IMG/VR virus record: IMGVR_UViG_2663763400_000006
Reading direction: 5' to 3' (one strand)
DNA length: 55,493 nucleotides
From: a virus
Lineage: Duplodnaviria > Heunggongvirae > Uroviricota > Caudoviricetes
The position numbers and the translations under genes are program-made. The notes beneath the pieces were generated by a model. That model saw only the letters and a list, made by a program, of their open reading frames with translations, ran no database searches and was not told where the DNA came from. This document shows positions 1-55,493 of this stretch, piece after piece; position 1 is the stretch's first letter; the number at the start of each line of letters is the position of its first letter.

Positions 1-1164
1 TTACGCCTTCTTTATATCCTCCATAATTCCAGAGTGGGACATATTTGGGACATTATCACCAAAAATGTCGTCTATTTTCCTCGCATGCTCTGTCAAATGA
101 TTAGGCGCAAGGTGAGCATACCTACGAACCATTTCTATGGACTCCCATCCGCCCATTTCCTGAAGCACTGATAATGGGACGCCTGACTGAATCAGCCAGC
201 TTGCCCAGGTGTGTCTGAGGTCATGGAAACGGAAATCTTCAATTCCTGCACGACGACAAGCTGATAGCCATGATGTCTTGCTGTCGATGCGCATCTTCCT
301 GACCGCAGGCGTTGATGTTCCATCTGCTCGCTTAGCCGCCTTGGTATGTACAAACACCCATTTGTGATGCTTGCCTATTTGATCACGCAACACTTTACAG
401 GCGGTATCGTTCAGCGCCACACCAATGGCGCGGTTTGATTTGCTCTCTTCTGGATTCACCCAGGCAACTCGTCGCTGCATGTCGATTTGTTGCCATTCCA
501 GATTTATGATGTTCGACTTTCTCAGACCAGTTGCCAGCGCAAACTTGACGACAGATTTCAGTGGTTCGGGGCACTCATCAATAAGGCGTTTTGCTTCCTC
601 CTTTTCCAGCCATCTGACTCGCTTGTTTCTGACCGCTGGTATCTTGATGACAGGCGCTTTTTCCAGCCACTTCCAGTCGCGTTCTGCAGCACGGAGAATG
701 GCCTTTATCATGGCAAGATGCTTTGCCTTTGTCTGAGTTGATACTGGCTTTGGTTCATAAACAGGCGGTTCTTTACCTTTCCTGATGGCGGCCTGAACTT
801 TCTGTTTCCATATTTCTTTCGTCTTTCTGTTATGCATTCTGCTTACAGCAGAGTAAATCTTTGCCTCCGAGATATCTTTAAGCCTTATACCCTCAAAATG
901 TTCAAGCCAGAACTCAATCCGGCTTTTATCTGAATCGAGAGATTTTTTATCAGCTTTTTCCTCAAGCCATCTTAGGCAGGCCTCTTCAAAAGTGACATCA
1001 GGTAAATCCCCTAGCTTTTCTACTCGCCAGAGTTCTGCTTTTCGCTTGTCGTGCAACTCCTGAGCTTGCCGCTTGTCCTTTGTGCCAAGAGATTCCTTAA
1101 TTCGTTTCCCGCCCGGGAGCGAATACGAGGCATACCATATTTCATTTCTGCGGAAGAGTGACAT
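1..1164 (-). CDS. int: Phage tyrosine integrase
   Basis: 387-aa ORF with C-terminal tyrosine-recombinase motifs (HDLRHTWAS...LGGW...VRRYAHL); first gene of the leftward early operon, followed by xis-like ORF. Confidence 0.9.
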
Positions 1165-1391
1165 TTTCTTTCCTCTGTTATGCCATCACCCGCGCTCACC
1201 TGGACAGTATGCAGCGGAGACTGAAGCGCCGCAATGCAGGCTTGCCGTGTTGTGAGGTAAGGAGATTTTGGCTTGGTTGGATCTTTACGTGTTGCCTGTA
1301 GGCGGCCTGTTCGTATCCAGTTGGTGGCGGTTGGTCTGGATATCTTAAGAAACTGACAGGCCTCATCGAGTGTGAGGCTGTATGATTCCAT
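1020..1391 (-). CDS. xis: Excisionase-like DNA-binding protein; 3' end overlaps int
   Basis: Probable start [31 protein letters not shown] inside the 1020..1421 ORF; HTH excisionase/AlpA-like pattern; position immediately upstream of int. Confidence 0.55.
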
Positions 1392-1641
1392 GGTTACCTC
1401 TGCTTTTTGAACGCATGTCACGTAACTTCTTAATGTGTTCTGCCGTTTCGATCTCTTCTGCTATCCGATCTGCATCAGCTTTATTCACAGGTTCAAAGTC
1501 ATGATTAAAGCGGAACATGCTGGCGATACATGTTCTGCCTTTTCGGATGTAGTGAACTTTGTTGTGGGTAGAACGCAGGATTTTGCAGGGAGTGCCGTGG
1601 TGGTCGACGTACCAGGTGTTAGGAAAAATGATTCTGAACAT
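1363..1641 (-). CDS. Hypothetical small early-left protein
   Basis: 92-aa ORF on the same strand as the early-left operon; no recognisable motif. Confidence 0.3.
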   Translation of the reverse strand: MFRIIFPNTWYVDHHGTPCKILRSTHNKVHYIRKGRTCIASMFRFNHDFEPVNKADADRIAEEIETAEHIKKLRDMRSKSRGNHGIIQPHTR

Positions 1642-1688
1642 TTTTACACCTCAGTTGGACGATGTTGAAATTTGCTGCTTTGAGGCCA

Positions 1689-1907
1689 TCACAGTCCCCA
1701 TTGTTTGTTCTTAAGTTCGATCTCCTCCTGGCAACTCGCACAAGTCCGACAACCCTGAACAGCCAGGCGTCTTCGCTCATCTATCGGATCGCCACACTCA
1801 CAACAATGAGTTGCGGATACAGTCTGGTAGTTCAGACGACGCATTTTTATTGCTGTATTGCGCTGTAATTCTTCGATTTCTGATGCTGAATCAATGATGT
1901 CTGCCAT
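1689..1907 (-). CDS. TraR/DksA-family C4 zinc-finger protein
   Basis: 72 aa with CCECGDPIDERR...CRTCASCQ four-cysteine motif typical of phage TraR/DksA-like proteins. Confidence 0.6.
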   Translation of the reverse strand: MADIIDSASEIEELQRNTAIKMRRLNYQTVSATHCCECGDPIDERRRLAVQGCRTCASCQEEIELKNKQWGL

Positions 1908-2005
1908 CTTTCATTAATCCCTGAATTGTTGGTTAATACGCTTGAGGGTAAATGCGAATAATAAAAAAGGAGCCTGTAGCTCCCTGATGATTTTGCTTTT
2001 CATGT

Positions 2006-2287
2006 TCACCGTTCCTTAAAGACGCCGTTCAACATGCCGATCGCCAGGCTTAAATGAGTCGGTGTGAATCCCATCAGCGTTACCGTTTCGCGGTGCTTCT
2101 TTAGTACGCTACGGCAAATGTCATCGACGTTTTTATCCGGAAAATGCTGTCTGGCTTTTTTGATTTCAGAATTAGCCTGACGGGCAATGCTGCGAAGGGC
2201 GTTTTCTTGCTGAGGTGTCATTGAACAAGCCCCATGTCGGCAAGCATAAGCACACAGAATATGAAGCCCGCTGCCAGAAAAATGCAT
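2006..2287 (-). CDS. Hypothetical small phage protein
   Basis: 93-aa ORF (likely internal start MTPQQENALRS) in the early-left operon. Confidence 0.3.
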   Translation of the reverse strand: MHFSGSGLHILCAYACRHGACSMTPQQENALRSIARQANSEIKKARQHFPDKNVDDICRSVLKKHRETVTLMGFTPTHLSLAIGMLNGVFKER

Positions 2288-2297
2288 TCAGTGGTTG

Positions 2298-2489
2298 TCA
2301 TACCTGGTCTCTCTCATCTGCTTCTGCTTTCGCCACCATCATTTCCAGCTTTTGTGAAAGGGATGTGGCTAACGTATGAAATTCTTCGTCTGTTTCTGCT
2401 GGTATTGGCACAAACCTGACTCCAATTTGAGCAAGGCTATGTGCCATCTCAATACTCGTTCTTAACTCAACAGGAGATGCTTTGTGCAT
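2298..2489 (-). CDS. Hypothetical small phage protein
   Basis: 63-aa ORF in the early-left operon; overlaps the next ORF in another frame, so one of the two may be spurious. Confidence 0.25.
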   Translation of the reverse strand: MHKASPVELRTSIEMAHSLAQIGVRFVPIPAETDEEFHTLATSLSQKLEMMVAKAEADERDQV

Positions 2490-2644
2490 ACCGCCTCCCG
2501 TTTATTATTTATCTTCTCAGCCAGCCGCTGTGCTTTCAGTGGATTTCTGATAACAGAAAGGCCGGGAAATACCCAGCCTCGCTTTGTAACGGAGTAGACG
2601 AAAGTGATCGCGCCTACCCGGATATTATCGTGAGGATGCGTCAT
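2462..2644 (-). CDS. Lambda orf60a-like small protein
   Basis: [43 protein letters not shown] resembles the small ORF just downstream of exo in lambda, as recalled; 4-bp overlap with exo stop. Confidence 0.4.
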
Positions 2645-3321
2645 CGCCATTGCTCCCCAAATACAAAACCAATTTCAGCCAGTGCCTCGTCCATTTTTTC
2701 GATGAACTCCGGCACCATCTCGTCAAAACTCGCCATGTACTTTTCATTCCGCTCAATCACGACATAATGCAGGCCTTCACGCTTCATGCGCGGGTCATAG
2801 TTGGCAAAGTACCAGGCATCTTTTCGCGTCACCCACATGCTGTACTGCACCTGGGCCATGTAAGCCGATTTTATTGCCTCGAAACCACCGAGCCGGAATT
2901 TCATGAAATCCCGGGAGGTAAACGGGCATTTCAGTTCAAGGCCGTTGCCGTCACTGCATAAACCATCGGGAGAGCAGGCGGTGCGCATACTTTCGTCGCG
3001 ATAGATGATCGGGGATTCAGTAATATTCACGCCGGAAGTGAATTCAAACAGGGTTCTGGCGTCGTTCTCGTACTGTTTTCCCCAGGCCAGCGCCTTAGCA
3101 TTAACTTCCGGAGCCACACCGGTGCAAACCTCAGCCAGCAGGGTGTGGAAGTAGGACATTTTCATGTCAGGCCACTTCTTTCCTGAGCGGGGCTTTGCTA
3201 TCACGTTGTGAACTTCTGAAGCGGTGATGACGCCGAGCCGTAATTTGTGCCATGCATCATCCCCCTGTTCGACAGCTCTCACGTCGATCCCGGTACGCTG
3301 CAGGATAATGTCCGGTATCAT
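2641..3321 (-). CDS. exo: Lambda-type 5'-3' exonuclease (Red alpha)
   Basis: 226 aa, near-identical over its length to lambda Exo as recalled ([40 protein letters not shown]...). Confidence 0.95.
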
Positions 3322-4103
3322 GCTGCCACCTTCTGCTCAGTGGCTTTCTGTTTCAGGAATCCAAGAGCTTTCACTGCTTCGGCCTGTGTCAGTTCTGACG
3401 AGGCGCGAATGTCGCGGCGAAATATCTGGGAACAGAGCGGCAATAAGTCGTCATCCCATGTTTTATCCAGGGCGATCAGCAGAGTGTTAATCTCCTGCAT
3501 GGTTTCATCGTTAACCGGAGTGATGTCGCGTTCCGGCTGACGTTCTGCAGTGTATGCAGTATTTTCGACAATGCGCTCGGCTTCATCCTTGTCATAGATA
3601 CCAGCAAATCCGAAGGCCAGACGGGCACACTGAATCATGGCTTTATGCCGTAACATCCGTTTGGGATGCGACTGCCACGGCCCCGTGATTTCTCTGCCTT
3701 CGCGAGTTTTGAATGGTTCGCGGCGGCATTCATCCATCCATTCGGTAACGCAGATCGGATGATTACGGTCCTTGCGGTAAATCCGGCATGTACAGGATTC
3801 ATTGTCCTGCTCAAAGTCCATGCCATCAAACTGCTGGTTTTCATTGATGATGCGGGACCAGCCATCAACGCCCACCACCGGAACGATGCCGTTCTGCTTA
3901 TCAGGGAAGGCGTAAATTTCTTTCGTCCACGGATTAAGGCCGTACTGGTTGGCGACGATCAACAATGCGATGAACTGCGCATCGCTGGCATCACCTTTAA
4001 ATGCCGTCTGGCGAAGAGTGGTGATCAGTTCCTGTGGGTCGACAGAATCCATGCCGACACGTTCAGCCAGCTTCCCAGCCAGCGTTGCGAGTGCTGTACT
4101 CAT
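3318..4103 (-). CDS. bet: Single-strand annealing protein Bet (Red beta)
   Basis: 261 aa, matches lambda Bet as recalled ([48 protein letters not shown]...); 4-bp overlap with exo. Confidence 0.95.
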
Positions 4104-4108
4104 CCGTT

Positions 4109-4405
4109 TTATACCTCTGAATCAATATCAACCTGGTGGTGAGCAATGGTTTCAACCATGTACCGGATGTGTTCTGCCATGCGCTCCTGAAACTCAACAT
4201 CGTCATCAAACGCACGGGTAATGGCTTTTTTGCTGGCCCCGTGGCGTTGCAAATGATCGATGCATAGCGATTCAAACAGGTGCTGGGGCAGGCCTTTTTC
4301 CATGTCGTCTGCCAGTTCTGCCTCTTTCTCTTCACGGGCGATCTGCTGGTAGTGACGCGCCCAGCTCTGAGCCTCAAGACGATCCTGAATGTAATAAGCG
4401 TTCAT
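4109..4405 (-). CDS. gam: Gam, host RecBCD inhibitor (short form)
   Basis: 98 aa, [60 protein letters not shown]... matches the C-terminal 98 aa of lambda Gam; no long-form N-terminal extension is open upstream. Confidence 0.9.
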
Positions 4406-4543
4406 GGATAAACTCCTGAAATTTTGATGTGCGGATCCAGACAGTGCGTTAACTGCATAGTTGTTTGAATGAACTCGCTTGATTAATCAAAATGTTGGAT
4501 CACACTATGTCTTGCTCAAAATCTGATAAATAAGGTGTCTAGA

Positions 4544-4849
4544 ATGCTGATTGATAAGTTAAAGTCTTCTCCGATGTACCCAACCGCAGAAATGGGTAAG
4601 CAGTCGAAAAAGAATCATTGGTATGTAAGGGAAAAGGGGAGTGATCAACCGCAAGACCAGACCTGGAGAGCTTGGTGGGAATCTCGCTCGCTTGGCAAAG
4701 GCCATATCAATTGGAGATCTACATGCGTAGCAGAAAATGTACTCGATCCATTCAATCCGCCATCTCGGTTTGAGGTTGATTTCAAAGCCCCTGATGGGAG
4801 TATCTACAACCTTGAATTTGCTTTGGCTCCACACGGCCCAAACAAGTGA
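4544..4849 (+). CDS. Hypothetical protein (possible moron, opposite to early-left transcription)
   Basis: ORF with ATG at 4544 preceded by AAGGTG Shine-Dalgarno (the ORF-track start at 4535 is GTG); no recognisable domain. Confidence 0.4.
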   Translation: MLIDKLKSSPMYPTAEMGKQSKKNHWYVREKGSDQPQDQTWRAWWESRSLGKGHINWRSTCVAENVLDPFNPPSRFEVDFKAPDGSIYNLEFALAPHGPNK

Positions 4850-4853
4850 GTAG

Positions 4854-5144
4854 TTAGTGGCTCAGACCACCGCCAGTACCATTCAGGTAAACCTCCACGA
4901 GCAAATCTTTTGTGTACGTTCGTTCGATGCCGCGATGCAAGTAAAGCCGACCGCGCAAATTAGCTGATGCCGTCCAGGTACCATCTTTGTGTTTAACCAG
5001 CATACCTGGCCGGACGGCACCGCGATTAACGGTCTGAGTTCCGTAATGTTGATGAACCATAAAAACTCCTGCCCGTAAGCTGGGCTGCTGAACATATAGA
5101 GACTTCTGCGCGTATTCAGGCGGTGGATGGCCGCCGGTTGTCAT
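4854..5144 (-). CDS. Hypothetical protein, first ORF downstream of the putative pL/OL
   Basis: 96-aa ORF in the position where lambda has N, but it lacks an arginine-rich N-terminal motif. Confidence 0.3.
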   Translation of the reverse strand: MTTGGHPPPEYAQKSLYVQQPSLRAGVFMVHQHYGTQTVNRGAVRPGMLVKHKDGTWTASANLRGRLYLHRGIERTYTKDLLVEVYLNGTGGGLSH

Positions 5145-5340
5145 AACTAAGCCGCCTCGTTGAAGCGACTGAGGTATGAAGTGTTGAGTTGATTTCAGCT
5201 GGTCACACCGACGTTAACGCGTCCGCTTCACCCCTCGCACTCCCCGGAGCCTGCTGAAATTCAAGCTGCGGATCTAAGCGGTCATCGCAACGGCGAATCA
5301 GGTGGTTGCCGTATCGTTGTGTTGTTGCGACATGGTGATA

Positions 5341-5385
5341 ATAGCTATTGCTATTAGTGATATCAATACTTATTGCTATTGATTG
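5341..5385. promoter_or_regulatory. Putative OL operator/pL region
   Basis: Clustered TTGCTATT / ATAGCTATT motifs (atagctattgctattagtga...tattgctattg); the same motif recurs in the cI-cro intergenic region. Confidence 0.4.
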
Positions 5386-5504
5386 ATGCATTTTGATATT
5401 AACTGTTTGATAGCAAAAGGAATTAATTTTGTGACTTGCATCGCATAGCGATAACTGAAGCGGGGGTTATGGTGGTTTTTTGAACGGTGTGTGATGAGGG
5501 GAGG

Positions 5505-5535
5505 CAAAAGAAAACCCGGCACGACGGCCGGGGAA
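5505..5535 (-). terminator. Rho-independent terminator ending the cI operon
   Basis: Inverted repeat cccggc/gccggg with a U-rich tail when read on the minus strand, immediately 3' of the 287-aa gene. Confidence 0.5.
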
Positions 5536-5536
5536 A

Positions 5537-6400
5537 TCATTTCGCATCTACAATAAATAACCTGTTTATCTGGCCTTTTTTAACAGTAGCCTTTGCGGTT
5601 ATAGTGAATACTGCAGATGGATCACCTTTGGTTGATATATATGCACTAAGAGCTCTAATATACGGGTTATTCTTCTTTCCTGCAGCTGGATCGCTAATTT
5701 CAGCAGTGATTCTCTTTTTTGAGTCATCACCATCTAAAATTATTTTAGCTGTCATATTTTGTGCATCAAATTCTGTAAGAAAAGCACGATACTCACGAAG
5801 ACCGAGAACTTCATCATCATCAAGCCTATCAATTTCAGCTTTATCTCTCTCATTAACTTTTAGAAGGCAGCCGTCAACATTTGTTGCAACACTTATCTGA
5901 TCGCAAGTATTACCAATAGGTGATACTGCCTGCCTTACAGAGGGGCGAAGCTCTACAGCCATTCGGTCAATCAAAGAGATCAACTTATCAATGGTTCCAG
6001 CATCCTTGTTTCCTAGTGCCTCTATGGCCTTTTCAAGTGACTGCTGCAAAGCTTTCATTTCATCTTTCTTGTTAGAATTTCTCGCAAAAATATATTGTAG
6101 TATTGCGCCAAGTATAGTTGCGGCGATCCCCGAGAACAACTGGTTCTGAGTGGCGAAGTTAAGAACTGCTTCAAGAGTAAAGCAGTTAGCTTTTGCTTCG
6201 CGTGCGTAAACCTTAACTTCCTGATAATTAATGTATTTACTATATTTTTGTGTAACAGAGAAAGAAGCTGCTGTTGAGAGAACTTTAGAAAAACCCTTTA
6301 GGGATTCTCCTAGGCAGTTCAAATCTATTTCATGATTTAAAGCATCTTTTCCGTCATACCTAAGAGAGATTTTTATATCCTGTAAAGCGTCACAATCCAT
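5537..6400 (-). CDS. Unknown 287-aa protein with one central hydrophobic segment, in the rexAB position
   Basis: ATG at 6400; AT-rich codon usage unlike flanking phage genes; hydrophobic segment [19 protein letters not shown]; co-directional with and 3' of cI, followed by a terminator. Confidence 0.6.
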
Positions 6401-6466
6401 AAATCGCTCTCGTCTAATTCTAATTAAATTTACTATCCCCTAAACGACTCATCAGCACAGTGCTGA

Positions 6467-7159
6467 TTATCCATGTTTCCTGTACGTCTGGGGCATGCTC
6501 CCAATAACCTTACCGAAGATGAACACCCGGTTCATCTCGTCTTTCTCGATCGGGTCCCACGGTGAGTAGCTCTTGTTATCAGAGATAACCAGCAGCTTAT
6601 CCTTCATCATTTGCAGGCGCTTTACATGGGCGGTGTCGTCGTACAGAAACGCATAGATGCCATCACCGTCGAAAGATTTAACCGTGATATCAACGAACAG
6701 CAGATCACCTGGTTCGATCGTTCCTGACATGCTGTCACCACGCACGTTAATGATGCGGATATTTTCCGCCTTCCTGCCATCGAACATGTGACGAGCATCG
6801 TCAAACGAGTACTCAACCGAGCGTAGGACTTCTACAAACTCACGGTTGATGACTCCCGGCCCAGCACTGACTTCTATATCAAGAACGTCAATCTTGAAGT
6901 ATTTGGAATGGTTGACAGTAGGCTTCCCTGATTGTTGACCGTCATTTCTCATCGGGCCTATGCCTGATGAGAGCCACTCTGTTCGAACACCCAATGCATT
7001 AGCTATTTCAACAATTTTTGTTGAGCCGCGCGCGTTGCCGCTTGTCAGTCTCCAGATTGTGGGTTGAGCTACGCCAGACGCCTTTGCAAGAGCGCCTTGA
7101 GACATCCCAGATTGTTCCATCGCTAGGTTTAAGCGATCAGCAAGAGTTTCTTTTTTCAT
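6467..7159 (-). CDS. cI: CI-type repressor (XRE helix-turn-helix plus S24 LexA-like autopeptidase)
   Basis: N-terminal HTH (MSQGALAKASGVAQPTIWRL), C-terminal peptidase motifs (VRGDSMSGTIEPGDLLFVD ... HVKRL); start taken at MKKETL (7159), the ORF could extend to 7216. Confidence 0.85.
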   Translation of the reverse strand: MKKETLADRLNLAMEQSGMSQGALAKASGVAQPTIWRLTSGNARGSTKIVEIANALGVRTEWLSSGIGPMRNDGQQSGKPTVNHSKYFKIDVLDIEVSAGPGVINREFVEVLRSVEYSFDDARHMFDGRKAENIRIINVRGDSMSGTIEPGDLLFVDITVKSFDGDGIYAFLYDDTAHVKRLQMMKDKLLVISDNKSYSPWDPIEKDEMNRVFIFGKVIGSMPQTYRKHG

Positions 7160-7170
7160 AAGTTTTAATT

Positions 7171-7240
7171 TATACGCTTGCGTATTGATGGTCAAAACAC
7201 GTTTTGCTATTGCCATGGTTAATACGCATTGCTATTATTC
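7171..7240. promoter_or_regulatory. Putative OR operators with divergent pRM/pR
   Basis: cI-cro intergenic region holding repeated ATACGC..GCGTAT and TTGCTATT motifs shared with the putative OL. Confidence 0.45.
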
Positions 7241-7269
7241 ATTCATTGTAATACCAATAGGAATTGATA

Positions 7270-7497
7270 ATGACAAATCAAACCATTCAACTCGCAATCA
7301 GTATTACAGGTAGTCAAAAACGACTGGCAGATCTATGCGGTGTAGCCCAGCCCACTGTTTGGCGTTGGCTACACGGTGGCGGAATTGATGCCCGCTATGT
7401 AATGAAAATTGTCTCAGCCACTGGTGGAAAGATTAAGCCAGCAGATATTCGTCCCGACCTCGCACCATTGTTTAACGCGAGTAATTCTGCCGCCTAA
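7270..7497 (+). CDS. cro: Cro-like HTH repressor
   Basis: Small HTH protein (LADLCGVAQPTVWRWLHGG) divergent from cI; ATG at 7270 with AGGA Shine-Dalgarno. Confidence 0.7.
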   Translation: MTNQTIQLAISITGSQKRLADLCGVAQPTVWRWLHGGGIDARYVMKIVSATGGKIKPADIRPDLAPLFNASNSAA

Positions 7498-7521
7498 TCT
7501 GCGGCGTTAACTGATAAGGCG

Positions 7522-8067
7522 ATGATTATGCAACCACTTACATACCAACAGACTAGCGGATTTAGCCCGACTGCGGTGATAAATCGTTCTCAAATAAAAC
7601 AGGTGCCAGGCCACGAAAAAATTCGTGATGCCGTCCGCGCCTGGTCTGCTGAAGATAATCAGGATGTAGTTGCCGCACTCATTGTGAATGAGTATCGAGC
7701 ACAGGGCGGCGGCACCATCGATTTTCCTGATGATGTCAGTCGTGCACGCCAGAAGCTGTTCCGCTTCCTCGATAACAAATTCGATTCTGAAAAATACCGA
7801 AATAACGTGCGTGAACTGACCCCGGCAATTCTGGCGGTACTACCGCTGGAATATCGCGGCCACCTGGTTGAGCAGGATAGCTTCATGGCTCGGCTGGCTG
7901 AAATGGAAAAGGAACTCAGTGAGGCAAAGCAGGCGGTCATTCTCAACGCACCACGCCACCAGAAACTGAAGGAGATGAGTGAAGGCATTGTGTCGATGTT
8001 TCGAGTGGACCCGGATCTGGCTGGTCCATTGATGGCGATGGTCACCACCATGCTGGGGGCAATATGA
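7522..8067 (+). CDS. CII-position regulatory protein, possibly YdaT/DUF1019-like
   Basis: 181-aa ORF directly after cro and before O; family assignment is from recollection only. Confidence 0.35.
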   Translation: MIMQPLTYQQTSGFSPTAVINRSQIKQVPGHEKIRDAVRAWSAEDNQDVVAALIVNEYRAQGGGTIDFPDDVSRARQKLFRFLDNKFDSEKYRNNVRELTPAILAVLPLEYRGHLVEQDSFMARLAEMEKELSEAKQAVILNAPRHQKLKEMSEGIVSMFRVDPDLAGPLMAMVTTMLGAI

Positions 8068-8153
8068 CAGGTTCAAAAATGGCGAAAGTCGGTCTGCGGG
8101 AACAGAACCGACTTTCAGGTGCAAATCGTAACACACTCATTGCGGGAGGAATT

Positions 8154-9083
8154 ATGGCAAACACTGCTGAGATATTCAATTTTCCAGTGCCGGATGCGGC
8201 ACAAAAGGAGCCGCGCGTGGCAGATCTCGATGATGGTTATACGCGCATTGCAAATGAGTTGCTGGAAGCTGTAATGCTGGCCGGATTAACACAGCACCAG
8301 CTTCTGGTCTTCCTGGCTGTCATGCGCAAAACATATGGCTTTAATAAAAAACTGGATTGGGTGAGCAACGAGCAACTTTCCGAGTTGACCGGGATATTGC
8401 CGCACAAGTGTTCTGCTGCAAAAAGTGTTCTGGTAAAGCGTGGGATTTTTATTCAGAGCGGGCGGAATATCGGCATTAATAATGTGGTCAGTGAATGGTC
8501 AACATTACCCGAATCAGGTAAGAAAAATAAAGTTTACCTGAAAGAGGTAAATTTACCTGAATCAGGTAAAAAAAGTTTACCCAAATCAGGTAAAGACGTT
8601 TACCCGAATCAGGTAAACACAAAAGACAAACTAACAAAAGACAATATAAAACCTTTTTCGTCCGAGAATTCTGGCGAATCCTCTGACCAGCCAGAAAACG
8701 ACCTTCCTGTGGAGAAACCAGATGCTGCAATTCAGAGCGGCAGCAGGTGGGGGACAGCAGAAGACCTGACCGCCGCAGAGTGGATGTTTGACATGGTGAA
8801 GACCATCGCGCCATCAGCCAGAAAACCGAATTTTGCAGGGTGGGCTAACGATATCCGCCTGATGCGTGAACGTGACGGACGTAACCACCGCGACATGTGC
8901 GTGCTGTTCCGCTGGGCATGCCAGGACAACTTCTGGTCCGGTAACGTGCTAAGTCCGGCCAAACTCCGCGACAAGTGGACCCAACTCGAAATCAACCGTA
9001 ACAAGCAACAGGCAGGCGTGACAGCTAGCAAACCAAAACTCGACCTGACAAACACAGACTGGATTTACGGGGTGGATTTATGA
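8154..9083 (+). CDS. O: Replication initiator O
   Basis: C-terminal two-thirds near-identical to lambda O as recalled (SENSGESSDQPENDL...FAGWANDIRLMRERDGRNHRDMCVLFRWACQDNFWSGNVLSPAKLRDKWTQLEINRNK); ATG 8154 with GGGAGGA Shine-Dalgarno. Confidence 0.9.
   Translation: MANTAEIFNFPVPDAAQKEPRVADLDDGYTRIANELLEAVMLAGLTQHQLLVFLAVMRKTYGFNKKLDWVSNEQLSELTGILPHKCSAAKSVLVKRGIFIQSGRNIGINNVVSEWSTLPESGKKNKVYLKEVNLPESGKKSLPKSGKDVYPNQVNTKDKLTKDNIKPFSSENSGESSDQPENDLPVEKPDAAIQSGSRWGTAEDLTAAEWMFDMVKTIAPSARKPNFAGWANDIRLMRERDGRNHRDMCVLFRWACQDNFWSGNVLSPAKLRDKWTQLEINRNKQQAGVTASKPKLDLTNTDWIYGVDL
8505..8600. repeat. Origin iterons inside O (ori-lambda-like)
   Basis: Four direct repeats of the form atcaggtaa...tttacc(c/t)gaa inside the O coding sequence, followed by an A-rich tract. 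Confidence 0.8.
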
Positions 9084-9781
9084 AAAACATCGCCGCACAG
9101 ATGATTAACTTTGACCGTGAGCAGATGCGTCGGATCGCCAACAACATGCCGGAACAGTACGACGAAAAGCCTCAGGTACAGCAGGTAGCGCAGATCATCA
9201 ATGGTGTGTTCAGCCAGTTACTGGCAACTTTCCCGGCGAGCCTGGCTAACCGGGACCAGAACGAACTGAACGAAATCCGCCGCCAGTGGGTTCTGGCTTT
9301 CCGGGAAAACGGGATCACCACAATGGAACAGGTTAACGCAGGAATGCGCGTAGCCCGTCGGCAGAATCGACCATTCCTGCCATCACCCGGGCAGTTTGTT
9401 GCATGGTGCCGTGAAGAAGCATCCGTTATTGCCGGACTGCCAAACGCCAGCGAGCTGGTTGATATGGTTTACGAGTATTGCCGGAAGCGTGGCCTGTATC
9501 CGGATGCAGAGTCTTATCCGTGGAAATCAAACGCGCACTACTGGCTGGTTACTAGCCTGTACCAGAATATGCGGGCCAATGCGCTTACTGATACGGAATT
9601 ACGGCGCAAGGCTGCCGATGAACTGACTTGTATGACCGCGCGAATTAACCGTGGTGAGGCGATCCCTGAACCAGTAAAACAACTTCCTGTTATGGGCGGT
9701 AGACCTCTAAATCGTGCACAGGCTCTGGCGAAGATCGCAGAAATTAAAGCTAAGTTCGGACTGAAAGGAGCAAGTGTATGA
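9080..9781 (+). CDS. P: Replication protein P (helicase loader)
   Basis: 233 aa, matches lambda P as recalled; overlaps O stop. Confidence 0.9.
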   Translation: MKNIAAQMINFDREQMRRIANNMPEQYDEKPQVQQVAQIINGVFSQLLATFPASLANRDQNELNEIRRQWVLAFRENGITTMEQVNAGMRVARRQNRPFLPSPGQFVAWCREEASVIAGLPNASELVDMVYEYCRKRGLYPDAESYPWKSNAHYWLVTSLYQNMRANALTDTELRRKAADELTCMTARINRGEAIPEPVKQLPVMGGRPLNRAQALAKIAEIKAKFGLKGASV

Positions 9782-10080
9782 CGGGCAAAGAGGCAATTAT
9801 TCATTACCTGGGGACGCATAAGAGCTTCTGTGCACAGGACGTTGCCGCGGTAACAGGCGCAACCGTAACCAGCATAAATCAGGCTGCGGCTAAAATGGCG
9901 CGGGCAGGAATCCTGGTCGTTGATGGTAAGGTCTGGCGAACGGTGTATTACCGGTTCGCTACCAGAGAAGAACGGGAAGGAAAGGTGAGCACGAATCTGA
10001 TTTTTAAGGAGTGTCGCCAGAGTGCCGCGATGAAACGCTTATTGAGGGTATATAAAAGAACATCAATGGGTACACAATGA
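9778..10080 (+). CDS. ren: Ren
   Basis: MTGKEAIIHYLGTHKSFCAQDVAAVTGATVTSINQAAAKMARAGILVVDGKVWRTVYYRFATREEREGK matches lambda Ren as recalled. Confidence 0.85.
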   Translation: MTGKEAIIHYLGTHKSFCAQDVAAVTGATVTSINQAAAKMARAGILVVDGKVWRTVYYRFATREEREGKVSTNLIFKECRQSAAMKRLLRVYKRTSMGTQ

Positions 10081-10147
10081 TGAAACAGGTGAGTTGATTT
10101 CAAACTGTAGTACAATTCTCTCCAGTTTGAACAGGAAAGAATATGCT

Positions 10148-10480
10148 ATGAACCCTTATATTTATCTTGGTGGTGCAATACTTGCAGAGGTCATTGGTAC
10201 AACCTTAATGAAGTTTTCAGAAGGTTTTACACGGTTATGGCCATCTGTTGGTACAATTATTTGTTATTGTGCATCATTCTGGTTATTAGCTCAGACGCTG
10301 GCTTATATTCCTACAGGGATTGCTTATGCTATCTGGTCAGGAGTCGGTATTGTCCTGATTAGCTTACTGTCATGGGGATTTTTCGGCCAACGGCTGGACC
10401 TGCCAGCCATTATAGGCATGATGTTGATTTGTGCCGGTGTGTTGGTTATTAATTTATTGTCACGAAGCACACCACATTAA
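10148..10480 (+). CDS. emrE: Small multidrug resistance efflux transporter EmrE
   Basis: 110 aa starting MNPYIYLGGAILAEVIGTTLMKFSEGF, four TM helices, matches E. coli EmrE of DLP12 as recalled. Confidence 0.9.
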   Translation: MNPYIYLGGAILAEVIGTTLMKFSEGFTRLWPSVGTIICYCASFWLLAQTLAYIPTGIAYAIWSGVGIVLISLLSWGFFGQRLDLPAIIGMMLICAGVLVINLLSRSTPH

Positions 10481-10736
10481 AAATAATTTGTTTCTAAACG
10501 ACTAAAATATGGAGGCTCTTATATTTATATGAGCCTCGTTTTATGCTTTTTGTTAATGTCTTTATTTTTTTATGTATTCTTTTGTGCTTTCAAGATTATG
10601 GCGTAAGAAAATTGCAATACGATTATTGTTGTATATTCAAGATAATGTGACCTTAATTGTCTTTTTAAATAAAAATTAAACAAAAATTATATCTCACCAC
10701 TAAGGTTTATAAAAGCATACGTTAGCAGGTGTCACC

Positions 10737-12263
10737 ATGAAAAAAGCCATAGCATATATGCGATTTTCATCACCAGGTCAGATGTCTGGCGACTCATTAA
10801 ACCGACAGAGAAGACTTATTGCTGAATGGTTAAAGGTAAATAGTGATTATTATCTTGATACCATAACATATGAAGATTTAGGATTAAGTGCATTCAAAGG
10901 AAAGCATGCACAATCAGGAGCTTTTTCGGAATTTTTAGATGCTATAGAGCATGGTTATATATTGCCAGGAACTACATTGTTAGTTGAAAGTCTGGACAGA
11001 CTTTCAAGAGAAAAAGTCGGTGAAGCGATTGAGCGTCTGAAATTGATTTTGAATCACGGTATTGATGTTATAACTCTTTGCGATAATACAGTCTATAATA
11101 TTGACTCTTTGAATGATCCATATTCATTAATAAAAGCCATACTTATAGCACAAAGGGCAAATGAAGAAAGCGAGATAAAGTCAAGTCGGGTTAAATTATC
11201 ATGGAAGAAAAAACGGCAGGATGCACTGGAGTCAGGCACGATTATGACGGCGTCTTGTCCGAGATGGCTCTCCTTAGATGACAAAAGAACGGCTTTTGTT
11301 CCAGACCCCGACAGGGTGAAAACTATTGAGCTAATTTTTAAACTCAGGATGGAAAGGCGCTCATTGAATGCAATAGCCAAGTATTTAAATGATCATGCTG
11401 TAAAGAATTTCTCAGGAAAAGAAAGTGCATGGGGACCTTCTGTAATTGAAAAATTATTAGCGAATAAAGCTCTGATAGGTATATGCGTACCTTCATATCG
11501 TGCAAGAGGTAAAGGAATAAGTGAAATCGCTGGCTATTATCCCAGAATCATATCAGATGATTTGTTTTACGCTGTGCAGGAAATTCGGTTGGCACCTTTT
11601 GGTATTAGCAATAGTAGCAAAAATCCTATGTTGATAAATCTACTTCGAACAGTTATGAAGTGCGAGGCTTGTGGTAATACCATGATTGTTCATGCGGTAT
11701 CTGGAAGTTTGCATGGCTATTATGTTTGTCCGATGAGAAGACTGCATCGATGTGACAGGCCATCAATAAAGAGAGATTTGGTTGATTATAATATCATTAA
11801 TGAGTTGCTTTTTAATTGTAGTAAAATCCAACCAGTTGAAAACAAGAAAGATGCTAATGAAACTTTAGAGTTGAAAATTATTGAGCTCCAGATGAAAATT
11901 AATAATTTAATTGCTGCATTATCTGTTGCGCCTGAAGTTACCGCTATAGCAGAAAAAATCAGAGTATTAGATAAGGAATTACGAAGGGCTTCTGTATCAT
12001 TAAAAACTTTGAAGAGTAAAGCGGTGAGCTCACTTGGTGATTTTCATGCTATTGACTTAACCAGTAAAAATGGGCGAGAGCTATGTCGTACACTTGCCTA
12101 TAAAACATTCGAAAAAATCATAATCAATACAGATAATAAAACCTGTGATATCTATTTTATGAATGGCATTGTTTTTAAACACTATCCTTTAATGAAAACA
12201 ATATCCGCCCAGCAGGCGATAAGTACTCTCAAATATATGGTTGATGGTGAGGTTTATTTTTGA
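10737..12263 (+). CDS. Large serine recombinase (DLP12 YbcK-like)
   Basis: 508 aa with N-terminal resolvase/invertase catalytic domain (AYMRFSSPGQ...SLNRQ) and a Cys-rich recombinase region (CEACGNTMIVH...YYVCPMRRLHRC); AT-rich. Confidence 0.85.
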   Translation: MKKAIAYMRFSSPGQMSGDSLNRQRRLIAEWLKVNSDYYLDTITYEDLGLSAFKGKHAQSGAFSEFLDAIEHGYILPGTTLLVESLDRLSREKVGEAIERLKLILNHGIDVITLCDNTVYNIDSLNDPYSLIKAILIAQRANEESEIKSSRVKLSWKKKRQDALESGTIMTASCPRWLSLDDKRTAFVPDPDRVKTIELIFKLRMERRSLNAIAKYLNDHAVKNFSGKESAWGPSVIEKLLANKALIGICVPSYRARGKGISEIAGYYPRIISDDLFYAVQEIRLAPFGISNSSKNPMLINLLRTVMKCEACGNTMIVHAVSGSLHGYYVCPMRRLHRCDRPSIKRDLVDYNIINELLFNCSKIQPVENKKDANETLELKIIELQMKINNLIAALSVAPEVTAIAEKIRVLDKELRRASVSLKTLKSKAVSSLGDFHAIDLTSKNGRELCRTLAYKTFEKIIINTDNKTCDIYFMNGIVFKHYPLMKTISAQQAISTLKYMVDGEVYF

Positions 12264-12374
12264 GTAATAATCACTTTTTCAACCGTGCTATAGTAAGAAA
12301 GTTAGGTAAGTACAATAAAATTATCTATCCTGAACGAAGCGTCCTGAGCTATGGTTTTACTATAGGGACTGCCA

Positions 12375-12692
12375 ATGGATGCTGGCGTTCTCGTTCTAGC
12401 AGTTCAACAATCCCCAATCACAAAACAATTCACTGATAACGAACTTTGCACACTCGCCTGGTTATGGCGAGCAGGGAATGTGATGTTAATTGCCTACCAG
12501 AACGTTACTCATCTTCTTCAGGATGCGGAGCATGGTGAAGCTGGTCACTTCACTTCCATCGAGCAAGAATATCCCCAGATACTCAACAGAGCGCGAGCAA
12601 TCCTCGTCCGAGAAACGGCACATGTAAAACTTCAGCCGTGGCAGGATGATAAGTGGAGTCGAGTATTGCCGTATTTGCGTCAAATCTGTTAG
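12375..12692 (+). CDS. Hypothetical protein
   Basis: 105-aa ORF with no recognisable motif; coding status uncertain. Confidence 0.25.
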   Translation: MDAGVLVLAVQQSPITKQFTDNELCTLAWLWRAGNVMLIAYQNVTHLLQDAEHGEAGHFTSIEQEYPQILNRARAILVRETAHVKLQPWQDDKWSRVLPYLRQIC

Positions 12693-12881
12693 GAGTATAG
12701 CCGCCAGCCATGAGTGTTGTATTAAAACAAGGATGTCTATATATGGGATAGCGAGAGTATGAATATCAGTTATTTTGAGAGTTAACTGATTGTGAAATTA
12801 GTTTTTTTCACAAACGAGTGGGGTTACTATGATGAGTGTTCTAATGCATAGGGAACACCTAATTTTTTCAATGAATTCAAA

Positions 12882-13826
12882 TTGATAGGATCAAAAATGG
12901 CACAACAGAGAACTACCTCCCTCAGATCCATACCTTTAGACTTAGATGTTAAGCAAGAGGCTGTCATTAACGGTATAGAAATGGGGGTACTCGATAACGG
13001 AATTCCGTACCTTACTCAGAATGGGTTGGCAAATGTTTGTGGTGTTCAGCGTTTGCGAATCAAGGAAATTACCGATGAGTGGGCTCAATCTGTTGAGAAC
13101 GGTATTTTCAAAAAAGGAAGAATGACTTTTATTGGTACATATCTTCTTAATGAAGGTTTTACAGATGAAAAACTTTATATACCAATAATTCGAAATGGTG
13201 TTGAGTACCATGCTTATCCAGATGTTGTATGCATGGCTATACTTGAATACTATGCCTTTGAAGCAAAACAAGCAGAAAGTGAGACTGCAATTAGATCTTA
13301 CAGAGAGCTTGCTAAAAAAGGCCTCAAGACATTTATATACGAGGCGCTAAAATATCAACCGGAGGACCCGTGGAGGCATTACCATGACAGAGTATCTTTA
13401 TTAAAAGATAAGGGAACCATACCTGATGGGTATTTCATTATATTTAATGAAATTGCAGGTATGATGGTAGATCTCATCAATGCTGGATTAGCGATTAATC
13501 AGCATACCGTACCTGATGGCAGTGTTGGTTCTTGCTGGGCGCGTCACTGGAAAGCAAAGGGGTTAGCAACAGAATTTGGAGAAAGAGTAGACTGTGAGCA
13601 TTATTACCCTGAAGATTTTCTTCAGGCAAGTTCCAATCCTCAGATCATTAATGCCTATCCTGATTCTGCATTGTCAGAGTTTCGTAGATGGTTTAAGCAT
13701 GAATATTTAACCACAAAGTTCCCACCGTATATTCTTAAAAAATCAAACGTGCTTCCTGGTGGTACAGAAGATGCTAATCGTCTGATAGAAGCTTTCAAAA
13801 AATCAGAGCTAGAAAATAAACCATAA
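12882..13826 (+). CDS. Hypothetical 314-aa protein (accessory gene in the nin region)
   Basis: Long AT-rich ORF with an upstream AT-rich leader; no domain I can assign with confidence. Confidence 0.5.
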   Translation: MIGSKMAQQRTTSLRSIPLDLDVKQEAVINGIEMGVLDNGIPYLTQNGLANVCGVQRLRIKEITDEWAQSVENGIFKKGRMTFIGTYLLNEGFTDEKLYIPIIRNGVEYHAYPDVVCMAILEYYAFEAKQAESETAIRSYRELAKKGLKTFIYEALKYQPEDPWRHYHDRVSLLKDKGTIPDGYFIIFNEIAGMMVDLINAGLAINQHTVPDGSVGSCWARHWKAKGLATEFGERVDCEHYYPEDFLQASSNPQIINAYPDSALSEFRRWFKHEYLTTKFPPYILKKSNVLPGGTEDANRLIEAFKKSELENKP

Positions 13827-14022
13827 TTGTTTTTTGGCTTTTGATTTTACATAATCATTTTGCCATAATCATGTCATCGGAGCCTGAACAACTCCGGTGA
13901 CTTCTGCGCTAAACGGGGACGTTTATGCGCACATACAATCCAAACTCTCTTCTCCCTTCACAGATGCAGAGATGCACCTGCGATTTTTTGCATCCAGCGT
14001 TTGACCTCTGCGGAGGTGAAGC

Positions 14023-14478
14023 GTGAATCTCCCACAAGATGGCATCAAATTACATCGCGGTAACTTCACCGCTATCGGTCGGCAGATCCAGCCTTATCTG
14101 GAGGAGGGCAAATGCTTTCGCATGGTGCTTAAACCGTGGCGTGAGAAACGCAGTCTTTCCCAGAATGCACTCAGCCACATGTGGTACAGCGAAATCAGTG
14201 AATACCTCATCAACAGGGGTAAAACGTTCGCCACTCCAGCTTGGGTAAAAGATGCTCTCAAACACACATATCTCGGTTATGAAACCAAAGACCTGGTTGA
14301 TGTCGTAACCGGTGATATCACCACTATCCAGTCGTTACGCCATACCTCCGATCTTGATACCGGAGAGATGTATGTCTTCCTGTGTAAGGTTGAAGCCTGG
14401 GCGGTGAATATTGGCTGCCACCTGACTATTCCGCAGAGCTGCGAGTTCCAGCTGCTCCGTGACAAGCAGGAGGCGTAA
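14023..14478 (+). CDS. ybcN: YbcN/NinB-like protein
   Basis: 151 aa (GTG start with GGAGG Shine-Dalgarno); matches DLP12 YbcN as recalled and occupies the NinB position. Confidence 0.6.
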
Positions 14479-14648
14479 TGGCTACACCGCTTATTCGTGT
14501 CATGAACGGACACATCTACAGAGTATCAAATCGTCGTAAGCGTAAGCCTGAGCCGAAGCCATCCGAAATACCAACACTGCTCGGATATACCGCTAGCCTG
14601 GTTGATAAAAAATGGTTGCGACTGGCAGCAAGGAGGAATCATGGCTGA
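14478..14648 (+). CDS. ninE: NinE
   Basis: 56-aa [35 protein letters not shown]... read from the sequence (too short for the ORF track); start overlaps the ybcN stop. Confidence 0.55.
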   Translation: MATPLIRVMNGHIYRVSNRRKRKPEPKPSEIPTLLGYTASLVDKKWLRLAARRNHG

Positions 14649-14931
14649 TTTGAGAAAAGCAGCGCGTGGTCGGGAATGCCAGGTAAGAATCCCTGGCGTA
14701 TGTAATGGCAATTCTGAAACGTCTGTACTGGCACATATCCGGCTGGCTGGATTGTGCGGTACCGGTATCAAACCGCCAGACCTGATTGCCACCATTGCAT
14801 GTTCTGCCTGCCACGACGAAATCGACCGCCGCACACATTTTGTCGATGCTGCATATGCAAAAGAATGCGCGCTGGAAGGTATGGCGAGAACACAGGTTAT
14901 CTGGCTGAAAGAGGGGGTTATTAAGGCGTGA
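14641..14931 (+). CDS. ybcO: YbcO-like protein (DUF1364, putative nuclease)
   Basis: Cys-rich protein ([11 protein letters not shown]...CSACHDEID); ATG at 14641 overlapping ninE. Confidence 0.55.
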
Positions 14932-15290
14932 ATACCTACAGTATCACATTACCCTGGCCGCCGAGCAATAATCGCTATTACCGCCATAATCGCGGGCGCA
15001 CGCACGTCAGCGCAGAGGGGCAGGCATACCGCGATAACGTCGCCCGAATCATTAAAAACGCAATGCTGGATATCGGCCTAGCTATGCCTGTGAAAATCCG
15101 CATTGAGTGCCACATGCCGGATCGCCGTCGCCGTGACCTGGATAATCTGCAAAAAGCCGCTTTTGACGCACTCACTAAAGCAGGTTTCTGGCTGGATGAT
15201 GCTCAGGTCGTTGATTACCGCGTTGTGAAGATGCCTGTTACCAAAGGTGGGAGGCTGGAACTGACCATCACCGAAATGGGGAATGAATGA
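14928..15290 (+). CDS. rusA: Holliday junction resolvase RusA
   Basis: 120 aa, [42 protein letters not shown]... matches E. coli RusA as recalled. Confidence 0.9.
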
Positions 15291-15427
15291 TGTTTGAGTT
15301 TAATATGGCAGAATTTCTTCGCCACCGCTGGGGGCGTCTGCGCTTATATCGTTTCCCCGGTTCTGTTTTGACCGATTACCGAATACTGAAGAATTACGCC
15401 AAAACCCTGACAGGAGCAGGAGTATGA
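15287..15427 (+). CDS. ylcG: YlcG-like small protein
   Basis: 46-aa [26 protein letters not shown]... read from the sequence, overlapping the rusA stop. Confidence 0.4.
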
Positions 15428-15511
15428 AGTCAGAGATAACAATCAACTAATACTGTTTTGTTGATTTTTGCTTGTAATTGGCGTTCTGGCCTGATTTTGT
15501 GGAGAAAGTTG

Positions 15512-15868
15512 ATGCGTGATATGTATGAAGTAATGGATCGTTGGGGAGCTTGGGCTGCTTCAGACAATAGCGGAGTGGACTGGCAGCCGATAGCGGCTGG
15601 TTTCAAGGGACTTTTACCTCATGGCAAAAAGTCACGGATTCAGTGTGATGATGACGAAGGCATCATGATAGACAGTTGTGTGGCTCGGTTGAGAAGGTAT
15701 AAACCAGAGGAATATGAGCTCATCATCGCCCACTTTGTTATCGGTATCTCATTACGCACTATTGCGAAGAAGAGAAAATGCTCTGATGGCACAATTAGGA
15801 AGGAACTGCAAACTGCAATGGGGTTTGTTGACGGCTGTTTAGCAATGTTAGCTTATAGTATGGCATAA
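15512..15868 (+). CDS. Q: Late-gene antiterminator Q (phage 82/21-type)
   Basis: MRDMYEVMDRWGAWAASDNSGVDWQPIAAGFKGLLP... with Cys/His-rich core; position after rusA. Confidence 0.7.
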   Translation: MRDMYEVMDRWGAWAASDNSGVDWQPIAAGFKGLLPHGKKSRIQCDDDEGIMIDSCVARLRRYKPEEYELIIAHFVIGISLRTIAKKRKCSDGTIRKELQTAMGFVDGCLAMLAYSMA

Positions 15869-17062
15869 AAAATAAAATAGATTTACTGCCGATTTTTCAA
15901 AAAAGACTGGGAACTGTTTATATCCAACGTAAATAAGGCCTCCATAAAACATGGCTGATGCGAGATATTTAACAGTTCTCATCCTTTTTTTAGCTTTATC
16001 AATCAAACCTGTAATGCTACTCTTAATACTATCTGCATTATCTTTGATTTCTTTATTTTCTTCAAACTTTAAATACTTATCGAAAGCGGACTCCACTCGA
16101 GAACGTAAGTTGTCGAATGTTTCATTGAATATCTCAATAGAAATGTAATTGACTTTTTTTATCATCCAAAGTCCTGCGATAATCAATATTGCTTCGGTTG
16201 TTTCATTAGCCTTCACTAAGCCACCAGCTGCTATTAATGCACCGGGAATAGTCAATGCTTTTGTCTGATTAGATGATATGAATTCGTTAATTTTACTCGT
16301 GAACTCAAGATTTTTCTCATCGAGTTCGTTAAGAATTTTATTTACAGAAAACCTCTTTGTGTAAATCTCATATAGTTCATCATATTTTTTCCTGACGAGT
16401 TCAGTAGAGTTAAGCAAGTCAAAGAAATTGAACGTACCATTTGCTTTAAATACTTCGTTTATGGCTGAGCGTATAACGAGCTTGCGCTCGCTTTTGTGTA
16501 AATCATTGATTTTTATTGTGTCGAGAAGCTCCTTTATAATTTCATATTTAAGAGACGAGTTCGATAAGCGATTAATCTCGCTATATTGTAAAAAATGCGT
16601 GAGTTCGACTGTATAACTTTTGTCTTCATTGGTGAAAAATAAGACAGAGCAGTCACTGTTATGATGATCAGCAATTAATGAAAGGATATCTTTCCACATA
16701 AAGAAAATATGGATTTTTTCGATGCTTTCATTCTTAGAAGTAGGGAGTATTAACGGCGTTCCGATGATATAATTTTTCGGAAGAGCGTTTTGGGTGTTTA
16801 CTCTAGACCAAAAAGACTCAACATTCTCATAAATTATAGCATCATCCCAAGATGAAGCTTGGCGATCTAGCCAAATTTCATTATTTTCGATGCAGGTTGT
16901 TGCCTTTTTATAACCTATAGATTGTAACAGTCTAATTATTTCAGAACTATTTACAATAACAATGCTTTCTTCAAGACTTATGACAGTGTAGTAGCCCTCA
17001 ACTCTGCTTGAGGCTCCGTTAATAATCTGCGCTAATCTTGATAAGTCATCAGCAATTGTCAT
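15848..17062 (-). CDS. Unknown 404-aa protein with C-terminal transmembrane helices (cassette gene 2)
   Basis: ATG at 17062, 2 bp after the upstream gene stop; strongly AT-rich; hydrophobic helices near the C-terminus (LTIPGALIAAGGLV, AILIIAGLWMI, YLASAMFYGGLIYVGY). Confidence 0.6.
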   Translation of the reverse strand: MTIADDLSRLAQIINGASSRVEGYYTVISLEESIVIVNSSEIIRLLQSIGYKKATTCIENNEIWLDRQASSWDDAIIYENVESFWSRVNTQNALPKNYIIGTPLILPTSKNESIEKIHIFFMWKDILSLIADHHNSDCSVLFFTNEDKSYTVELTHFLQYSEINRLSNSSLKYEIIKELLDTIKINDLHKSERKLVIRSAINEVFKANGTFNFFDLLNSTELVRKKYDELYEIYTKRFSVNKILNELDEKNLEFTSKINEFISSNQTKALTIPGALIAAGGLVKANETTEAILIIAGLWMIKKVNYISIEIFNETFDNLRSRVESAFDKYLKFEENKEIKDNADSIKSSITGLIDKAKKRMRTVKYLASAMFYGGLIYVGYKQFPVFFEKSAVNLFYFLCHTIS

Positions 17063-17064
17063 TA

Positions 17065-18240
17065 TTAGCTGTCTCTATATCTTTTGAGTTCATCATAATT
17101 TGCCTGACTCAATTTTATCACAATTTCGCATTTGTTGTCAGTGAGAATTACAGGCTTATTTGACTTTTCGTCTCCAATAGCTCCACGCATTATTTTCAAC
17201 TTAAAATTATTGTCGTTATCTGCCACTTCAATTGTAAGCGCGCTTTCAGCTGCTTTAGGAGTTGGTTCAAATTGAGGGTCAATCTGGAAACCATTAAGAT
17301 TAACAAAATCGACAAACGTTCCCTTACATTTGTGTGAATCAGTCAGGCATGAGTCAATTATTTTTGAAATATCCTCTATCTTAACGGACTTATTTCCGTG
17401 TTTATCTTTTGATTTTTTTTCCAGTAAGGATTTAACTTCATTGTCAATAGTATCACGCAGTACACGACCGAGTGAGTTTTTACTAGCAAAAATATCTATA
17501 GCACTGAATAATTGCTGAATGCTTCTTTTATTGTCCGAATCATGTCGGCAACCTAATGAGTCTTTGAAAAAATCGCTTTTAGATTTACCTTGCAAGAAAT
17601 GTACATATGAGTCACCCTTGTTTTCTGGATAACTGGCTTCGAATAAAGTTAAATCGAACATCGCAGCCTGCCGTAAGGCATCGGTATTAATTGGATTTAA
17701 TCTTGTTGGGGTCAACTTATCCGAATCAAAGTCATAGGCGCTTTGTTTATCAACCATTACGATTAGAAGTTTCCCCAAATCCTCTGGTTCGGTAGACTTA
17801 TAGTGGATGAAAACAACGCTCCCCCCCTGAAGTTGGGCAACTCTCGATTCGTTATTAGCATTATGTTTAAGCTTCTCTATTATAGCTCTAGATAAATCAA
17901 TGAATTCATTATTCTTATTAATGTATTTTTTTAGGATCGTAGGAATGGATGAAGGGTTGTGATCTGAGTCTAGGAAGTTATGAAATTTGTTTTTTCGGCT
18001 AAATTTTTTCTCAATTCTGGTTATGAATTCAGATGTGACTTCATTTTTTAGATCCCAAACTTCACCTAATCGATAATCAAATGCTCTTGAATCATTTTTT
18101 TCAAGATTTGCTGTTACAGCACCAATAGGAAAGTACGATTGTTTGCCCAGCACTACAACATGAGGCGTGGCACCGCATTTATCGCAAGCTACAGTTGGGT
18201 CGTCAAGAACATTGCCACATTCTAAACAAGTTATATCCAT
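17065..18240 (-). CDS. Zn-ribbon plus YejK/NdpA-like (NA37 nucleoid-associated family) protein (cassette gene 1)
   Basis: N-terminal CLECG...CDKCG zinc ribbon; motifs GGSVVFIHYK and YVHFLQGKSKSDFFKDSLG resemble YejK ([32 protein letters not shown]) as recalled; AT-rich. Confidence 0.55.
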   Translation of the reverse strand: MDITCLECGNVLDDPTVACDKCGATPHVVVLGKQSYFPIGAVTANLEKNDSRAFDYRLGEVWDLKNEVTSEFITRIEKKFSRKNKFHNFLDSDHNPSSIPTILKKYINKNNEFIDLSRAIIEKLKHNANNESRVAQLQGGSVVFIHYKSTEPEDLGKLLIVMVDKQSAYDFDSDKLTPTRLNPINTDALRQAAMFDLTLFEASYPENKGDSYVHFLQGKSKSDFFKDSLGCRHDSDNKRSIQQLFSAIDIFASKNSLGRVLRDTIDNEVKSLLEKKSKDKHGNKSVKIEDISKIIDSCLTDSHKCKGTFVDFVNLNGFQIDPQFEPTPKAAESALTIEVADNDNNFKLKIMRGAIGDEKSNKPVILTDNKCEIVIKLSQANYDELKRYRDS

Positions 18241-18357
18241 TATATATCCCGAATTATAAGAATGAATTTTTATGTGGCTGAAAATTCTATCAAAACACTA
18301 ACGCGTACGCAAAAAATATCGTAATCTGTTAAGTGTGCTCACTTCGCCACACAGCTT

Positions 18358-18390
18358 AAACCCGCCATCGAGCGGGTTTTGTCGTTTCTG
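18358..18390 (+). terminator. tR'-like terminator of the late leader transcript
   Basis: Hairpin cccgccatcgagcggg followed by a T-tract, upstream of the holin gene. Confidence 0.45.
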
Positions 18391-18531
18391 GGTCTGGGGA
18401 TTCCTTGGTCCTAGCCTATCCCGCAGTTATCCATTGACTCGGCTTCTTTGACGTTTCCGCTTCTGATTTGCGGTACATGATGTTTCCTCAATTTGCACCT
18501 GCTGTATCAGCGAGGTGAGAGATAACTACAA

Positions 18532-18858
18532 ATGCCTCATAACCCAAATACATGGCTGGAGTTGGTCCAGAGCTGGTGGCGTGGAGACACACCGCTGGGC
18601 GCAGTGATTATGTCGATTGTTATGGCTGGTTTACGTATTGCCTATTTTGGCGGTGGTGGCGGCTGGAAGCGAAAAACACTCGAAATTCTACTCTGTGGCG
18701 CTCTGACGCTGACTTTTGCATCCGCTCTTGAGTATGTCGGATGGCCTAAATCACTATCTGTTGCCATTGGTGGTGGGGTGGGGCTGATCGGTGTTGATGC
18801 TATTCGTGGGGCTGCAATGAGAGTAATCGGTAACAAGTTTGGTGGCTCTAAGGAGTAA
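18532..18858 (+). CDS. Putative holin (not lambda S-like)
   Basis: 108-aa ORF with hydrophobic helices and a charged C-terminus, directly upstream of the endolysin. Confidence 0.6.
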   Translation: MPHNPNTWLELVQSWWRGDTPLGAVIMSIVMAGLRIAYFGGGGGWKRKTLEILLCGALTLTFASALEYVGWPKSLSVAIGGGVGLIGVDAIRGAAMRVIGNKFGGSKE

Positions 18859-18861
18859 TTT

Positions 18862-19338
18862 ATGCAGGTACTAAATTCCCAGCGTAAAGCTTTCCTTGAT
18901 ATGGTGGCATGGTCAGAGGGAACGGATAACGGGCGACAACCGACACGTAACCACGGTTATGACGTTATTGTCGGTGGAGAACTCTTCACTGATTACTCCG
19001 ATCACCCTCGCAAACTTGTCACGCTAAACCCGAAACTCAAATCAACAGCTGCAGGCCGTTATCAACTTCTTTCACGCTGGTGGGTTGCTTACCGCAAGCA
19101 GCTTGGCCTGAAAGACTTCTCTCCGAAAAGCCAGGACGCTGTGGCACTGCAACAGATTAAAGAGCGTGGCGCTTTACCGATGATTGATCGCGGTGATATT
19201 CGTCAGGCTATCGACCGTTGCAGCAATATCTGGGCTTCACTTCCGGGCGCTGGTTATGGTCAGTTCGAGCATAAGGCTGACAGCCTGATTGCAAAATTCA
19301 AAGAAGCGGGCGGAATGGTCAGAGAGATTGAGGTATGA
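18862..19338 (+). CDS. R: Endolysin R (lytic transglycosylase)
   Basis: 158 aa, matches lambda R as recalled ([49 protein letters not shown]...). Confidence 0.95.
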
Positions 19339-19796
19339 ACAGATTAACCGCGATTATCTCCGCTCTGGTTATCTGCATCATCGTCTGTCTGTCATGGGCG
19401 GTTAATCATTACCGTGATAACGCCATTACCTACAAAGCCCAGCGCGACAAAAATGCCAGAGAACTGAAGCTGGCGAACGCGGCAATTACTGACATGCAGA
19501 TGCGTCAGCGTGATGTTGCTGCGCTCGATGCAAAATACACGAAGGAGTTAGCTGATGCGAAAGCTGAAAATGATGCTCTGCGTGATGATGTTGCCGCTGG
19601 TCGTCGTCGGTTGCACATCAAAGCAGTCTGTCAGTCAGTGCGTGAAGCCACCACCGCCTCCGGCGTGGATAATGCAGCCTCCCCCCGACTGGCAGACACC
19701 GCTGAACGGGATTATTTCACCCTCAGAGAGAGGCTGATCACTATGCAAAAACAACTGGAAGGAACCCAGAAGTATATTAATGAGCAGTGCAGATAG
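19335..19796 (+). CDS. Rz: Rz i-spanin
   Basis: 153 aa with N-terminal TM helix and coiled-coil region; matches lambda Rz as recalled. Confidence 0.9.
19555..19737 (+). CDS. Rz1: Rz1 o-spanin lipoprotein, embedded in Rz in another frame
   Basis: 60 aa with lipobox LVVVGC and proline-rich stretch [15 protein letters not shown]; matches lambda Rz1 as recalled. Confidence 0.85.
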
Positions 19797-19827
19797 AGCT
19801 GCCCATATCGATGGGCAACTCATGCAA

Positions 19828-20121
19828 TTATTGTGAGCAATACACACGCGCTTCCAGCGGAGTATAAATGCCTAAAGTAATAAAACCGAGCAATCCATTT
19901 ACGAATGTTTGCTGGGTTTCTGTTTTAACAACATTTTCTGCGCCGCCACAAATTTTTGCTGCATCGACAGTTTTCTTCTGTCCAATTCCCGAAACGAAGA
20001 AGTGATGGGTGATGGTTTCCTTTGGTGTTACTGCTGTAGGTTTGTTTCCAACAGTAAACGTCTGTTGAGCACATCCTGTAATAAGCATTGCCAGAGCGGC
20101 AGAAAACAACATTTTTTTCAT
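19828..20121 (-). CDS. bor: Bor lipoprotein (serum-resistance factor)
   Basis: Start MKKMLFSAALAMLITGCAQQTFTV... matches lambda Bor as recalled; lipobox ITGC. Confidence 0.9.
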   Translation of the reverse strand: MKKMLFSAALAMLITGCAQQTFTVGNKPTAVTPKETITHHFFVSGIGQKKTVDAAKICGGAENVVKTETQQTFVNGLLGFITLGIYTPLEARVYCSQ

Positions 20122-20483
20122 CTTATTATCCTGCATTGTTAAAAACGGCAGAATCCTATGTGACAACAATTAAACGATAGTTAAATGGATTGATGAAAAT
20201 TAAAACTATATAGGTGTACGCTCAGACTATTGGAGGAAGTTGGGGACACTCAGAATCCTGTGGAATGAAATAAACCGGTCTATCCGTCTATTACCCTTTT
20301 AGCTGCGCTGTATCGTCGCCGTATTCCCGCATTAACCATGACCGTAGCCCGACGGGGAATTCCTTCTGCGTGAGTGTGCGGGAATAATCAAAAACGATGC
20401 ACACCGGGTTTTACTGTGCTGACAGACGCAGGGTTACCCTCATAGTCGCTTTTCCGGTGCGATGGTGGAAGAAACCGGGATGT

Positions 20484-20678
20484 TCATCCATCATCACTTT
20501 GGATTGATGTATATGCTCTCTTTTCTGACGTTAGTCTCCGACGGCAGGCTTCAATGACCCAGGCTGAGAAATTCCCGGACCCTTTTTGCTCAAGAGCGAT
20601 GTTAATTTGTTCAATCATTTGGTTAGGAAAGCGGATGTTGCGGGTTGTTGTTCTGCGGGTTCTGTTCTTCGTTGACAT
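20484..20678 (-). CDS. Small conserved prophage protein (DUF3950/YlcI-like)
   Basis: 64-aa basic ORF in the segment between bor and cos, which resembles the lambda right end as recalled. Confidence 0.45.
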   Translation of the reverse strand: MSTKNRTRRTTTRNIRFPNQMIEQINIALEQKGSGNFSAWVIEACRRRLTSEKRAYTSIQSDDG

Positions 20679-20839
20679 GAGGTTGCCCCGTATTCAGTGT
20701 CGCTGATTTGTATTGTCTGAAGTTGTTTTTACGTTAAGTTGATGCAGATCAATTAATACGATACCTGCGTCATAATTGATTATTTGACGTGGTTTGATGG
20801 CGTAGATGCACGTTGTGACATGTAGATGATAATTATTAT

Positions 20840-21060
20840 CATTTTGCGGGTCCTTTCCGGCGATCCGACAGGTTACGGGGCGGCGACCTCGCGGGTTTTC
20901 GCTATTTATGAAAATTTTCCGGTTTAAGGTGTTTCCGTTCTTCTTCGCCGTAACCTAATGTTTTTATTTAAAACACCCCCTGAAAAGAAAGGAAACGACA
21001 GGTGCTGAAAGCGAGCTTTTTGGCCTCTGTCGTTTCCTTTCTCTGTTTTTGTCCGTGGAA
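20840..21060. other. Phage cos site (cosQ-cosN-cosB)
   Basis: GGGCGGCGACCT cohesive-end sequence at about 20878-20889 inside gggtcctttccggcgatcc...cgggttttcgctatttatga, directly upstream of Nu1; lambda-like as recalled. Confidence 0.85.
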
Positions 21061-21066
21061 TGAGCA

Positions 21067-21586
21067 ATGGAAGTCAACAAAAAGCAGCTGGCTGACATTT
21101 TCGGTGCGAGTATCCGTACCATTCAGAACTGGCAGGAACAGGGAATGCCCGTTCTGCGAGGCGGTGGCAAGGGTAATGAGGTGCTTTATGACTCTGCCGC
21201 CGTCATAAAATGGTATGCCGAAAGGGATGCTGAAATTGAGAACGAAAAGCTGCGCCGGGAGGTTGAAGAACTGCTGCAGGCCAGCGAGACAGATCTCCAG
21301 CCAGGGACTATTGAGTACGAACGCCATCGACTTACGCGTGCGCAGGCCGACGCACAGGAGCTGAAAAATGCCAGAGACTCCGCTGAAGTGGTGGAAACCG
21401 CATTCTGTACTTTCGTGCTGTCGCGTATCGCAGGTGAAATTGCCAGTATTCTCGACGGGATCCCCCTGTCGGTGCAGCGGCGTTTTCCGGAACTGGAAAA
21501 CCGACATGTTGATTTCCTGAAACGGGATATCATCAAAGCCATGAACAAAGCAGCCGCGCTGGATGAACTGATACCGGGGTTGCTGA

Positions 21587-21612
<26 letters not shown>
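21067..21612 (+). CDS. nu1: Terminase small subunit Nu1
   Basis: 181 aa, MEVNKKQLADIFGASIRTIQNWQEQGMPVLRGGGKGNEVLYD... matches lambda Nu1 as recalled. Confidence 0.95.
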
Positions 21613-25293
<3,681 letters not shown>

Positions 25294-25313
<20 letters not shown>

Positions 25314-26613
25314 TCTCCCGCATATTGCCAGCATGGCCTTTAATGAGCCGCTGATGCTTGAACCCGCCTATGCGCGGGTTTTCTTTTGTGCGCTTGCAGG
25401 CCAGCTTGGGATCAGCCGCCTGACGGATGCGGTGTCCGGCGACAGCCTGACTGCCCAGGAGGCACTCGCGACGCTGGCATTATCCGGTGATGATGACGGA
25501 CCACGACAGGCCCGCAGTTATCAGGTCATGAACGGCATCGCCGTGCTGCCGGTGTCCGGCACGCTGGTCAGCCGGACGCGGGCGCTGCAGCCGTACTCGG
25601 GGATGACCGGTTACAACGGCATTATCGCCCGTCTGCAACAGGCCGCCAGCGACCCGATGGTGGACGGCATTCTGCTCGATATGGACACGCCAGGCGGAAT
25701 GGTGGCGGGGGCATTTGACTGCGCTGACATCATCGCCCGTGTGCGTGACATAAAACCGGTATGGGCGCTGGCCAACGACATGAACTGCAGTGCAGGTCAG
25801 CTGCTTGCCAGTGCCGCCTCCCGGCGTCTGGTCACGCAGACCGCCCGGACAGGCTCCATCGGCGTCATGATGGCTCACAGTAATTACGGTGCTGCCCTGG
25901 AGAAACAGGGCGTGGAAATCACGCTGATTTACAGCGGCAGCCATAAGGTGGATGGCACTCCTTACAGCCATCTTCCGGATGACGTCCGGGAGACACTGCA
26001 GTCCCGGATGGACGCAACCCGCCGGATGTTTGCGCAGAAGGTGTCGGCATATACCGGCCTGTCTGTGCAGGCTGTGCTGGATACCGAGGCTGCAGTGTAC
26101 AGCGGTCAGGAGGCCATTGATGCCGGACTGGCTGATGAACTTGTTAACAGCACCGATGCGATCACCGTCATGCGTGATGCACTGGATGCACATAAATCCC
26201 GTCTCTCAGGAGGGCGAATGACCAAAGAGACTCAATCAACAACTGTTTCAGCCACTGCTTCGCAGGCTGACGTTACTGAGGTGGTGCCAGCGACGGAGGG
26301 CGAAAACGCCAGCGCGGCGCAGCCGGACGTGAACGCGCAGATCACTGCAGCGGTTGCGGCAGAAAACAGCCGCATTATGGGGATCCTCAACTGTGAGGAG
26401 GCTCACGGACGCGAAGAACAGGCGCGCGTTCTGGCAGAAACCCCCGGTATGACCGTGGAAACGGCCCGCCGCATTCTGGCCGCAGCACCACAGAGTGCAC
26501 AGGCGCGCAGTGACACTGCGCTGGATCGTCTGATGCAGGGTGCACCGGCACCGCTGGCTGCAGGTAACCCGGCATCTGATGCCGTTAACGATTTGCTGAA
26601 CACACCAGTGTAA
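25294..26613 (+). CDS. C: Head protease/scaffold C (with nested Nu3)
   Basis: Matches lambda C from TAELRNLPHIASMAFNEPLMLEP...; start appears to be GTG at 25294, the ORF is open further upstream within the B overlap. Confidence 0.85.
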
Positions 26614-26622
26614 GGGATGTTT

Positions 26623-26955
26623 ATGACGAGCAAAGAAACCTTTACCCATTACCAGCCGCTGGGCAACAGTGACCCGGCTCATACCGCAACCGCGCCAGGC
26701 GGATTGAGTGCGAAAGCGCCTGCAATGACCCCGCTGATGCTGGACACCTCCACCCGTAAGCTGGTTGCGTGGGATGGCACCACCGACGGTGCTGCCGTTG
26801 GCATTCTTGCTGTTGCTGCTGACCAGACCAGCACCACGCTGACGTTCTACAAGTCCGGCACGTTCCGTTATGAGGATGTGCTCTGGCCGGAGGCTGCCAG
26901 CGACGAGACGAAAAAACGGACCGCGTTTGCCGGAACGGCAATCAGCATCGTTTAA
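26623..26955 (+). CDS. D: Head decoration protein D
   Basis: [43 protein letters not shown]... matches lambda D as recalled; AAGGGA Shine-Dalgarno. Confidence 0.9.
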
Positions 26956-26959
26956 CCTT

Positions 26960-26995
26960 ACCCTTCATCACTAAAGGCCGCCTGTGCGGCTTTTT
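26960..26995 (+). terminator. Hairpin plus T-tract between D and E
   Basis: ggccgcctgtgcggc followed by ttttttt. Confidence 0.4.
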
Positions 26996-27010
26996 TTACG
27001 GGATTTTTTT

Positions 27011-27256
27011 ATGTCGATGTACACAACCGCCCAGCTGCTGGCGGCAAATGAGCAGAAATTTAAGTTTGATCCGCTGTTTCTGCGTCTCTTTTTCCGTGAG
27101 AGCTATCCCTTCACCACGGAGAAAGTCTATCTCTCACAAATTCCGGGGCTGGTAAACATGGCGCTGTACGTTTCGCCGATTGTTTCCGGTGAGGTTATCC
27201 GCTCCCGTGGCGGCTCCACCTCTGAATTTACGCCGGGATATGTCAAGCCGAAGCAC
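27011..27256 (+). pseudogene. E: Major capsid protein E, 5' fragment truncated by an insertion
   Basis: MSMYTTAQLLAANEQKFKFDPLFLRLFFRESYPFTTEKVYLSQIPGLVNMALYVSPIVSGEVIRSRGGSTSEFTPGYVKPKH then diverges into 9 unrelated codons and a stop at 27286. Confidence 0.85.
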
Positions 27257-27365
27257 TTAGCATGGCTTTCTGAGGCTTTCGTGTAGTTGCTGGTTTTTAC
27301 ACTTAATCTTTTGATAATAAAGAATAAGTTTATCTGGTGCTTTCACTGAATTTTCCTCGTTATCT

Positions 27366-27403
27366 GTGTGTTGCAATCATCTCTGTATTGCAGCTTGTAT
27401 TGC
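27366..27403. repeat. TGTATTGCA-type direct repeats upstream of the island integrase (possible arm sites)
   Basis: ctgtgtgttgcaatcatctctgtattgcagcttgtattgc; a similar pair occurs near the right end at about 38014-38040. Confidence 0.4.
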
Positions 27404-27418
27404 TTTTTGGGGCTAAAA

Positions 27419-28654
27419 ATGGCTGGCGAGAACAAACTGAGCGACAAAGCGCTTAAAGGATATCTGGGGAAACCCAGAGAAAAGCAGATCACCATTGCTG
27501 ATGGAAAGGGGCTTTCTATTCGTGTGAGTACTAAAGGGGCTGTGAGCTTTGTTTTCTTCTACAGGTTAGCAGGTGGCCGGGCTGCTCCGGTCTGGCTAAC
27601 GTTGGGTAAATATCCTGATATGTCACTCAAACAGGCAAGGGAAAAGCGCGACGAGTGCCGTGGTTGGTTGGCTGACAAACGTGATCCGCGTATCCAGATT
27701 AAGATTCAGGCTGAAGAACGCTTAAAGCCGGTCACTGTGGAGGATGCACTAAATTACTGGTATGAAAATTACTGTAAGGTGCGTCGTAAAACTCATGCTG
27801 TAACGCTTGGCAGATTTCGAAAGCATATCTTTCCCTATATCGGTCATTTGCCCGTAAATGACACTCACCTATATGAATGGCTGGACTGTTTTGACCGAAT
27901 TAAACGTAATGCACCAGTTATGGCGGCGTATGTTTTTTCTGACACTAAATTAGCTCTTCGTTTTTGTCGGGTACGCCAGTACGCGACGTGTGATGCTTTA
28001 AAGGATTTGCGCATGAGTGATGTGGGGCAGATTGCAGGTAAGCGGGATCGGGTTCTGGATGAAGCCGAACTCGGCCAGCTCTGGAAGGCAATTTTTGTCG
28101 AGCCTGATTTAAAACTAATGTCTGAATACACGCGAAAAATGTTTGTGCTTTGTACAGTATTTGGATGTCGAATGAGTGAAGCCCGATTATCAGAATGGAG
28201 CGAATGGGATCTCGAAAGTTGGGTTTGGACTGTACCAAAAGATCACTCAAAAACTGGTGTTGAAATCGTCAGACCAGTACCTGAAATTCTACGACAGTGG
28301 GTAACGGATGTTCACGAAGAGACAAAACATACTGGTTATGTGCTGGGAAGTCTGCGAATTAGAGAAAGCGTAAGCAAGATTGGGGGGAAAATCGGTAAAC
28401 GTTTGGGCCATGAAAAACAATGGTCACTACACGACCTTAGAAGAACGCTATCTACTCATCTAAGTGATCTCGGTGTTGAATTTTATGTAGTAGAACAACT
28501 GTTAGGCCATGCGCTACCTGGCGTGGCAGGTGTTTACAACCGGAGTAAGTTTATGGCTAAAAAACTGGATGCTCTGGAACTCTGGACTACATATCTCAAT
28601 AGCATCGCAGGTGCTGATTCAAAAGTGACAATCCTCAAACAAAAGGTTGGTTAA
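27419..28654 (+). CDS. int: Island tyrosine integrase (P4/CP4-57 type)
   Basis: MAGENKLSDKALKG...GKGLSIRVSTKG N-terminus typical of P4-family integrases; C-terminal HDLRRT...LGHA...YNRSK catalytic motifs. Confidence 0.85.
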   Translation: MAGENKLSDKALKGYLGKPREKQITIADGKGLSIRVSTKGAVSFVFFYRLAGGRAAPVWLTLGKYPDMSLKQAREKRDECRGWLADKRDPRIQIKIQAEERLKPVTVEDALNYWYENYCKVRRKTHAVTLGRFRKHIFPYIGHLPVNDTHLYEWLDCFDRIKRNAPVMAAYVFSDTKLALRFCRVRQYATCDALKDLRMSDVGQIAGKRDRVLDEAELGQLWKAIFVEPDLKLMSEYTRKMFVLCTVFGCRMSEARLSEWSEWDLESWVWTVPKDHSKTGVEIVRPVPEILRQWVTDVHEETKHTGYVLGSLRIRESVSKIGGKIGKRLGHEKQWSLHDLRRTLSTHLSDLGVEFYVVEQLLGHALPGVAGVYNRSKFMAKKLDALELWTTYLNSIAGADSKVTILKQKVG

Positions 28655-28655
28655 C

Positions 28656-28883
28656 ATGAAAAAAATGGCAATTGTTGATAAAAAGGGTCTGGAGTACATT
28701 CCTAACATTGACCGAATGATCCGTGAGAAAGAATGTCGGGAGCTAACCACTCTTGCGAACAGCACACGCTGGAAGCTGGAGAAGGAAGGAAAATTTCCTA
28801 AGCGGATCAAGATTGGTTCCACTGCTGTTGCATATCGTCTTTCAGAAGTGCAGGCATGGATTCGAGGTGAGTGGGTAGTTTAA
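28656..28883 (+). CDS. alpA: AlpA-family excisionase/transcriptional regulator
   Basis: MKKMAIVDKKGLEYIPNIDRMIREKECRELTTLANSTRWKLEKEGKFPKRIKIGSTAVAYRLSEVQAWI, AlpA-like HTH; directly follows the integrase. Confidence 0.7.
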   Translation: MKKMAIVDKKGLEYIPNIDRMIREKECRELTTLANSTRWKLEKEGKFPKRIKIGSTAVAYRLSEVQAWIRGEWVV

Positions 28884-28952
28884 ATTATCTCAGAATAAAA
28901 TATTATGAATTACTGATTTGAGAATTTGTACTCAAATCAGTAATAACATTCT

Positions 28953-29489
28953 TTATAAGAGATTAAATCCAAATAAAGAGTAATCATATACCGGGGTGCA
29001 TTGCATTCCACTGAATATGCTGATGTTTTTTTCTGTTTCTATCCTTTTTTCAATAAGTTGTTGTATATTTTTACAGTACAATTTGTGTGTGATGTTATTA
29101 TCGTAAGCCTGATATAGCAACGTCAATGTTGACGCTAGGAAACATACAGATAAAATTAAAGTAACATATGCGGTTTTTTTATTTTTTGTCCATGATCTAT
29201 TTGTTTGTGAAATATAAAGAATTCTGATGTGGATAATGGTGAGAGACAATAGCAGGCCACTCAATAAAATAAGTATTGGGTTTGCGTATTTTATTAATGG
29301 TTGAGAGCAAAAAACTATTATAGCTCCTGTGACTGCGTATGAGAAAAAGGAGTAATTAAACTTCTTACTCCTTCTCTCAAGTATTTTAATTTCATCTTGT
29401 GTGGGGGTTTTAGATGCCTCTAATATAAGTTTATTGAATGTTTCTGTTATCTTGTTTTTTGTGTTTGTGGCTATTTTTTTTAGATTCAT
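28953..29489 (-). CDS. Unknown multi-pass membrane protein (island cargo)
   Basis: 178-aa ORF, extremely AT-rich, three to four hydrophobic helices; antisense to int and alpA. Confidence 0.5.
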   Translation of the reverse strand: MNLKKIATNTKNKITETFNKLILEASKTPTQDEIKILERRSKKFNYSFFSYAVTGAIIVFCSQPLIKYANPILILLSGLLLSLTIIHIRILYISQTNRSWTKNKKTAYVTLILSVCFLASTLTLLYQAYDNNITHKLYCKNIQQLIEKRIETEKNISIFSGMQCTPVYDYSLFGFNLL

Positions 29490-29839
29490 AGCATTCTAAC
29501 TCCCTTAACTTATTTATTACTTTCTCTTTATGATAAGAGAGGGGAATGACTTGGTAAAGTGATTTGTCATTAATAATGATAATCCTTGCGATAAATATTT
29601 CTGCAAGTTATTTATCTGTTTGTTGCTATCTTGTTAAGCGTTGGGTGTGGTTTATGTTTGGAGCGACTTTATTTAATCGTGATTTTATGGATTTATATTT
29701 ATATCCTGTAAGATAAGCGCATGTTAGTTCAGGAGTAGTGTCAGATAAAATTATTCGGAGTAGAACTACCTTTTCTGTTTATTGCCAGTATTTACATAGC
29801 AATGCGCCGTAGTTACTCACATCACGGCGCTGATACTAA

Positions 29840-30142
29840 TTATTCAGATTCTTTGGCTTTACGCCGCTGGAGTTCTTCACGAGCGACGGCTACGAGTTGC
29901 CCGATTTCCTCCGCTGCCTTGATGCCGATTTGTTCGACCTTAGCTAAGGCATCCAGTGAAGACACGAGGGGATTTTCTCCGCTTCCTTCTGCCTGGCGGC
30001 GGGCGATCTCACCGCGCATGGCGGTTACTATGAATCCGGCGTTGCTCTCGCCGTCCAGTTTTACGGATTCCATGCCCTCCATAACATCGTGGGGAACCCT
30101 GATCGTTGTCATTTGCGATTTTGCATTTTTGTATACAGACAT
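29840..30142 (-). CDS. Putative ribbon-helix-helix regulator (candidate island repressor)
   Basis: 100-aa ORF (MTTIRVPHDVMEGMESVKL...), divergent from the rightward island operon across a repeat-containing intergenic region. Confidence 0.4.
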   Translation of the reverse strand: MSVYKNAKSQMTTIRVPHDVMEGMESVKLDGESNAGFIVTAMRGEIARRQAEGSGENPLVSSLDALAKVEQIGIKAAEEIGQLVAVAREELQRRKAKESE

Positions 30143-30149
30143 AGTTAAT

Positions 30150-30260
30150 CACCAATTTGTTATGTGTATATCACTATACACAAAAGTGATATATAAAAAC
30201 ACTTGCAATGTATATCACCACAATATAATGTATATCTCACATTATGGTCGCTATGTATCT
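30150..30260. promoter_or_regulatory. Island divergent promoter/operator region with TGTATATCAC-type repeats
   Basis: tgtgtatatcactatacacaaaagtgatatataaaaacacttgcaatgtatatcaccacaatataatgtatatctcaca: four or more copies of TGTATATC(A/T)C in both orientations. Confidence 0.45.
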
Positions 30261-30350
30261 CACAATGATCGATTCATAAAAACGACGAAACCCGGCAGTG
30301 CGCGAACACTAACCGGGCTTCTAACCAAACCGTTAAACGAGGTAACGATT

Positions 30351-30716
30351 ATGGCTGGAACACAGCATACCCAAACTCACCCTAAATTTATATACACCTT
30401 TCTGGCACTACACCACGACCGCATGGCAGATGGAGCAACTACGGTACATGTAGCCGCTGACACGCTGGTTGATGCCCGCAAGATGGTTAAGGAGATGGGC
30501 TATACTGCGGCTTTCTGGAAAGGGCGTGAAGAAAACACGCTGTTTATTCAGAAATGCGAAAACAATTTCATCTGGCGTTTTATCGCCCTGAGTACGGCAC
30601 AACCGCGCGTGATTCACATCGTGGCCACCAGCGAACAGGAAGCCCGCCAGCAATCCCCGGCTGGTTGCGTGAGGGTATTCGCCGCCCGTATTCGTCAGGA
30701 GGTATGCCGTGCTTAA
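30351..30716 (+). CDS. Hypothetical protein, first gene of the rightward island operon
   Basis: 121-aa ORF beginning MAGTQHTQTHPKF; the ORF-track entry 29802..30716 is this gene with a spurious upstream extension. Confidence 0.4.
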   Translation: MAGTQHTQTHPKFIYTFLALHHDRMADGATTVHVAADTLVDARKMVKEMGYTAAFWKGREENTLFIQKCENNFIWRFIALSTAQPRVIHIVATSEQEARQQSPAGCVRVFAARIRQEVCRA

Positions 30717-30894
30717 AACCTTCCGTGTATTTGCCCGAGCGGTTAACCCACGAGGCCACACAATTGGTATCACTCAGAACGTGAAGGCTGTTAATGTTCA
30801 GACGGCTATTGCTGTGGTGAGAAGCGAATCATCAGAATATGGCTTATCACAAGTCATTATTTCAGCAGTGTATGAATTAAAAGAGGTGCATTAA
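30709..30894 (+). CDS. Hypothetical small protein
   Basis: 61-aa ORF, tightly packed with neighbours. Confidence 0.3.
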   Translation: MLKTFRVFARAVNPRGHTIGITQNVKAVNVQTAIAVVRSESSEYGLSQVIISAVYELKEVH

Positions 30895-31085
30895 TGCAGG
30901 AAATTACATTACACGAAGCCGCTGAACGTGCGCACCAGACAGAAATTATTTGCCGCCTTCTTGAGGTATACCCGAACAAAATTACAGATGCTGATATATC
31001 CGCACTGGCGAGCCTACTGGCGCGTCTTTCGGGAAGTGTCGCTAGTTTTTTGATTGAGGAAGAAAGTAAGCTGGTGGGGGATTAA
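30894..31085 (+). CDS. Hypothetical small protein
   Basis: 63-aa ORF, start overlaps the previous stop. Confidence 0.3.
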   Translation: MQEITLHEAAERAHQTEIICRLLEVYPNKITDADISALASLLARLSGSVASFLIEEESKLVGD

Positions 31086-31307
31086 ATGAATACAGAACGG
31101 GAAGTCTTTTTTAAATTGTTAGCATGTGCAGAAAGTTCATTAACTTTAAATAATTCAGCAAAAGCAATATTAAATATGTGGCTTGATTGCATAAATGACA
31201 ATGAAGATGCAAATATTGCTTATGGCCTGTTGTCACTTATTGATGAAGCAGCAGAAAAACTCAATGACGCAATAAATAGTGCCCTGTTATCAAATAAGTC
31301 GAGTTAA
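31086..31307 (+). CDS. Hypothetical small protein
   Basis: 73-aa acidic ORF. Confidence 0.3.
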   Translation: MNTEREVFFKLLACAESSLTLNNSAKAILNMWLDCINDNEDANIAYGLLSLIDEAAEKLNDAINSALLSNKSS

Positions 31308-31324
31308 GTCGAGGAATAAATAAT

Positions 31325-31624
31325 ATGGAAATGAAAAATTCTGGCTTTATTGCCAGCGGCCCCGCTCGGCCTGAATTTATGAACGGCGATATTTACCGCG
31401 ATAAATACGGCGGCACGGTAACGATTAAAGGCGTGGCAGAACGGCGCATCACTTACCGCCGTGAGGGGTATAGCTATGACTGCGTGATGCCTGTTTATCA
31501 GTTCCGGCGTGATTTTTCCCTGGTATATGCCGCACCTCGCAGTAAGCCCACCAGCAGGGAAAAAGCGCGGGGAAACATCCAGAAAATGAAAAGCATGATT
31601 AACGCATTCAGGGGCAAAAAATGA
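31325..31624 (+). CDS. Hypothetical small protein
   Basis: 99-aa ORF overlapping the primase start. Confidence 0.3.
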   Translation: MEMKNSGFIASGPARPEFMNGDIYRDKYGGTVTIKGVAERRITYRREGYSYDCVMPVYQFRRDFSLVYAAPRSKPTSREKARGNIQKMKSMINAFRGKK

Positions 31625-33372
31625 AACTGGCACCGAACTTAAAAAAACAGCCACGCGACAGACTGACAGAGGTAATCATCTTTGCAGGTAGTGATGCGTG
31701 GAGCCATGCGAAAGAGTGGCAGGAATGGGCGGGTAAACATATTGCCGCCGACGATGTGCCGCCTGTCGTGCTGGCTGATGAGCAACTGAAAAACATCATC
31801 GATTACCGGATCATTGATGAAGATCGTCAGTGTGTGCGTGTTTACCGCGCAGGACATATCACAGAGCACAGCATGACGCAGATTGTTACGTTACTGGCTG
31901 TGGCTGGAGTGAAGACCGTACACGAATACGCGGGGATTACTGACACCAGCCCCGTGGATTTATCCGACCAGTTGCCGCGACTCAAAGAGGAATGCGAGCG
32001 TGGGGAAAGTCTGGTGCTTAATCTTCCGACGAAGCAAAAGGCGCAACTTTCACAGATGGCAGACAGTGAACGTGCACAACTACTTGCCGATCGCTTTGAT
32101 GGTGTGTGTGTTCATGCAGAAAGTGAAATCGTCCACGTATGGCGCGGCGGGGTATGGTGTCCGGTCAGCACAATGGAGCTGAGCCGCGAAATGGTGGCGA
32201 TCTATTCAGAGCACAGGGCCACGTTCAGCAAACGTGTAATCAATAACGCCGTGGAAGCGTTAAAAGTTATTGCCGACCCCATGGGGGAGCCGTCCGGTGA
32301 TTTACTACCGTTCACTAATGGTGTGCTTAACCTGAAAACGGGGGATTTTTCTCCGCACTTACCGGAGCACTGGAGCACCACGCACAATGGCATTGAGTAC
32401 ACGCCACCAGTAGCAGGGGAAAACATCCGCGATAATGCGCCAAATTTCCATAAATGGCTTGAACATGCTGCAGGAAAAGACCCGCGCAAGATGATGCGTA
32501 TATGTGCCGCGTTATACATGATTATGGCGAACCGCTACGACTGGCAGATGTTCATTGAGGCCACCGGAGACGGGGGAAGCGGTAAGAGTACATTTACCCA
32601 TATTGCCACCCTGCTTGCTGGCAAACAGAACACCGTAAGCGCAGAGATGACATCACTCGATGATGCAGGAGGGCGCGCGCAGGTTGTCGGGAGTCGTCTT
32701 ATCGTCCTTGCCGATCAGCTGAAATATACGGGGGAAGGCACGGGCATCAAGAAAATCACGGGAGGCGATCCCGTTGAAATTAACCCGAAATATGAGAAGC
32801 GATTCACGACGATAATAAGGGCGGTGGTACTGGCAACCAATAACGACCCGATGATCTTTACCGAACGGGCCGGAGGTGTGTCACGCCGTCGGGTGATTTT
32901 CCGGTTCGACAACATTGTAAGGGAGGACGAAAAAGACAAGGAATTACCGGAAAAGATAGCGGCAGAAATCCCCGTAATTATCCGCCGCTTGCTGGCTAAT
33001 TTTGCTGACCCTGAAAAGGCACGGGCTTTATTACTGGAACAGCGTGACGGTGATGAAGCTCTGGCAATAAAGCAGCAAACGGATCCGGTTGTTGAGCTTT
33101 GCGCGGCGCTGGAGTTTCTGGAGGAAGCTCGTGGGCTAATGATGGGCGGTGGTGGTGACACCGTGAAGTACACGACCAGAAACAGCCTTTACCGTGTCTA
33201 TATGGCCTTCATGGCATATACAGGAAAGGGGAAATGTTTGAGCGTGAATGAGTTCGGAAAGGCTATGAGGTCAGCGGCGAAAGTTTACGGATATGAATAT
33301 ATTACGCGAAAAGTTAAGGGAGTCACGCAGACCAACGCAACGACTACTGATGATTGCGATGCGTTTTTATAA
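31621..33372 (+). CDS. Primase-helicase replication protein (D5_N / P4 alpha-like)
   Basis: 583 aa with Walker A GDGGSGKST and downstream helicase-like motifs. Confidence 0.8.
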   Translation: MKLAPNLKKQPRDRLTEVIIFAGSDAWSHAKEWQEWAGKHIAADDVPPVVLADEQLKNIIDYRIIDEDRQCVRVYRAGHITEHSMTQIVTLLAVAGVKTVHEYAGITDTSPVDLSDQLPRLKEECERGESLVLNLPTKQKAQLSQMADSERAQLLADRFDGVCVHAESEIVHVWRGGVWCPVSTMELSREMVAIYSEHRATFSKRVINNAVEALKVIADPMGEPSGDLLPFTNGVLNLKTGDFSPHLPEHWSTTHNGIEYTPPVAGENIRDNAPNFHKWLEHAAGKDPRKMMRICAALYMIMANRYDWQMFIEATGDGGSGKSTFTHIATLLAGKQNTVSAEMTSLDDAGGRAQVVGSRLIVLADQLKYTGEGTGIKKITGGDPVEINPKYEKRFTTIIRAVVLATNNDPMIFTERAGGVSRRRVIFRFDNIVREDEKDKELPEKIAAEIPVIIRRLLANFADPEKARALLLEQRDGDEALAIKQQTDPVVELCAALEFLEEARGLMMGGGGDTVKYTTRNSLYRVYMAFMAYTGKGKCLSVNEFGKAMRSAAKVYGYEYITRKVKGVTQTNATTTDDCDAFL

Positions 33373-33389
33373 AAAATGGCAATGGTTAT

Positions 33390-33640
33390 CTACCTTGTCT
33401 ACCTGACTGAAATAAAATACTTTTATTTCAATGTATTAATGCAGGTAGATAACTATTTTTCACTGTCTACCTGTTATCTACCTTATCTACCCATTTTTGT
33501 AGACAGGTAAGGAGACGGGTAGAGATGAGGTAGACAGCTATTTGGGGCTGTCTACCTCCCTGAAACCCGCGCCATTACTGGCCTGATAACTAATCAGGTA
33601 GACAAGGTAGACAAGGTGGTGGTGCACAAAAAACTTTTTA
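33390..33640. repeat. Island replication origin iterons
   Basis: Ten or more copies of GGTAGACA / TGTCTACC in both orientations immediately downstream of the primase-helicase gene. Confidence 0.65.
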
Positions 33641-33661
33641 AACGAGGGGGTAAAAATAAAA

Positions 33662-33904
33662 ATGCACACATCAGGAAAACTGAACAAACATATAAAGCCA
33701 CATTACCGCGCCCTTGATATGGCTGAACACTGGCTAAGGGTGGCGATTAAGGCAATAGACCGCAACGCCGGGGAAGGATACGCGAAAGCACATCCCGAAC
33801 TGATAAGCGCATTCATGACAACGGCGGCTGCAAACTTTGCCACGCTGACCGAACGGGAGATTGCCGAAGCGGAGGAAGTGACAACCATCAATATTAAGTC
33901 CTGA
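33662..33904 (+). CDS. Hypothetical protein
   Basis: 80-aa ORF between the origin and ssb. Confidence 0.3.
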   Translation: MHTSGKLNKHIKPHYRALDMAEHWLRVAIKAIDRNAGEGYAKAHPELISAFMTTAAANFATLTEREIAEAEEVTTINIKS

Positions 33905-33915
33905 GAGCAGGCAGC

Positions 33916-34365
33916 ATGACGGCGCAAATAGCAGCTTACGGGCGGCTGGTGGACGACCCACAGGTAAAACATACCAGCAAGGGAACACCCATGACACTGG
34001 CACGGATGGCGGTATCTTTGCCATGCAGCCAGGCAGATGACGGAACGGCGACGATGTGGTTATCTGTGCTGGCGTTTGGCAGACAAGCCGACGCGCTGGC
34101 AAAGCATCACAAAGGCGAACTCCTGAGCGTGGCGGGTAATATGCAGGTGAGCCAGTGGAGCGGACAGAACGGGGAAACGCGGCAGGGCTGGCAGGTTATC
34201 GCAGACAGCGTAATCAGTGCCAGAACGGTGCGACCGGGCGGCAAAAAAGGTCAACAGGGGCAGGCTACTGATGCACTGAACAGAGCAAAACAACAGGCAG
34301 ATCAGCAAGGAAGCCATCCACCAGTGGGAGATAATGAGCAATGGGGAGATGATATTCCGTTTTAA
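33916..34365 (+). CDS. ssb: Single-stranded DNA-binding protein
   Basis: OB-fold-like N-terminal domain and Gly/Gln-rich tail ending in the acidic motif DDIPF. Confidence 0.7.
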   Translation: MTAQIAAYGRLVDDPQVKHTSKGTPMTLARMAVSLPCSQADDGTATMWLSVLAFGRQADALAKHHKGELLSVAGNMQVSQWSGQNGETRQGWQVIADSVISARTVRPGGKKGQQGQATDALNRAKQQADQQGSHPPVGDNEQWGDDIPF

Positions 34366-34575
34366 ATATTGCCAATAAAAAAGGCCGGAAAAAATATATT
34401 TTCCGGCATGCTACATAAATCCCGACCAAAGGGAGTGAAGATATTAACACTAATTATCCGCGCTGAAGTTGTCATCCCAAAACTTTATACAACATTGCAC
34501 TCGGTTGCATGTGTTAGCATGACAAATATCGGTGATAGCATATATCCACAATTATTTTTAATGAATGTAAAGAGG

Positions 34576-35622
34576 ATGAGTATGGTTGATTTATATTCGC
34601 CTGCCCAGCTTGTGCAGGTGGCTAATGCAGAAGAGGTGCAAAAAAAATTAAATGCATTGTTTACCAGTTTGTTTTTCACTCGCTCGGTAATGTTTGAATC
34701 AAGAGACATTATTCTTGATACAATCGACGATCCAAATATCCCAATTGCAGCGTTTTGTTCTCCTATGGTGGGTAGTAAAGTTTCACGTGACGAAGGGTAC
34801 GAATCAAAGACAATTCGTCCAGGCTATATGAAGCCGAAAAGCAGCATTGATCCAAATAAGTTAGCTGTGCGCCCTGCTGGTGTATCACCTGAGCAATACA
34901 ATGCTTTTGGAGCGCGTAATATTAAAGTTAAACAGGCGATTGTAAATCAGGCTAAAGCTATTCGTGCACGTATTGAATGGCTTGCCGTTCAGGCAATCAC
35001 AACGGGGAAAAATATCATTGAGGGCGATGGCATTGAACGCTATGAACTGGACTGGAATATAAAACCACAAAATATTATCACGCAGTCCGGCGGTGCTGAG
35101 TGGTCAGGTAAGGATAAAGAAACTTTTGATCCAAATGATGATATTGAGAGCTACGCAGAATTTAGTGAGGGCGTCACTAATATCATCATTATGGGCGGTA
35201 ATGTATGGAAGAAATACCGTTCATTCAGAGCGATAAAAGAGGCTCTGGATACCCGTCGTGGTTCTAATTCCGAACTGGAAACGGCCCTTAAAGACCTTGG
35301 TGATTCGGTGAGTTTTAAAGGGTATATGGGCGATGTTGCGATTGTTGTATACAGCGGGCGTTATACCGACGAGGACGGAACTGAAAAACATTTCCTTGAT
35401 CCTGATTTGATGGTGCTTGGCAATACGGCTCTTCAGGGGATTGTCGCCTATGGCGGTATTCAGGATCCGGAGCTAATCCGAATGGGGCTGACTAAAGCCG
35501 AACTTGCACCGAAAAACTATATTGTGCCTGGTGATCCGGCTATTGAATATGTGCAGACACATTCAGCACCACAGCCAATACCGGCCCGCATCAATCGTTT
35601 TGTTACCGTTCGCATTGGCTAA
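34576..35622 (+). CDS. Island-encoded major capsid protein homologue (divergent gpE)
   Basis: TQSGGAEWSGKDKETFDPNDDIESYAEF...RSFRAIKEALDTRRGSNSELETALKDLG...YMGDVAIVVYSG aligns with lambda E (TQSGGTEWSKRDKSTYDPTDDIEAYAL...FRSFKAVKEKLDTRRGS.SELETAVKDLG...GDVAIVVYSG); ATG 34576 with AAGAGG Shine-Dalgarno. Confidence 0.8.
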   Translation: MSMVDLYSPAQLVQVANAEEVQKKLNALFTSLFFTRSVMFESRDIILDTIDDPNIPIAAFCSPMVGSKVSRDEGYESKTIRPGYMKPKSSIDPNKLAVRPAGVSPEQYNAFGARNIKVKQAIVNQAKAIRARIEWLAVQAITTGKNIIEGDGIERYELDWNIKPQNIITQSGGAEWSGKDKETFDPNDDIESYAEFSEGVTNIIIMGGNVWKKYRSFRAIKEALDTRRGSNSELETALKDLGDSVSFKGYMGDVAIVVYSGRYTDEDGTEKHFLDPDLMVLGNTALQGIVAYGGIQDPELIRMGLTKAELAPKNYIVPGDPAIEYVQTHSAPQPIPARINRFVTVRIG

Positions 35623-35631
35623 GGGGGAGCA

Positions 35632-35973
35632 ATGGCTACTCATTACACTGAACTCATGGCTGGCACTGAAGCACTGGTGACTACGCTGGGGATATTTTCA
35701 GCTAATAAAGGGGTAATTCCTGCATTTACGCCACTGATGCAGGAAGATGCAACAGGTGCACTGGTGGTATGGGATGGTTCGAGCGTAGGTAAAGCGGTTT
35801 ATGTTTCCGCTGTACAAATCGACACCGCGAAAAAAACACAGGCTCAGGTCTATAAGACAGGTGTCTTAAATGTTGATGCTCTGAACTGGCCTGAGTCTGT
35901 AAAAGAACTGTCAGTAAAGATTGCAGCGTTTGTTGGCTCAGGTATTTCTGTTCAGCCGCTGGCTCGTGTGTAA
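35632..35973 (+). CDS. Island-encoded decoration protein homologue (gpD-like)
   Basis: FTPLMQEDATGALVVWDGSSVGKAV and VYKTGVLNVDALNWPE align with lambda D ([41 protein letters not shown]). Confidence 0.65.
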   Translation: MATHYTELMAGTEALVTTLGIFSANKGVIPAFTPLMQEDATGALVVWDGSSVGKAVYVSAVQIDTAKKTQAQVYKTGVLNVDALNWPESVKELSVKIAAFVGSGISVQPLARV

Positions 35974-35984
35974 AGGGGGATACA

Positions 35985-36368
35985 ATGCAGAATCATTACA
36001 ATGACCTTAAGCCAATTGCCGAAATGATGTATCCGGATCCAGCAGTAGAGGAATTAAAGGCTATTGCTGACAAAATGCGTTTAAGCGAGCGTCTTGTTGA
36101 TATGAATCAGGTGATGGAACTTACAACCCTGAGTCGTCGTACACTGCTAAACCTTGAAGCACGTGGAGAGTTCCCCGAACGCGTGCAGGTTACGGAAGGG
36201 CGTAAGGCCTGGTATTTAAGCGAAGTGATCGACTGGATAAACAATATTCCGCGCGCTTCTGAATATTGCCGCGTACCTGTCCCAAAAAAGCCAGATGCGG
36301 CGCTATGCCTCAAGATTGAGCGTGTACGCCGCAATGCGCGGGATGGTCGCTATAAGCTGATTGGTTGA
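35985..36368 (+). CDS. AlpA-like HTH protein (second copy in the island)
   Basis: LTTLSRRTLLNLEARGEFPERVQVTEGRKAWYLSEVIDWI resembles the AlpA-family HTH signature. Confidence 0.45.
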   Translation: MQNHYNDLKPIAEMMYPDPAVEELKAIADKMRLSERLVDMNQVMELTTLSRRTLLNLEARGEFPERVQVTEGRKAWYLSEVIDWINNIPRASEYCRVPVPKKPDAALCLKIERVRRNARDGRYKLIG

Positions 36369-36379
36369 TGAAATTAGGG

Positions 36380-36470
36380 CCCGTTCTGGCTGGCGGGTCC
36401 TTTCCGGCGATCCAGAACGTTACGGGGCGGCGACCTCGCGGGTTTTCGCTATTTATGAGCATTTTTAGGG
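36380..36470. other. Second cos site (island), cosN conserved with the prophage cos
   Basis: gggtcctttccggcgatccagaacgttacggggcggcgacctcgcgggttttcgctatttatga is nearly identical to 20840-20910; downstream (cosB) sequence differs. Confidence 0.75.
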
Positions 36471-36584
36471 GACTGGTGGTGGTTTTGTTGTTCGCTATAT
36501 CTGTATGAATAATAAGAGAAAAACACAATCAACACACCAACCTGAAACAGTAATTAAGTTGTGGTATCAATGAAATTGCACCTG

Positions 36585-37112
36585 ATGAACAAAAAAAACA
36601 TGGCAAAAAGTTGCCGTGTAAGCGCCACTGCGTTCGATAAGTGGGGAGTGATTCCCGTCGAGCGTAAGGGCCGCGAGGCGTTTTATGATGTCGCCAGTGT
36701 AATAGATAATCGGGTTAACAATGCAATCAGCCAGATTACAAACGAAACGGGCGAGATTGATGATGATGAACTCCTACGAGTCAGGATCAGATTGCTGACA
36801 GCACAGGCAGAGGCGCAGGAGCTTAAAAACGAGCGCGAACGCGGCGACGTTATTGATACAGCGTTTTGTATATACGTGCTTTCAAAACTGGCGAGTCAGA
36901 TTTCTTCAATCATGGACAGCCTGCCGCTTGCCATGACAAGGAAGTTTCCCGACATGAAGCCGTCTATGCTGGATGGACTGAAAAAAGAAGTTATCAGAGC
37001 CTGTAACGCATGCGCAAAACTTGACGAAAACATACCGCTGATGCTGTCCGATTATCTGATGGAAACTGCCGGAAACGTACCGGATAAGTTGCAGCTGAAT
37101 AAAGATAAGTAA
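36585..37112 (+). CDS. Island small terminase homologue (Nu1-like)
   Basis: LLTAQAEAQELKNERERGDVIDTAFCIYVLSKLASQISSIMDSLPLAMTRKFPDMK aligns with prophage Nu1 LTRAQADAQELKNARDSAEVVETAFCTFVLSRIAGEIASILDGIPLSVQRRFPELE; start taken at MNKKNMAK. Confidence 0.75.
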   Translation: MNKKNMAKSCRVSATAFDKWGVIPVERKGREAFYDVASVIDNRVNNAISQITNETGEIDDDELLRVRIRLLTAQAEAQELKNERERGDVIDTAFCIYVLSKLASQISSIMDSLPLAMTRKFPDMKPSMLDGLKKEVIRACNACAKLDENIPLMLSDYLMETAGNVPDKLQLNKDK

Positions 37113-37123
37113 CGTAGTACGCT

Positions 37124-37405
37124 ATGACTGAATCCGAAATACTGCGATTAATCCGCCGTGCTTGTGGAATCAGCAAGCAGCATGACGAACAGGCCACGCA
37201 GCCGGACAGCGTGATCGCCGAAAATTACGCGCGTGTTGTTGCTGATGTGATGCGCCGTGATGGTATTGAGCTTAACGGCGTGGATATGCGCGACATACGG
37301 ATCAGATTCCTTGAGTTGCTGGCATACCGTCGCCGTTCTCAACAACGAAGGGAGAGCGCGAAAAACACTTATCAGTGGAAGAAGCCGGAACGGTTGCGGC
37401 GGTAG
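37124..37405 (+). CDS. Hypothetical protein
   Basis: 93-aa basic ORF following the terS-like gene. Confidence 0.3.
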   Translation: MTESEILRLIRRACGISKQHDEQATQPDSVIAENYARVVADVMRRDGIELNGVDMRDIRIRFLELLAYRRRSQQRRESAKNTYQWKKPERLRR

Positions 37406-38141
37406 ATTCCTGATATTCAGGAAAACCACGAATCCGGGGGTTTTACTGGCGCGGTGTACACGGTGGAACGTATAGCGTTACCTGACTTATTGCATTGTAA
37501 AAAGTTGAAAGGCACGGCCTGTAAGATGGGATGTGGTGAGTAGTTTAAAGCTACCCGCAAATTCTTTCGTTGTGCTGGCACAGGCGGTTAAACCGTCGGT
37601 AACTGGATAATCCCCACTGGGGGAAAAGCTGGCTACATCCCTCACATCTGAGGACTGATAACGCAAAATTGCGTTGGCTGGCAGAGTGCAAATTTGCACG
37701 ATGGCCTAACCCATTGATTCTTTCGAAAACCCCCATTGGGGGAGAACGGGGGAATAAACCTGACTCATTGATTTTTCCACAATCCTTAATTTGAGGAAGC
37801 TGGATAGTTGCACTACCCAAAAAGTGCAGTACCCACATAGCTGCTTAATAGCGTTTATTTTTTCCGCACACCTCAAATCTGAGAAGGCCGGAATGATGAC
37901 ATGGCAGGATTATGATTCCTTGATTTCAAGGAGTCCTCCAGTGTGAAAATGAAATTATCTGGGCTGGTGGGTGAGTTGCTGATCTGCAACTCGGCTATGA
38001 AACTTAATAATCGAACAGCATGTAAATTCATTTCTGTGTATTGCAGCATGTATTGCAACATAGTCATTCTGGTAGAGATTATGCTCTATTTTTCCTCTTA
38101 TATCATTCACATACTTACGTCATTGACTCATGTAGCCGAAG

Positions 38142-38924
38142 CATGAGGTGAATCCGCAGATGACCCTGCGTCGCCTGCCGGATGAAGATCCGCAGAATCT
38201 GGCGGACCCGGCTTACCGCCGCCGTCGCATCATTATGCAGAACATGCGTGACGAAGAGCTGGCCATTGCCCAGGTCGAAGAGATGCAGGCAGTTTCTGCC
38301 GTGCTTAAGGGCAAATACACCATGACCGGTGAAGCTTTCGATCCGGTTGAGGTGGATATGGGCCGCAGTGCGGCCAACAACATCACGCAGTCCGGCGGCA
38401 CGGAGTGGAGCAAGCGTGACAAGTCCACGTATGACCCGACCGACGATATCGAAGCCTACGCGCTGAACGCCAGCGGAGTGGTGAATATCATCGTGTTTGA
38501 TCCGAAAGGCTGGGCGCTGTTCCGTTCCTTCAAAGCCGTCAAGGAGAAGCTGGATACTCGTCGCGGCTCTCATTCCGAGCTGGAGACAGCGGTGAAAGAC
38601 CTGGGCAAAGCGGTGTCCTACAAGGGGATGTATGGCGATGTGGCCATCGTCGTGTATTCCGGACAGTACGTGGAAAACGGCGTCAAAAAGAACTTCCTGC
38701 CGGACAACACGATGGTGCTGGGGAACACTCAGGCACGCGGTCTGCGCACCTATGGCTGCATTCAGGATGCGGACGCACAGCGCGAAGGCATTAACGCCTC
38801 TGCCCGTTACCCGAAAAACTGGGTGACCACCGGCGATCCGGCGCGTGAGTTCACCATGATTCAGTCAGCACCGCTGATGCTGCTGGCTGATCCTGATGAG
38901 TTCGTGTCTGTACAACTGGCGTAA
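38142..38924 (+). pseudogene. E: Major capsid protein E, 3' fragment
   Basis: HEVNPQMTLRRLPDEDPQNLADPAYRRRRIIMQNMRDEE... to the lambda E C-terminus; continues the 5' fragment exactly once the insert is removed. Confidence 0.85.
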
Positions 38925-38965
38925 TCATGGCCCTTCGGGGCCATTTTCTCTCTGTGGAGGAGTTC

Positions 38966-39364
38966 ATGACGAAAGATGAACTGATTGCCCGTCTTCAGGA
39001 GCTGGGTGAGCAACTGAACCGCGATGTCAGTTTGACGGGAACGAAAGAAGAACTGGCGCTTCGTGTGGCAGAGCTGGAAGAAGAGCTTGATGACACGGAT
39101 GAAACTGCCGGTCAGGACACCCCTCTCAGCCGGGAAAATGTGCTGACCGGGCATGAAAATGAGGTGGTATCAGCGCAGCCGGATACCGTGATTCAGGATA
39201 CGGCTGAACTGGTCACGGTTGTGGCACTGGTGACGCTGCATACTGATGCACTTCACGCCACGCGGGATGAACCTGTGGCATTTGTGCTGCCGGGAACGGC
39301 GTTCCGTGTCTCTGCCGGTGTGGCAGCTGAAATGACAGAGCGCGGCCTGGCCAGAATGCAATAA
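38966..39364 (+). CDS. FI: DNA packaging protein FI
   Basis: MTKDELIARLQELGEQLNRDVSLTGTKEELALRVAELEEELDDTDE... matches lambda FI as recalled. Confidence 0.85.
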   Translation: MTKDELIARLQELGEQLNRDVSLTGTKEELALRVAELEEELDDTDETAGQDTPLSRENVLTGHENEVVSAQPDTVIQDTAELVTVVALVTLHTDALHATRDEPVAFVLPGTAFRVSAGVAAEMTERGLARMQ

Positions 39365-39375
39365 CGGGAGGCGCT

Positions 39376-39729
39376 GTGGCTGATTTCGATAACCTGTTCG
39401 ATGCTGCCATTGCCCGCGCCGATGAAACGATACGCGGGTACATGGGAACGTCAGCCACCATGACATCCGGTGAGCAGTCCGGTGCTGTGATACGTGGTGT
39501 TTTTGATGACCCTGAAAATATCAGCTATGCCGGACAGGGCGTGCGCGTTGAAGGCTCCAGCCCGTCCCTGTTTGTCCGGACTGATGATGTGCGGCAGCTG
39601 CGGCGCGGCGACACGCTGACCATCGGTGAGGAAAACTTCTGGATAGACCGGATTTCGCCGGATGATGGCGGAAGCTGTCATCTCTGGCTTGGGCGGGGCG
39701 TACCGCCTGCCGTTAACCGTCGCCGCTGA
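39376..39729 (+). CDS. FII: Head-tail connector FII
   Basis: 117 aa, matches lambda FII as recalled. Confidence 0.9.
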   Translation: MADFDNLFDAAIARADETIRGYMGTSATMTSGEQSGAVIRGVFDDPENISYAGQGVRVEGSSPSLFVRTDDVRQLRRGDTLTIGEENFWIDRISPDDGGSCHLWLGRGVPPAVNRRR

Positions 39730-39740
39730 AAGGGGGATGT

Positions 39741-40319
39741 ATGGCCATAAAAGGTCTTGAGCAGGCCGTTGAAAACCTCAGCCGTATCAGCAGAACGGCG
39801 GTGCCCGGTGCCGCCGCAATGGCCATTAACCGCGTTGCTTCATCCGCGATATCGCAGTCGGCGTCACAGGTTGCCCGTGAGACAAAGGTACGCCGGAAAC
39901 TGGTAAAGGAAAGGGCCAGGCTGAAAAGGGCCACGGTCAAAAATCCGCAGGCCAGAATCAAGGTTAACCGGGGGGATTTGCCCGTAATCAGGCTGGGTAA
40001 CGCGCGGGTTGTCCTGTCCCGACGCAGGCGTCGTAAAAAGGGGCAGCGTTCATCCCTGAAAGGTGGCGGCAGCGTGCTTGTGGTGGGAAACCGTCGTATT
40101 CCCGGCGCGTTTATTCAGCAACTGAAAAATGGCCGGTGGCATGTCATGCAGCGTGTGGCCGGGAAAAACCGTTACCCCATTGATGTGGTGAAAATCCCGA
40201 TGGCGGTGCCGCTGACCACGGCGTTTAAACAGAATATTGAGCGGATACGGCGTGAGCGTCTTCCGAAAGAGCTGGGCTATGCGCTGCAGCATCAACTGAG
40301 AATGGTAATAAAGCGATGA
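39741..40319 (+). CDS. Z: Tail completion protein Z
   Basis: 192 aa, matches lambda Z as recalled. Confidence 0.9.
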   Translation: MAIKGLEQAVENLSRISRTAVPGAAAMAINRVASSAISQSASQVARETKVRRKLVKERARLKRATVKNPQARIKVNRGDLPVIRLGNARVVLSRRRRRKKGQRSSLKGGGSVLVVGNRRIPGAFIQQLKNGRWHVMQRVAGKNRYPIDVVKIPMAVPLTTAFKQNIERIRRERLPKELGYALQHQLRMVIKR

Positions 40320-40711
40320 AACATACTGAACTCCGTGCAGCCGTACTGGATGCACTGGAGAAGCATGACACCGGGGCGACGCTTTTTGATGGTCGCCCTG
40401 CTGTTTTTGATGAGGAAGATTTTCCGGCAATTGCCGTTTATCTCACCGGCGCTGAATACACGGGCGAAGAGCTGGACAGCGATACCTGGCAGGCGGAGCT
40501 GCATATTGAAGTTTTCCTGCCTGCTCAGGTGCCGGATTCAGAGCTGGATTCGTGGATGGAGTCCCGGATTTATCCGGTGATGAGCGATATCCCGGCACTG
40601 TCAGATTTGATCACCAGTATGGTGGCCAGTGGCTATGACTACCGGCGCGACGATGATGCGGGCCTGTGGAGTTCAGCCGATCTGACTTATGTCATTACCT
40701 ATGAAATGTGA
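40316..40711 (+). CDS. U: Tail terminator U
   Basis: 131 aa, matches lambda U as recalled. Confidence 0.9.
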
Positions 40712-40718
40712 GGACGAT

Positions 40719-41459
40719 ATGCCAACACCAAATCCTCTGGCACCGGTGAAAGGGGCCGGGACCACACTGTGGGTTTATAACGGGAGCGGCGACCCTTATG
40801 CAAACCCGCTTTCAGACAATGACTGGTCGCGTCTGGCAAAGGTTAAAGACCTGACGCCCGGCGAACTGACCGCTGAGTCCTATGACGACAGTTATCTCGA
40901 TGATGAAGATGCGGACTGGACCGCGACCGGGCAGGGGCAGAAATCCGCCGGAGATACCAGCTTCACGCTGGCGTGGATGCCCGGAGAGCAGGGGCAGCAG
41001 GCGCTGCTGGCGTGGTTTAATGAAGGTGATACCCGTGCCTATAAAATCCGCTTCCCGAACGGCACGGTCGATGTGTTCCGTGGCTGGGTCAGCAGTATCG
41101 GTAAGGCGGTGACGGCGAAGGAAGTGATCACCCGTACGGTGAAGGTCACCAATGTGGGCCGTCCGTCAATGGCAGAAGATCGCAGTACGGTGACGGCGGC
41201 AACCGGTATGACCGTGACGCCTGCCAGCTCCTCGGTGGTGAAAGGGCAGAGCACCACGCTGACCGTGGCCTTCCAGCCGGAGGGCGCAACTGACAAGAGC
41301 TTCCGTGCGGTGTCAGCGGATAAAACAAAAGCCACCGTGTCGGTCAGTGGTATGACCATCACCGTGAACGGCGTTGCTGCAGGCAAGGTCAACATTCCGG
41401 TTGTATCCGGTAATGGTGAACTTGCTGCGGTTGCAGAAATCACTGTCACCGACAGTTAA
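40719..41459 (+). CDS. V: Major tail tube protein V
   Basis: [45 protein letters not shown]... matches lambda V as recalled. Confidence 0.9.
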
Positions 41460-41474
41460 TCCGGAGAGTCAGCG

Positions 41475-41897
41475 ATGTTCCTGAAAACCGAATCATTTGA
41501 ACATAACGGCGTGACCGTCACGCTTTCTGAACTGTCAGCCCTGCAGCGTATTGAGCATCTCGCCCTGATGAAACAGCAGGCAGAACAGGCGGAGTCAGAC
41601 AGCAACCGGCAGGTTACTGTGGAAGACGCCATCAGAACCGGTGCTTTTGTGGTGGCGATGTCCCTGTGGCATAACCATCCGCAGAAGACAAAGCAGCCTT
41701 CCATGAATGAAGCCGTTAAACAGATTGAGCAGGAAGTGCTTACCACCTGGCCCGCGGAGGCAATTTCTCATGCTGAAAACGTGGTGTACCGGCTGTCCGG
41801 TATGTATGGGTTTGTGGTGAATGATGCCCCTGACCAGGCAGAGGACTCCGGGCCTGCAGAGCCTGTTTCTGCGGGAAAGCGTTCGACGGTGAGCTGA
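41475..41897 (+). CDS. G: Tail assembly chaperone G
   Basis: 140 aa, matches lambda G as recalled. Confidence 0.9.
   Translation: MFLKTESFEHNGVTVTLSELSALQRIEHLALMKQQAEQAESDSNRQVTVEDAIRTGAFVVAMSLWHNHPQKTKQPSMNEAVKQIEQEVLTTWPAEAISHAENVVYRLSGMYGFVVNDAPDQAEDSGPAEPVSAGKRSTVS
41883..41889 (+). promoter_or_regulatory. Programmed -1 frameshift slippery site for G-T
   Basis: GGGAAAG heptamer near the 3' end of G, followed by the -1 frame T ORF. Confidence 0.7.
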
Positions 41898-41923
41898 GTT
41901 TTGCCCTGAAACTGGCGCGTGAG

Positions 41924-42313
41924 ATGGGGCGACCCGACTGGCGTGCCATGCTTGCCGGGATGTCATCCACGGAGTATGCCGACTGGCACCGCTTTTACAG
42001 TACCCATTATTTTCATGATGTTCTGCTGGATATGCACTTTTCCGGGCTGACGTACACCGTGCTCAGCCTGTTTTTCAGCGATCCGGATATGCATCCGCTG
42101 GATTTCAGTCTGCTGAACCGGCGCGAGGCTGACGAAGAGCCTGAAGATGATGTGCTGATGCAGAAAGCGGCAGGGCTTGCCGGAGGTGTCCGCTTTGGCC
42201 CGGACGGGAATGAAGTTATCCCTACTTCCCCGGATGTGGCGGACATGACGGAGGATGACGTAATGCTGATGACAGTATCAGAAGGGATCGCAGGAGGAGT
42301 CCGGTATGGCTGA
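41924..42313 (+). CDS. T: Tail assembly protein T (made as G-T fusion by -1 frameshift)
   Basis: ORF in the -1 frame relative to G, ending just inside H; lambda gpGT architecture. Confidence 0.8.
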   Translation: MGRPDWRAMLAGMSSTEYADWHRFYSTHYFHDVLLDMHFSGLTYTVLSLFFSDPDMHPLDFSLLNRREADEEPEDDVLMQKAAGLAGGVRFGPDGNEVIPTSPDVADMTEDDVMLMTVSEGIAGGVRYG

Positions 42314-44867
42314 ACCGGTAGGCGATCTGGTCGTTGATTTGAGTCTGGATGCGGCCAGATTTGACGAGCAGATGGCCAGAGTCAGGCGTCATTTTTCCGG
42401 TACGGAAAGTGATGCGAAAAAAACAGCGGCAGTCGTTGAACAGTCGCTGAGCCGACAGGCGCTGGCTGCACAGAAAGCGGGGATTTCCGTCGGGCAGTAT
42501 AAAGCTGCCATGCGTATGCTGCCTGCGCAGTTCACTGACGTGGCCACGCAGCTTGCAGGCGGGCAAAGTCCGTGGCTGATCCTGCTGCAACAGGGTGGTC
42601 AGGTGAAGGACTCCTTCGGCGGGATGATCCCCATGTTCAGGGGGCTTGCCGGTGCGCTCACCCTGCCGATGGTCGGGGCCACCTCGCTGGCGGTGGCGAC
42701 CGGTGCGCTGGCGTATGCCTGGTATCAGGGCAACTCAACCCTGTCCGATTTCAACAAAACGCTGGTCCTTTCCGGCAATCAGTCGGGGCTGACGGCAGAT
42801 CGCATGCTGGTCCTGTCCAGAGCCGGGCAGGCGGCAGGGCTGACGTTTGACCAGACCAGCGAGTCACTCAGCGCACTGGTTAAGGCGGGGGGAAGCGGTG
42901 AGGCTCAGATTGCGTCCATCAGCCAGAGTGTGGCGCGTTTCTCCTCTGCATCCAGCGTGGAGGTGGACAAGGTCGCTGAAGCCTTCGGGAAGCTGACCAC
43001 AGACCCGACGTCGGGGCTGACGGCGATGGCACGCCAGTTCCATAACGTGACGGCGGAGCAGATTGCGTATGTTGCTCAGTTGCAGCGTTCCGGCGATGAA
43101 GCCGGGGCATTGCAGGCGGCGAACGAGGCCGCAACGAAAGGGTTTGATGACCAGACCCGCCGCCTGAAAGAGAACATGGGCACGCTGGAGACCTGGGCAG
43201 ACAGGACTGCGCGGGCATTCAAATCCATGTGGGATGCGGTGCTGGATATTGGTCGTCCTGATACCGCGCAGGAGATGCTGATTAAGGCAGAGGCTGCGTT
43301 TAAGAAAGCAGACGACATCTGGAATCTGCGCAAGGATGATTATTTTGTTAACGATGAAGCGCGGGCGCGTTACTGGGATGACCGTGAAAAGGCCCGTCTT
43401 GCGCTTGAAGCCGCCCGAAAGAAGGCTGAGCAGCAGACTCAACAGGACAAAAATGCGCAGCAGCAGAGCGATACCGAAGCGTCACGGCTGAAATATACCG
43501 AAGAGGCGCAGAAGGCTTACGAACGGCTGCAGACGCCGCTGGAGAAATATACCGCCCGTCAGGAAGAACTGAACAAGGCACTGAAAGACGGGAAAATCCT
43601 GCAGGCGGATTACAACACGCTGATGGCGGCGGCGAAAAAGGATTATGAAGCGACGCTGAAAAAGCCGAAACAGTCCGGCGTGAAGGTGTCTGCGGGCGAT
43701 CGTCAGGAAGACAGTGCTCATGCTGCTCTGCTGACGCTTCAGGCAGAACTCCGGACGCTGGAGAAGCATGCCGGAGCAAATGAGAAAATCAGCCAGCAGC
43801 GCCGGGATTTGTGGAAGGCGGAGAGTCAGTTCGCGGTACTGGAGGAGGCGGCGCAACGTCGCCAGCTGTCTGCACAGGAGAAATCCCTGCTGGCGCATAA
43901 AGATGAGACGCTGGAGTACAAACGCCAGCTGGCTGCGCTTGGCGACAAGGTTACGTATCAGGAGCGCCTGAACGCGCTGGCGCAGCAGGCGGATAAATTC
44001 GCACAGCAGCAACGGGCAAAACGGGCCGCCATTGATGCGAAAAGCCGGGGGCTGACTGACCGGCAGGCAGAACGGGAAGCCACGGAACAGCGCCTGAAGG
44101 AACAGTATGGCGATAATCCGCTGGCGCTGAATAACGTCATGTCAGAGCAGAAAAAGACCTGGGCGGCTGAAGACCAGCTTCGCGGGAACTGGATGGCAGG
44201 CCTGAAGTCCGGCTGGAGTGAGTGGGAAGAGAGCGCCACGGACAGTATGTCGCAGGTAAAAAGTGCAGCCACGCAGACCTTTGATGGTATTGCACAGAAT
44301 ATGGCGGCGATGCTGACCGGCAGTGAGCAGAACTGGCGCAGCTTCACCCGTTCCGTGCTGTCCATGATGACAGAAATTCTGCTTAAGCAGGCAATGGTGG
44401 GGATTGTCGGGAGTATCGGCAGCGCCATTGGCGGGGCTGTTGGTGGCGGCGCATCCGCGTCAGGCGGTACAGCCATTCAGGCCGCTGCGGCGAAATTCCA
44501 TTTTGCAACCGGAGGATTTACGGGAACCGGCGGCAAATATGAGCCAGCGGGGATTGTTCACCGTGGTGAGTTTGTCTTCACGAAGGAGGCAACCAGCCGG
44601 ATTGGCGTGGGGAATCTTTACCGGCTGATGCGCGGCTATGCCACCGGCGGTTATGTCGGTACACCGGGCAGCATGGCAGACAGCCGGTCGCAGGCGTCCG
44701 GGACGTTTGAGCAGAATAACCATGTGGTGATTAACAACGACGGCACGAACGGGCAGATAGGTCCGGCCGCTCTGAAGGCGGTGTATGACATGGCCCGCAA
44801 GGGTGCCCGTGATGAAATTCAGACACAGATGCGTGATGGTGGCCTGTTCTCCGGAGGTGGACGATGA
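42306..44867 (+). CDS. H: Tape measure protein H
   Basis: 853 aa, alpha-helical and Ala/Gln-rich, matches lambda H as recalled. Confidence 0.9.
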   Translation: MAEPVGDLVVDLSLDAARFDEQMARVRRHFSGTESDAKKTAAVVEQSLSRQALAAQKAGISVGQYKAAMRMLPAQFTDVATQLAGGQSPWLILLQQGGQVKDSFGGMIPMFRGLAGALTLPMVGATSLAVATGALAYAWYQGNSTLSDFNKTLVLSGNQSGLTADRMLVLSRAGQAAGLTFDQTSESLSALVKAGGSGEAQIASISQSVARFSSASSVEVDKVAEAFGKLTTDPTSGLTAMARQFHNVTAEQIAYVAQLQRSGDEAGALQAANEAATKGFDDQTRRLKENMGTLETWADRTARAFKSMWDAVLDIGRPDTAQEMLIKAEAAFKKADDIWNLRKDDYFVNDEARARYWDDREKARLALEAARKKAEQQTQQDKNAQQQSDTEASRLKYTEEAQKAYERLQTPLEKYTARQEELNKALKDGKILQADYNTLMAAAKKDYEATLKKPKQSGVKVSAGDRQEDSAHAALLTLQAELRTLEKHAGANEKISQQRRDLWKAESQFAVLEEAAQRRQLSAQEKSLLAHKDETLEYKRQLAALGDKVTYQERLNALAQQADKFAQQQRAKRAAIDAKSRGLTDRQAEREATEQRLKEQYGDNPLALNNVMSEQKKTWAAEDQLRGNWMAGLKSGWSEWEESATDSMSQVKSAATQTFDGIAQNMAAMLTGSEQNWRSFTRSVLSMMTEILLKQAMVGIVGSIGSAIGGAVGGGASASGGTAIQAAAAKFHFATGGFTGTGGKYEPAGIVHRGEFVFTKEATSRIGVGNLYRLMRGYATGGYVGTPGSMADSRSQASGTFEQNNHVVINNDGTNGQIGPAALKAVYDMARKGARDEIQTQMRDGGLFSGGGR

Positions 44868-45193
44868 AGACCTTCCGCTGGAAAGTGAAACCCGGTATGG
44901 ATGTGACATCGGCTCCTTCCGTCAGGGAGGTGCGCTTTGGTGATGGCTATTCCCAGCGTGCGCCTGCCGGGCTGAACGCTGACCTGAAAACGTACAGCGT
45001 GACGCTGTCTGTCTCCCGTGAGGAGGCCACGGCGCTGGAGTCGTTTCTGGCTGAGCACGGGGGCTGGAAGGCCTTTCTGTGGACGCCGCCTTATGGTTAC
45101 AGGCAGATAAAGGTGACCTGCGCAAAATGGTCGTCGCAGGTCAGTATGTTGCGTGTTGAGTTCAGCGCAGAGTTTAAACAGGTGGTGAACTGA
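44864..45193 (+). CDS. M: Minor tail protein M
   Basis: 109 aa, matches lambda M as recalled. Confidence 0.9.
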   Translation: MKTFRWKVKPGMDVTSAPSVREVRFGDGYSQRAPAGLNADLKTYSVTLSVSREEATALESFLAEHGGWKAFLWTPPYGYRQIKVTCAKWSSQVSMLRVEFSAEFKQVVN

Positions 45194-45891
45194 TGCAGGA
45201 TATCCGGCAGGAAACACTGAATGAATGCACCCGTGCGGAGCAGTCGGCCAGCGTGGTGCTCTGGGAAATCGATCTGACAGAGGTTGGTGGAGAACGTTAT
45301 TTTTTCTGTAATGAGCAGAACGAAAAAGGTGAGCCGGTCACCTGGCAGGGGCGGCAGTATCAGGCGTATCCCATTCAGGGGAGTGGTTTTGAACTGAATG
45401 GCAAAGGCACCAGTACGCGCCCCACGCTGACGGTTTCTAACCTGTACGGCATGGTCACCGGGATGGCGGAAGATCTGCAGAGTCTGGTCGGCGGAACGGT
45501 GGTCAGGCGTAAGGTTTACGCCCGTTTTCTGGATGCGGTGAACTTCGTCAACGGAAACAGAGACGCCGATCCGGAGCAGGAGGTGATCAGCCGCTGGCGC
45601 ATTGAGCAGTGCAGCGAACTGAGCGCGGTCAGTGCCTCCTTTGTACTGTCCACGCCGACGGAAACGGACGGCGCTGTTTTTCCGGGACGTATCATGCTGG
45701 CCAACACCTGCACCTGGACCTATCGCGGCGATGAGTGCGGTTATCACGGTCCGGCGGTCGCGGATGAATATGACCAGCCAACGTCCGATATCACGAAGGA
45801 TAAATGCAGCAAATGCCTGAGCGGTTGTAAGTTCCGCAATAACGTCGGCAACTTTGGCGGCTTCCTTTCCATTAACAAACTTTCGCAGTAA
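45193..45891 (+). CDS. L: Minor tail protein L
   Basis: 232 aa, matches lambda L as recalled. Confidence 0.9.
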   Translation: MQDIRQETLNECTRAEQSASVVLWEIDLTEVGGERYFFCNEQNEKGEPVTWQGRQYQAYPIQGSGFELNGKGTSTRPTLTVSNLYGMVTGMAEDLQSLVGGTVVRRKVYARFLDAVNFVNGNRDADPEQEVISRWRIEQCSELSAVSASFVLSTPTETDGAVFPGRIMLANTCTWTYRGDECGYHGPAVADEYDQPTSDITKDKCSKCLSGCKFRNNVGNFGGFLSINKLSQ

Positions 45892-45895
45892 TCCC

Positions 45896-46639
45896 ATGAC
45901 AGAGACAGAATCAGCGATTCTGGCGCACGCCCGGCGATGTGCGCCAGCGGAGTCGTGCGGCTTCGTGGTAAGCACGCCGGAGGGGGAAAGATATTTCCCC
46001 TGCGTGAATATCTCCGGTGAGCCGGAGGATTATTTCCGGATGGCTCCGGAGGACTGGCTGCAGGCAGAAATGCAGGGTGAGATTGTGGCGCTGGTCCACA
46101 GCCACCCCGGTGGTCTGCCCTGGCTGAGTGAGGCTGACCGGCGGCTGCAGGTGCAGAGTGATTTGCCGTGGTTGCTGGTCTGCCGGGGGGCGATTCATAA
46201 GTTCCGCTGTGTGCCGCATCTCACCGGGCGGCGCTTTGAGCACGGGGTGACGGACTGTTACACGCTGTTCCGGGATGCTTATCATCTGGCGGGGATTGAG
46301 ATGCCGGATTTTCATCGCGAGGATGACTGGTGGCGTCACGATCAGAATCTCTATCTGGATAATCTGGAGGCCACAGGGCTGTATCAGGTGCCGTTGTCAT
46401 CAGCACAACCGGGCGATGTGCTGCTGTGCTGTTTTGGTTCATCGGTGCCGAATCATGCCGCCATTTACTGTGGTGATGGCGAGCTGCTGCACCATATTCC
46501 TGAACAACTGAGCAAACGAGAGAGGTATACCGACAAATGGCAGCGACGCACACACTCCCTCTGGCGTCACCGGGCATGGCGCGCATCTGCCTTTACGGGG
46601 ATTTACAACGATTTGGTCGCCGCATCGACCTTCGTGTGA
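45896..46639 (+). CDS. K: Tail tip assembly protein K (NlpC/P60-like)
   Basis: MTETESAILAHARRCAPAESCGFVVSTPEGERYFPCVNIS... matches lambda K as recalled. Confidence 0.85.
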   Translation: MTETESAILAHARRCAPAESCGFVVSTPEGERYFPCVNISGEPEDYFRMAPEDWLQAEMQGEIVALVHSHPGGLPWLSEADRRLQVQSDLPWLLVCRGAIHKFRCVPHLTGRRFEHGVTDCYTLFRDAYHLAGIEMPDFHREDDWWRHDQNLYLDNLEATGLYQVPLSSAQPGDVLLCCFGSSVPNHAAIYCGDGELLHHIPEQLSKRERYTDKWQRRTHSLWRHRAWRASAFTGIYNDLVAASTFV

Positions 46640-47178
46640 AAACGGGGGCTGAAGCCATCCGGGCGCTGGCCACACAGCTCCCGGCGTTTCGTCAGAAACT
46701 GAGCGACGGCTGGTATCAGGTACGGATTGCCGGGCGTGATACAGGTGAAACGGAATTATCAGCCCGTCTTAATGAACCGCTGGCAAATGGTGCTGTGATC
46801 CATATCGTGCCGCGTCTGGCAGGAGCCAAAAGTGGCGGTGTGTTTCAGGCTGTGCTGGGGGCGGCTGTTATGGCGGTTGCTATATGGATGCCGGGGGTAG
46901 GAATTATGGCGAGTAATCTGCTGTTTTCTCTCGGTGCCAGTATGACGCTTGGCGGTGTTGCACAGATGCTGGCCCCTAAACCCAAAACCCCCCGCACACA
47001 GACAACGGATAACGGCAAACAGAACACCTATTTTTCTTCACTGGATAATATGGTTGCCCAGGGCAATGTTCTGCCCGTTCTGTACGGTGAAATGCGCGTG
47101 GGATCACGTGTGGTATCTCAGGAGATCAGCACAGCAGATGAAGGTGATGGTGGTCAGGTTGTGGTGATTGGTCGCTGA
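46537..47178 (+). CDS. I: Tail tip assembly protein I
   Basis: 213 aa, matches lambda I at both ends with a variable central region. Confidence 0.85.
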   Translation: MAATHTLPLASPGMARICLYGDLQRFGRRIDLRVKTGAEAIRALATQLPAFRQKLSDGWYQVRIAGRDTGETELSARLNEPLANGAVIHIVPRLAGAKSGGVFQAVLGAAVMAVAIWMPGVGIMASNLLFSLGASMTLGGVAQMLAPKPKTPRTQTTDNGKQNTYFSSLDNMVAQGNVLPVLYGEMRVGSRVVSQEISTADEGDGGQVVVIGR

Positions 47179-47235
47179 TGAAAAACGTTTTATGTGAAAC
47201 CGCCTCCGGGCGGTTTTATCGTTTATGGAGCATGA

Positions 47236-50719
<3,484 letters not shown>

Positions 50720-50738
50720 ATTTTATAACCCAGATACG

Positions 50739-50770
50739 GGCACCAGAAATGGTGCCTTTTTTATTGCAGA
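50739..50770 (+). terminator. Hairpin plus T-tract after J
   Basis: ggcaccagaaatggtgcc followed by tttttt. Confidence 0.45.
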
Positions 50771-50786
50771 AAAGCGAGAGGTAATT

Positions 50787-51386
50787 ATGCGTAAATTATG
50801 TGCTGTTATTCTGTCCGCAGTAGTCTGGCTGGTTGCCGCTGGTACGCCAGCGAGCGCAGCAGAGCATCAGTCCACACTAAGCGCCGGGTATCTTCAGACC
50901 CATACTGATATGCCAGGCAGTGATGACCTGAAGGGCATTAACGTGAAATACCGTTATGAATTTACGGACACGCTGGGGCTGGTGACGTCATTCAGTTATG
51001 CCAATGCCAAAGATGAGCAAAGAACGCATTACAGCGATACCCGCTGGCATGAAGATTCAGTGCGTAACCGCTGGTTCAGCATGATGGCGGGGCCATCTGT
51101 ACGCGTGAATGAATGGTTCAGTGCTTATGCGATGGCAGGTGTGGCTTACAGCCGTGTTTCGACGTTCTCCGGGGATTATCTCCGCGTAACTGACAACAAG
51201 GGGAAAACGCACGATGTGCTGACCGGAAGTGATGACGATCGCCACAGCAACACGTCTCTGGCGTGGGGAGCTGGCGTGCAGTTTAACCCGACCGAATCCG
51301 TGGCCATTGATATTGCTTATGAAGGCTCCGGCAGTGGCGACTGGCGCACTGACGGTTTCATCGTGGGTGTCGGTTATAAGTTCTGA
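50787..51386 (+). CDS. lom: Outer membrane protein Lom (Ail/Lom family)
   Basis: 199 aa with signal peptide; matches lambda Lom as recalled. Confidence 0.9.
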   Translation: MRKLCAVILSAVVWLVAAGTPASAAEHQSTLSAGYLQTHTDMPGSDDLKGINVKYRYEFTDTLGLVTSFSYANAKDEQRTHYSDTRWHEDSVRNRWFSMMAGPSVRVNEWFSAYAMAGVAYSRVSTFSGDYLRVTDNKGKTHDVLTGSDDDRHSNTSLAWGAGVQFNPTESVAIDIAYEGSGSGDWRTDGFIVGVGYKF

Positions 51387-51407
51387 TTAGCCAGGTAACA
51401 CAGTGTT

Positions 51408-51440
51408 ATGACAGCCCGCCGGTTCAGGCGGGCTTTTTTG
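51408..51440 (+). terminator. Rho-independent terminator after lom
   Basis: agcccgccggttcaggcgggct followed by tttttt. Confidence 0.55.
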
Positions 51441-51450
51441 TGGAGTGGAT

Positions 51451-53826
51451 ATGGCAGCAGTAAAAATCTCAGGTGTGCTGAAAGATGGTGCGGGAAAACC
51501 AATACAGAACTGCACTATTCAACTGAAGGCAAAGCGTAACAGCACCACGGTACTGGTGAACACGGTGGCTTCTGAAAATCCGGATGAAGCCGGACGTTAC
51601 AGCATGGATGTTGAGTATGGCCAGTACAGCGTCACCCTGCTGGTTGAAGGTTTTCCGCCTTCACATGCCGGGACCATTACCGTCTATGAAGGCTCCAGAC
51701 CAGGTACGCTGAATGATTTTCTCGGTGCCATGACGGAAGATGATGTCATGCCGGAGGCATTGCGTCGTTTTGAGGAAATGGTGGAAGAAGCGGCACGCAA
51801 CGCTGAAGCCGCCTCTCAGAGCGCAGCGGCGGCAAAGAAATCCGAAACTGCAGCGGCATCATCGAAGAACGCGGCGAAAACCTCAGAAACGAATGCAGCT
51901 AATAGTGCACAGGCGGCAGCGACCTCAAAGACTGCATCGGCAAACTCCGCGACAGCAGCCAAAAAATCAGAAACCAACGCGAAAAATAGCGAGACAGCCG
52001 CAAAGACGAGCGAAACCAACGCAAAGTCCAGCCAGACGGCAGCGAAAACCAGCGAAACGAATGCCAAAGCCAGTGAAACTGCGGCAAAAAACAGCCAGGT
52101 TGCAGCAGCCCAAAGCGAGAGCGCGGCAGCCGGTTCTGCGACTTCAGCAGCTGGATCAGCAACTGCTGCGGCTAACAGCCAGAAAGCTGCGAAGACGAGT
52201 GAAACTAACGCAAAGTCCAGCCAGACGGCAGCGAAGACCAGCGAAACGAATGCCAAAGCCAGCGAAACTGCGGCGAAAAACAGTCAGGATGCAGCAGCCC
52301 AAAGCGAGAGTGCTGCAGCTGGTTCTGCAAGCGCGGCGGCTGCTTCTGCCACTGCATCAGCCAACAGTCAAAAAGCAGCAAAAACCAGTGAAACCAATGC
52401 AAAGACAAGCGAGACTGCAGCGGCGAACTCGGCGAAAGCATCGGCAGCAAGCCAGACAGCAGCTAAAGCAAGTGAAGACGCAGCCAGAGAGTATGCAAGT
52501 CAGGCAGCAGAGCCGTATAAATATGTCTTACAGCCGCTGCCTGATGTGTGGATACCATTTAACGATTCGCTGGATATGATTACGGGCTTTTCGCCATCAT
52601 ATAAAAAAATTGTTATTGGTGACGATGAAATAACGATGCCTGGCGACAAGATTGTTAAGTTTAAACGTGCATCGAAAGCAACCTATATTAACAAATCTGG
52701 TGTGCTGACAGAGGCTGCCATTGACGAGCCACGATTTGAACGTGATGGCCTGCTTATTGAGGGGCAAAGAACAAACTACATGCTCAATTCGGAAAGCCCT
52801 GCAAGTTGGGGGCGATCATCAAATATGGATGTGCCCGAAACAGGGACGGATAATTTTGGTTTTACCTATGGAAAGTTTGTCTGCAACGATTCTCTGATTG
52901 GGCAAACCTCAGCCATTAATATGGCATCAATTGCTGCAACAAAGTCAGTTGATGTCTCAGGCGATAATAAACACGTGACAACCTCATGTCGTTTTAAAAC
53001 AGAACTGCAGGTAAGGTTGCGTATCCGGTTTGATAAATATGACGGTAGCACAACAACTTTTCTTGGTGATGCGTATATTGATACACAAACGCTTGAAATT
53101 AATATGACAGGCGGTGCTGCCTCAAGAATTACAGCGAGAGTCAGAAAGGACGAAGCTACCGGATGGATTTTTGCAGAGGCAACAATTCAGGCAATTGATG
53201 GGGAGTTAAAAATAGGCTCTCAGATACAGTATTCTCCTAAGCAGAGCGGGGCAACCGTATCTGGTGACTATATTTATCTGGCCACCCCACAAGTAGAAGA
53301 TGGGCCTTGTGTATCATCTTTTATTATATCAGGAGCGACGGCGGCGACCCGCGCAAGCGATATAGTTACAGTTCCAATTAAGAATAATCTTTATAATCTT
53401 CCTTTTACTGTTCTTTGTGAGGTACATAAGAACTGGTATAAAACGCCAAATGCAGCGCCACGTGTTTTTGATACCGGCGGTCATCAAACCGGAGCGGCTA
53501 TTATTCTTGGCTTCGGTCGTTCAACAGATTACGACGGATTTCCTTATTGCGATATTGGAGGAGCTAACAGACGGGTAAACGAAAACGCATCGCTTGAAAA
53601 AATGGTTATGGGGATGCGTGTAAAGTCAGAGCAGTCTACGTGCTCAGTAAGTAACGGGCATATATCCAGCGAAACAAAAACCACATGGTCCTGTATTCAG
53701 AACACCGCAATTATCCGTATTGGAGGCCAGACTACAGCCGGGTTACGTCATTTATTTGGTCATGTCAGGAATTTCAGAATATGGCACAAGGCATTGACTG
53801 ATGCTCAGGTGGGGGAGTCAATCTAA
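51451..53826 (+). CDS. stf: Side tail fibre Stf with divergent lectin-like C-terminal domain
   Basis: N-terminus MAAVKISGVLKDGAGKPIQNCTIQLKAKRNSTTVLVNTV matches lambda Stf; central Ala-rich tandem repeats; C-terminal third differs from lambda and ends in a LamG/ConA-like pattern (...LRHLFGHVRNFRIWHKALTDAQV). Confidence 0.85.
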   Translation: MAAVKISGVLKDGAGKPIQNCTIQLKAKRNSTTVLVNTVASENPDEAGRYSMDVEYGQYSVTLLVEGFPPSHAGTITVYEGSRPGTLNDFLGAMTEDDVMPEALRRFEEMVEEAARNAEAASQSAAAAKKSETAAASSKNAAKTSETNAANSAQAAATSKTASANSATAAKKSETNAKNSETAAKTSETNAKSSQTAAKTSETNAKASETAAKNSQVAAAQSESAAAGSATSAAGSATAAANSQKAAKTSETNAKSSQTAAKTSETNAKASETAAKNSQDAAAQSESAAAGSASAAAASATASANSQKAAKTSETNAKTSETAAANSAKASAASQTAAKASEDAAREYASQAAEPYKYVLQPLPDVWIPFNDSLDMITGFSPSYKKIVIGDDEITMPGDKIVKFKRASKATYINKSGVLTEAAIDEPRFERDGLLIEGQRTNYMLNSESPASWGRSSNMDVPETGTDNFGFTYGKFVCNDSLIGQTSAINMASIAATKSVDVSGDNKHVTTSCRFKTELQVRLRIRFDKYDGSTTTFLGDAYIDTQTLEINMTGGAASRITARVRKDEATGWIFAEATIQAIDGELKIGSQIQYSPKQSGATVSGDYIYLATPQVEDGPCVSSFIISGATAATRASDIVTVPIKNNLYNLPFTVLCEVHKNWYKTPNAAPRVFDTGGHQTGAAIILGFGRSTDYDGFPYCDIGGANRRVNENASLEKMVMGMRVKSEQSTCSVSNGHISSETKTTWSCIQNTAIIRIGGQTTAGLRHLFGHVRNFRIWHKALTDAQVGESI
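51790..52500 (+). repeat. Tandem in-frame repeats encoding the SETNAK/SQTAAKTSE stf shaft
   Basis: Repeated units such as gcgaaaaccagcgaaacgaatgccaaagccagtgaaactgcggc recur with small variations; they encode AAKTSETNAKSSQTAAKTSETNAKASETAAKNSQ repeats. Confidence 0.7.
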
Positions 53827-54107
53827 TGAAAGATTTAACACTCAAATTTGCCGACAGGGCCGACTTTTCGGCCTTTATGGAGAGTATTGGCTATTATGAT
53901 GACGAGTCGATGCAGGATGATATTCTTATTGACGTGATAGGTAACGCGTACAAAGAAACCGGAGAACTGACTGAAGATGGCGAACCGGTATGTGTTAAGG
54001 AAGACGGATATTTTGTAAACGTGCGCATCATTAATGATTCGCAAATATCGTCATTATTCGATGAATACGTGGTTGCTGTTGAGCATCAACTTCGTGGCTG
54101 GATGTGA
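53826..54107 (+). CDS. Hypothetical acidic protein (not lambda Tfa-like)
   Basis: 93-aa ORF starting at the stf stop. Confidence 0.3.
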   Translation: MKDLTLKFADRADFSAFMESIGYYDDESMQDDILIDVIGNAYKETGELTEDGEPVCVKEDGYFVNVRIINDSQISSLFDEYVVAVEHQLRGWM

Positions 54108-54116
54108 GGAAGAAAA

Positions 54117-55154
54117 ATGGCTACATCGACAGTAATTCCTGATGACATCAAAACGCTAAAATCCGACGTTAGCAAATTAAAAAACGATCAAGGAAGCTAC
54201 GCAACAAAATTATATGTAGACAGCAAAGATGAAATCGTTGGTGACTGGTCTGCTTCATGGTATCAGCAGGTATTGCCAACTAGCGGAGCTATATTTGGGA
54301 GAAAACTCCGCTCAACTCACAGGACGGCAGGTGTTGAGGATGCGTATTGCGAACTATACCTCAAAAAATGGATAGACAGTCCAGGTAACGCAATGGCGCG
54401 CCTTAACCTGAACGATAACGGGACAAACATTTGCTGGGACTCTACCAACCTTTATGGCGGTACGATGATTTTTCCCGGTGACAGCGGATACCTCAAAATG
54501 GGTAACTGCCTTATGTCATACAGCAAGCGTGGAAGTAACGCGCTTATTAAATTTGATTACACCGACACATTACAGATCAAATATGCCAATCATGGGTCAA
54601 CCATGACATTAAACACACAGGGAACCGCTTATGCTGGTGTTACTGCTCAATTGTGGGGCAACTCCAGCCGTCCTGTTGTTTATGAAGTCGGTGTTGATGG
54701 TGGCGCTTATATGTTCTATGCGCAGAAAAATACCGATAACACCTATATGTTAAGCGTTAATGGTGCATGTCATGCCACCACATTTAACCAGCATTCCGAC
54801 CGGGATCTGAAAGACAACATTCAGGTGATCGATAATGCAACCGACCGCATCCGTAAAATGAACGGCTATACATACACGCTTAAAGAAAACGGTATCCCCT
54901 ATGCTGGTGTCATTGCACAGGAAGCTCTGGAAGCAATCCCAGAAGTTGTAGGTTCCGCAATGAAATATCAGGACGGTGCAAGCGGATCGGAAGGTGAAGA
55001 AGGTGAACGTTATTACACAGTAGATTATTCTGGTGTTACTGGCTTGCTTGTTCAGGTAGCCAGAGAGTCAGACGACAGGATAACAGCACTGGAAGAAGAA
55101 AACGCAGAATTAAGACAAAGATTATCTGCAATTGAGGCGGCGCTTGCGTCTTAA
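54117..55154 (+). CDS. Tail fibre/tailspike protein with C-terminal S74-type intramolecular chaperone domain
   Basis: C-terminal SDRDLKDNIQVIDNATDRIRKMNGYTYTLKENGIPYAGVIAQEALEAIPEVV resembles the self-cleaving chaperone domain of endosialidase-type fibres, followed by a coiled-coil tail. Confidence 0.65.
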   Translation: MATSTVIPDDIKTLKSDVSKLKNDQGSYATKLYVDSKDEIVGDWSASWYQQVLPTSGAIFGRKLRSTHRTAGVEDAYCELYLKKWIDSPGNAMARLNLNDNGTNICWDSTNLYGGTMIFPGDSGYLKMGNCLMSYSKRGSNALIKFDYTDTLQIKYANHGSTMTLNTQGTAYAGVTAQLWGNSSRPVVYEVGVDGGAYMFYAQKNTDNTYMLSVNGACHATTFNQHSDRDLKDNIQVIDNATDRIRKMNGYTYTLKENGIPYAGVIAQEALEAIPEVVGSAMKYQDGASGSEGEEGERYYTVDYSGVTGLLVQVARESDDRITALEEENAELRQRLSAIEAALAS

Positions 55155-55193
55155 TAATATTAAGGGGTCGAGCGCCCCGTTTTATTGGGTAGG

Positions 55194-55493
55194 ATGAAAA
55201 TGGATATAACACCTTTCCTTCATGCGCTTTGTGCTGTGGCTGCGCAGCTACTGATTGGTCTTTTTACCGGGAACTGGGCTTACGGGGCGATAGCCGGTTG
55301 TACGTTCTTCATTGCGCGTGAACACACCCAGGCAGAATATCGCTGGATTGAAATGTTCGGGCATGGCAAGCGAATGAATATGCCGTGGTGGGGCGGTTTT
55401 GATCCGCGCGCGTGGGATGTAGCAAGTCTGATGGATTTTGCTGTGCCGGTGGTGGCGTGTCTGCTGGTCTGGCTGTTGGTTAATCGTGGGTGA
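55194..55493 (+). CDS. Hypothetical small membrane protein
   Basis: ORF with two hydrophobic helices (HALCAVAAQLLIGLF, FAVPVVACLLVWLLV); start taken at MKMDITPF. Confidence 0.4.
   Translation: MKMDITPFLHALCAVAAQLLIGLFTGNWAYGAIAGCTFFIAREHTQAEYRWIEMFGHGKRMNMPWWGGFDPRAWDVASLMDFAVPVVACLLVWLLVNRG

What the first reader, a model, noticed from the sequence alone, without database searches (positions are those of the whole stretch)
4544..5144. Convergent pair of unknown genes between gam and the putative pL
A plus-strand ORF with its own Shine-Dalgarno (4544..4849) faces a minus-strand ORF (4854..5144) in the slot where lambda has kil, cIII, ral and N. Neither resembles those proteins. At least one is likely a moron; the pair could be a toxin-antitoxin or exclusion module.
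Basis: inference. Interest (0 to 1): 0.35.

Follow-up and report, generated by a model that had tools for sequence, protein, structure and literature searches.

The report
Orphan prophage gene facing a KilR gene
The two facing genes are unrelated neighbours, not a toxin-antitoxin pair: one is a common prophage cell-division inhibitor (KilR), and the other is a rare, well-conserved small gene of unknown function inserted backwards into the phage's early operon, as the known exclusion gene sieB is.

Summary

**Minus-strand ORF.** It is not unknown. It is a KilR-type FtsZ inhibitor: same PHROG as Rac KilR, 33% identical to it, and 93% identical to phage Perceval Kil. It sits in lambda's kil slot. 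Its real start is almost certainly the ATG at 5060, giving 68 aa at 4854..5060. The upstream 84 nt are 5' UTR.

**Plus-strand ORF (4544..4849, 101 aa).**
- It is a genuine gene. Synonymous sites are saturated, dN/dS is about 0.07-0.10, and the antisense frame is not conserved.
- It is an orphan: no Pfam, NCBIfam or PADLOC hit, no fold match, and one representative cluster among 1.84 billion proteins.
- It is a clean insertion into an otherwise conserved gam-75 bp-kilR backbone. It occurs in 28 of 5426 complete E. coli genomes; kilR occurs in 2229.
- Elsewhere it is always antisense in early-left (pL-type) operons. Its neighbour is kilR, N or other genes. In Raoultella terrigena it sits in the chromosome with no recognisable prophage genes nearby.

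**Reading.** It is best read as an autonomous moron placed like sieB, probably lysogen-expressed. A toxin-antitoxin pairing with KilR is not supported.

**In passing.** The kilR leader carries a widespread RNA hairpin motif with strong covariation support and no Rfam family.

The parts
4109..4405 (-). gam (RecBCD inhibitor). This is the left neighbour and is not part of the inserted module.
   Evidence: Pfam PF06064, E=3e-65. The protein WP_000995439.1 is identical in prophages that lack the + ORF.
4422..4889 (.). Segment that replaces about 95 bp of the common backbone. It holds an AT-rich promoter region, orf101, and the last ~35 bp of kilR.
   Evidence: Alignment with Perceval and with E. 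coli RM19259 gives these breakpoints. Homology runs through the gam start and SD to about 4421 and resumes at about 4889. All roughly 2200 orf101-less E. coli copies begin matching at query position 36, which is window 4889.
4479..4508 (+). Promoter-like site for orf101. It has TTGATT at 4479-4484, then CACACT at 4501-4506 (16-nt spacer) or CACTAT at 4503-4508 (18-nt spacer).
   Evidence: The -35-like TTGATT is conserved at a similar distance from the ATG in 8 of 9 aligned loci. These include the N-adjacent locus and the Raoultella chromosomal copy; it is also present in Yersinia. It falls below the threshold of the strict consensus scan. Promoter function is inferred, not shown.
4544..4849 (+). 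orf101: a 101-aa soluble basic orphan protein (phrog_16212, WP_000904075.1).
   Evidence: - Coding signal: pS about 0.8 against pN 0.05-0.27, dN/dS 0.07-0.10.
- phrog_16212, E=9e-70.
- No Pfam, NCBIfam or PADLOC hit.
- AF2 model with pLDDT 74 and pTM 0.67; no Foldseek hit.
- pI 8.8, GRAVY -0.94.
4854..5060 (-). kilR-type cell-division inhibitor gene (68 aa), the first gene of the pL operon here.
   Evidence: - phrog_294, E=1e-36; Rac KilR falls in the same PHROG at E=7.5e-35.
- NF008465, E=9e-17, but below its curated cut-off.
- 33% identity to Rac KilR, E=2e-11.
- 93% identity to Perceval 'FtsZ inhibitor protein Kil'.
- PGAP names it 'cell division inhibitor protein'.
- GGAG lies 5 nt before the ATG.
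5061..5144 (-). Non-coding 5' UTR of kilR.
   Evidence: It has 1 variable site and none at third positions, against 43 variable sites in the kilR core. Phages Turner (L029) and PhiR30_1 (L033) carry 1-nt indels here. Relatives in other genera start at the equivalent of M29.
5117..5184 (-). Conserved two-hairpin RNA motif in the kilR leader. It is a side finding of unknown function.
   Evidence: - CM R1 scores 89 bits, E=2e-23.
- Covariation on 34 distinct sequences: 97% of cells paired, and 78 double-change cells against 25±3.6 in shuffles.
- The pattern matches at least 120 IMG/VR contigs.
- No Rfam match.
5338..5381 (-). Putative pL (TTGATA-17-TATTAT, 5366..5338) with operator-like ATTGCTATT repeats.
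   Evidence: Promoter scan scores 10/12. The repeats are shared with the cI-cro intergenic region at 7204-7242. Sequence variability rises sharply above 5300, as expected for an immunity region.

Best explanation
The two ORFs are independent genes that lie stop-to-stop.

1. The minus-strand gene (4854..5060) is kilR.
- It is the first gene of the repressor-controlled early-left (pL) operon.
- By homology to Rac KilR, its product blocks FtsZ ring assembly and, at higher dose, MreB. It is made only when pL fires.

2. The plus-strand gene (orf101, 4544..4849) is a moron.
- It is a self-contained cassette of about 430 bp with its own promoter-like region and SD. It was dropped between gam and kilR in the orientation opposite to pL.
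- Inferred consequence: it is transcribed when pL is repressed, that is, in the lysogen. After induction, convergent pL transcription should shut it down.
- No terminator separates it from kilR, so its transcript should run antisense into kilR until Rho stops it.
- Its product is a soluble, basic 11.7-kDa protein with a small alpha/beta fold that matches no known structure.
- My best guess is that it acts in the lysogen as an accessory factor, either phage exclusion or host modulation. This would make it a positional analogue of sieB.

Shown: gene identities, coding selection, the insertion structure, and the independence of the two genes.

Inferred: promoter activity, lysogen expression, and the biological role.
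For: KilR identity: plus PGAP names.

orf101 is coding.

orf101 is a clean insertion:
- Common E. coli prophages and 16 sequenced phages have gam-75 bp-kilR with identical Gam and Bet proteins.
- 28 of 5426 genomes carry orf101, all at 99% identity or more. 2229 carry the kilR and leader region.

Independence from kilR:
- orf101 abuts N instead of kilR in L009 and L016.
- It lies near an N-like gene in Yersinia L027.
- It sits alone beside the chromosomal beta-lactamase in Raoultella terrigena.
- Identities are discordant. For L006 against L010, kilR is 97% identical and orf101 72%. For the window against L004, orf101 is 80% identical and kilR 40%.

Orientation: orf101 is antisense to the early-left operon in every prophage context.

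Precedent:
- lambda sieB (+) abuts N (-) with no gap, and Rac sieB (+) overlaps ydaF (-).
- Genes antisense to lytic genes are described as typical accessory loci (PMC7067206).

Other support:
- A -35-like motif is conserved upstream.
- The upstream region is AT-rich, and the strand skews switch sign across the ORF.
- No terminator-like site lies between the genes.
Against: - No expression data exist. The promoter is weak by consensus (8/12) and failed the strict scan.
- No terminator was found, whereas classic morons carry one.
- Nothing in sequence or fold points to any activity.
- About a dozen loci from several genera (some of them sharing one backbone) keep the exact 4-nt gap to kilR despite saturated synonymous divergence. 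This could mean a functional link rather than simple co-inheritance.
- orf101 has no membrane segment, unlike SieB, so the analogy is positional only.
Confidence: 0.6

Rival explanations
1. Cis-antisense regulator. The main role of the cassette is its transcript, not its protein. Transcription from the orf101 promoter runs into kilR (or into N in other phages). By RNA duplex formation or polymerase collision it damps leaky expression of a toxic or switch-critical pL gene in lysogens. This would resemble type I antitoxin RNAs such as ralA/ralR in Rac.
For: - The stops are 4 nt apart with no terminator.
- In about a dozen loci the convergent neighbour abuts orf101 (0-12 nt) and is kilR or N, both harmful if leaky; in Yersinia L027 the gap is 422 nt and the neighbour is a 100-aa gene of unknown family.
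- The last 35 bp of kilR travel with orf101 in E. coli.
- Rac shows that this operon type uses antisense RNA (ralA).
- In Rac, kilR leakiness is physiologically relevant and is held down by NusG (PMC5793797).
Against: - The ORF is under strong protein-level purifying selection (dN/dS about 0.07-0.10), so the protein matters.
- The Raoultella copy keeps the ORF with no kilR or N downstream.
- In Yersinia the next minus-strand gene is 422 nt away.
- About 2200 E. coli genomes carry the same kilR without it.
- The + strand fold is unremarkable (z=1.6).
Confidence: 0.15
2. Protein antidote or modulator of KilR, similar to a type IV toxin-antitoxin system. In this view orf101 protein, made in the lysogen, neutralises stray KilR or protects FtsZ/MreB.
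For: - Tight and long-lived physical linkage to kilR across several genera.
- The KilR literature states that it is unknown whether KilR belongs to a TA system (PMC12482147).
- The orf101-linked kilR allele differs in the C-terminal tail, the part needed for toxicity in Rac KilR.
Against: - kilR is intact without orf101 in about 99% of the E. coli genomes that carry it.
- orf101 exists where tblastn finds no KilR homologue (L009 and L021). In L027 no called gene carries the KilR Pfam family.
- Divergences are discordant.
- The genes are convergent, not co-transcribed.
Confidence: 0.07
3. Infection-phase counter-defence or host-takeover protein, made from its own promoter immediately after DNA entry.
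For: - It lies among early-left genes that include Gam and Ral-type anti-host functions.
- It is a small soluble orphan protein, as many anti-defence proteins are (my own knowledge, not tested here).
Against: - Its antisense orientation exposes it to head-on pL transcription just when early genes are needed.
- It is retained in a Raoultella chromosomal locus with no recognisable prophage. That fits a host-beneficial gene better than a lytic one.
- tblastn finds no copy in 50,697 sequenced phage records.
Confidence: 0.1
4. Chance ORF or annotation artefact on the + strand. In this view the real gene, if any, is the 91-aa minus-strand ORF at 4559..4834, co-directional with pL.
For: ORFs of this length arise by chance, and the window has a 91-aa antisense ORF here.
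Against: - The minus-strand frame is open only in the window and is broken in all 7 other loci.
- The + frame is open in all of them with third-position-dominated variation.
- GC and AT skews favour + strand coding.
Confidence: 0.01

Closest known systems
KilR of the E. coli Rac prophage (phrog_294, NCBIfam NF008465, Pfam PF27398)
   Same: - Full-length homology: 33% identity, E=2e-11, same PHROG.
- About 70 aa, with a basic pI of 10.1.
- It lies in the early-left operon beside the recombination genes.
- Close copies are annotated as FtsZ or cell-division inhibitors.
   Different: - 68 aa against 73 aa, with a shorter C-terminal tail. That tail sets toxicity strength in Rac KilR (PMC12482147).
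- It scores below the NF008465 cut-off (60.8 against 92 bits), so it is a sister subfamily of the phi80/Perceval type.
- Its leader carries a different RNA element from Rac's KilS.
- Activity was not tested here.
lambda Kil (phrog_3924/2461)
   Same: It occupies the same slot, immediately promoter-proximal to gam in the pL operon, and has the same reported target, FtsZ (PMC12482147).
   Different: There is no detectable sequence similarity and the PHROGs differ. It is an analogue, not a homologue.
sieB of lambda, P22 and Rac (superinfection exclusion moron)
   Same: - sieB is also a plus-strand gene embedded antisense in the early-left operon, ending at or inside the stop of the next minus-strand gene.
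- In L009 and L016 orf101 abuts the stop of N, as sieB does in lambda.
- sieB is expressed from the prophage (PMC10883804 abstract).
   Different: - No sequence similarity (E=0.3).
- orf101 is 101 aa and hydrophilic (GRAVY -0.94). SieB is 162-184 aa in Rac and lambda.
- No exclusion phenotype is known for orf101.
Prophage accessory ('moron') loci encoded antisense to lytic genes, such as STMMW_20121 of ST64B
   Same: It is independently placed, antisense to lytic genes, and absent from close relatives of the phage (PMC7067206).
   Different: Those loci were defined by measured lysogen transcription. For orf101 there are no expression data and no terminator.

Membership tests
KilR-type FtsZ inhibitor (phrog_294 / NF008465 / PF27398) | Significant full-length sequence similarity to Rac KilR | tested here: met
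   BLASTP gives 33% identity, E=2e-11. phrog_294 scores E=1.4e-36 for the window protein and E=7.5e-35 for Rac KilR.
KilR-type FtsZ inhibitor (phrog_294 / NF008465 / PF27398) | Score above the curated NCBIfam subfamily cut-off (92 bits) | tested here: not met
   60.8 bits, E=9e-17. It is homologous but outside the narrow Rac subfamily. PF27398 seems absent from the local Pfam copy (no hit), although precomputed tables assign it to the 67-68-aa homologues in L004, L006, L010, L014 and L017.
KilR-type FtsZ inhibitor (phrog_294 / NF008465 / PF27398) | Beta-rich core with a short disordered C-terminal tail required for toxicity | tested here: inconclusive
   The single-sequence AF2 model is poor (pLDDT 49) and shows only two strands. 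The alignment shows a 9-residue tail against 12 in Rac.
KilR-type FtsZ inhibitor (phrog_294 / NF008465 / PF27398) | Inhibits Z-ring formation and is toxic when expressed | not testable with these tools
   This needs expression and microscopy. It is inferred from homology and from PMC12482147 and PMC5793797.
lambda Kil | Sequence similarity to the 47-aa lambda Kil | tested here: not met
   No BLASTP alignment at E<=100, and the PHROGs differ.
Toxin-antitoxin pair (orf101 + kilR) | The two genes co-occur obligatorily | tested here: not met
   - kilR occurs in 2229 E. coli genomes and orf101 in 28.
- orf101 occurs with no KilR homologue in L009 and L021 (tblastn).
- No KilR Pfam family is called in L027.
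Toxin-antitoxin pair (orf101 + kilR) | Co-transcription, or an antitoxin that neutralises the toxin | not testable with these tools
   The genes are convergent, so they are not one operon. Neutralisation needs a co-expression test. The tools here do not offer complex prediction.
Moron (autonomous accessory cassette in a prophage) | Present as a discrete insertion between genes that are adjacent in related phages | tested here: met
   gam-75 bp-kilR is found in Perceval, in 6 further phages and in 3 E. coli prophages. The window has 448 bp in that position.
Moron (autonomous accessory cassette in a prophage) | Own promoter and own terminator | tested here: inconclusive
   A conserved -35-like TTGATT and an SD are present, but the site is below the scan threshold. 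No terminator was found.
Moron (autonomous accessory cassette in a prophage) | Base composition differs from the flanks | tested here: met
   The upstream region is 38% GC and the ORF 44-48%, against 51-54% in gam, bet and exo. The difference is modest.
Moron (autonomous accessory cassette in a prophage) | Expressed from the repressed prophage | not testable with these tools
   No transcript data are available. This is inferred from the antisense orientation (PMC7067206).
SieB superinfection exclusion | Sequence similarity to SieB | tested here: not met
   BLASTP against Rac SieB gives E=0.3. orf101 matches only phrog_16212, not SieB's phrog_6399 or phrog_1301.
SieB superinfection exclusion | Antisense position in the early-left operon, converging on the next gene | tested here: met
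   This shows how it is arranged, not what it does.

The most novel reading that the evidence does not exclude
orf101 founds a previously unrecognised family of single-gene, lysogen-expressed protective factors with a new small fold. It would act as a phage-exclusion or anti-toxicity protein. It spreads as a roughly 430-bp cassette among early-left operons of Enterobacterales prophages and has been kept by the host in Raoultella terrigena.
Probability: 0.2. Interest if true: 0.55.

Novelty: new member of a known kind. Interest (0 to 1): 0.3.

Why it matters
- The result removes a false lead. The pair is not a cryptic toxin-antitoxin module, and one partner is an ordinary kil gene found in 41% of complete E. 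coli genomes.
- What remains is a small orphan gene that is strongly selected, mobile and oriented for expression in the lysogen. It survives in a chromosomal locus with no recognisable prophage genes around it. Genes with this profile have repeatedly turned out to be exclusion or defence factors, so it is a cheap and well-defined candidate for a knockout and phage-challenge test.
- The work also corrects the kilR start that several phage records over-extend, annotating 77-139 aa instead of 68 aa.
- It exposes a conserved structured RNA in the early-left operon of many lambdoid phages that has no Rfam family.

Tried and rejected
**orf101**
- No hit in Pfam, NCBIfam or PADLOC, either for the window protein or for all 16 family members at E<=10.
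- A profile search of 1.84 billion representatives gave only its own family plus chimeras. Two weak partial hits (P0021, P0022) look like chance beta-hairpin similarity.
- A profile search of PDB sequences gave nothing below E=0.1.
- Foldseek against PDB and BFVD gave best E=0.4-0.5.
- tblastn against 50,697 phage records found no match.
- Literature searches for its accessions and PHROG id gave 0 papers.

**kilR**
- The single-sequence AF2 model was too poor to use.
- I first thought kilR was disrupted in L005 and L007 because no gene was called there. Translation shows it is intact, so I dropped that argument.

**kilR leader**
- No Rfam hit.
- The whole leader has no unusual folding energy (z=0.25), and neither does the orf101 transcript (z=1.6).
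- No DNA similarity to the KilS region of Rac.
- I tested whether the leader motif is HK022 put RNA and rejected the idea. It has no match at putL. HK022 gives only a 20-bit stem-I-like hit elsewhere, and in phi80 the motif follows N and a terminator.

**Other**
- A GC-rich hairpin lies upstream of the orf101 promoter in several loci. It is absent from the window and is not a canonical terminator, so I did not pursue it.

Full report
**Setting.** The window is an E. coli lambdoid prophage.
- On the minus strand lie int (1..1164), exo, bet, gam (4109..4405) and a cI-like S24 repressor (6467..7216). A cro-like gene follows on the plus strand.
- A promoter-like site, TTGATA-17-TATTAT, sits at 5366..5338 on the minus strand. 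It lies among ATTGCTATT repeats that recur between cI and cro, so it is the likely pL.
- The finding lies between gam and this pL.

**Observation.**
- Both ORFs are present as described. The stops are 4 nt apart, and AAGGTG lies 6 nt before the + ORF's ATG.
- ORF length proves nothing here. The same list contains 91-158-aa ORFs antisense to real genes. I therefore relied on comparative evidence.

**The minus-strand ORF is kilR.**
- It matches phrog_294 'Kil protein for bacterial septation inhibition' at E=1.4e-36. Rac KilR falls in the same PHROG at E=7.5e-35.
- It aligns end to end with Rac KilR at 33% identity, E=2e-11.
- It is 93% identical to the 'FtsZ inhibitor protein Kil, phi80 Kil homolog' of phage Perceval.
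- It hits NCBIfam NF008465 'FtsZ inhibitor protein' at E=9e-17, but below that subfamily's cut-off.
- Rac KilR inhibits FtsZ and, at higher dose, MreB. It needs its C-terminal tail, and in Rac it is kept silent by NusG-dependent termination (PMC12482147, PMC5793797).

**The kilR start is at 5060.** The gene most likely starts at the ATG at 5060, giving 68 aa, for four reasons.
- PGAP calls it there.
- Homologues in other genera begin at the equivalent Met.
- GGAG lies 5 nt upstream of that ATG.
- The 84 nt at 5061..5144 have one variable site and none at third positions, while the core varies 6/9/28 by codon position. Two phages have 1-nt indels in that stretch.

The kilR and leader region occurs in 2229 of 5426 complete E. 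coli genomes.

**The plus-strand ORF (orf101) is a real gene with no known relatives.**
- Eight homologues from different loci keep the + frame open. Synonymous differences are saturated (pS about 0.8) while pN is 0.05-0.27. Where it can be computed, dN/dS is 0.07-0.10. Variable columns by codon position run 42/38/87.
- The overlapping 91-aa minus-strand ORF is open only in the window.
- Strand skews switch sign across the ORF.
- The family is tiny. The word-indexed search found 19 clusters. A profile search of 1.84 billion representatives found one full-length cluster. Only 2 of 185,579 species-representative genomes carry it.
- Named members come from E. coli, Shigella, Klebsiella, Enterobacter, Citrobacter, Lelliottia, Raoultella, Cronobacter and Yersinia. 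All are labelled 'hypothetical'.
- It has no Pfam, NCBIfam or PADLOC match, no PDB sequence match, and no copy in 50,697 phage records.
- An AF2 model from 16 sequences (pLDDT 74, pTM 0.67) shows two helices packed on a three-stranded sheet. It has no Foldseek match in PDB or BFVD.
- The protein is hydrophilic and basic: GRAVY -0.94, pI 8.8.

**orf101 is an insertion.**
- Perceval, six other sequenced phages and three sampled E. coli prophages have gam-75 bp-kilR. In the two of those three prophages where both were compared, Gam and Bet are identical to those of a strain whose prophage matches the window at 100% across the pair.
- The window has 448 bp in that position.
- Homology is lost after the gam SD, at about 4421, and regained about 35 bp inside the 3' end of kilR, at about 4889.
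- Every orf101-less E. coli copy starts matching at exactly that point.
- All 28 E. coli copies of the cassette are at least 99% identical, although their flanks differ by up to 5%. This points to recent spread by recombination.

**Are the two genes a functional pair?**

For a link:
- About a dozen loci from E. coli, Cronobacter, Enterobacter, Huaxiibacter and metagenomes (some of them sharing one backbone) keep orf101 exactly 4 nt from the kilR stop. The 4 nt themselves differ, and the upstream neighbour varies between lambda-type Gam, GamL and a 131-aa protein.

Against a link:
- In L009 and L016 orf101 abuts an N-family antiterminator gene instead of kilR. This is the arrangement of lambda sieB and N.
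- In Yersinia it lies near an N-like gene with a 422-nt gap.
- In Raoultella terrigena it sits beside the chromosomal class A beta-lactamase, with no recognisable prophage genes in the flanking sequence fetched (about 3 kb on each side in L021). A second sample shows the same neighbours.
- tblastn finds no KilR homologue in L009 or L021.
- Divergences are discordant. L006 and L010 share 97% KilR and 85% upstream protein but only 72% orf101. The window and L004 share 80% orf101 but 40% KilR.
- About 99% of E. coli kilR copies lack orf101.

Obligate toxin-antitoxin coupling is therefore not supported.

**Most likely mechanism.**
- orf101 behaves as an autonomous cassette that always lies antisense in the early-left operon.
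- A -35-like TTGATT is conserved about 60-70 nt upstream of the ATG in nearly all contexts, including the Raoultella copy, in otherwise divergent sequence. The -10 is weak.
- No terminator-like site follows the ORF. The + strand beyond the stop is C-rich (GC skew about -0.1), so Rho-dependent termination inside antisense kilR is plausible. This is my inference.
- Orientation against a repressed operon is the known signature of prophage accessory genes (PMC7067206). It is also the layout of sieB in lambda and Rac.
- I therefore rank the readings as follows:
  - an independently transcribed, lysogen-expressed accessory protein that convergent pL transcription would switch off on induction: 0.6;
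  - an antisense-RNA role: 0.15;
  - an infection-phase role: 0.1;
  - a KilR antidote: 0.07.

**Side finding: an RNA motif in the kilR leader.**
- Testing whether 5061..5144 is coding showed that the 240-nt leader is more conserved than kilR itself.
- Part of the leader recurs in HK225, phi80, and Enterobacter and Klebsiella phages.
- The motif lies at 5117..5184 on the minus strand. It has a bulged 16-bp stem I, the linker ACAACC, and a stem II, GGCGG-CCAUCCA-CCGCC.
- An exact pattern from it hits at least 120 IMG/VR contigs.
- On 34 distinct sequences, 97% of cells pair. Seven pairs show compensatory change. There are 78 double-change cells against 25±3.6 in shuffles (0 of 500 reach the observed value). 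Slid controls pair at 29-50%.
- A near-invariant U·G wobble places the fold on the pL-sense RNA.
- Stem II is invariant, but that follows from how the set was collected.
- The motif has no Rfam match.
- It is not HK022 putL. In phi80 it follows N and an intrinsic terminator, and the downstream gene is kilR in only some phages.
- Its function is open.

**Verdict.** One gene is known and common. The other is a new, uncharacterised member of a familiar class, the antisense moron. Interest is modest. It is raised slightly by the strong selection on the gene, its survival in a chromosomal locus with no recognisable prophage genes around it, and the unannotated RNA motif next door.

Noticed in passing
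window 5117..5184 (minus strand): A conserved two-hairpin RNA motif lies in the kilR 5' UTR, about 150 nt downstream of the putative pL.
- It shows strong covariation in stem I: 78 double-change cells against 25±3.6 in shuffles, with a near-invariant U·G wobble.
- It matches at least 120 IMG/VR contigs and has no Rfam family.
- In phi80, HK225 and other phages it follows an intrinsic terminator and precedes varied early-left genes.
- It is not HK022 put. Its function is unknown.
   Followed up: partly
window 5537..6400 (minus strand): A 287-aa DUF7946+DUF7947 protein occupies the rexAB slot between the repressor and pL.
- Pfam scores are E=4e-55 and E=1e-18, with a weak PADLOC PDC-S42 hit at E=1.5e-4.
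- GC content is low (35-42%), and a terminator follows at 5532..5515.
- The same slot in sister prophages holds a SIR2-family protein, an ASCH-domain protein, DUF6932 or a HipD-like gene. It looks like a variable defence-type hotspot.
- No paper mentions DUF7946.
   Followed up: partly
window 5061..5340: There is no N-like antiterminator gene between pL and the first gene, kilR. The 62-aa ORF at 5203..5391 overlaps the promoter and has no family hit. How early-left transcription reaches gam, bet and exo is not explained, including whether it needs antitermination at all.
   Followed up: no
L021 3001..3315 and L026 533..883 (Raoultella terrigena): An orf101 homologue sits at one chromosomal site beside the species' class A beta-lactamase.
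- No recognisable prophage genes flank it, and it keeps the upstream TTGATT motif.
- The cluster has 24 sequence variants, and all the named ones are from R. terrigena.
- This suggests host retention of the gene.
   Followed up: partly
window 4854..4889: In E. coli the last ~35 bp of kilR co-segregate with orf101. They encode the end of the C-terminal tail, which governs toxicity in Rac KilR. The tail reads NGTGGGLSH here and DGRGNGLNH in the common allele.
   Followed up: partly
L002, L028-L033 (phage GenBank records): Kil is annotated with inconsistent lengths: 68, 77, 93, 96, 125 and 139 aa. The annotators extended it into the conserved leader. The 68-aa form is the one supported by conservation.
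   Followed up: yes
window 7522..8067 (plus strand): The cII position is occupied by a 181-aa YdaT-domain protein, as in Rac and in most orf101-bearing loci. It is not a lambda-type CII.
   Followed up: no
P0016, P0018, P0019 (assemblies of sequencing runs): Frameshifted or chimeric versions of the window's orf101 exist in public assemblies. They are identical for 30-66 residues and then run out of frame or fuse to replication protein P. They may be assembly errors or pseudogenes.
   Followed up: no

Follow-up and report, generated by a model that had tools for sequence, protein, structure and literature searches.

Operators of phage 434 have the form ACAA-N6-TTGT. In CP-933P, the repressor gene is leaderless, the immunity region carries toxin-antitoxin cargo, and the operator repeat consensus is GTTTAGTAA, arranged in 18-bp palindromes (PMC8630535). 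Both lambda and CP-933P have documented leaderless genes of the cI type (PMC8630535). Early antitermination of the P22 gene 24 type is listed for related Salmonella P22-like phages (ε34 paper).

We analysed a stretch of 55,493 bp of tailed-phage DNA (the window; IMG/VR record IMGVR_UViG_2663763400_000006). Our analysis indicates, with a probability of about 0.87, that two clusters of the 8-mer TTGCTATT are the left and right operators (OL and OR) of a lambda-type switch in an E. coli prophage at the DLP12-type locus.

TTGCTATT has exactly four matches on the two strands of the window (5348, 5373, 7204 and 7229), all of them in two AT-rich non-coding gaps (26-31% G+C) on either side of the cI operon. 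The raw count is unremarkable (four seen, 2.47 expected by chance) but the placement is not. The copies form two pairs with a 25-bp spacing in both, an arrangement in two close pairs that four random positions would give with P ~ 3.5e-6, and 100,000 composition-matched shuffles of both gaps never reached four copies. Among the 4,547 8-mers with at least four copies, only TTGCTATT falls wholly into two distant, equally spaced pairs. A sequence-only reading of the window had placed a shared motif at 5341-5385 and in the cI-cro gap, and had named similar density elsewhere as the observation that would speak against it; the window-wide search found zero copies outside these two clusters, and the clustering is thereby borne out. 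The motif itself had been described in part only: the full site is a 16-bp pseudo-palindrome, AATA-SS-N4-SS-TATT, of which the 8-mer is the half with the better conservation, and the half-site is AATA(G/C)(C/G)(A/C)A. Most of the 16-bp sites are asymmetric, with AATAGC in one half and AATACG in the other, and for this reason the exact contacts are uncertain. With up to three mismatches allowed, AATACGYATTGCTATT has six matches against 1.0 expected, all six in the two clusters, a number reached in 0 of 100 shuffles; AATASSNNNNSSTATT has two matches against 0.04 expected. When a weight matrix derived solely from the operator sites of a Klebsiella phage was applied, the 11 best window matches all fell in 5340-5424 and 7171-7271, and the best match outside both clusters (12.1 bits) did not reach the average maximum of shuffles (14.2).

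The right operator occupies the 110-bp gap between the divergently transcribed cI and cro, with three sites 25 bp apart that overlap predicted pR and pRM promoters:

7171..7186: OR3, TATACGCTTGCGTATT, between the predicted pRM hexamers and invariant in the seven loci compared below
7196..7211: OR2, AACACGTTTTGCTATT, a matrix match that is conserved across loci
7221..7236: OR1, AATACGCATTGCTATT, the best score of all sites (25.3 bits)
7210..7238, plus strand: predicted pR, -35 TTGCCA, 17-bp spacer, extended -10 TGcTATTAT, start at about 7245
7167..7195, minus strand: predicted pRM, -35 TTGACC (7195..7190), -10 TAAATT (7172..7167)

OR3 contains the perfect 14-bp palindrome ATACGCTTGCGTAT and lacks an exact TTGCTATT. 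The earlier description of OR thus stands as to the presence of the motif, but the sites number three rather than two. OR2 abuts the predicted pRM -35 (centre at about -43.5) and overlaps the predicted pR -35 by 2 bp, and OR1 overlaps the predicted pR spacer and -10. All promoters are consensus predictions, and such matches are equally common in shuffles (six found, 5.8 expected). The predicted pRM start lies at or adjoining the cI ATG (7159), i.e. the cI mRNA is probably leaderless; a Shine-Dalgarno sequence is absent from cI.

The left operator has a matching arrangement around a predicted leftward promoter:

5338..5366, minus strand: predicted pL, -35 TTGATA (5366..5361), 17-bp spacer, -10 TATTAT (5343..5338)
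5340..5355: OL1, AATAGCTATTGCTATT, overlapping the predicted pL -10 and spacer
5365..5380: OL2, AATACTTATTGCTATT, 25 bp from OL1, with a 2-bp overlap with the predicted pL -35
5385..5400: weak OL3 candidate, GATGCATTTTGATATT, five mismatches to the consensus, 20 bp from OL2
5331..5425: immunity-specific OL cassette of 95 bp, swapped as a unit in the heteroimmune PhiR5_1, where the flanks are identical

Predicted pL matches the consensus at 10 of 12 positions and would start leftward at about 5331; all seven loci keep the positions of its -10 and -35. In OL1 all six outer positions of each half-site are symmetric. OL2 has an alternative overlapping register at 5359-5374, and the 22-bp composite ATATCAATACNTATTGCTAT at this site is conserved in relatives. 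The OL3 candidate, by itself not significant, is the positional homologue of stronger third sites in relatives. pR and pL share one layout, in which a 16-bp site, 9 bp and a second 16-bp site are followed by an ‘AT’ that completes the TATTAT -10, with the -35 beginning at the two final bases of whichever site is farther from the -10 (the distal one).

A common layout is also what copies of a single promoter would show, and one could argue that the repeats are duplicated promoter cores, the motif being kept for RNA polymerase and pL and pR being copies of each other. TTGCTATT indeed gives TATT to the -10 (OR1, OL1) and TTG to the -35 (OR2, OL2), and the overlapping -10 and -35 hexamers could explain part of the conservation of these four sites. 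We nevertheless consider this explanation improbable. OR3 is a perfect palindrome between the pRM hexamers and is not a copy of pR, the conserved 16-mers are two-fold symmetric and reach well past the hexamers, and the better half of a site flips strand between loci. Furthermore, in the heteroimmune PhiR5_1 this position is taken by unrelated sequence, and the HTH is a different one.

The operator reading is supported by the two proteins encoded on either side of OR:

6467..7159, minus strand: cI repressor, 230 aa, N-terminal 434-like HTH and S24 autocleavage domain
7270..7497, plus strand: cro, 75 aa, YdaS family, P22_Cro-like, recognition helix AQPTVWRWLHG

The cI start at 7159 is backed by the RefSeq annotation and an alignment of relatives. 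A 249-aa version (start 7216) was dropped: RefSeq annotates the start at 7159, MKKETL is conserved there, and the operators lie upstream. The N-terminal domain matches solved 434 repressor domains over residues 6-66 (phmmer E = 1.6e-5 to 2.1e-5) and Pfam HTH_3 with 28.3 bits (cutoff 23); the Peptidase_S24 domain was found with E = 1.3e-18. VSAGPG, GDSM and HVKRL are present in cI and conserved in the alignment of relatives, and from what is known of the LexA/S24 family we take them to be the autocleavage motifs (Ala-Gly site, Ser/Lys dyad). The cI recognition helix reads AQPTIWRLTSG, and GVAQPT(I/V)WR is common to cI and Cro. Both the YdaS-type Cro (PF15943, E = 9.6e-15) and the YdaT-type CII-equivalent (PF06254, E = 8.4e-30) were assigned by family, and the gap between cro and ydaT is only 24 bp.

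Conservation was assessed as a footprint over seven loci from five genera, namely E. coli, a Klebsiella phage, Kluyvera (three species), Citrobacter and Raoultella. OR1 to OR3 and both pRM hexamers are identical in all seven, while the OR2-OR1 spacer is different in every locus. Each locus has a second cluster 1.8-2.9 kb away, past cI and variable cargo. The sites covary with Cro and the HTH domain of cI and show no such link to the C-terminal domain of cI or to flanking DNA. In Kluyvera georgiana the cI N-terminal part is 94% and the C-terminal part 42% identical, and the sites are kept. In PhiR5_1 the identities are 54% (N-terminal) and 95% (C-terminal) within the same flanks, homology to the window ends in cI at 7023 and resumes at 7525, and OR and the 95-bp OL cassette are both swapped. 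PhiR5_1 and Klebsiella grimontii (together 52-54% N-terminal and 86-95% C-terminal cI identity) have the helix SQAAIQK, contain none of the AATA-N8-TATT sites and use a different repeat. Distant repressors with QPTIWR (SaltyDalty, ASU11) still have GCTATT-type palindromes, and the same sites occur at OR and OL of ST160, a P22-like phage of Salmonella. The earlier proposal that a single repressor specificity acts at OL and OR is supported by promoter overlap, invariance in five genera and HTH covariation. That cI and Cro bind the operators, and that immunity specificity lies in the HTH domain together with the operators, is probable; the covariation and the natural cassette swap in PhiR5_1 support it strongly.

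The same comparisons bear on whether the sites are bound chiefly by another regulator, either YdaT or the host proteins IHF or Fis, instead of cI and Cro. AT-rich regions of 26-31% G+C would suit such a regulator, and a YdaT-type inverted repeat, TTGATAATGACAAATCAA, lies at 7264-7281 with one mismatch to TTGATTN6AATCAA (consensus from PMC9986795). A scan with this consensus gave that one near-perfect site at the cro start and overall counts not above chance, and this consensus bears no relation to AATA-N8-TATT. The sites are retained in the Klebsiella phage and in ST160, which have lambda- or P22-type CII/C1 in place of YdaT, whereas PhiR5_1 lacks the sites although its YdaT gene is the same (96% identity, beginning at 7525). 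Another principal binder is improbable. Finally, an 8-mer rich in A and T might cluster by chance in intergenic DNA of like composition, as the unremarkable total and the AT-richness of both gaps could suggest. This is effectively refuted by the gap shuffles, the identical pair spacing and the conservation of the sites across genera in step with the repressor.

Under the operator reading, a dimer of the 230-aa cI would bind the 16-bp site through its 434-like HTH, as would the YdaS-type Cro. In a lysogen, cI at OR1 and OR2 would block pR and cI at OL1 and OL2 would block pL, and cI at OR2 would activate pRM from its position at about -43.5. Transcription from pRM would yield a leaderless cI mRNA running through the 287-aa gene to the terminator at about 5515-5532, and at high repressor level occupation of OR3 would silence pRM. 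Repression would end when the S24 domain cleaves itself, stimulated by RecA, after which Cro would act at the same sites in the lytic direction. What the sequences show is the sites themselves, their restriction to the two clusters, their conservation, their overlap with predicted promoters and their covariation with the HTH domain; binding by cI and Cro, the order of occupancy, cooperativity, looping between OL and OR, activation of pRM and the leaderless start are inferred.

Three further elements concern events downstream of the two predicted early promoters:

5145..5331, minus strand: putative pL leader, non-coding, about 187 nt, running into kil (4854..5144)
5409..5424, plus strand: extra conserved site GATAGCAAAAGGAATT, form RATASC-N4-GGAATT, 15.7 bits, kept in the seven loci
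7250..7265, plus strand: extra conserved site AATACCAATAGGAATT, 16.5 bits, counterpart of 5409-5424, in the cro 5' untranslated region

No lambda-like N gene or nut site had been recognised past pL in the sequence-only reading, and our searches agree. No ORF between pL and kil matches N, no boxA lies near pL or pR (overall boxA counts equal chance), and Rfam covariance models gave nothing relevant and no nut-like element, either at gathering thresholds over the whole window or in E-value mode over 4300-8300. The put RNAs of HK022 and HK639 are about 70 nt long, with two stems just past pL and conserved sequence blocks. In a sequence- and energy-level test, the 187-nt leader resembled neither HK022 putL nor the putL-like element of HK639, and its predicted folding was no more stable than that of shuffles (z = +0.27). 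Among phages of different immunity its conservation exceeds 96%. A 27-nt block at 5122-5148 is shared with phi80 and HK639, where the hairpin is annotated as terminator; as a nut- or terminator-like element it was dropped, since it is more simply read as the start of the 96-aa Kil ORF (residues 20-95 of which are covered by PHROG 294) and its hairpin has no T-run in the window. Likewise dropped was a 62-aa ORF (5203..5391) with its start upstream of pL and no family match.

Neither this leader nor the two extra sites, which several genera have in common, fit the lambda scheme; the site at 7250-7265 includes the cro Shine-Dalgarno sequence. It is conceivable, if rather unlikely, that both early operons run without N/nut or a recognisable put RNA, and that the pL leader and the extra sites form an undescribed regulatory layer. 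If so, this layer could be a roadblock to transcription or a means by which the repressor or Cro controls translation of cro, or it could be a new cis-acting processivity element. On the same reading, the mixed AATAGC and AATACG half-sites might give cI and Cro different orders of preference among the sites.

Between cI and OL, two features complete the proposed lysogenic transcription unit:

5537..6400, minus strand: 287-aa gene with DUF7946 and DUF7947, phi80 gene 40A homologue, cargo in the rexAB position
5515..5532, minus strand: intrinsic terminator, CCCGGCCGTCGTGCCGGG followed by a T-run, ending the transcription unit of cI and the 287-aa gene

The protein shares 62% identity with the phi80 40A product, whose gene lies between cI and the annotated phi80 OL. 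Together with this parallel, the shared orientation with cI, the position before OL and the terminator (5532..5515) support the previous placement of the 287-aa gene and cI inside the immunity region. PADLOC reports a weak partial match of the protein to PDC-S42 (E = 1.5e-4), an NCBIfam search stayed below cutoff, and a literature search for DUF7946 and for 40A found nothing. In a Foldseek comparison of its AlphaFold model (pLDDT 76.8) with the PDB no match reached E < 0.05; the C-terminal part has weak, non-significant OB-fold-like matches. Related phages carry other cargo, including genes annotated HipA/HipD and GevT/GevA, and PhiR5_1 keeps the terminator despite its different cargo genes. 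The interval between cI and OL is probably a cargo slot expressed in lysogens.

In our literature search we found no published operator mapping for ST104/SE1/ST160, 4A7, Lambda_4C10, Perceval or PhiR30_1, no binding experiments for the AATA-N8-TATT specificity and no phage paper containing the operator strings. The present data provide a testable operator map for an immunity type that is widespread in enterobacteria, occurring in E. coli DLP12-type prophages, 4A7, PhiR30_1, Perceval, Salmonella ST160 and SE1Spa as well as in Klebsiella, Kluyvera, Citrobacter and Raoultella prophages. With such a map, homo- and heteroimmunity between these phages become predictable from sequence.

The operator sites fit the textbook design of lambda and are conceptually nothing beyond its paradigm. 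As in lambda, cI and cro are divergent, three OR sites lie over pR and pRM with OR2 beside the pRM -35, a second operator cluster about 1.8 kb away sits on a leftward pL, terminator-ended cargo lies between cI and OL, the repressor is S24-autocleavable and its mRNA is probably leaderless. In contrast to lambda, the sites are 16-bp AATA-N8-TATT rather than of the 17-bp TATCACCGCCGGTGATA type and evenly spaced at 25 bp, the repressor has a 434-like HTH_3 domain, Cro and the CII-equivalent are of the YdaS and YdaT families, no N gene, nutL or nutR was found, and extra conserved sites are present at 5409-5424 and 7250-7265.

Among solved proteins, the 434 repressor is most closely related to the N-terminal domain of cI, and both systems have four conserved outer bases per half-site, a variable centre and recognition-helix residues shared by repressor and Cro. 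The recognition helix differs (QPTIWR here, aligned with QQSIEQ of the 434 repressor), identity is only about 30%, and the 434 operator is 14 bp instead of 16 bp, with other bases. CP-933P and Rac (PaaR2 or RacR) resemble the locus in their YdaS-type Cro, YdaT-type CII-equivalent and analogues of OL, OR, pL, pR and pRM, and further in the leaderless repressor gene (probable here) and in having cargo within the immunity region. The PaaR2/YdaS specificity for GTTTAGTAA was not found here, where operators read AATA-SS-N4-SS-TATT, and CP-933P is predicted to be heteroimmune to the window prophage because its operator consensus differs.

Close correspondence is also seen with the c2 immunity type of the Salmonella P22-like phages ST104, SE1 and ST160, which by sequence appears to be of the same specificity class. 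ST160 C2, likened to ST104 cI in its record, is 88% identical over the N-terminal domain, and the Cro helix is KQPTVWRWLHG, compared with AQPTVWRWLHG in the window. OR3 and OR2 of ST160 are identical to the window sites, OR1 is one base off, and OL is of the same type. In the E. coli phages 4A7, Lambda_4C10, Perceval and PhiR30_1, cI shares 96-97% DNA identity with the window; these phages, like the Salmonella ones, combine this immunity type with other cI-OL cargo genes and apparently with other left arms.

The octamer TTGCTATT occurs exactly four times in the 55,493 bp of the window (at 5348, 5373, 7204 and 7229), a total that is in itself unremarkable (2.47 expected). The four copies form two pairs with a spacing of 25 bp within each, one in the non-coding stretch to the left of the 287-aa gene and one in the gap between cI and cro. 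Two close pairs from four random positions have a probability of about 3.5e-6, and 0 composition-matched shuffles of both AT-rich gaps reached four copies. Among the 4,547 octamers with at least four copies, the only other words with repeated close pairs were tandem iterons (8514-8610; 33444-33606) or higher-copy words. The sequence-only reading had the motif clustered at both a left and a right operator (OL and OR); the two pairs (5348/5373; 7204/7229) confirm this, and a window-wide search for similar density elsewhere found the motif exclusively in these clusters.

The octamer corresponds to the right half and the two middle bases of a pseudo-palindrome of 16 bp. Pooling of 44 half-sites from nine loci gave A(38) A(44) T(41) A(40) S S M A, which gives a site of the form AATA-SS-N4-SS-TATT. 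At half-site positions 5-6, GC (21) and CG (12) dominate and many sites pair one GC with one CG; these mixed half-sites are a residual oddity. With up to three mismatches AATACGYATTGCTATT gave six matches versus 1.0 expected, all six inside the OL and OR clusters. With a weight matrix for which the six sites in Klebsiella phage ST11-VIM1phi8.2 were the sole input, the top 11 window positions all fell in 5340-5424 or 7171-7271, and the best score outside both clusters was 12.1 bits versus a mean shuffle maximum of 14.2. The sites and the promoters predicted by a promoter scan are as follows.

Putative operator sites and predicted promoters
7171-7186, putative OR3, TATACGCTTGCGTATT, containing the perfect palindrome ATACGCTTGCGTAT
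7196-7211, putative OR2
7221-7236, putative OR1
7210-7238, plus strand, predicted pR: TTGCCA, 17 bp, TGcTATTAT
7195..7167, minus strand, predicted pRM: TTGACC, 17 bp, TAAATT
5366..5338, minus strand, predicted pL: TTGATA, 17 bp, TATTAT
5340-5355, putative OL1, over the pL -10 and spacer
5365-5380, putative OL2, touching the pL -35
5385-5400, weak candidate OL3, counterpart of stronger OL3 sites in relatives

The starts of OR3, OR2 and OR1 follow each other in exact 25-bp steps. From the predicted promoter positions, OR1 would lie over the pR spacer and -10 and OR3 between the pRM hexamers, while OR2 would touch the pR -35 and abut the pRM -35 with its centre at about -43.5. Read on the transcribed strand, the pL and pR layouts are identical. 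The promoter calls are consensus matches whose frequency is not above that in shuffles, and their weight therefore comes from position and conservation. Only 7 nt separate the end of the pRM -10 from the cI ATG (7159), and no Shine-Dalgarno sequence lies upstream of that ATG; the cI mRNA is thus predicted to be leaderless, as documented for lambda cI and CP-933P paaR2 (PMC8630535). Similar same-strand sites, kept in all seven same-type loci described below, are located beyond OL3 (5,409-5,424; GATAGCAAAAGGAATT) and over the cro ribosome-binding site (7,250-7,265; AATACCAATAGGAATT); the lambda three-operator scheme has no place for them, a further residual oddity. The cro start codon is spanned by TTGATAATGACAAATCAA (7,264-7,281), which has one mismatch to the CP-933P YdaT site TTGATTN6AATCAA. 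Overall counts of the YdaT pattern were not above chance, and the site is not conserved in relatives without YdaT.

The cI protein carries HTH_3 and Peptidase_S24 domains (Pfam) and resembles the 434 repressor in its N-terminal domain (E = 1.6e-5). It contains AG, GDSM and VKRL, which in the LexA family are established as the self-cleavage motifs. A scan with cI, using one genome per species, found six loci; together with the Klebsiella phage this makes seven same-type loci from five genera. Across these, all three OR sites and the hexamers of pRM are unchanged or show a single base change, and the seven variable bases of the OR2-OR1 spacer are different in every locus (n=7). Every locus also has a second cluster of 2-4 sites, 1.8-2.9 kb off, past cI and differing cargo.

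Naturally recombined repressors are the decisive test of the match between sites and repressor. Kluyvera georgiana retains all sites with a repressor that has 94% identity in residues 1-72 and only 42% in the C-terminal domain. In PhiR5_1, a phage of different immunity, and in a Klebsiella grimontii prophage, the repressors have 86-95% identity in the C-terminal and 52-54% in the N-terminal domain, with the recognition helix SQAAIQKIETG versus AQPTIWRLTSG in the window; both have none of the window's sites and carry an AAAACAACC-type repeat at OR and OL instead. The specificity (N-terminal) and the cleavage and oligomerisation (C-terminal) domains of cI recombine independently (6,467-7,159; loci L007, L012 and L013). 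Homology between the window and PhiR5_1 ends in cI near 7023, in the inter-domain linker, and returns at 7525; at OL the flanks are identical to 5330 and again from about 5426, with 95 unrelated bp between. These breaks indicate that the immunity-specific DNA consists of two separate pieces, an OL cassette and the cI HTH domain with OR and cro. In PhiR30_1 (same immunity, different cargo) the 95-bp OL segment is nearly unchanged, the changes including one substitution in OL2.

More distant repressors with QPTIWR kept (ASU11 and SaltyDalty, only 68-78% identical) still go along with GCTATT-type palindromes. In the Salmonella P22-like phage ST160, whose annotation compares its C2 with SE1 c2 and ST104 cI, the N-terminal domain is 88% identical, OR3 and OR2 are identical, OR1 is one base off, and the OL sites are of the window's type. 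The window's cI and Cro are 40% identical across 48 residues and share GVAQPT(I/V)WR, which fits both proteins reading one set of sites. Since the sites track the cI N-terminal domain and are absent from PhiR5_1, the proposal that one repressor specificity would act at OL and OR is supported. The original observation is real and its interpretation right.

The sequence-only reading also placed cI and the 287-aa gene inside the immunity region, and this is supported. The gene has the orientation of cI, starts 66 bp beyond it, and is followed by an intrinsic terminator (5532..5515), the sole good one of the region. Its product (domains DUF7946 and DUF7947) has 62% identity to that of phi80 gene 40A, a gene which the phi80 record places between cI on one side and the annotated CI operators and pL on the other. 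In relatives whose switch is the same or similar, other genes occupy this slot, annotated among others as two hypothetical proteins, an ASCH protein, HipA/HipD, GevT/GevA and a ParA-like protein, which identifies the 287-aa gene as variable cargo in the rexAB position. PADLOC returned only a weak partial match for its function; no significant PDB neighbour was obtained for the structure model (pLDDT 76.8), whose C-terminal part looks weakly OB-fold-like. Directly 3' of the cI stop codon, ahead of this gene, lies the palindrome ATCAGCACAGTGCTGAT (6,451-6,467; no T-run), which might serve as a hairpin for processing or attenuation. The roughly 110 bp from the OL cassette to the cargo gene (5,427-5,535, terminator included) are kept even with different immunity and cargo, and this stretch serves as a constant joint at which recombination exchanges both modules.

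No N gene or boxA/boxB nut site had been recognised downstream of pL, and none emerged here. The stretch from the predicted pL start (~5331) to the kil ATG (5144) holds neither a plausible ORF nor anything N-like; boxA was not found near pL or pR, Rfam returned no family, and the pL leader neither resembles the HK022 and HK639 put RNAs nor folds better than shuffles. The cro-ydaT gap of only 24 bp leaves no space for nutR and tR1. Leftward, one convincing terminator was found far downstream (1985..1967); rightward, no strong terminator precedes Q. The simplest reading would be that early transcription has no need of a dedicated antiterminator, with Rho-dependent sites beyond the reach of the scan; the N-less early operons are a residual oddity. 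A 27-nt block (5,122-5,148; TTATGACAACCGGCGGCCATCCACCGC) has identical copies in phi80, where it directly follows N and tL1A, and in HK639, with its hairpin there annotated as a terminator; in the window it is the beginning of a 96-aa Kil ORF (4854..5144), of which RefSeq has the shorter 68-aa version only.

The window is an E. coli lambdoid prophage of the DLP12 type in a fuller form. Positions 5100-7600 match several E. coli chromosomes at 100% identity, and 9987-55493 match strain N68 at 99.4-99.9%; the RefSeq gene order of that strain is intD, exo, bet, gam, kil, 287-aa gene, cI, cro, ydaT, O, P, ren, emrE, ybcK, Q, lysis, head and tail genes. The cI-cro segment recurs at 96-97% DNA identity in phages including PhiR30_1, Perceval, 4A7, Lambda_4C10, D2, 1W and 3W. 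Between kil and gam, opposite to the pL operon, a 101-aa gene (4,544-4,849, plus strand; phrog_16212) is likely inserted cargo. Within O, five to six TCAGGTAA(A) iterons (8,514-8,610) form the expected lambda-type origin. Besides emrE and ybcK, the prophage encodes, according to the N68 annotation, a protein with a BstA C-terminal domain (BstA being a known family of abortive-infection defence) and a serum-survival lipoprotein of the iss/bor type (~12.9-13.9 kb and ~19.8-20.1 kb, mapped from locus L015). According to the annotation of the 99.9%-identical N68, an element of about 10.9 kb (~27,257-38,137) with integrase, HTH regulator, Icd-like protein, primase, SSB, major capsid, head-decoration and small terminase genes interrupts the prophage major capsid gene. 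It looks like a capsid-forming (PICI-like) satellite sitting in a potential helper, and such an insertion would make the prophage defective. Repeats of GGTAGA(T/C)A / CTGTCTAC in the gap adjoining its primase gene (33,444-33,606) are probably its replication-origin iterons.

No phage paper came up in a full-text literature search with the operator strings. In the ε34 genome paper the ST104 repressor is listed as a separate predicted type of specificity, and no operator is reported for it (PMC2629481). With CP-933P the window shares the YdaS/YdaT type of cro and cII-equivalent genes; the CP-933P operators are GTTTAGTAA repeats, unlike the window's sites (PMC8630535). The cI DNA-binding domain is 434-like. 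In its working and structural definition the system agrees with the lambda switch, N/nut and the type of CII excepted, and it represents an uncharacterised example within the very well-known lambda-type switches.

Follow-up and report, generated by a model that had tools for sequence, protein, structure and literature searches.

A DUF7946/DUF7947 gene next to the repressor of a lambdoid prophage as a candidate anti-phage accessory gene

The 287-aa gene located directly 3' of the cI-type repressor in a window of 55,493 nucleotides (the whole stretch of DNA analysed here, IMG/VR virus record IMGVR_UViG_2663763400_000006) encodes a two-domain protein, composed of DUF7946 and DUF7947, which on balance probably has an anti-phage function of some kind. 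That it acts specifically through abortive infection at the membrane is a more tentative inference. Defence-type accessory genes in repressor operons are a well-known kind, represented by Rex and BstA; in a lambdoid prophage, only the stretch from the repressor to OL can be relied on to be expressed in every lysogen, and both Rex and BstA come from it. In an initial annotation based on the sequence, the gene was described as unknown. This description is right in part: the protein family is already catalogued as a pair of DUFs and flagged computationally, and the gene has a counterpart in phage phi80, gene 40A.

An integrase of a lambdoid prophage stands at the start of the window. An identical region is present in E. 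coli N68, where the prophage is located at a tRNA-Arg site beside folD-ybcJ-ybcI-cysS and carries emrE, ybcK, ybcN and rusA, as in DLP12. The features of the immunity region are listed in Table 1.

Table 1. Features of the immunity region and of the 287-aa protein, in window coordinates
Feature	Position	Strand	Remarks
287-aa gene	5537..6400	minus	ATG start; ORF call; DUF7946 + DUF7947; counterpart of phi80 40A
cI-type repressor	6467..7159	minus	HTH_3 + Peptidase_S24; first gene of the operon; RefSeq start, 230 aa
cI-to-gene spacer	6401..6466	minus	66 nt from the cI stop to the ATG of the 287-aa gene
Intrinsic terminator, lambda tImm analogue	5505..5532	minus	closes the repressor operon
cro-like HTH gene	7270..7497	plus	divergent from cI; ORF call, RefSeq
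N-terminal DUF7946 domain, aa 11-191	5828..6370	minus	modelled three-stranded sheet + helical bundle; acidic, pI 5.3
C-terminal OB-fold, aa 197-286 (= DUF7947)	5543..5812	minus	modelled; basic, pI 9.3
Hydrophobic helix, aa 88-106	6083..6139	minus	charge-free, 19 residues; then R/K-N-S-x-K-K
OL-like cluster	5338..5427		three operator-like sites; overlaps the pL-like promoter
OR-like cluster	7199..7265		three operator-like sites; overlaps the pR-like promoter
pL-like promoter	5366->5338	minus	promoter scan
pR-like promoter	7210-7238	plus	promoter scan
pRM-like promoter	7167..7195 (7195->7167)	minus	promoter scan

According to the RefSeq annotation, the product of 5537..6400 is identical to WP_000340376.1. 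The gene is on the same strand as the repressor and follows it after a gap of 66 nt, in agreement with the initial annotation, which placed it co-directional with and immediately 3' of CI. The repressor ORF was called as 6467..7216, and the RefSeq start shortens it to 6467..7159. Within the spacer (6401..6466), the Shine-Dalgarno-like motif GAGAG is located 6 nt 5' of the ATG, the promoter scan yielded no consensus promoter, and no U-tailed hairpin was identified, the spacer folding no better than its shuffled versions (z = -1.07). A small palindrome at 6451-6467, ATCAGCAC-A-GTGCTGAT, adjoins the cI stop codon and has no U-run on its 3' side. Only one ORF is present between cI and the terminator. 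The latter starts 4 nt past the stop codon of the gene and consists of an all-GC stem of 6 bp (5532->5515) followed by TTTTCTTTTG; its fold of -19.1 kcal/mol (z = -3.2) was equalled by none of the 200 shuffles, and the strong terminator described earlier is thus borne out. The gene is probably co-transcribed with cI, as far as this layout can tell. The AT-richness noted before was also found, with a GC content of 0.383 for the gene compared to 0.486 for cI and 0.493 for the window.

The motif ATAGC-N4-GCTAT occurs as a perfect palindrome at a single place in the window, 5341-5354 in the OL-like cluster, where two further sites (5366-5379 and 5410-5423) have two mismatches each. Across the window the motif was found 31 times against 21.7 expected, a count that is not significant alone; it is therefore the clustering of the sites, and not the window-wide count, that supports the assignment. 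With operator-like sites at 5341-5423 on one side and at 7199-7265 on the other, the gene does lie between the putative OL and OR clusters. The -10 element of the pRM-like promoter ends 8 nt 5' of the cI ATG (RefSeq start at 7159), and consequently the cI transcript may possibly be leaderless or near-leaderless.

The 287-aa protein matches Pfam DUF7946 over aa 11-191 (E = 3.8e-55, 187.2 bits against a gathering cut-off of 27, full profile 1-183) and, C-terminal to it, DUF7947 over aa 201-287 (E = 1.4e-18, 67.1 bits, gathering cut-off 27). Both domains are present in all 25 diverse family members inspected, and PHROG 5147, whose function is unknown, matches the protein end to end (E = 1.5e-178). 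In a library clustered at 50% identity, 497 clusters of relatives were found, in which the two-domain architecture is kept. Among the best 150 of the 497 representatives, most complete proteins are about 265-320 aa in length and cover almost the full profile, while the shorter entries look like fragments. In an alignment of 122 sequences, the positions conserved in at least 90% and present in the protein of the window are G17, S33, G36, P161, G163, D237, P238 and Y247. Within the OB-fold described below, D212, R230, D237, Y247 and K270 are conserved. Compared with homologues of 91% amino-acid identity, the dN/dS ratio is 0.054-0.057 (dN about 0.05, dS about 0.9), so this is a real gene, and it is under strong purifying selection. 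The family ranges over prophages of Enterobacterales, Neisseriales, Pasteurellaceae, Burkholderiaceae and Helicobacter. WP_000340376.1 itself occurs in E. coli and Klebsiella of clinical and animal origin, on at least 1000 contigs, and 77 of the 5,426 complete E. coli genomes encode the identical protein. The searchable literature contains no mention of DUF7946, DUF7947, PDC-S42 (a PADLOC candidate considered below) or the accessions of the protein of the window and of 40A, and reports no function, phenotype or structure for any member of the family.

How closely, then, is the gene tied to its position? To answer this question, 95 related loci were gathered from GTDB genomes, IMG/VR and look-ups of the exact protein. 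An S24 repressor precedes the gene in 85 of them, from Enterobacterales to Neisseriales and Pasteurellaceae. In 80 loci, 14-447 nt (median 66) separate the gene from the end of an upstream S24-type repressor on the same strand; in the other five, the repressor is located 600-900 nt upstream with none to two small ORFs intervening. In an Erwinia locus, the inserts between the repressor and the gene encode a Tlde1-domain protein and a hydrophobic protein of 71 aa. The order of cI followed by the gene also occurs in a Vitreoscilla prophage and in three Morganella prophages with different replication modules. At 80% identity, 28 repressor clusters are paired with 13 clusters of the gene, and the cluster that contains the gene of the window (at least 80% identity) pairs with nine repressor clusters. 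Homology among the loci fades within about 50-100 nt of the ORF. Judged from these many pairings and from the short extent of the flanking homology, the gene is an independently exchanged cassette that is nonetheless retained in one slot. Exceptions to the slot also occur. In Serratia the gene belongs to an island that carries AlpA and an Abi_2 gene; in Rahnella it is part of a remnant close to an IS; in one Burkholderiaceae locus it is away from any repressor; and in Neisseria/Helicobacter-type prophages it is located 3' of portal- and scaffold-like genes. Defence-type neighbours outside the slot are Abi_2 with AlpA in Serratia and SIR2_2 in Vitreoscilla.

The structure model improved with the depth of the alignment, from pLDDT 75.7 with 26 sequences to pLDDT 91.3 and pTM 0.75 with 122 diverse sequences. 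The modelled C-terminal domain is a closed five-stranded barrel with a helix between strands 3 and 4, which superposes on known OB-folds. The best matches include the periplasmic or surface proteins SilF/CusF, YgiW and the pertussis toxin B subunits. To the OB proteins compared (CusF/SilF, SSB/RPA, PriB, YgiW, pertussis toxin B subunits) the identity is 5-14%, with no common ligand-binding motif, and the fold does not discriminate between nucleic acid, protein, sugar and metal as ligands. The basic character of the domain (pI 9.3) is suggestive of binding to single-stranded nucleic acid. For the N-terminal domain, no solved structural relative was found. Sequence and profile searches of the PDB with the protein gave nothing below E = 0.018, with short helical stretches only, and Foldseek against viral models gave only uncharacterised phage proteins with a TM-score of about 0.35.

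A single central hydrophobic segment had been reported, and it is present at aa 88-106, with a Kyte-Doolittle mean of 1.85 over 19 residues, within a modelled helix that spans residues 87-108. Among 164 family members, K or R is absent at 12 of the 19 positions and does not exceed 9% at any of them, bulky hydrophobic residues alternate with a G/A/S face, and K or R is present at positions 107, 111 and 112 in 65-77% of the sequences. The best 19-residue hydropathy has a family median of 1.68, and 58% of the 164 members reach 1.6. The helix is lost in the most distant members of the family and, in the model, is packed inside the fold with pLDDT above 90. As a membrane span, the segment would be marginal by hydropathy, and a classical single-span topology would require the export of an 87-residue N-terminal domain without a signal peptide. 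Consistent with the earlier remark that no catalytic motif is recognisable, an enzyme-like fold or motif is absent. A triad of H23, S33 and C166 was considered and dropped, its conservation reaching only 84-95% across the 164 members; with H23 and C166 kept in no more than 84-88%, no enzyme is proposed.

Among phage records, the closest homologue of the protein is phi80 gene 40A (PHI80_46, AFV29182.1, Swiss-Prot P14817, "Protein 40A"), with 62% identity over the full length. It shares both Pfam domains and the slot, with cI on one side and the OL operators and pL on the other, and the layout of the phi80 immunity region matches that of the window, including a gene with a YdaT domain in the cII position. 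However, 40A is another allele and adjoins a different repressor. The remark "acetate kinase superfamily" in the 40A record was backed by none of the searches made.

Lambda Rex excludes T4 rII and other phages by depolarisation of the membrane. The comparison with lambda confirms that rexA and rexB occupy the equivalent slot, as had been stated: like the gene of the window, they sit between cI and the operon terminator within the OL-OR interval. The logic proposed below, a cytoplasmic sensor with a membrane effector, is also common to both, whereas Rex consists of two genes with a multi-span membrane partner and the window has a single ORF with a single hydrophobic segment. Homology to RexA and RexB was not found, the hhalign probabilities with the 122-member alignment being 0.2% and 0.1%, respectively, with no match in Pfam or PADLOC. 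BstA of the Salmonella prophage BTP1 is a prophage-encoded single-protein defence gene directly 3' of the repressor (PMC8585504); there was no PADLOC match to BstA at E<=10, and the hhalign probability to the BstA homologue of the window itself was 0.1%. That true BstA homologue is located elsewhere in the prophage, at 12882-13826 (PADLOC BstA, E = 3.8e-121). SieB and the Abi families (AbiA-AbiZ, Abi_2, Abi_C and others) gave no match in Pfam at E<=1, PADLOC at E<=10 or NCBIfam at E<=10. Therefore, the profile comparisons suggested with the initial annotation, against RexA/RexB, BstA and the Abi families, were all negative in Pfam, PADLOC, NCBIfam and hhalign.

A weak match was obtained to PADLOC PDC-S42 (302 positions), limited to profile positions 4-113 (E = 1.5e-4), and the same weak N-terminal similarity recurs in 12 of 25 diverse members, with a best value of 2.4e-6. 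PDC-S42 is an unvalidated single-gene candidate of about 300 aa, whose N-terminal 110 residues or so align weakly with the start of DUF7946, and it may be a distant relative at best. The NCBIfam model LAPAL_fam ("phage structural protein") was discarded, with 26 bits against a cut-off of 60 and a match to the N-terminal part only.

An independent machine-learning study of defence genes has already pointed at this protein. DefensePredictor lists WP_000340376.1 as a "Predicted novel defense gene" (Science 2026, Tables S5 and S10; PMC13092281), with mean log-odds of 6.28 in 69 strains and 7.45 in 3,000 strains, where the strict cut-off is 4 (PMC13092281). Phage protection was observed for 45% of the predictions that were cloned; WP_000340376.1 is absent from the cloned units, and none of the validated systems has motifs of the DUF7946/DUF7947 family (PMC13092281). 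It should be noted that the score is not independent of the argument from the slot, because the gene neighbourhood feeds the predictor. The earlier reading of the gene as a lysogen-expressed exclusion or Abi factor is supported in part, by the slot (85 of 95 loci) and by the DefensePredictor listing, but not by any homology to Rex, BstA or Abi proteins.

The phi80 counterpart offers a natural experiment. Full phi80 lysogens are resistant to T4 and reduce P1 tenfold, the responsible gene not being named there (PMC2885432). DH5alpha, DH10B, TOP10, NEB 5-alpha/10-beta, XL10-Gold, HST04 and JM83 all carry the phi80 cI-40A operon with 100% identity, and the phi80d fragment of cloning strains retains 62% of the phage genome (PMC11148124). 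DH10B supports propagation and plaquing of wild-type T4 (PMC4471564). Since T4 plaques on DH10B, 40A in its native operon is insufficient against T4 in this strain, and the idea that the T4 resistance of phi80 lysogens is due to 40A alone is weakened. The case of DH10B argues against a broad anti-T4 activity of the phi80 homologue, and consequently any protective range should be narrower, conditional or aimed elsewhere, for example at temperate phages.

The explanation that we prefer is as follows. The gene would be an accessory gene ("moron") of a lambdoid prophage, located in the repressor operon. In the lysogen, pRM would drive its transcription together with that of cI, and its product would protect the cell from other phages. 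The basic C-terminal OB-fold would act as the sensor, binding some phage-specific component in the cytoplasm, be it a nucleic acid, a replication intermediate or a protein, and the N-terminal DUF7946 domain as a non-enzymatic effector. In the resting state, the charge-free hydrophobic helix, rich in small residues, would be buried in the helical bundle; upon triggering it would enter the inner membrane and oligomerise there, so that the membrane would be depolarised and the infection aborted. One polypeptide could then be the functional analogue of RexA (the sensor) and RexB (the membrane effector), while being unrelated to both. The defence function, the division into sensor and effector and the action at the membrane are what we infer from the features described above. 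The wider proposal, that DUF7946/DUF7947 proteins may form a widespread single-polypeptide abortive-infection system of prophage repressor operons, with a latent pore-forming domain of unseen fold, is possible but doubtful.

Several lines of evidence favour a defence function. They are the position of the gene, 66 nt past cI, with the terminator right after it and within the OL-OR interval; the slot conservation together with the independent exchange of the cassette among repressors; the foreign GC content (0.38 vs. 0.49) despite a dN/dS of about 0.05; and the Abi_2/AlpA and SIR2_2 neighbours together with the DefensePredictor score. The weak similarity to PDC-S42 in 12 of 25 members may point the same way, as may the predicted OB-fold of pI 9.3 combined with a conserved hydrophobic helix and its K/R-rich C-terminal flank. 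On the other side, a dN/dS of 0.05 leaves no trace of the diversifying selection that is often found in sensors, which counts against a defence function.

Could the protection be exerted at the envelope instead? P22 SieA, T4 Imm and HK97 gp15 block the entry of incoming phage DNA and leave the host alive. A constitutive inner-membrane protein anchored by aa 88-106 could do likewise, with survival of the host, and the evidence from slot and context would be identical to that for the preferred explanation. The K/R-rich flank of the helix resembles a stop-transfer signal, and periplasmic and surface proteins (SilF/CusF, YgiW, pertussis toxin B subunits) are among the OB-fold matches. By the positive-inside rule, however, the OB domain would be cytoplasmic and the N-terminal domain of 87 residues, which lacks a signal peptide, would need to be translocated; moreover, the hydrophobicity is marginal, the model places the helix inside the fold with confidence, and no similarity to Sie/Imm-type models of Pfam or PADLOC was found, so that envelope exclusion is unlikely. 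Another rival is a regulator of the prophage's own lysis-lysogeny switch or induction. An OB-fold factor made with cI, binding DNA or protein, might tune repression, induction or entry into lytic growth, as has been described for lambda RexA. The obligate linkage to a repressor across very different phages and the strong purifying selection would suit such a regulator, and the basic OB-fold, as modelled, would be compatible with DNA binding. However, one allele (at least 80% identity) is combined with nine unrelated repressor types, as well as with different replication modules, and this pairing disfavours a specific partnership with one repressor/operator set. The gene is also found away from repressors, in the Serratia AlpA/Abi_2 island, in Burkholderiaceae and in the structural-gene region of Neisseria/Helicobacter prophages, and its foreign GC content marks an accessory cassette; we regard a switch regulator as very unlikely.

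The genes expressed in lysogens include accessory genes unrelated to defence, and the protein could serve lysogenic conversion or host fitness, for example in envelope stress, colonisation or virulence, its gene being expressed from the sole operon active in a repressed prophage. The gene bstA was first tied to virulence phenotypes (PMC8585504), and E. coli and Klebsiella of clinical and animal origin encode the exact protein on at least 1000 contigs. Such a factor is nevertheless quite unlikely: the family is present in prophages of Enterobacterales, Neisseriales, Pasteurellaceae, Burkholderiaceae and Helicobacter, whose niches are very different, and this wide range fits a phage-directed function better than one directed at the host niche. 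The defence-type neighbours and the high DefensePredictor score also speak against it. As for a selfish element of the addiction or toxin type, or a decaying passenger, a single gene with a hydrophobic helix and no assigned function might suggest either, but both together are highly improbable. Decay is excluded by the dN/dS of about 0.05 and by about 500 clusters (50% identity) with the same two-domain architecture, and in most loci no antitoxin-like partner is consistently adjacent.

Phages of four or more bacterial orders have a member of the DUF7946/DUF7947 family in the slot between the repressor and OL, and the gene of the window is more a cheaply testable experimental lead than a surprise. 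Common cloning strains already contain the phi80 allele together with its repressor and promoter, so that a test is unusually easy. If the proposal is true, a fused functional analogue of RexA and RexB has been overlooked in the phi80dlacZ-deltaM15 fragment of DH5alpha, DH10B and TOP10, and if cloning hosts carry such a hidden phage-resistance determinant, phage isolation and host-range work would be biased. Should the protein be a defence protein, it would add a new sensor/effector design to the arsenal of prophages.

The phi80 operon composed of cI and gene 40A, the phi80 counterpart of the DUF7946 gene (the candidate exclusion gene directly after cI), is 100% identical in the widely used cloning strains DH5alpha, DH10B, TOP10, NEB 5-alpha/10-beta, XL10-Gold, HST04 and JM83 (matches H34-H58), where it belongs to phi80dlacZ-deltaM15. 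Therefore, all of these strains have a DUF7946/7947 gene together with its native repressor and promoter.

Locations of the features in the window prophage and in related loci
Feature	Location	Strand	Remark
phi80 cI-gene 40A operon, E. coli DH10B (L098)	NC_010473.1 1358581-1360294
kil-like gene	window 4854-5144		PHROG 294
62-aa ORF	window 5203-5391	-	sole ORF between pL-like promoter and kil-like gene
17-nt palindrome, ATCAGCAC-A-GTGCTGAT	window 6451-6467		shares last base of cI stop codon
pRM-like promoter	window 7167-7195	-	-10 hexamer ends 8 nt before RefSeq cI start codon (7159)
P22_AR_C-domain ORF	window 12375-12692	+	just upstream of BstA homologue
BstA homologue	window 12882-13826	+	PADLOC BstA E=3.8e-121
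Tlde1-domain protein, 177 aa	Erwinia sp. CGal63, within L011 4188-4933		Pfam E=1.4e-29
Hydrophobic protein, 71 aa	Erwinia sp. CGal63, within L011 4188-4933
SIR2_2-domain protein, 537 aa	Vitreoscilla sp. C1, L004 7661-9274

In the window prophage, the -10 hexamer of the pRM-like promoter ends so close to the cI start codon that the maintenance transcript may be leaderless or nearly leaderless, a likeness to lambda, whose maintenance transcript is of this kind. An alternative, longer cI ORF of 249 aa starts at 7216, upstream of this promoter. The palindrome at the cI stop codon is not followed by a U-run, and transcription termination there is consequently unlikely, as judged from the sequence; it may be bound by a protein, or act at the RNA level in processing or attenuation. 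The whole spacer between cI and the DUF7946 gene does not fold better than its shuffles (z = -1.07). On the pL side, the interval from the pL-like promoter to the kil-like gene (5061-5337 and the ORF 5203-5391) has no recognisable N-type antiterminator gene, and RefSeq gives no annotation for 5061-5337. The 62-aa ORF starts upstream of the -10 of the pL-like promoter and has no match in Pfam or PHROG.

Among the related loci, Erwinia sp. CGal63 has two additional ORFs between the S24 repressor gene and the DUF7946 gene. The Tlde1 domain is that found in T6SS effectors resembling L,D-transpeptidases. The two ORFs could constitute a toxin/immunity pair in the same lysogen-expressed operon. In Vitreoscilla sp. 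C1, the early-left region of the prophage has, adjoining the slot, a second gene of defence type: the SIR2_2 gene, which follows the DUF7946 gene at a distance of about 800 nt. The DUF7946 gene of Serratia marcescens (L009/L010 3446-7361) has no adjoining repressor. It shares an island with an AlpA-family regulator and an Abi_2 gene of the AbiD-like kind, after which comes a 146-aa ORF without any family match; in appearance, this island is less a lambdoid prophage than a satellite or integrative element.

The window prophage also contains a full-length BstA homologue, which covers positions 5-291 of 292 in the PADLOC BstA model and is placed in the nin-side region, and not directly downstream of cI, the position of BstA in its first description (PMC8585504). 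Therefore, this prophage combines one known defence gene with the DUF7946 candidate.

What the first reader, a model, noticed from the sequence alone, without database searches (positions are those of the whole stretch)
12375..13826. Unknown accessory genes in the ren-nin region
Between the serine recombinase and ybcN, where DLP12 carries other genes, this prophage has a 105-aa ORF and a 314-aa ORF. The larger is AT-rich and preceded by an AT-rich leader. It is another variable slot, and the 314-aa protein is a candidate accessory or defence factor.
Basis: inference. Interest (0 to 1): 0.45.

Follow-up and report, generated by a model that had tools for sequence, protein, structure and literature searches.

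The report
BstA phage-defence gene in prophage
The larger "unknown" gene is a full-length member of the known BstA family of prophage abortive-infection defence proteins, sitting as a self-contained cassette in a variable slot of a lambda-like prophage, and the smaller ORF is the leftover C-terminal half of a Rha-type antirepressor gene.

Summary
Both ORFs are real and lie where stated. The 314-aa ORF most likely starts at ATG 12897 (309 aa). It is a full-length BstA homologue (PHROG 6287 E=1.9e-136; PADLOC BstA E=3.8e-121; 40% identical to the tested BstA of Salmonella phage BTP1). RefSeq already names it, and a published E. coli survey reports BstA-carrying lambda-like prophages at tRNA-Arg, where this prophage sits. 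The 105-aa ORF is the C-terminal (P22AR_C) half of a 202-aa Rha protein.

A 1.6-kb cassette (12273-13863) replaces ybcL-ybcM of K-12 DLP12. Other lambdoid phages carry other cargo there, so the slot is variable. The bstA unit looks like a classic moron: promoter-like site, gene, hairpin over the stop codon.

Extra result: in 85 non-redundant bstA loci, the best direct repeat around the gene start is spaced 57 nt in 30 loci and 56 nt in 7. No other spacing from 20 to 100 exceeds 4 loci. The repeat sequence is clade-specific and the two copies change together. This matches the terminal repeats of the mapped anti-BstA (aba) element of BTP1. The window's copies (12850-12861, 12907-12919) are a degenerate candidate aba.

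Verdict: known system, untested allele, low to moderate interest.

The parts
12273..13863 (.). Cassette that replaces ybcL-ybcM of K-12 DLP12, between the ybcK stop and the ylcH/ybcN backbone
   Evidence: blastn of window against K-12: homology 9867-12272 (97.4%) and 13864-15559 (97.0%), nothing in between.
12375..12692 (+). 105-aa ORF: P22AR C-terminal domain only, the 3' remnant of a rha-type antirepressor gene
   Evidence: Pfam PF10548 E=7.7e-14 (52 bits, cut-off 22.4). phrog_7640 E=1.7e-69 over its full length. 82% identical to residues 100-198 of the 202-aa Rha protein of phage PhiR26_1. DNA homology covers only window 12388-12690, matching the last 304 nt of that rha gene. Phage Turner has the ORF without bstA.
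12693..12896 (+). AT-rich leader of bstA (GC 0.338). It holds two perfect 8-bp inverted repeats (12765-12772/12783-12790 and 12790-12797/12806-12813).
   Evidence: The left edge of the bstA-specific cassette relative to phage Turner is about 12681.
12805..12833 (+). Promoter-like site TTTTCA-17-TATGAT, a candidate bstA promoter for expression in the lysogen
   Evidence: Consensus scan; the number of such sites in the region is not above chance. The -10-like box aligns with a conserved TATCAT(A) in the ~90%-identical relatives, about 20 nt upstream of repeat copy 1. Inferred, not shown.
12850..12861 (+). Candidate aba repeat copy 1 (AGGGAACACCTA), non-coding, 47 nt upstream of the start codon
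   Evidence: The invariant columns of non-coding DNA upstream of the start codon across the clade fall in this motif. It lies at -131 from the MGVL anchor, as in relatives. Sequence read.
12907..12919 (+). Candidate aba repeat copy 2 (AGAGAACTACCTC), in codons 4-8, 57 nt downstream of copy 1
   Evidence: Relatives have AGAGA(A/T)CACCCT in both copies. The Arg codon at this position is AGA in 20 of the 21 loci that have Arg there, against 25% AGA among the other Arg codons of the clade's bstA genes.
12897..13826 (+). bstA: 309-aa BstA-family abortive-infection protein (stop codon included; the longest ORF starts at TTG 12882)
   Evidence: PHROG 6287 E=1.9e-136, residues 10-313 of the 314-aa form on profile positions 2-303 of 304. 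PADLOC BstA E=3.8e-121. 40% identity, E=5e-77, to BTP1 BstA. PF26567 BstA_C precomputed for the identical protein. PGAP name. AlphaFold model pLDDT 87.4.
13799..13848 (+). A/U-rich 21-bp hairpin with the stop codon in its loop and U runs after it: terminator-like end of the cassette
   Evidence: RNA fold of 13790-13910: -33.4 kcal/mol, z=-4.64, 0 of 200 shuffles as good. Backbone homology with Turner and PhiR26_1 resumes at 13840. Owen et al. state that native bstA genes carry Rho-independent terminators.

Best explanation
The 12897-13826 gene encodes a BstA-family abortive-infection protein carried as a self-contained moron in the ren-nin region of a lambdoid prophage integrated at tRNA-Arg (argU).

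Proposed mechanism, by homology with the three tested BstA proteins: the lysogen expresses BstA from a promoter in the AT-rich leader. When an unrelated phage infects, BstA goes to the replicating phage DNA and blocks its replication. The infected cell is lost but the population is protected.

[quoted passage not shown] Here that would be the pair of 12-13-nt direct repeats 57 nt apart (12850-12861 and 12907-12919), probably bound by BstA's N-terminal DNA-binding domain.

The upstream 105-aa ORF is the remnant C-terminal half of a Rha-type antirepressor and is not part of the system.

Shown here: family membership, cassette boundaries, and the family-wide repeat architecture. Inferred: expression in the lysogen, the defence phenotype, aba function of the repeats, and who binds them.
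For: Family membership:
- Full-length profile matches: PHROG 6287 'BstA abortive infection system, replication inhibitor' E=1.9e-136 and PADLOC BstA E=3.8e-121.
- 40% identity over 99% of its length to BTP1 BstA; 39% to the BstA-Ec type; 61% to the NCTC9022 homologue listed by Owen et al..
- The tested BstA-Kp and BstA-Ec are only 48.4% and 41.7% identical to BstA-BTP1, yet all three confer defence (PMC8585504).
- The residues invariant across 60 homologues are present here.

Prophage context:
- intD next to tRNA-Arg, with recombination, immunity, replication, Q, lysis, head and tail genes.
- Hochhauser 2023 found E. coli bstA only in lambda-like prophages at tRNA-Arg.

Module structure:
- Promoter-like site and a hairpin over the stop codon.
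- Sharp recombination boundaries against Turner and PhiR26_1.

Candidate aba:
- BTP1 aba is 63 bp, from -29 to +34, bounded by CCCGCC repeats. A single change in either copy kills it.
- In 85 non-redundant bstA loci the best repeat spacing is 57 nt in 30 and 56 nt in 7, against 0-4 for every other spacing from 20 to 100.
- At the fixed position, 46 of 85 loci show at least 9 of 12 identical bases, against 0-2 of 85 at eight control spacings.
- The copies evolve together: 8.28/14 identity within a locus against 4.40/14 between loci, reached by 0 of 5000 permutations.
- The signal survives clustering of the proteins at 80% identity: 23 of 48 clusters.
- The BstA-Ec-type locus and a Klebsiella phage show repeats at spacing 57 with different sequences.
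Against: - Nothing was tested experimentally for this allele, and it is only about 40% identical to the characterised proteins.
- It is not in the position the original paper called strikingly conserved (downstream of cI). It lies in the pR operon, co-oriented with it, so expression in the lysogen depends on an unproven promoter. The promoter scan found no more sites than chance (5 found, 4.9 expected).
- The window's own repeats are degenerate: 7 of 12 without a gap, 11 of 12 with a 1-nt gap. Copy 1 lacks one C relative to its relatives. Alone they are not significant (the best repeat in the window had P=0.97). Since one substitution inactivates the BTP1 aba, this one could be dead.
- The xis pseudogene and fragmented tail-fibre genes raise doubt that the prophage still replicates lytically.
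Confidence: 0.8

Rival explanations
1. The gene is a BstA homologue, but the 56/57-nt repeats are only BstA's own operator (transcriptional autoregulation at the 5' UTR and start codon). They are not a self-immunity element, or they do both jobs.
For: The repeats lie just downstream of the promoter-like site and bracket the ribosome-binding site and start codon, which is a typical place for an autoregulatory operator. BstA has a putative DNA-binding N-terminal domain.
Against: In BTP1 the segment bounded by the repeats is necessary and sufficient for immunity in trans from a promoterless high-copy plasmid, and it acts on BstA expressed from PtetA. Titration or inactivation of the protein, not control of its synthesis, therefore explains the phenotype there. 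The two roles do not exclude each other.
Confidence: 0.3
2. The gene is an inert or decaying passenger in a partly degraded prophage. It is either not expressed, or active with a broken aba so that it merely locks the prophage in (a 'grounded' prophage).
For: xis pseudogene and fragmentary side-tail-fibre genes. Copy 1 of the repeat has a 1-nt deletion relative to all relatives. There is no statistically supported promoter.
Against: The ORF is intact with every family-invariant residue. The cassette is at least 99.7% identical in about 110 of 5426 complete E. coli genomes from varied hosts. It is kept in prophages that differ in repressor, Q, lysis and terminase genes, which argues for retention rather than decay.
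Confidence: 0.15
3. The protein is an antirepressor or KilA/Bro-type regulator of the prophage's own or other prophages' lysogeny (a KilA-N-like N-terminal domain next to an antirepressor remnant), not a defence protein.
Against: The match to BstA is full-length and includes the BstA-specific C-terminal domain. There is no hit to Ant, Bro or KilA-N profiles. The P22AR_C ORF occurs without bstA in phage Turner, and bstA occurs without it in relatives, so the two are not a unit.
Confidence: 0.05

Closest known systems
BstA-BTP1 (STMMW_03531, st313-td) of Salmonella prophage BTP1, with its 63-bp aba element (Owen et al. 2021, PMC8585504)
   Same: - Same family over the full length: 40% identity, E=5e-77.
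- Similar size: 309 against 307 aa.
- Carried by a lambdoid/P22-like prophage.
- Direct repeats bracket the start codon at nearly the same spacing (57 against 56 nt).
- A hairpin lies at the gene end.
   Different: - It lies in the ren-nin region, co-oriented with the pR operon, not downstream of cI.
- The repeat sequence is AG(G/A)GAAC..ACCT rather than CCCGCC, and its core sits about 12 nt nearer the start codon.
- The repeats are imperfect here.
- No experimental data exist for this allele.
BstA-Ec (E4V89_RS07420, E. coli NCTC10963) and the identical-type copies in CP024289 and phage CL707
   Same: - E. coli lambdoid prophage BstA, shown to defend when expressed in Salmonella.
- Its locus also has a 57-nt-spaced repeat, ATCCCT(A/G)CA.
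   Different: - A different allele: 39% identity.
- Its gene is 897 nt in Owen's table (298 aa), against 309 aa here.
- It sits between cI and N.
~90%-identical BstA genes of enterobacterial lambdoid prophages in IMG/VR (L039-L055)
   Same: - Same subclade.
- Same nin-region placement between O/P/ren and ylcH/ybcN/ninE.
- Same repeat type, AGAGAACACCCT / AGAGAACGACCT, at spacing 57, and a conserved -10-like box.
   Different: - Their repeats are better matched: 9-11 points in the repeat scan, against 5 for this pair in the window.
- Their flanking genes differ, and they lack ybcK and the P22AR_C ORF.
Other cargo in the same slot of lambdoid phages: ybcL-ybcM (DLP12), PD-lambda-1 plus Rha (PhiR26_1), alpha/beta hydrolase (Lambda_4C10), small ORFs (Turner)
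   Same: Same insertion slot between ren/emrE-ybcK and ylcH-ybcN, with sharp homology boundaries.
   Different: The genes are unrelated. Only PD-lambda-1 is annotated as a defence system.

Membership tests
BstA abortive-infection family | Full-length sequence similarity to BstA profiles and to experimentally tested BstA proteins | tested here: met
   PHROG 6287 E=1.9e-136, covering profile positions 2-303 of 304. PADLOC PDLC02356 E=3.8e-121, covering 5-291 of 292. BLASTP against BTP1 BstA: 40% identity, E=5e-77.
BstA abortive-infection family | BstA C-terminal domain (Pfam PF26567) | tested here: met
   PF26567 is precomputed for the identical protein P0001 and for all full-length homologues, and is labelled BstA_C. 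PGAP names it 'BstA C-terminal domain-containing protein'. The local Pfam copy returned no such hit, apparently because it lacks this model.
BstA abortive-infection family | N-terminal KilA-N(-like) DNA-binding domain (residues 32-147 of BstA-BTP1) | tested here: inconclusive
BstA abortive-infection family | Encoded on a prophage | tested here: met
   Lambdoid prophage from intD beside tRNA-Arg through to the tail genes.
BstA abortive-infection family | Located immediately downstream of the prophage repressor gene (frequent, not obligatory, in Owen et al.) | tested here: not met
   The gene lies about 5.7 kb from the S24 repressor, in the ren-nin region on the pR strand. Relatives at 59-69% identity do sit downstream of an S24 repressor. 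Relatives at ~90% identity share the nin position.
BstA abortive-infection family | Cognate aba DNA element overlapping the start codon, bounded by direct repeats | tested here: inconclusive
   Repeats at the family-typical position and 57-nt spacing are present (12850-12861 and 12907-12919) but imperfect. The family-wide signal is very strong. Function cannot be tested in silico.
BstA abortive-infection family | Abortive-infection phenotype and inhibition of phage DNA replication | not testable with these tools
   Needs plaque, survival and Southern or qPCR assays.
P22AR C-terminal domain / Rha-Ant antirepressors (the 105-aa ORF) | P22AR_C domain (PF10548) above the gathering score | tested here: met
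   52.0 bits against a cut-off of 22.4, E=7.7e-14, residues 15-85.
P22AR C-terminal domain / Rha-Ant antirepressors (the 105-aa ORF) | N-terminal Rha/AntA/KilA-N-type DNA-binding domain of a complete antirepressor | tested here: not met
   The ORF aligns only with residues 100-198 of the 202-aa Rha protein. DNA homology begins at 12388. No N-terminal domain was hit.

The most novel reading that the evidence does not exclude
The anti-BstA self-immunity element has a general, previously unstated architecture across the BstA family. It consists of two copies of a 9-14-nt site held 57 nt apart (56 in some clades), at a fixed distance upstream of the conserved MGVL motif and usually bracketing the start codon. 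The site sequence differs between clades and the two copies co-evolve. The repeats would then be the specificity determinants that make aba 'cognate', and aba elements, and hence cross-immunity groups among BstA prophages, could be predicted from sequence. In this window the element is a degenerate version, with a 1-nt deletion in copy 1, which might mean a weakened or lost self-immunity.
Probability: 0.6. Interest if true: 0.55.

Novelty: already known. Interest (0 to 1): 0.3.

Why it matters
For this window the result is mainly a clean annotation. The "unknown accessory genes" are a BstA abortive-infection defence gene plus an antirepressor remnant. A second defence system (DS-1) lies 2 kb downstream, so this argU prophage is a multi-defence carrier found in about 2% of complete E. 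coli genomes.

Two points go a little beyond the literature I could search.

1. One BstA subclade lives in the nin region, inside the pR operon, rather than behind cI. BstA would then also be transcribed with the early lytic genes on induction, which makes self-immunity more critical.

2. The 56/57-nt-spaced, clade-specific, co-evolving direct repeats give a sequence rule for locating aba elements. So far aba has been mapped only in BTP1. The rule makes directly testable what determines cognate BstA-aba specificity.

Tried and rejected
Searches with no useful result:
- Pfam and NCBIfam gave no significant hit for the larger protein. The best Pfam hit was crAss_CARG1 at E=0.16, which I treat as noise.
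- The PDB sequence search, with the single protein and with the 60-sequence profile, found nothing meaningful. The ADP-ribose pyrophosphatase hit at E=0.02 covers 38 residues and I rejected it as chance.
- Foldseek against PDB had no match at E<=0.001.
- Rfam found nothing credible in 12200-14100, and ARAGORN found no tRNA in the window.

Tests that were weak or needed redoing:
- The promoter scan was not above chance.
- The TGTGA...TCACA palindrome in the leader has a 12-nt spacer, not the 6 nt of a CRP site (my own reading), so I rejected it.
- The direct-repeat test on single loci with free spacing was not significant for the window (P=0.97) or for most loci. Only pooling across loci, with spacing controls, gave significance.
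- My first AGA-codon test was circular because loci were chosen by the motif. I redid it choosing loci by the amino acid at the fixed position.
- The GTDB scan with the single protein gave only two close relatives. IMG/VR was needed.

Ideas rejected:
- That this protein is the tested BstA-Ec: the length differs and identity is 39%.
- That the 105-aa ORF and bstA form an operon or system: each occurs without the other.

Full report
**Observation**

The six-frame ORF list shows the two ORFs exactly as reported: 12375-12692 (+, 105 aa) and 12882-13826 (+, 314 aa from TTG).

The real start of the larger gene is almost certainly ATG 12897 (309 aa), for three reasons:
- AGGA lies six bases upstream of it.
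- PGAP uses this start.
- The identical 309-aa protein heads a cluster of 289 member sequences.

The gene has GC 0.389 and its 204-bp leader 0.338. The window as a whole has 0.493 and the neighbouring nin genes about 0.51.

**Setting**

At the finding the window is 100% identical to E. coli 2016C-3878. In that genome the stretch from 966574 onwards carries features at the same coordinates as the window's ORFs, although the two sequences are not identical over the first 49.9 kb.

It is a lambdoid prophage. intD lies next to tRNA-Arg. The gene order after that is:
- exo/bet/gam
- an S24 repressor, cro and YdaT
- O, P and ren
- emrE, ylcJ and ybcK
- the two ORFs
- ylcH, ybcN, ninE, ybcO, rusA, ylcG and Q
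- lysis, terminase, head and tail genes

A xis-like gene and the side tail fibre genes are fragmentary.

**The slot**

Against K-12 DLP12, homology ends at 12272 and resumes at 13864. A 1591-bp cassette therefore replaces ybcL-ybcM.

Against the free-living lambdoid phage Turner, homology continues through the 105-aa ORF to 12680 and resumes at 13840. The bstA-specific insert is therefore about 12681-13839.

Other phages hold other cargo in the same place:
- PhiR26_1 has PD-lambda-1, a full rha gene and a 169-aa ORF.
- Lambda_4C10 has an alpha/beta hydrolase.

**The 105-aa ORF**

It hits Pfam P22AR_C above the gathering score (E=7.7e-14) and phrog_7640 over its full length. It is 82% identical to residues 100-198 of the 202-aa Rha protein of PhiR26_1. 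DNA homology starts only at 12388.

It is therefore the 3' half of a rha-type antirepressor gene that has kept an open frame. It occurs without bstA in Turner, and bstA occurs without it elsewhere. I do not count it as part of the system.

**The larger gene is bstA**

- PHROG 6287 ("BstA abortive infection system, replication inhibitor") matches at E=1.9e-136 over the whole profile.
- The PADLOC BstA model matches at E=3.8e-121.
- tblastn and BLASTP give 40% identity over 99% of the length to BstA of Salmonella phage BTP1.
- It is 39% identical to the BstA-Ec type and 61% to the NCTC9022 homologue in Owen's table.
- It is not BstA-Ec itself. Owen's table gives that gene as 897 nt, or 298 aa.
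- Homologues number 1250 at E<=1e-5, and the full-length ones listed carry PF26567, BstA_C.
- RefSeq already uses the name "BstA C-terminal domain-containing protein" in some genomes.
- Hochhauser et al. 2023 report that, among the E. coli hotspots they mapped, bstA occurs only in lambda-like prophages integrated in tRNA-Arg. That is this integration site.

The identification is solid, and the thing is already catalogued.

**What BstA does (from the literature)**

Owen et al. 2021 (PMC8585504) showed the following:
[quoted passage not shown] BstA-Kp and BstA-Ec are only 48.4% and 41.7% identical to BstA-BTP1.
- BstA co-localises with phage DNA and prevents its replication.
- The carrying prophage escapes through aba, a DNA element in the bstA locus.
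- In BTP1, aba is 63 bp, from -29 to +34 around the start codon, and ends in direct CCCGCC repeats. A single base change in either repeat destroys it.
- aba is specific to its own BstA.
- It was mapped to 63 bp only for BTP1. For BstA-Ec and BstA-Kp, only the whole locus with its upstream sequence was transferred.

I found no later mechanistic paper in the searchable library.

**Structure**

An AlphaFold model from a 60-sequence alignment is confident (pLDDT 87.4). It shows an N-terminal beta3/alpha3/beta2/alpha domain followed by a helical C-terminal part.

- Foldseek against the PDB found nothing.

This is compatible with the published "KilA-N-like" call, but it is weak evidence.

**Module anatomy**

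- A promoter-like TTTTCA-17-TATGAT lies at 12805-12833. The region's count of such sites is not above chance.
- Its -10 aligns with a conserved TATCAT(A) in the ~90%-identical relatives, about 20 nt before the first repeat.
- A 21-bp A/U-rich hairpin encloses the stop codon in its loop and is followed by U runs (13799-13848). The fold has z=-4.64, and none of 200 shuffles folds as well.

A promoter, a gene and a terminator bounded by recombination breakpoints make the classic moron layout. Expression in the lysogen is inferred, not shown.

**Candidate aba**

I aligned the start regions of close relatives at 69-86% protein identity. The invariant columns of non-coding DNA upstream of the start codon fall in one motif, TAGGGAACACC(C)TA, about 47 nt upstream. 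A similar sequence recurs in codons 4-8.

In the window the two copies are 57 nt apart:
- AGGGAACACCTA at 12850-12861
- AGAGAACTACCTC at 12907-12919

I then collected bstA loci and anchored each on the conserved MGVL codons. The loci were:
- 80 from IMG/VR
- 20 from GTDB genomes
- BTP1, a BstA-Ec-type copy, the NCTC9022 homologue and several metagenomic contigs

Results for the 85 loci that differ by more than 3%:
- The best direct repeat in the 195 nt upstream has spacing 57 in 30 loci and 56 in 7. Every other spacing from 20 to 100 has 0-4 loci.
- At the fixed position, 46 of 85 loci have at least 9 of 12 identical bases at spacing 56 or 57. Eight control spacing pairs give 0-2 of 85.
- The repeat sequence is clade-specific:
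  - AGAGA(A/T)CACCCT
  - CAGCAGGCCGCC
  - ACCGGCCACCC
  - CCCGCACCCC
  - TTGGTCATCACC
  - TTTAGTCCC
  - ATCCCT(A/G)CA in the BstA-Ec type
  - TGGTCA(T/C)CA in a Klebsiella phage
  - CCCGCCA in BTP1
- The two copies change together. Within-locus identity is 8.28/14 against 4.40/14 between loci, and 0 of 5000 permutations reach this.
- After clustering the proteins at 80% identity, 23 of 48 clusters still peak at 56 or 57. About one cluster is expected by chance.
- One clade, the NCTC9022 type, shows little of it.
- The Arg codon inside copy 2 is AGA in 20 of the 21 loci that have Arg there. AGA makes up 25% of the other Arg codons in the clade's bstA genes. This points to a DNA-level constraint.
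- Owen's primer for the bstA-Ec constructs starts at -86, so those constructs include both copies.

I read this as the general architecture of aba: two copies of a clade-specific site at a fixed spacing. The paper's text does not state this. That BstA itself binds the sites is my inference.

**Caveats for this window**

- The pair is degenerate: 7 of 12 without a gap, or 11 of 12 with a 1-nt gap.
- Copy 1 lacks a C that all relatives have.
- On its own the pair is not significant.
- Whether self-immunity still works here is open.

**Position**

The original paper stressed the position downstream of cI. This copy does not follow that, and neither do its ~90%-identical relatives. They lie between O/P/ren and ylcH/ybcN/ninE, co-oriented with the early right operon. 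Relatives at 59-69% identity do sit behind an S24 repressor. The nin position is therefore a subclade trait.

**Distribution**

The bstA cassette is at least 99.7% identical in about 110 of 5426 complete E. coli genomes, always chromosomal. The one other carrier I inspected, strain 50EVA, has the same emrE-ybcK-P22AR_C-bstA-ybcN block at tRNA-Arg. Its repressor, Q, lysis and terminase genes differ.

**Verdict**

The object is a known system (BstA) in an allele that has not been tested experimentally. Interest in the finding itself is low to moderate. The aba repeat rule is the part worth following up.

Noticed in passing
window 15848-18240 (- strand): A two-gene 'DS-1' anti-phage system sits in the Q-to-lysis slot, where DLP12 has nmpC. 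The 404-aa protein matches NCBIfam NF053869 DS1_2_antiphage (E=2.8e-112, above cut-off). The 391-aa neighbour matches NF053868 DS1_1 'nucleoid-associated anti-phage protein' (E=2.1e-135). PADLOC 2023 has no model for it. This prophage therefore carries at least two defence cargoes.
   Followed up: partly
related loci L002-L004, L009-L113, L117, L118 (region -140 to -55 from the MGVL codons of bstA): A family-wide pair of direct repeats spaced 57 nt (56 in some clades). The sequence is clade-specific and the two copies co-evolve. It matches the ends of the mapped BTP1 aba element, and I did not find it stated in the original paper's text.
   Followed up: yes
L011, L012, L014 (long-N-terminus BstA forms, about 342 aa): In forms with a long predicted N-terminus, both repeat copies fall inside the ORF as extended upstream. 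In L011 they read QAASIK... and QTAPQK... Either the annotated starts are too far upstream, or the DNA repeat is also a peptide repeat there.
   Followed up: no
window 12765-12813: Two adjacent perfect 8-bp inverted repeats lie in the bstA leader: ATCAGTTA-N10-TAACTGAT and TTGTGAAA-N8-TTTCACAA. The second overlaps the -35 of the promoter-like site. It has a 12-nt spacer between TGTGA and TCACA, so it is not a CRP site. Function unknown.
   Followed up: partly
window 10094-12263: emrE-ylcJ-ybcK is an AT-rich block (ybcK GC 0.36; emrE through bstA 0.37) shared at 94-97% identity with DLP12 and phage Turner. The free-living lambdoid phage Lambda_4C10 carries the same three genes. It is therefore mobile phage cargo, not a K-12 peculiarity. 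ybcK is a large serine recombinase (Resolvase, Recombinase and Zn-ribbon domains).
   Followed up: partly
L007 (phage PhiR26_1) 690-2192, - strand: The same ren-to-ybcN slot in this phage carries the defence gene annotated PD-lambda-1, followed by a full-length rha gene. This supports the slot as a defence or moron hotspot.
   Followed up: no
window 1340-1405 and 40562-45449 (coordinates as annotated in CP029747): A truncated xis-like HTH gene and several fragmentary side-tail-fibre and tail-fibre-assembly genes suggest the prophage is partly degraded. This bears on whether self-immunity (aba) is still under selection. The window is not identical to CP029747 everywhere: the ORF annotated at 5623-6063 (-) contains stop codons in the window.
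   Followed up: no
window 13873-13901: A GC-richer hairpin (GUCAUCGGAGCC...CUCCGGUGAC) lies just inside the conserved backbone upstream of ylcH/ybcN. The surrounding backbone sequence is shared with DLP12, Turner and PhiR26_1. It is possibly a nin-region terminator.
   Followed up: no
window 19828-20121 (-) and 39898-40497 (+): The prophage also carries iss (a bor-like serum-survival lipoprotein) and an Ail/Lom-family outer membrane protein. These are typical lambdoid virulence-associated morons.
   Followed up: no

Follow-up and report, generated by a model that had tools for sequence, protein, structure and literature searches.

What are two AT-rich genes doing between the antiterminator and the lysis genes of a lambdoid prophage, on the strand opposite to late transcription? 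In the window (the whole stretch of 55,493 nucleotides that was analyzed), minus-strand ORFs were found at 17065..18240 (391 aa) and 15848..17062 (404 aa), and the junction between them reads TAA-TA-ATG, a gap of 2 bp; a previous interpretation made from the letters alone (the sequence-only reading) had given exactly these coordinates, orientation, lengths, and spacing. At this base composition, stop-free runs of 391 and 404 codons have chance probabilities of ~5e-14 and ~2e-14, respectively. The host element is a DLP12-type lambdoid prophage of 49% GC, in which the cassette lies between Q and a terminator plus lambda-family holin. At a GC content of 0.349 it stands below the two flanks (0.494 and 0.493) and the entire window (0.493), and both genes are thus more AT-rich than the ~0.49 GC backbone, as had been claimed.

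The cassette is DS-1, a two-gene anti-phage system carried by this prophage as a moron. DS-1, which is DefensePredictor system 1 (working id D390), was reported by DeWeirdt, Mahoney and Laub (bioRxiv 10.1101/2025.01.08.631726; Science 2026, PMC13092281), and their Table S6 describes a 2393-bp unit encoding WP_000355468.1 and WP_000150292.1. The product of the upstream gene (DS-1A) is identical at 391/391 residues to the WP_000355468.1 sequence in Table S8; that of the downstream gene (DS-1B) is identical over the 399/399 residues printed in the same table (PMC13092281) and at 404/404 residues to the RefSeq CDS WP_000150292.1, which is labelled "anti-phage protein". The two proteins also passed the NCBIfam equivalog cut-offs of 330 bits for NF053868 (DS1_1_antiphage) and 315 bits for NF053869 (DS1_2_antiphage): DS-1A scored 451.4 bits (E=2.1e-135, profile coverage 3-369/369) and DS-1B 375.2 bits (E=2.8e-112, profile coverage 1-337/337). 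The length of 2393 bp and the order of a zinc finger plus YejK protein followed by a coiled-coil/transmembrane partner are likewise those of DS-1; there is no difference at the sequence level, and only the host strain and contig are distinct, the published clone having come from NZ_RRVY01000002.1. No evidence against the identity was found, neither protein differing by a single residue from its RefSeq counterpart. The cassette is present at >=99% identity in 106 of 5426 complete E. coli genomes.

The sequence-only reading had suggested an anti-phage or abortive-infection module, and the two proteins are indeed those of a validated defense system; its statement that the pair could not be matched to a named system did not hold, as the pair is in NCBIfam. 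DS-1 is an already known system, being named, experimentally validated, and entered in both NCBIfam and RefSeq. Because the cassette is an exact copy of published DS-1, the finding is not new and its value as a discovery is small. What it does illustrate is that an AT-rich antisense cassette in a Q-to-lysis slot, encoding a zinc-ribbon/YejK protein and a membrane partner, was correctly predicted from raw sequence to be a defense system. PADLOC v2.0.0 (2023), one of the searches proposed at that time, returned nothing for either protein at E<=1; this null result is uninformative because the library predates DS-1. Identity with DS-1 is established by sequence, and the overall explanation, of which the mechanism discussed below is the less certain part, is very probably correct.

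Antiterminator Q (15512..15868, plus strand; Pfam PF06530, E=2.7e-47) and DS-1B are convergent, and the final 21 bp of Q overlap the 3' end of DS-1B. On the left, the border is at ~15839, where homology to Stx-phage Q ends; on the right, backbone homology with phage SfII picks up only at ~18292. An intrinsic terminator on the plus strand, probably tR' (18358..18389, with the strong hairpin at 18358..18379), consists of an 8-bp stem, 5 pairs of which are GC, and a T run behind it. It sits in a conserved backbone segment common to SfII and SfIV, upstream of the lambda-family holin (18532..18858, plus strand; TIGR01594). In Stx phages, stx occupies the post-tR' position. As the cassette is upstream of the terminator and its 3' end overlaps Q, the slot runs from Q to the terminator and is not exactly that of stx; the earlier assignment of the cassette to a moron slot after Q stands, but its equation with the stx position is inexact. 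Q directly adjoins the cassette here, and it likewise adjoins the slot content in SfII. A putative, cassette-specific promoter region for DS-1A (18241..18293, minus strand) contains promoter-like hexamers: TTGATA-16-AAAAAT at 18293..18266 and, read directly from the sequence, a perfect TATAAT at 18258..18253. The published DS-1 clone worked from its native promoter region (PMC13092281). A search for pR' on the plus strand between Q and the terminator gave no convincing sigma-70 match.

Cloned under its native promoter, DS-1 protects E. coli MG1655 against T1-like (Bas01, Bas03), T5-like (T5, Bas26), and T7-like (T3, T7) phages (PMC13092281). The -log10 EOP values in Table S7 are 7.6 for Bas1, 2.7 for Bas26, 1.7 for both Bas3 and T3, 1.0 for T5, and 0.9 for T7; SECphi27 forms small plaques in the presence of DS-1, and T4 is absent from the listed effects (PMC13092281). 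No mechanistic experiments on DS-1 have been published, and the set of systems mutated for Fig. 5 of that paper does not include it (PMC13092281). Bas01 belongs to the Drexlerviridae and Bas26 to the Markadamsvirinae, and both T1-like and T5-like phages degrade host DNA. T3 and T7 do so as well.

DS-1A joins a Cys4 zinc ribbon to a YejK/NA37 fold, in agreement with the sequence-only reading. The ribbon spans aa 5-22 (CLEC...CDKC; 18175..18228, minus strand), with its cysteines arranged as C5xxC8...C19xxC22. Zinc-ribbon Pfam models gave only sub-threshold matches to DS-1A (E=0.07-0.28), and HHpred in the DS-1 paper matched NinF/Zn_Beta_Ribbon at 86% probability (PMC13092281). The CxxC...CxxC motif is found in 21 of the 45 aligned homologues, all four cysteines being kept wherever the N-terminal extension is present, and it also occurs in enterobacterial, Colwellia, Thalassotalea, and Pseudoteredinibacter loci; in the Pseudomonas-type clade an acidic tail takes its place. 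The YejK/NA37 domain covers aa 64-376 (17113..18051, minus strand) and matches Pfam PF04245 (NA37) with E=1.2e-23, the HMM check that had been suggested. A profile search against the PDB hit 9be2_A (E=2e-19), and the AF2 model (pLDDT 84.8) had YejK 9be2 as its sole significant fold match in the PDB (Foldseek, E=5.5e-15). E. coli YejK/NdpA (PDB 9be2; PMC11229321) has the same two-domain fold, the alignment spanning its N-domain and most of its C-domain at ~19% identity, and the zinc ribbon of DS-1A is an N-terminal addition to it. Unlike housekeeping YejK, DS-1A is the product of an AT-rich mobile cassette, with translational coupling to a membrane protein, and it scored only 81.4 bits against the YejK equivalog NF001557, below the cut-off of 341.

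YejK acts as a dimeric DNA clamp whose pore is basic (PMC11229321), but only some of the residues concerned are retained in DS-1A. The DNA-binding loop of YejK, R173/R176/K177, corresponds in the alignment to a basic patch of DS-1A, K219/K221/K226, whose residues are kept in 43, 29, and 43 of the 45 homologues, respectively. The C-domain pore residues R276/R280/K284 of YejK align to P328/E332/T336 in DS-1A, and these positions are basic in only 18, 15, and 0 of the 45; with this trio replaced, clamp-type DNA binding by DS-1A is not guaranteed.

DS-1B has no Pfam family, although it matches PHROG 5023 (E=2e-158), and a Pfam scan of all 41 DS-1B homologues showed no family common to them. Its AF2 model (pLDDT 84.7) has an N-terminal region, aa 1-268 (16259..17062, minus strand), that is predicted to be cytoplasmic and consists of an alpha/beta domain followed by a long, conserved stalk helix at aa 220-268. 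This region contains 38 D/E against 30 K/R, giving a net charge of -8 and a pI of 5.3; it is acidic in 40 of the 41 aligned sequences, and its charge density is low for a DNA mimic. The columns of highest conservation in the family fall at aa 226-280, and they lead into a hydrophobic helical hairpin at aa 269-307 (16142..16258, minus strand) marked by the invariant pattern QxKA...P.A..A (Q266, K268, A269, P273, A275, and A278); the model places helices at 271-284 and 288-331. Hydrophobic segments were detected at aa 269-285, 291-307, and ~366-383, the last of these (aa 366-383; 15914..15967, minus strand) being weak in the E. coli protein and strongly hydrophobic in distant homologues. A hydrophobic C-terminal helix, aa 385-403, follows, and the modelled C-terminal helices are 337-383 and 385-403. 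In the E. coli protein the segments have modest hydropathy (Kyte-Doolittle ~1.5), but the hydropathy peaks keep their position in all 41 homologues, and distant ones have the same segments at clear transmembrane strength (2.0-2.6). The earlier prediction of C-terminal transmembrane helices is thus upheld by conserved hydrophobic segments after aa 268, modest as they are in this protein. Sequence searches of the PDB gave no hit, whether the query was the single protein or the family profile, and the best Foldseek match in the PDB had E=0.42, leaving DS-1B with no significant structural relative; none of the Pfam, PDB sequence, and fold searches detected an enzymatic domain. A CorA-type channel (whose signature motif is GMN) and a ClyA-family alpha-pore-forming toxin were both considered for DS-1B and rejected, with no significant structural match to either.

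The DS-1 pair is strictly co-inherited across Gammaproteobacteria. In all 12 of the 12 species-representative loci found via DS-1B, DS-1A is directly upstream on the same strand, and the Pseudomonas and Enterobacter loci have the identical arrangement; in homologous pairs the genes overlap by 14-17 bp. The identities of DS-1A and DS-1B correlate (r=0.75), and every distant pair tested passed both equivalog cut-offs. Enterobacter and Pseudescherichia prophages carry the pair in the same Q-to-lysis slot. Distant pairs adjoin DarTG, an MTase with a PD-Lambda-5_A-like protein (RM-like), or a PtuA-like ATPase (Septu-like), and the pair also occurs next to a Pf filamentous prophage; the pair is therefore independent of lambdoid lysis genes. 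The recurrence in defense hotspots that the sequence-only reading had proposed to check was thus seen both in prophage moron slots and in other defense contexts. Neither the cassette DNA nor, by tblastn, DS-1B had a match among INPHARED phage genomes, and a DS-1A query recovered only stand-alone YejK-like genes of ~20% identity from Pseudomonas phages; on these searches, DS-1 is seen in prophages and chromosomes and not in INPHARED free phages. In these lambdoid prophages the interval from Q to the holin acts as a defense hotspot, holding DS-1 here and, in SfII, the PADLOC candidate system PDC-M53. In K-12 DLP12, the slot is occupied by nmpC.

By its architecture, type II PANGU, comprising the YejK-like Pag2A and the transmembrane Pag2B (Li et al., bioRxiv 10.64898/2026.04.06.716658), would be the closest model for DS-1. 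In type II PANGU, the YejK-like sensor departs from the damaged nucleoid and switches on the membrane effector, and the infection aborts; defense takes both genes, and on its own neither is toxic. Pag2A-GFP is lost from the nucleoid upon infection, and the affinity of Pag2A for the Pag2B N-domain corresponds to a KD of 19 nM; the relocalization, the need for both genes, and the abortive phenotype are reported for PANGU-Ecu only (bioRxiv 10.64898/2026.04.06.716658). DS-1 resembles it, in a comparison of architecture and description, in being a bicistronic operon with the YejK-like gene first (the PANGU criterion is a neighbor at <40 bp, and the DS-1 gap is 2 bp), in having a partner with an acidic cytoplasmic N-terminus, albeit a mildly acidic one, and predicted C-terminal transmembrane helices, and in occurring in E. 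coli linked to other defense genes. Type I PANGU (the NAP Pag1A with the GRel toxSAS Pag1B) shares the YejK-like sensor class, the operon logic, and the proposed trigger, namely NAP release upon chromosome degradation, but its effector is a soluble alarmone synthetase, whereas DS-1B is a membrane protein with no detectable enzymatic domain. There are differences from type II as well. In Pag2B the N-terminal domain is described as highly acidic and DNA-mimicking (DMK), whereas aa 1-268 of DS-1B are only mildly acidic, and DS-1A has a zinc ribbon, whereas the word "zinc" occurs 0 times in the PANGU text (bioRxiv 10.64898/2026.04.06.716658). PANGU-Ecu blocks T4 and not T1 or T5, whereas the phages listed as restricted by DS-1 include T1-like and T5-like ones but not T4, in assays that differ in promoter and copy number; given these phage ranges, the two are not obviously the same system.

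On this analogy, a YejK-type sensor freed from the nucleoid would trigger the membrane effector DS-1B and abort the infection, a mechanism that we consider to have about an even chance of being correct. DS-1A would be a YejK-type dimeric DNA clamp seated on the chromosome, and infection by a phage that breaks down or remodels the host nucleoid would free it; free DS-1A would then bind the mildly acidic cytoplasmic N-terminal domain or the stalk of membrane-anchored DS-1B, which in turn would compromise the inner membrane via its conserved hydrophobic hairpin. We infer both the DNA binding and the membrane effector role. Conservation of the N-domain basic loop of YejK in the DS-1A family is in favor of this scheme, as is the degradation of host DNA by the T1-like, T5-like, and T7-like phages that DS-1 restricts. 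Against it, the DS-1B N-domain is no striking DNA mimic, and the E. coli transmembrane segments are only weakly hydrophobic, in a protein that lacks a significant structural relative.

The same components could be assembled differently. DS-1B might hold DS-1A at the membrane, where it would clamp incoming linear phage DNA and block genome entry, circularization, or replication, so that the cell survives, in a Kiwa-like or superinfection-exclusion-like manner. All of the phages affected by DS-1 have linear dsDNA, which they inject through the inner membrane, the partner is predicted to be membrane-anchored, DNA binding by YejK-type clamps is not sequence-specific and favors long DNA, and the complete block of Bas01 (EOP <10^-7) is stronger than that of many abortive-infection systems. 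We nevertheless regard such tethering as unlikely, because the small plaques and modest EOP drops seen with most affected phages are typical of abortive or partial systems, and because the type II PANGU NAP is on the nucleoid and not the membrane prior to infection, with an abortive phenotype. Specific resemblance to Kiwa (KwaA/KwaB, a membrane and a DNA-binding protein) also failed on both counts examined: neither Kiwa nor any other PADLOC model matched either protein at E<=1, and YejK was the only Foldseek match of DS-1A in the PDB at E<=0.001. Alternatively, the roles could be reversed, with DS-1B sensing infection at the membrane (e.g., an envelope perturbation or a phage protein) and DS-1A clamping or condensing DNA and thereby halting phage (and host) replication and transcription. 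The PANGU authors themselves suggest that PagB might do the sensing and license PagA (bioRxiv 10.64898/2026.04.06.716658), YejK modulates topoisomerase IV and gyrase activity (PMC11229321), making a DNA-directed effector function conceivable, and DS-1A is specialized relative to YejK in its zinc ribbon and divergent C-domain pore residues. However, for type I PANGU it has been demonstrated that the NAP is the sensor or activator, its partner being the toxic enzyme; NAP operons vary the partner (toxSAS, lysozymes, transmembrane proteins) and keep the NAP, as expected of a common sensor with swappable effectors; and DS-1B conservation peaks in the stalk and hydrophobic hairpin, as expected of an effector module. 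Reversal of the roles thus appears quite improbable.

Least credible is a function other than defense, in which an accessory nucleoid protein and its membrane partner would serve the prophage itself in lysogeny maintenance, chromosome tethering, or lysis timing. The location between Q and the lysis genes, the housekeeping nature of YejK as a nucleoid-associated protein, and the stand-alone YejK-like proteins of some lytic and temperate Pseudomonas phages are compatible with it, but the published plaque assays contradict it, the cloned pair giving phage resistance away from any prophage; the pair also lies beside DarTG, RM-like, and Septu-like genes and the Pf prophage, and DS-1A is far under the YejK equivalog cut-off. 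The outcomes that the sequence-only reading had named as fatal to a defense role were the opposite of those observed, in that the genes co-occur, the published clone confers resistance, and no match to an unrelated housekeeping function emerged.

Nucleoid release and membrane effector activation, as in type II PANGU, remain our preferred reading, although it is possible, if on the unlikely side, that DS-1 is a YejK-based system mechanistically distinct from type II PANGU. Its zinc-ribbon clamp would then sense a cue from T1-like, T5-like, and T7-like phages but not T4, and its conserved stalk and QxKA...P.A..A hairpin would constitute a new membrane effector without a structural relative. The phage range of DS-1 is complementary to that of PANGU-Ecu, and a comparison of the two could reveal what YejK-type sensors detect. 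In lambdoid prophages, moreover, the cassette invariably runs antisense and is lodged between Q and the late terminator, so that Q-dependent late transcription could silence DS-1 when the resident prophage turns lytic. The same prophage also encodes BstA, 2 kb upstream, and thus stacks several anti-phage modules.

The cassette comprises two minus-strand ORFs, gene 1 (17065..18240; 391 aa) and gene 2 (15848..17062; 404 aa), which are separated by only 2 bp at a TAA-TA-ATG junction, exactly as the sequence-only reading had placed them. With the cassette's own base composition, the chances of stop-free runs of 391 and 404 codons are ~5e-14 and ~2e-14, respectively, and both frames are therefore real. 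Against the curated NCBIfam equivalogs NF053868 (DS1_1_antiphage, "nucleoid-associated anti-phage protein"; cut-off 330 bits) and NF053869 (DS1_2_antiphage; cut-off 315 bits), gene 1 scored 451 bits and gene 2 scored 375. The name DS-1 derives from DeWeirdt, Mahoney and Laub, "DefensePredictor" (bioRxiv January 2025; Science 2026, PMC13092281), who numbered their validated transcription units from DS-1 upward. Their DS-1, working id D390, is NZ_RRVY01000002.1 220602..222994 (2393 bp; Table S6, PMC13092281), and the window's 15848..18240 has the same length. It encodes WP_000355468.1 (391 aa, with a YejK/NA37 and zinc beta-ribbon match) and WP_000150292.1 (404 aa) (PMC13092281). Gene 1 is identical to the printed DS-1 sequence at 391/391 residues; gene 2 shows no mismatch in the 399 residues printed for the partner and is identical at 404/404 residues to the RefSeq CDS WP_000150292.1, now annotated "anti-phage protein". 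The cassette is an exact copy of DS-1, its genes being DS-1A (gene 1) and DS-1B (gene 2). With the system already named, both equivalog cut-offs passed, and the proteins identical, the novelty implied by the earlier proposal of a module matching no named system is lost: the gene pair is already known as a defence system.

That proposal, an anti-phage or abortive-infection module, is borne out as to anti-phage activity by the published experiments on the identical pair, in which DS-1, cloned in a low-copy plasmid together with its own promoter, was tested in MG1655 against 24 phages (PMC13092281). The complete list of effects for DS-1, given as -log10 EOP in Table S7, runs from 7.6 for Bas1, which formed no plaques, through 2.7 for Bas26, 1.7 for both Bas3 and T3, 1.0 for T5, and 0.9 for T7 to ~0 for SECphi27; plaques were small on all of these except Bas1 and T5, the latter not being flagged as small (PMC13092281). 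Bas01, which is T1-like, belongs to the Drexlerviridae, and the T5-like Bas26 to the Markadamsvirinae. The YejK domain was counted among those newly implicated in defence, and neither mutagenesis nor a mechanism of DS-1 was reported in the DefensePredictor paper (PMC13092281).

At 34.9% GC (36.1% for gene 1 and 33.7% for gene 2), the cassette is far more AT-rich than its flanks (49.4% and 49.3%) or the window as a whole (49.3%), and it lies, as had been stated, between Q and the lysis genes. On its left, the antiterminator gene Q (15512..15868, plus strand; PF06530, E=2.7e-47) overlaps the 3' end of gene 2 convergently by its final 21 bp; on its right is a strong intrinsic terminator of the conserved backbone (18358..18379), the sole good one on the plus strand there, followed on that strand by the lambda-family holin, endolysin, Rz/Rz1, and Bor genes. 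No convincing candidate for the late promoter pR' was found on the plus strand between Q and this terminator (15839..15868 and 18241..18400). Homology with other phages stops at ~15839, within the end of Q, and restarts at ~18292; these positions are taken as the borders of a mobile cassette. An identical RefSeq copy sits in a DLP12-type prophage (ybcK, ybcN, ninE, ybcO, rusA, ylcG, Q), and in Enterobacter and Pseudescherichia the pair is again antisense, with a PF06530 Q gene on one side and lysis genes on the other. This fixed antisense placement, from Q to the late terminator, is one of the features for which DS-1 remains of interest. The Shigella phage SfII (NC_021857.1) carries another antisense two-gene cassette in the same slot (841..2455, minus strand), which matches the PADLOC candidate system PDC-M53 (A, E=2e-32; B, E=3e-54); the Q-to-holin slot thus acts like a hotspot for defence genes, with cassettes that can be exchanged.

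Of 5426 complete E. coli genomes, 106 carry the cassette at >=99% identity; it also occurs in three PLSDB records, where it adjoins a Q gene. The coupling of the two genes on which the sequence-only reading leaned recurs well beyond E. coli: when species-representative genomes were searched with a gene 2 profile, a gene 1 homologue was directly upstream on the same strand in 12/12 loci, and the same arrangement was seen in Enterobacter lambdoid prophages and at one Pseudomonas aeruginosa locus. Protein identity to the E. coli pair is correlated between A and B (r=0.75, n=12), and every distant pair tested passes both DS-1 equivalog cut-offs. The context of the pairs is defence-like: among distant pairs, that of Colwellia adjoins DarTG, that of Phytobacter a cytosine methyltransferase with a PD-Lambda-5_A-like protein, and that of Pseudoteredinibacter a PtuA-like ATPase, PDC-M01A. 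In three P. aeruginosa contigs (6001..8422), a DS-1 pair of 38% and 28% identity, lacking the zinc ribbon and having an acidic N-terminal tail, passes both cut-offs; its immediate neighbour is a filamentous prophage of the Pf type, with Zot and DUF2523 genes. Inovirus prophages therefore also carry DS-1 or adjoin it. Stand-alone YejK/NdpA-like proteins, ~20% identical to DS-1A (E ~1e-7), occur in several Pseudomonas phages such as F116, H66, LKA5, and phiC725A (records H36-H49) and may serve there as phage nucleoid proteins or as decoys against NAP-based defences (NAP, nucleoid-associated protein). A tblastn search of the whole phage collection gave no match to DS-1B. One complete E. coli genome (NZ_OZ547033.1, 7218..9167) holds a natural knock-out in which IS1 splits DS-1A in two; because DS-1B is left intact there, this suggests that DS-1B without its putative sensor gene is tolerated.

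The description of gene 1 as a zinc ribbon joined to a YejK-like domain also holds. A C5xxC8...C19xxC22 motif precedes an NA37/YejK domain (aa 64-376; Pfam E=1.2e-23), and the single significant PDB structural relative of its AF2 model (pLDDT 84.8) is E. coli YejK, 9be2 (Foldseek E=5.5e-15), which the family profile also matches by sequence (E=2e-19). That gene 1 might itself be the housekeeping YejK was rejected, its score of 81 bits falling far below the cut-off of the YejK equivalog (341 bits). YejK forms a dimeric clamp that binds DNA through the basic pore residues R173/R176/K177 and R276/R280/K284 (PMC11229321). DS-1A shares this fold but retains only half of the pore residues: K219/K221/K226 correspond to the first patch (basic in 43/45, 29/45, and 43/45 homologues), whereas the second trio aligns with P328/E332/T336, positions poorly conserved among the 45. 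Enterobacterial, Colwellia, Thalassotalea, and Pseudoteredinibacter members have the zinc ribbon, and an acidic tail takes its place in the Pseudomonas-type clade.

In gene 2, the Pfam scan found no family, and none common to its 40 aligned homologues, sequence searches found no PDB relative, and fold searches returned nothing significant; the weak top matches, CorA-type channels and ClyA-family pore-forming toxins, scored no better than designed helical bundles, and gene 2 is assigned to neither. From the N-terminus onward, its AF2 model (pLDDT 84.7) comprises an alpha/beta domain, a long helix or stalk (aa 220-268), a hairpin of hydrophobic helices (aa 271-284 and 288-307), a second hairpin whose helices are charged, and, beyond it, more hydrophobic helices (aa 366-383 and 385-403). 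In the E. coli protein the hydrophobic segments are modest, but their positions are conserved and they are clearly of membrane strength in distant homologues, in keeping with the C-terminal transmembrane helices previously predicted. Conservation peaks in the stalk and first hydrophobic helix (R237, F238, S239, V240, N241, K242... Q266, K268, A269, L270, T271, I272, P273, G274, A275).

The mechanism of DS-1 is unpublished, which is another reason for the remaining interest. The closest comparison is PANGU, operons of a YejK-like nucleoid-associated protein (NAP) and an effector (Li et al., bioRxiv 10.64898/2026.04.06.716658). In type I, the chromosome-bound NAP is freed when T4 degrades the host genome and activates a toxSAS enzyme by binding its acidic "DNA-mimicking" domain; a DNA-binding-defective NAP co-expressed with its partner is toxic (10.64898/2026.04.06.716658). 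In type II, the NAP is Pag2A and its partner is Pag2B, a protein whose N-terminal domain is acidic and whose C-terminal domain is transmembrane; both genes are needed, neither is toxic alone, and the phenotype is abortive (10.64898/2026.04.06.716658). Pag2A-GFP leaves the nucleoid upon infection, Pag2A binds the Pag2B N-domain with a KD of 19 nM, and the type II pair PANGU-Ecu restricts T4 and not T1 or T5 (10.64898/2026.04.06.716658). Compared by description, type II has the same architecture as DS-1, which may belong to it. The N-terminal region of DS-1B is acidic (aa 1-268, net -8, pI 5.3; likewise in 40/41 aligned sequences), but far less so than classical DNA mimics. The phage range of PANGU-Ecu, in contrast, is the reverse of that of DS-1, and this complementarity is a further point of interest. 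T1 and T5 degrade host DNA, as do T3 and T7. An assignment of the cassette to Kiwa was rejected.

Because of the PANGU-like architecture, the acidic DS-1B N-domain, and the degradation of host DNA by the restricted phages, we prefer, with about even confidence, a mechanism in which DS-1A would be released and activate DS-1B, which would then act as a membrane-disrupting effector. An improbable alternative is that incoming DNA is excluded directly at the membrane, and a reversal of the sensor and effector roles between the two proteins is rather less probable again. A prophage function unrelated to defence is contradicted by the published phage-resistance assay and is essentially excluded.

Three other stretches of the window deserve mention. 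An AT-rich ORF of 314 aa in the nin region (12882..13826, plus strand; 38.7% GC) matches the PADLOC BstA model (E=3.8e-121), its RefSeq homologue being named "BstA C-terminal domain-containing protein"; it lies ~2 kb upstream of DS-1 and gives the window a second known defence gene, one of the abortive-infection type that prophages encode. An AT-rich ORF of 287 aa (5537..6400, minus strand) with DUF7946 (E=3.8e-55) and DUF7947 (E=1.4e-18), and just a weak PADLOC match, to PDC-S42 (E=1.5e-4), lies directly downstream of a CI-like S24/HTH repressor gene (6467..7216, minus strand), a position analogous to that of rexAB in lambda, and may represent another moron or candidate defence gene. Finally, a very AT-rich stretch (28251..30250; down to 32% GC), with ORFs without a family, comes after a tyrosine integrase gene (27368..28654, plus strand; Arm-DNA-bind_3 and Phage_integrase); this probably marks where the prophage ends or where a second element has integrated.
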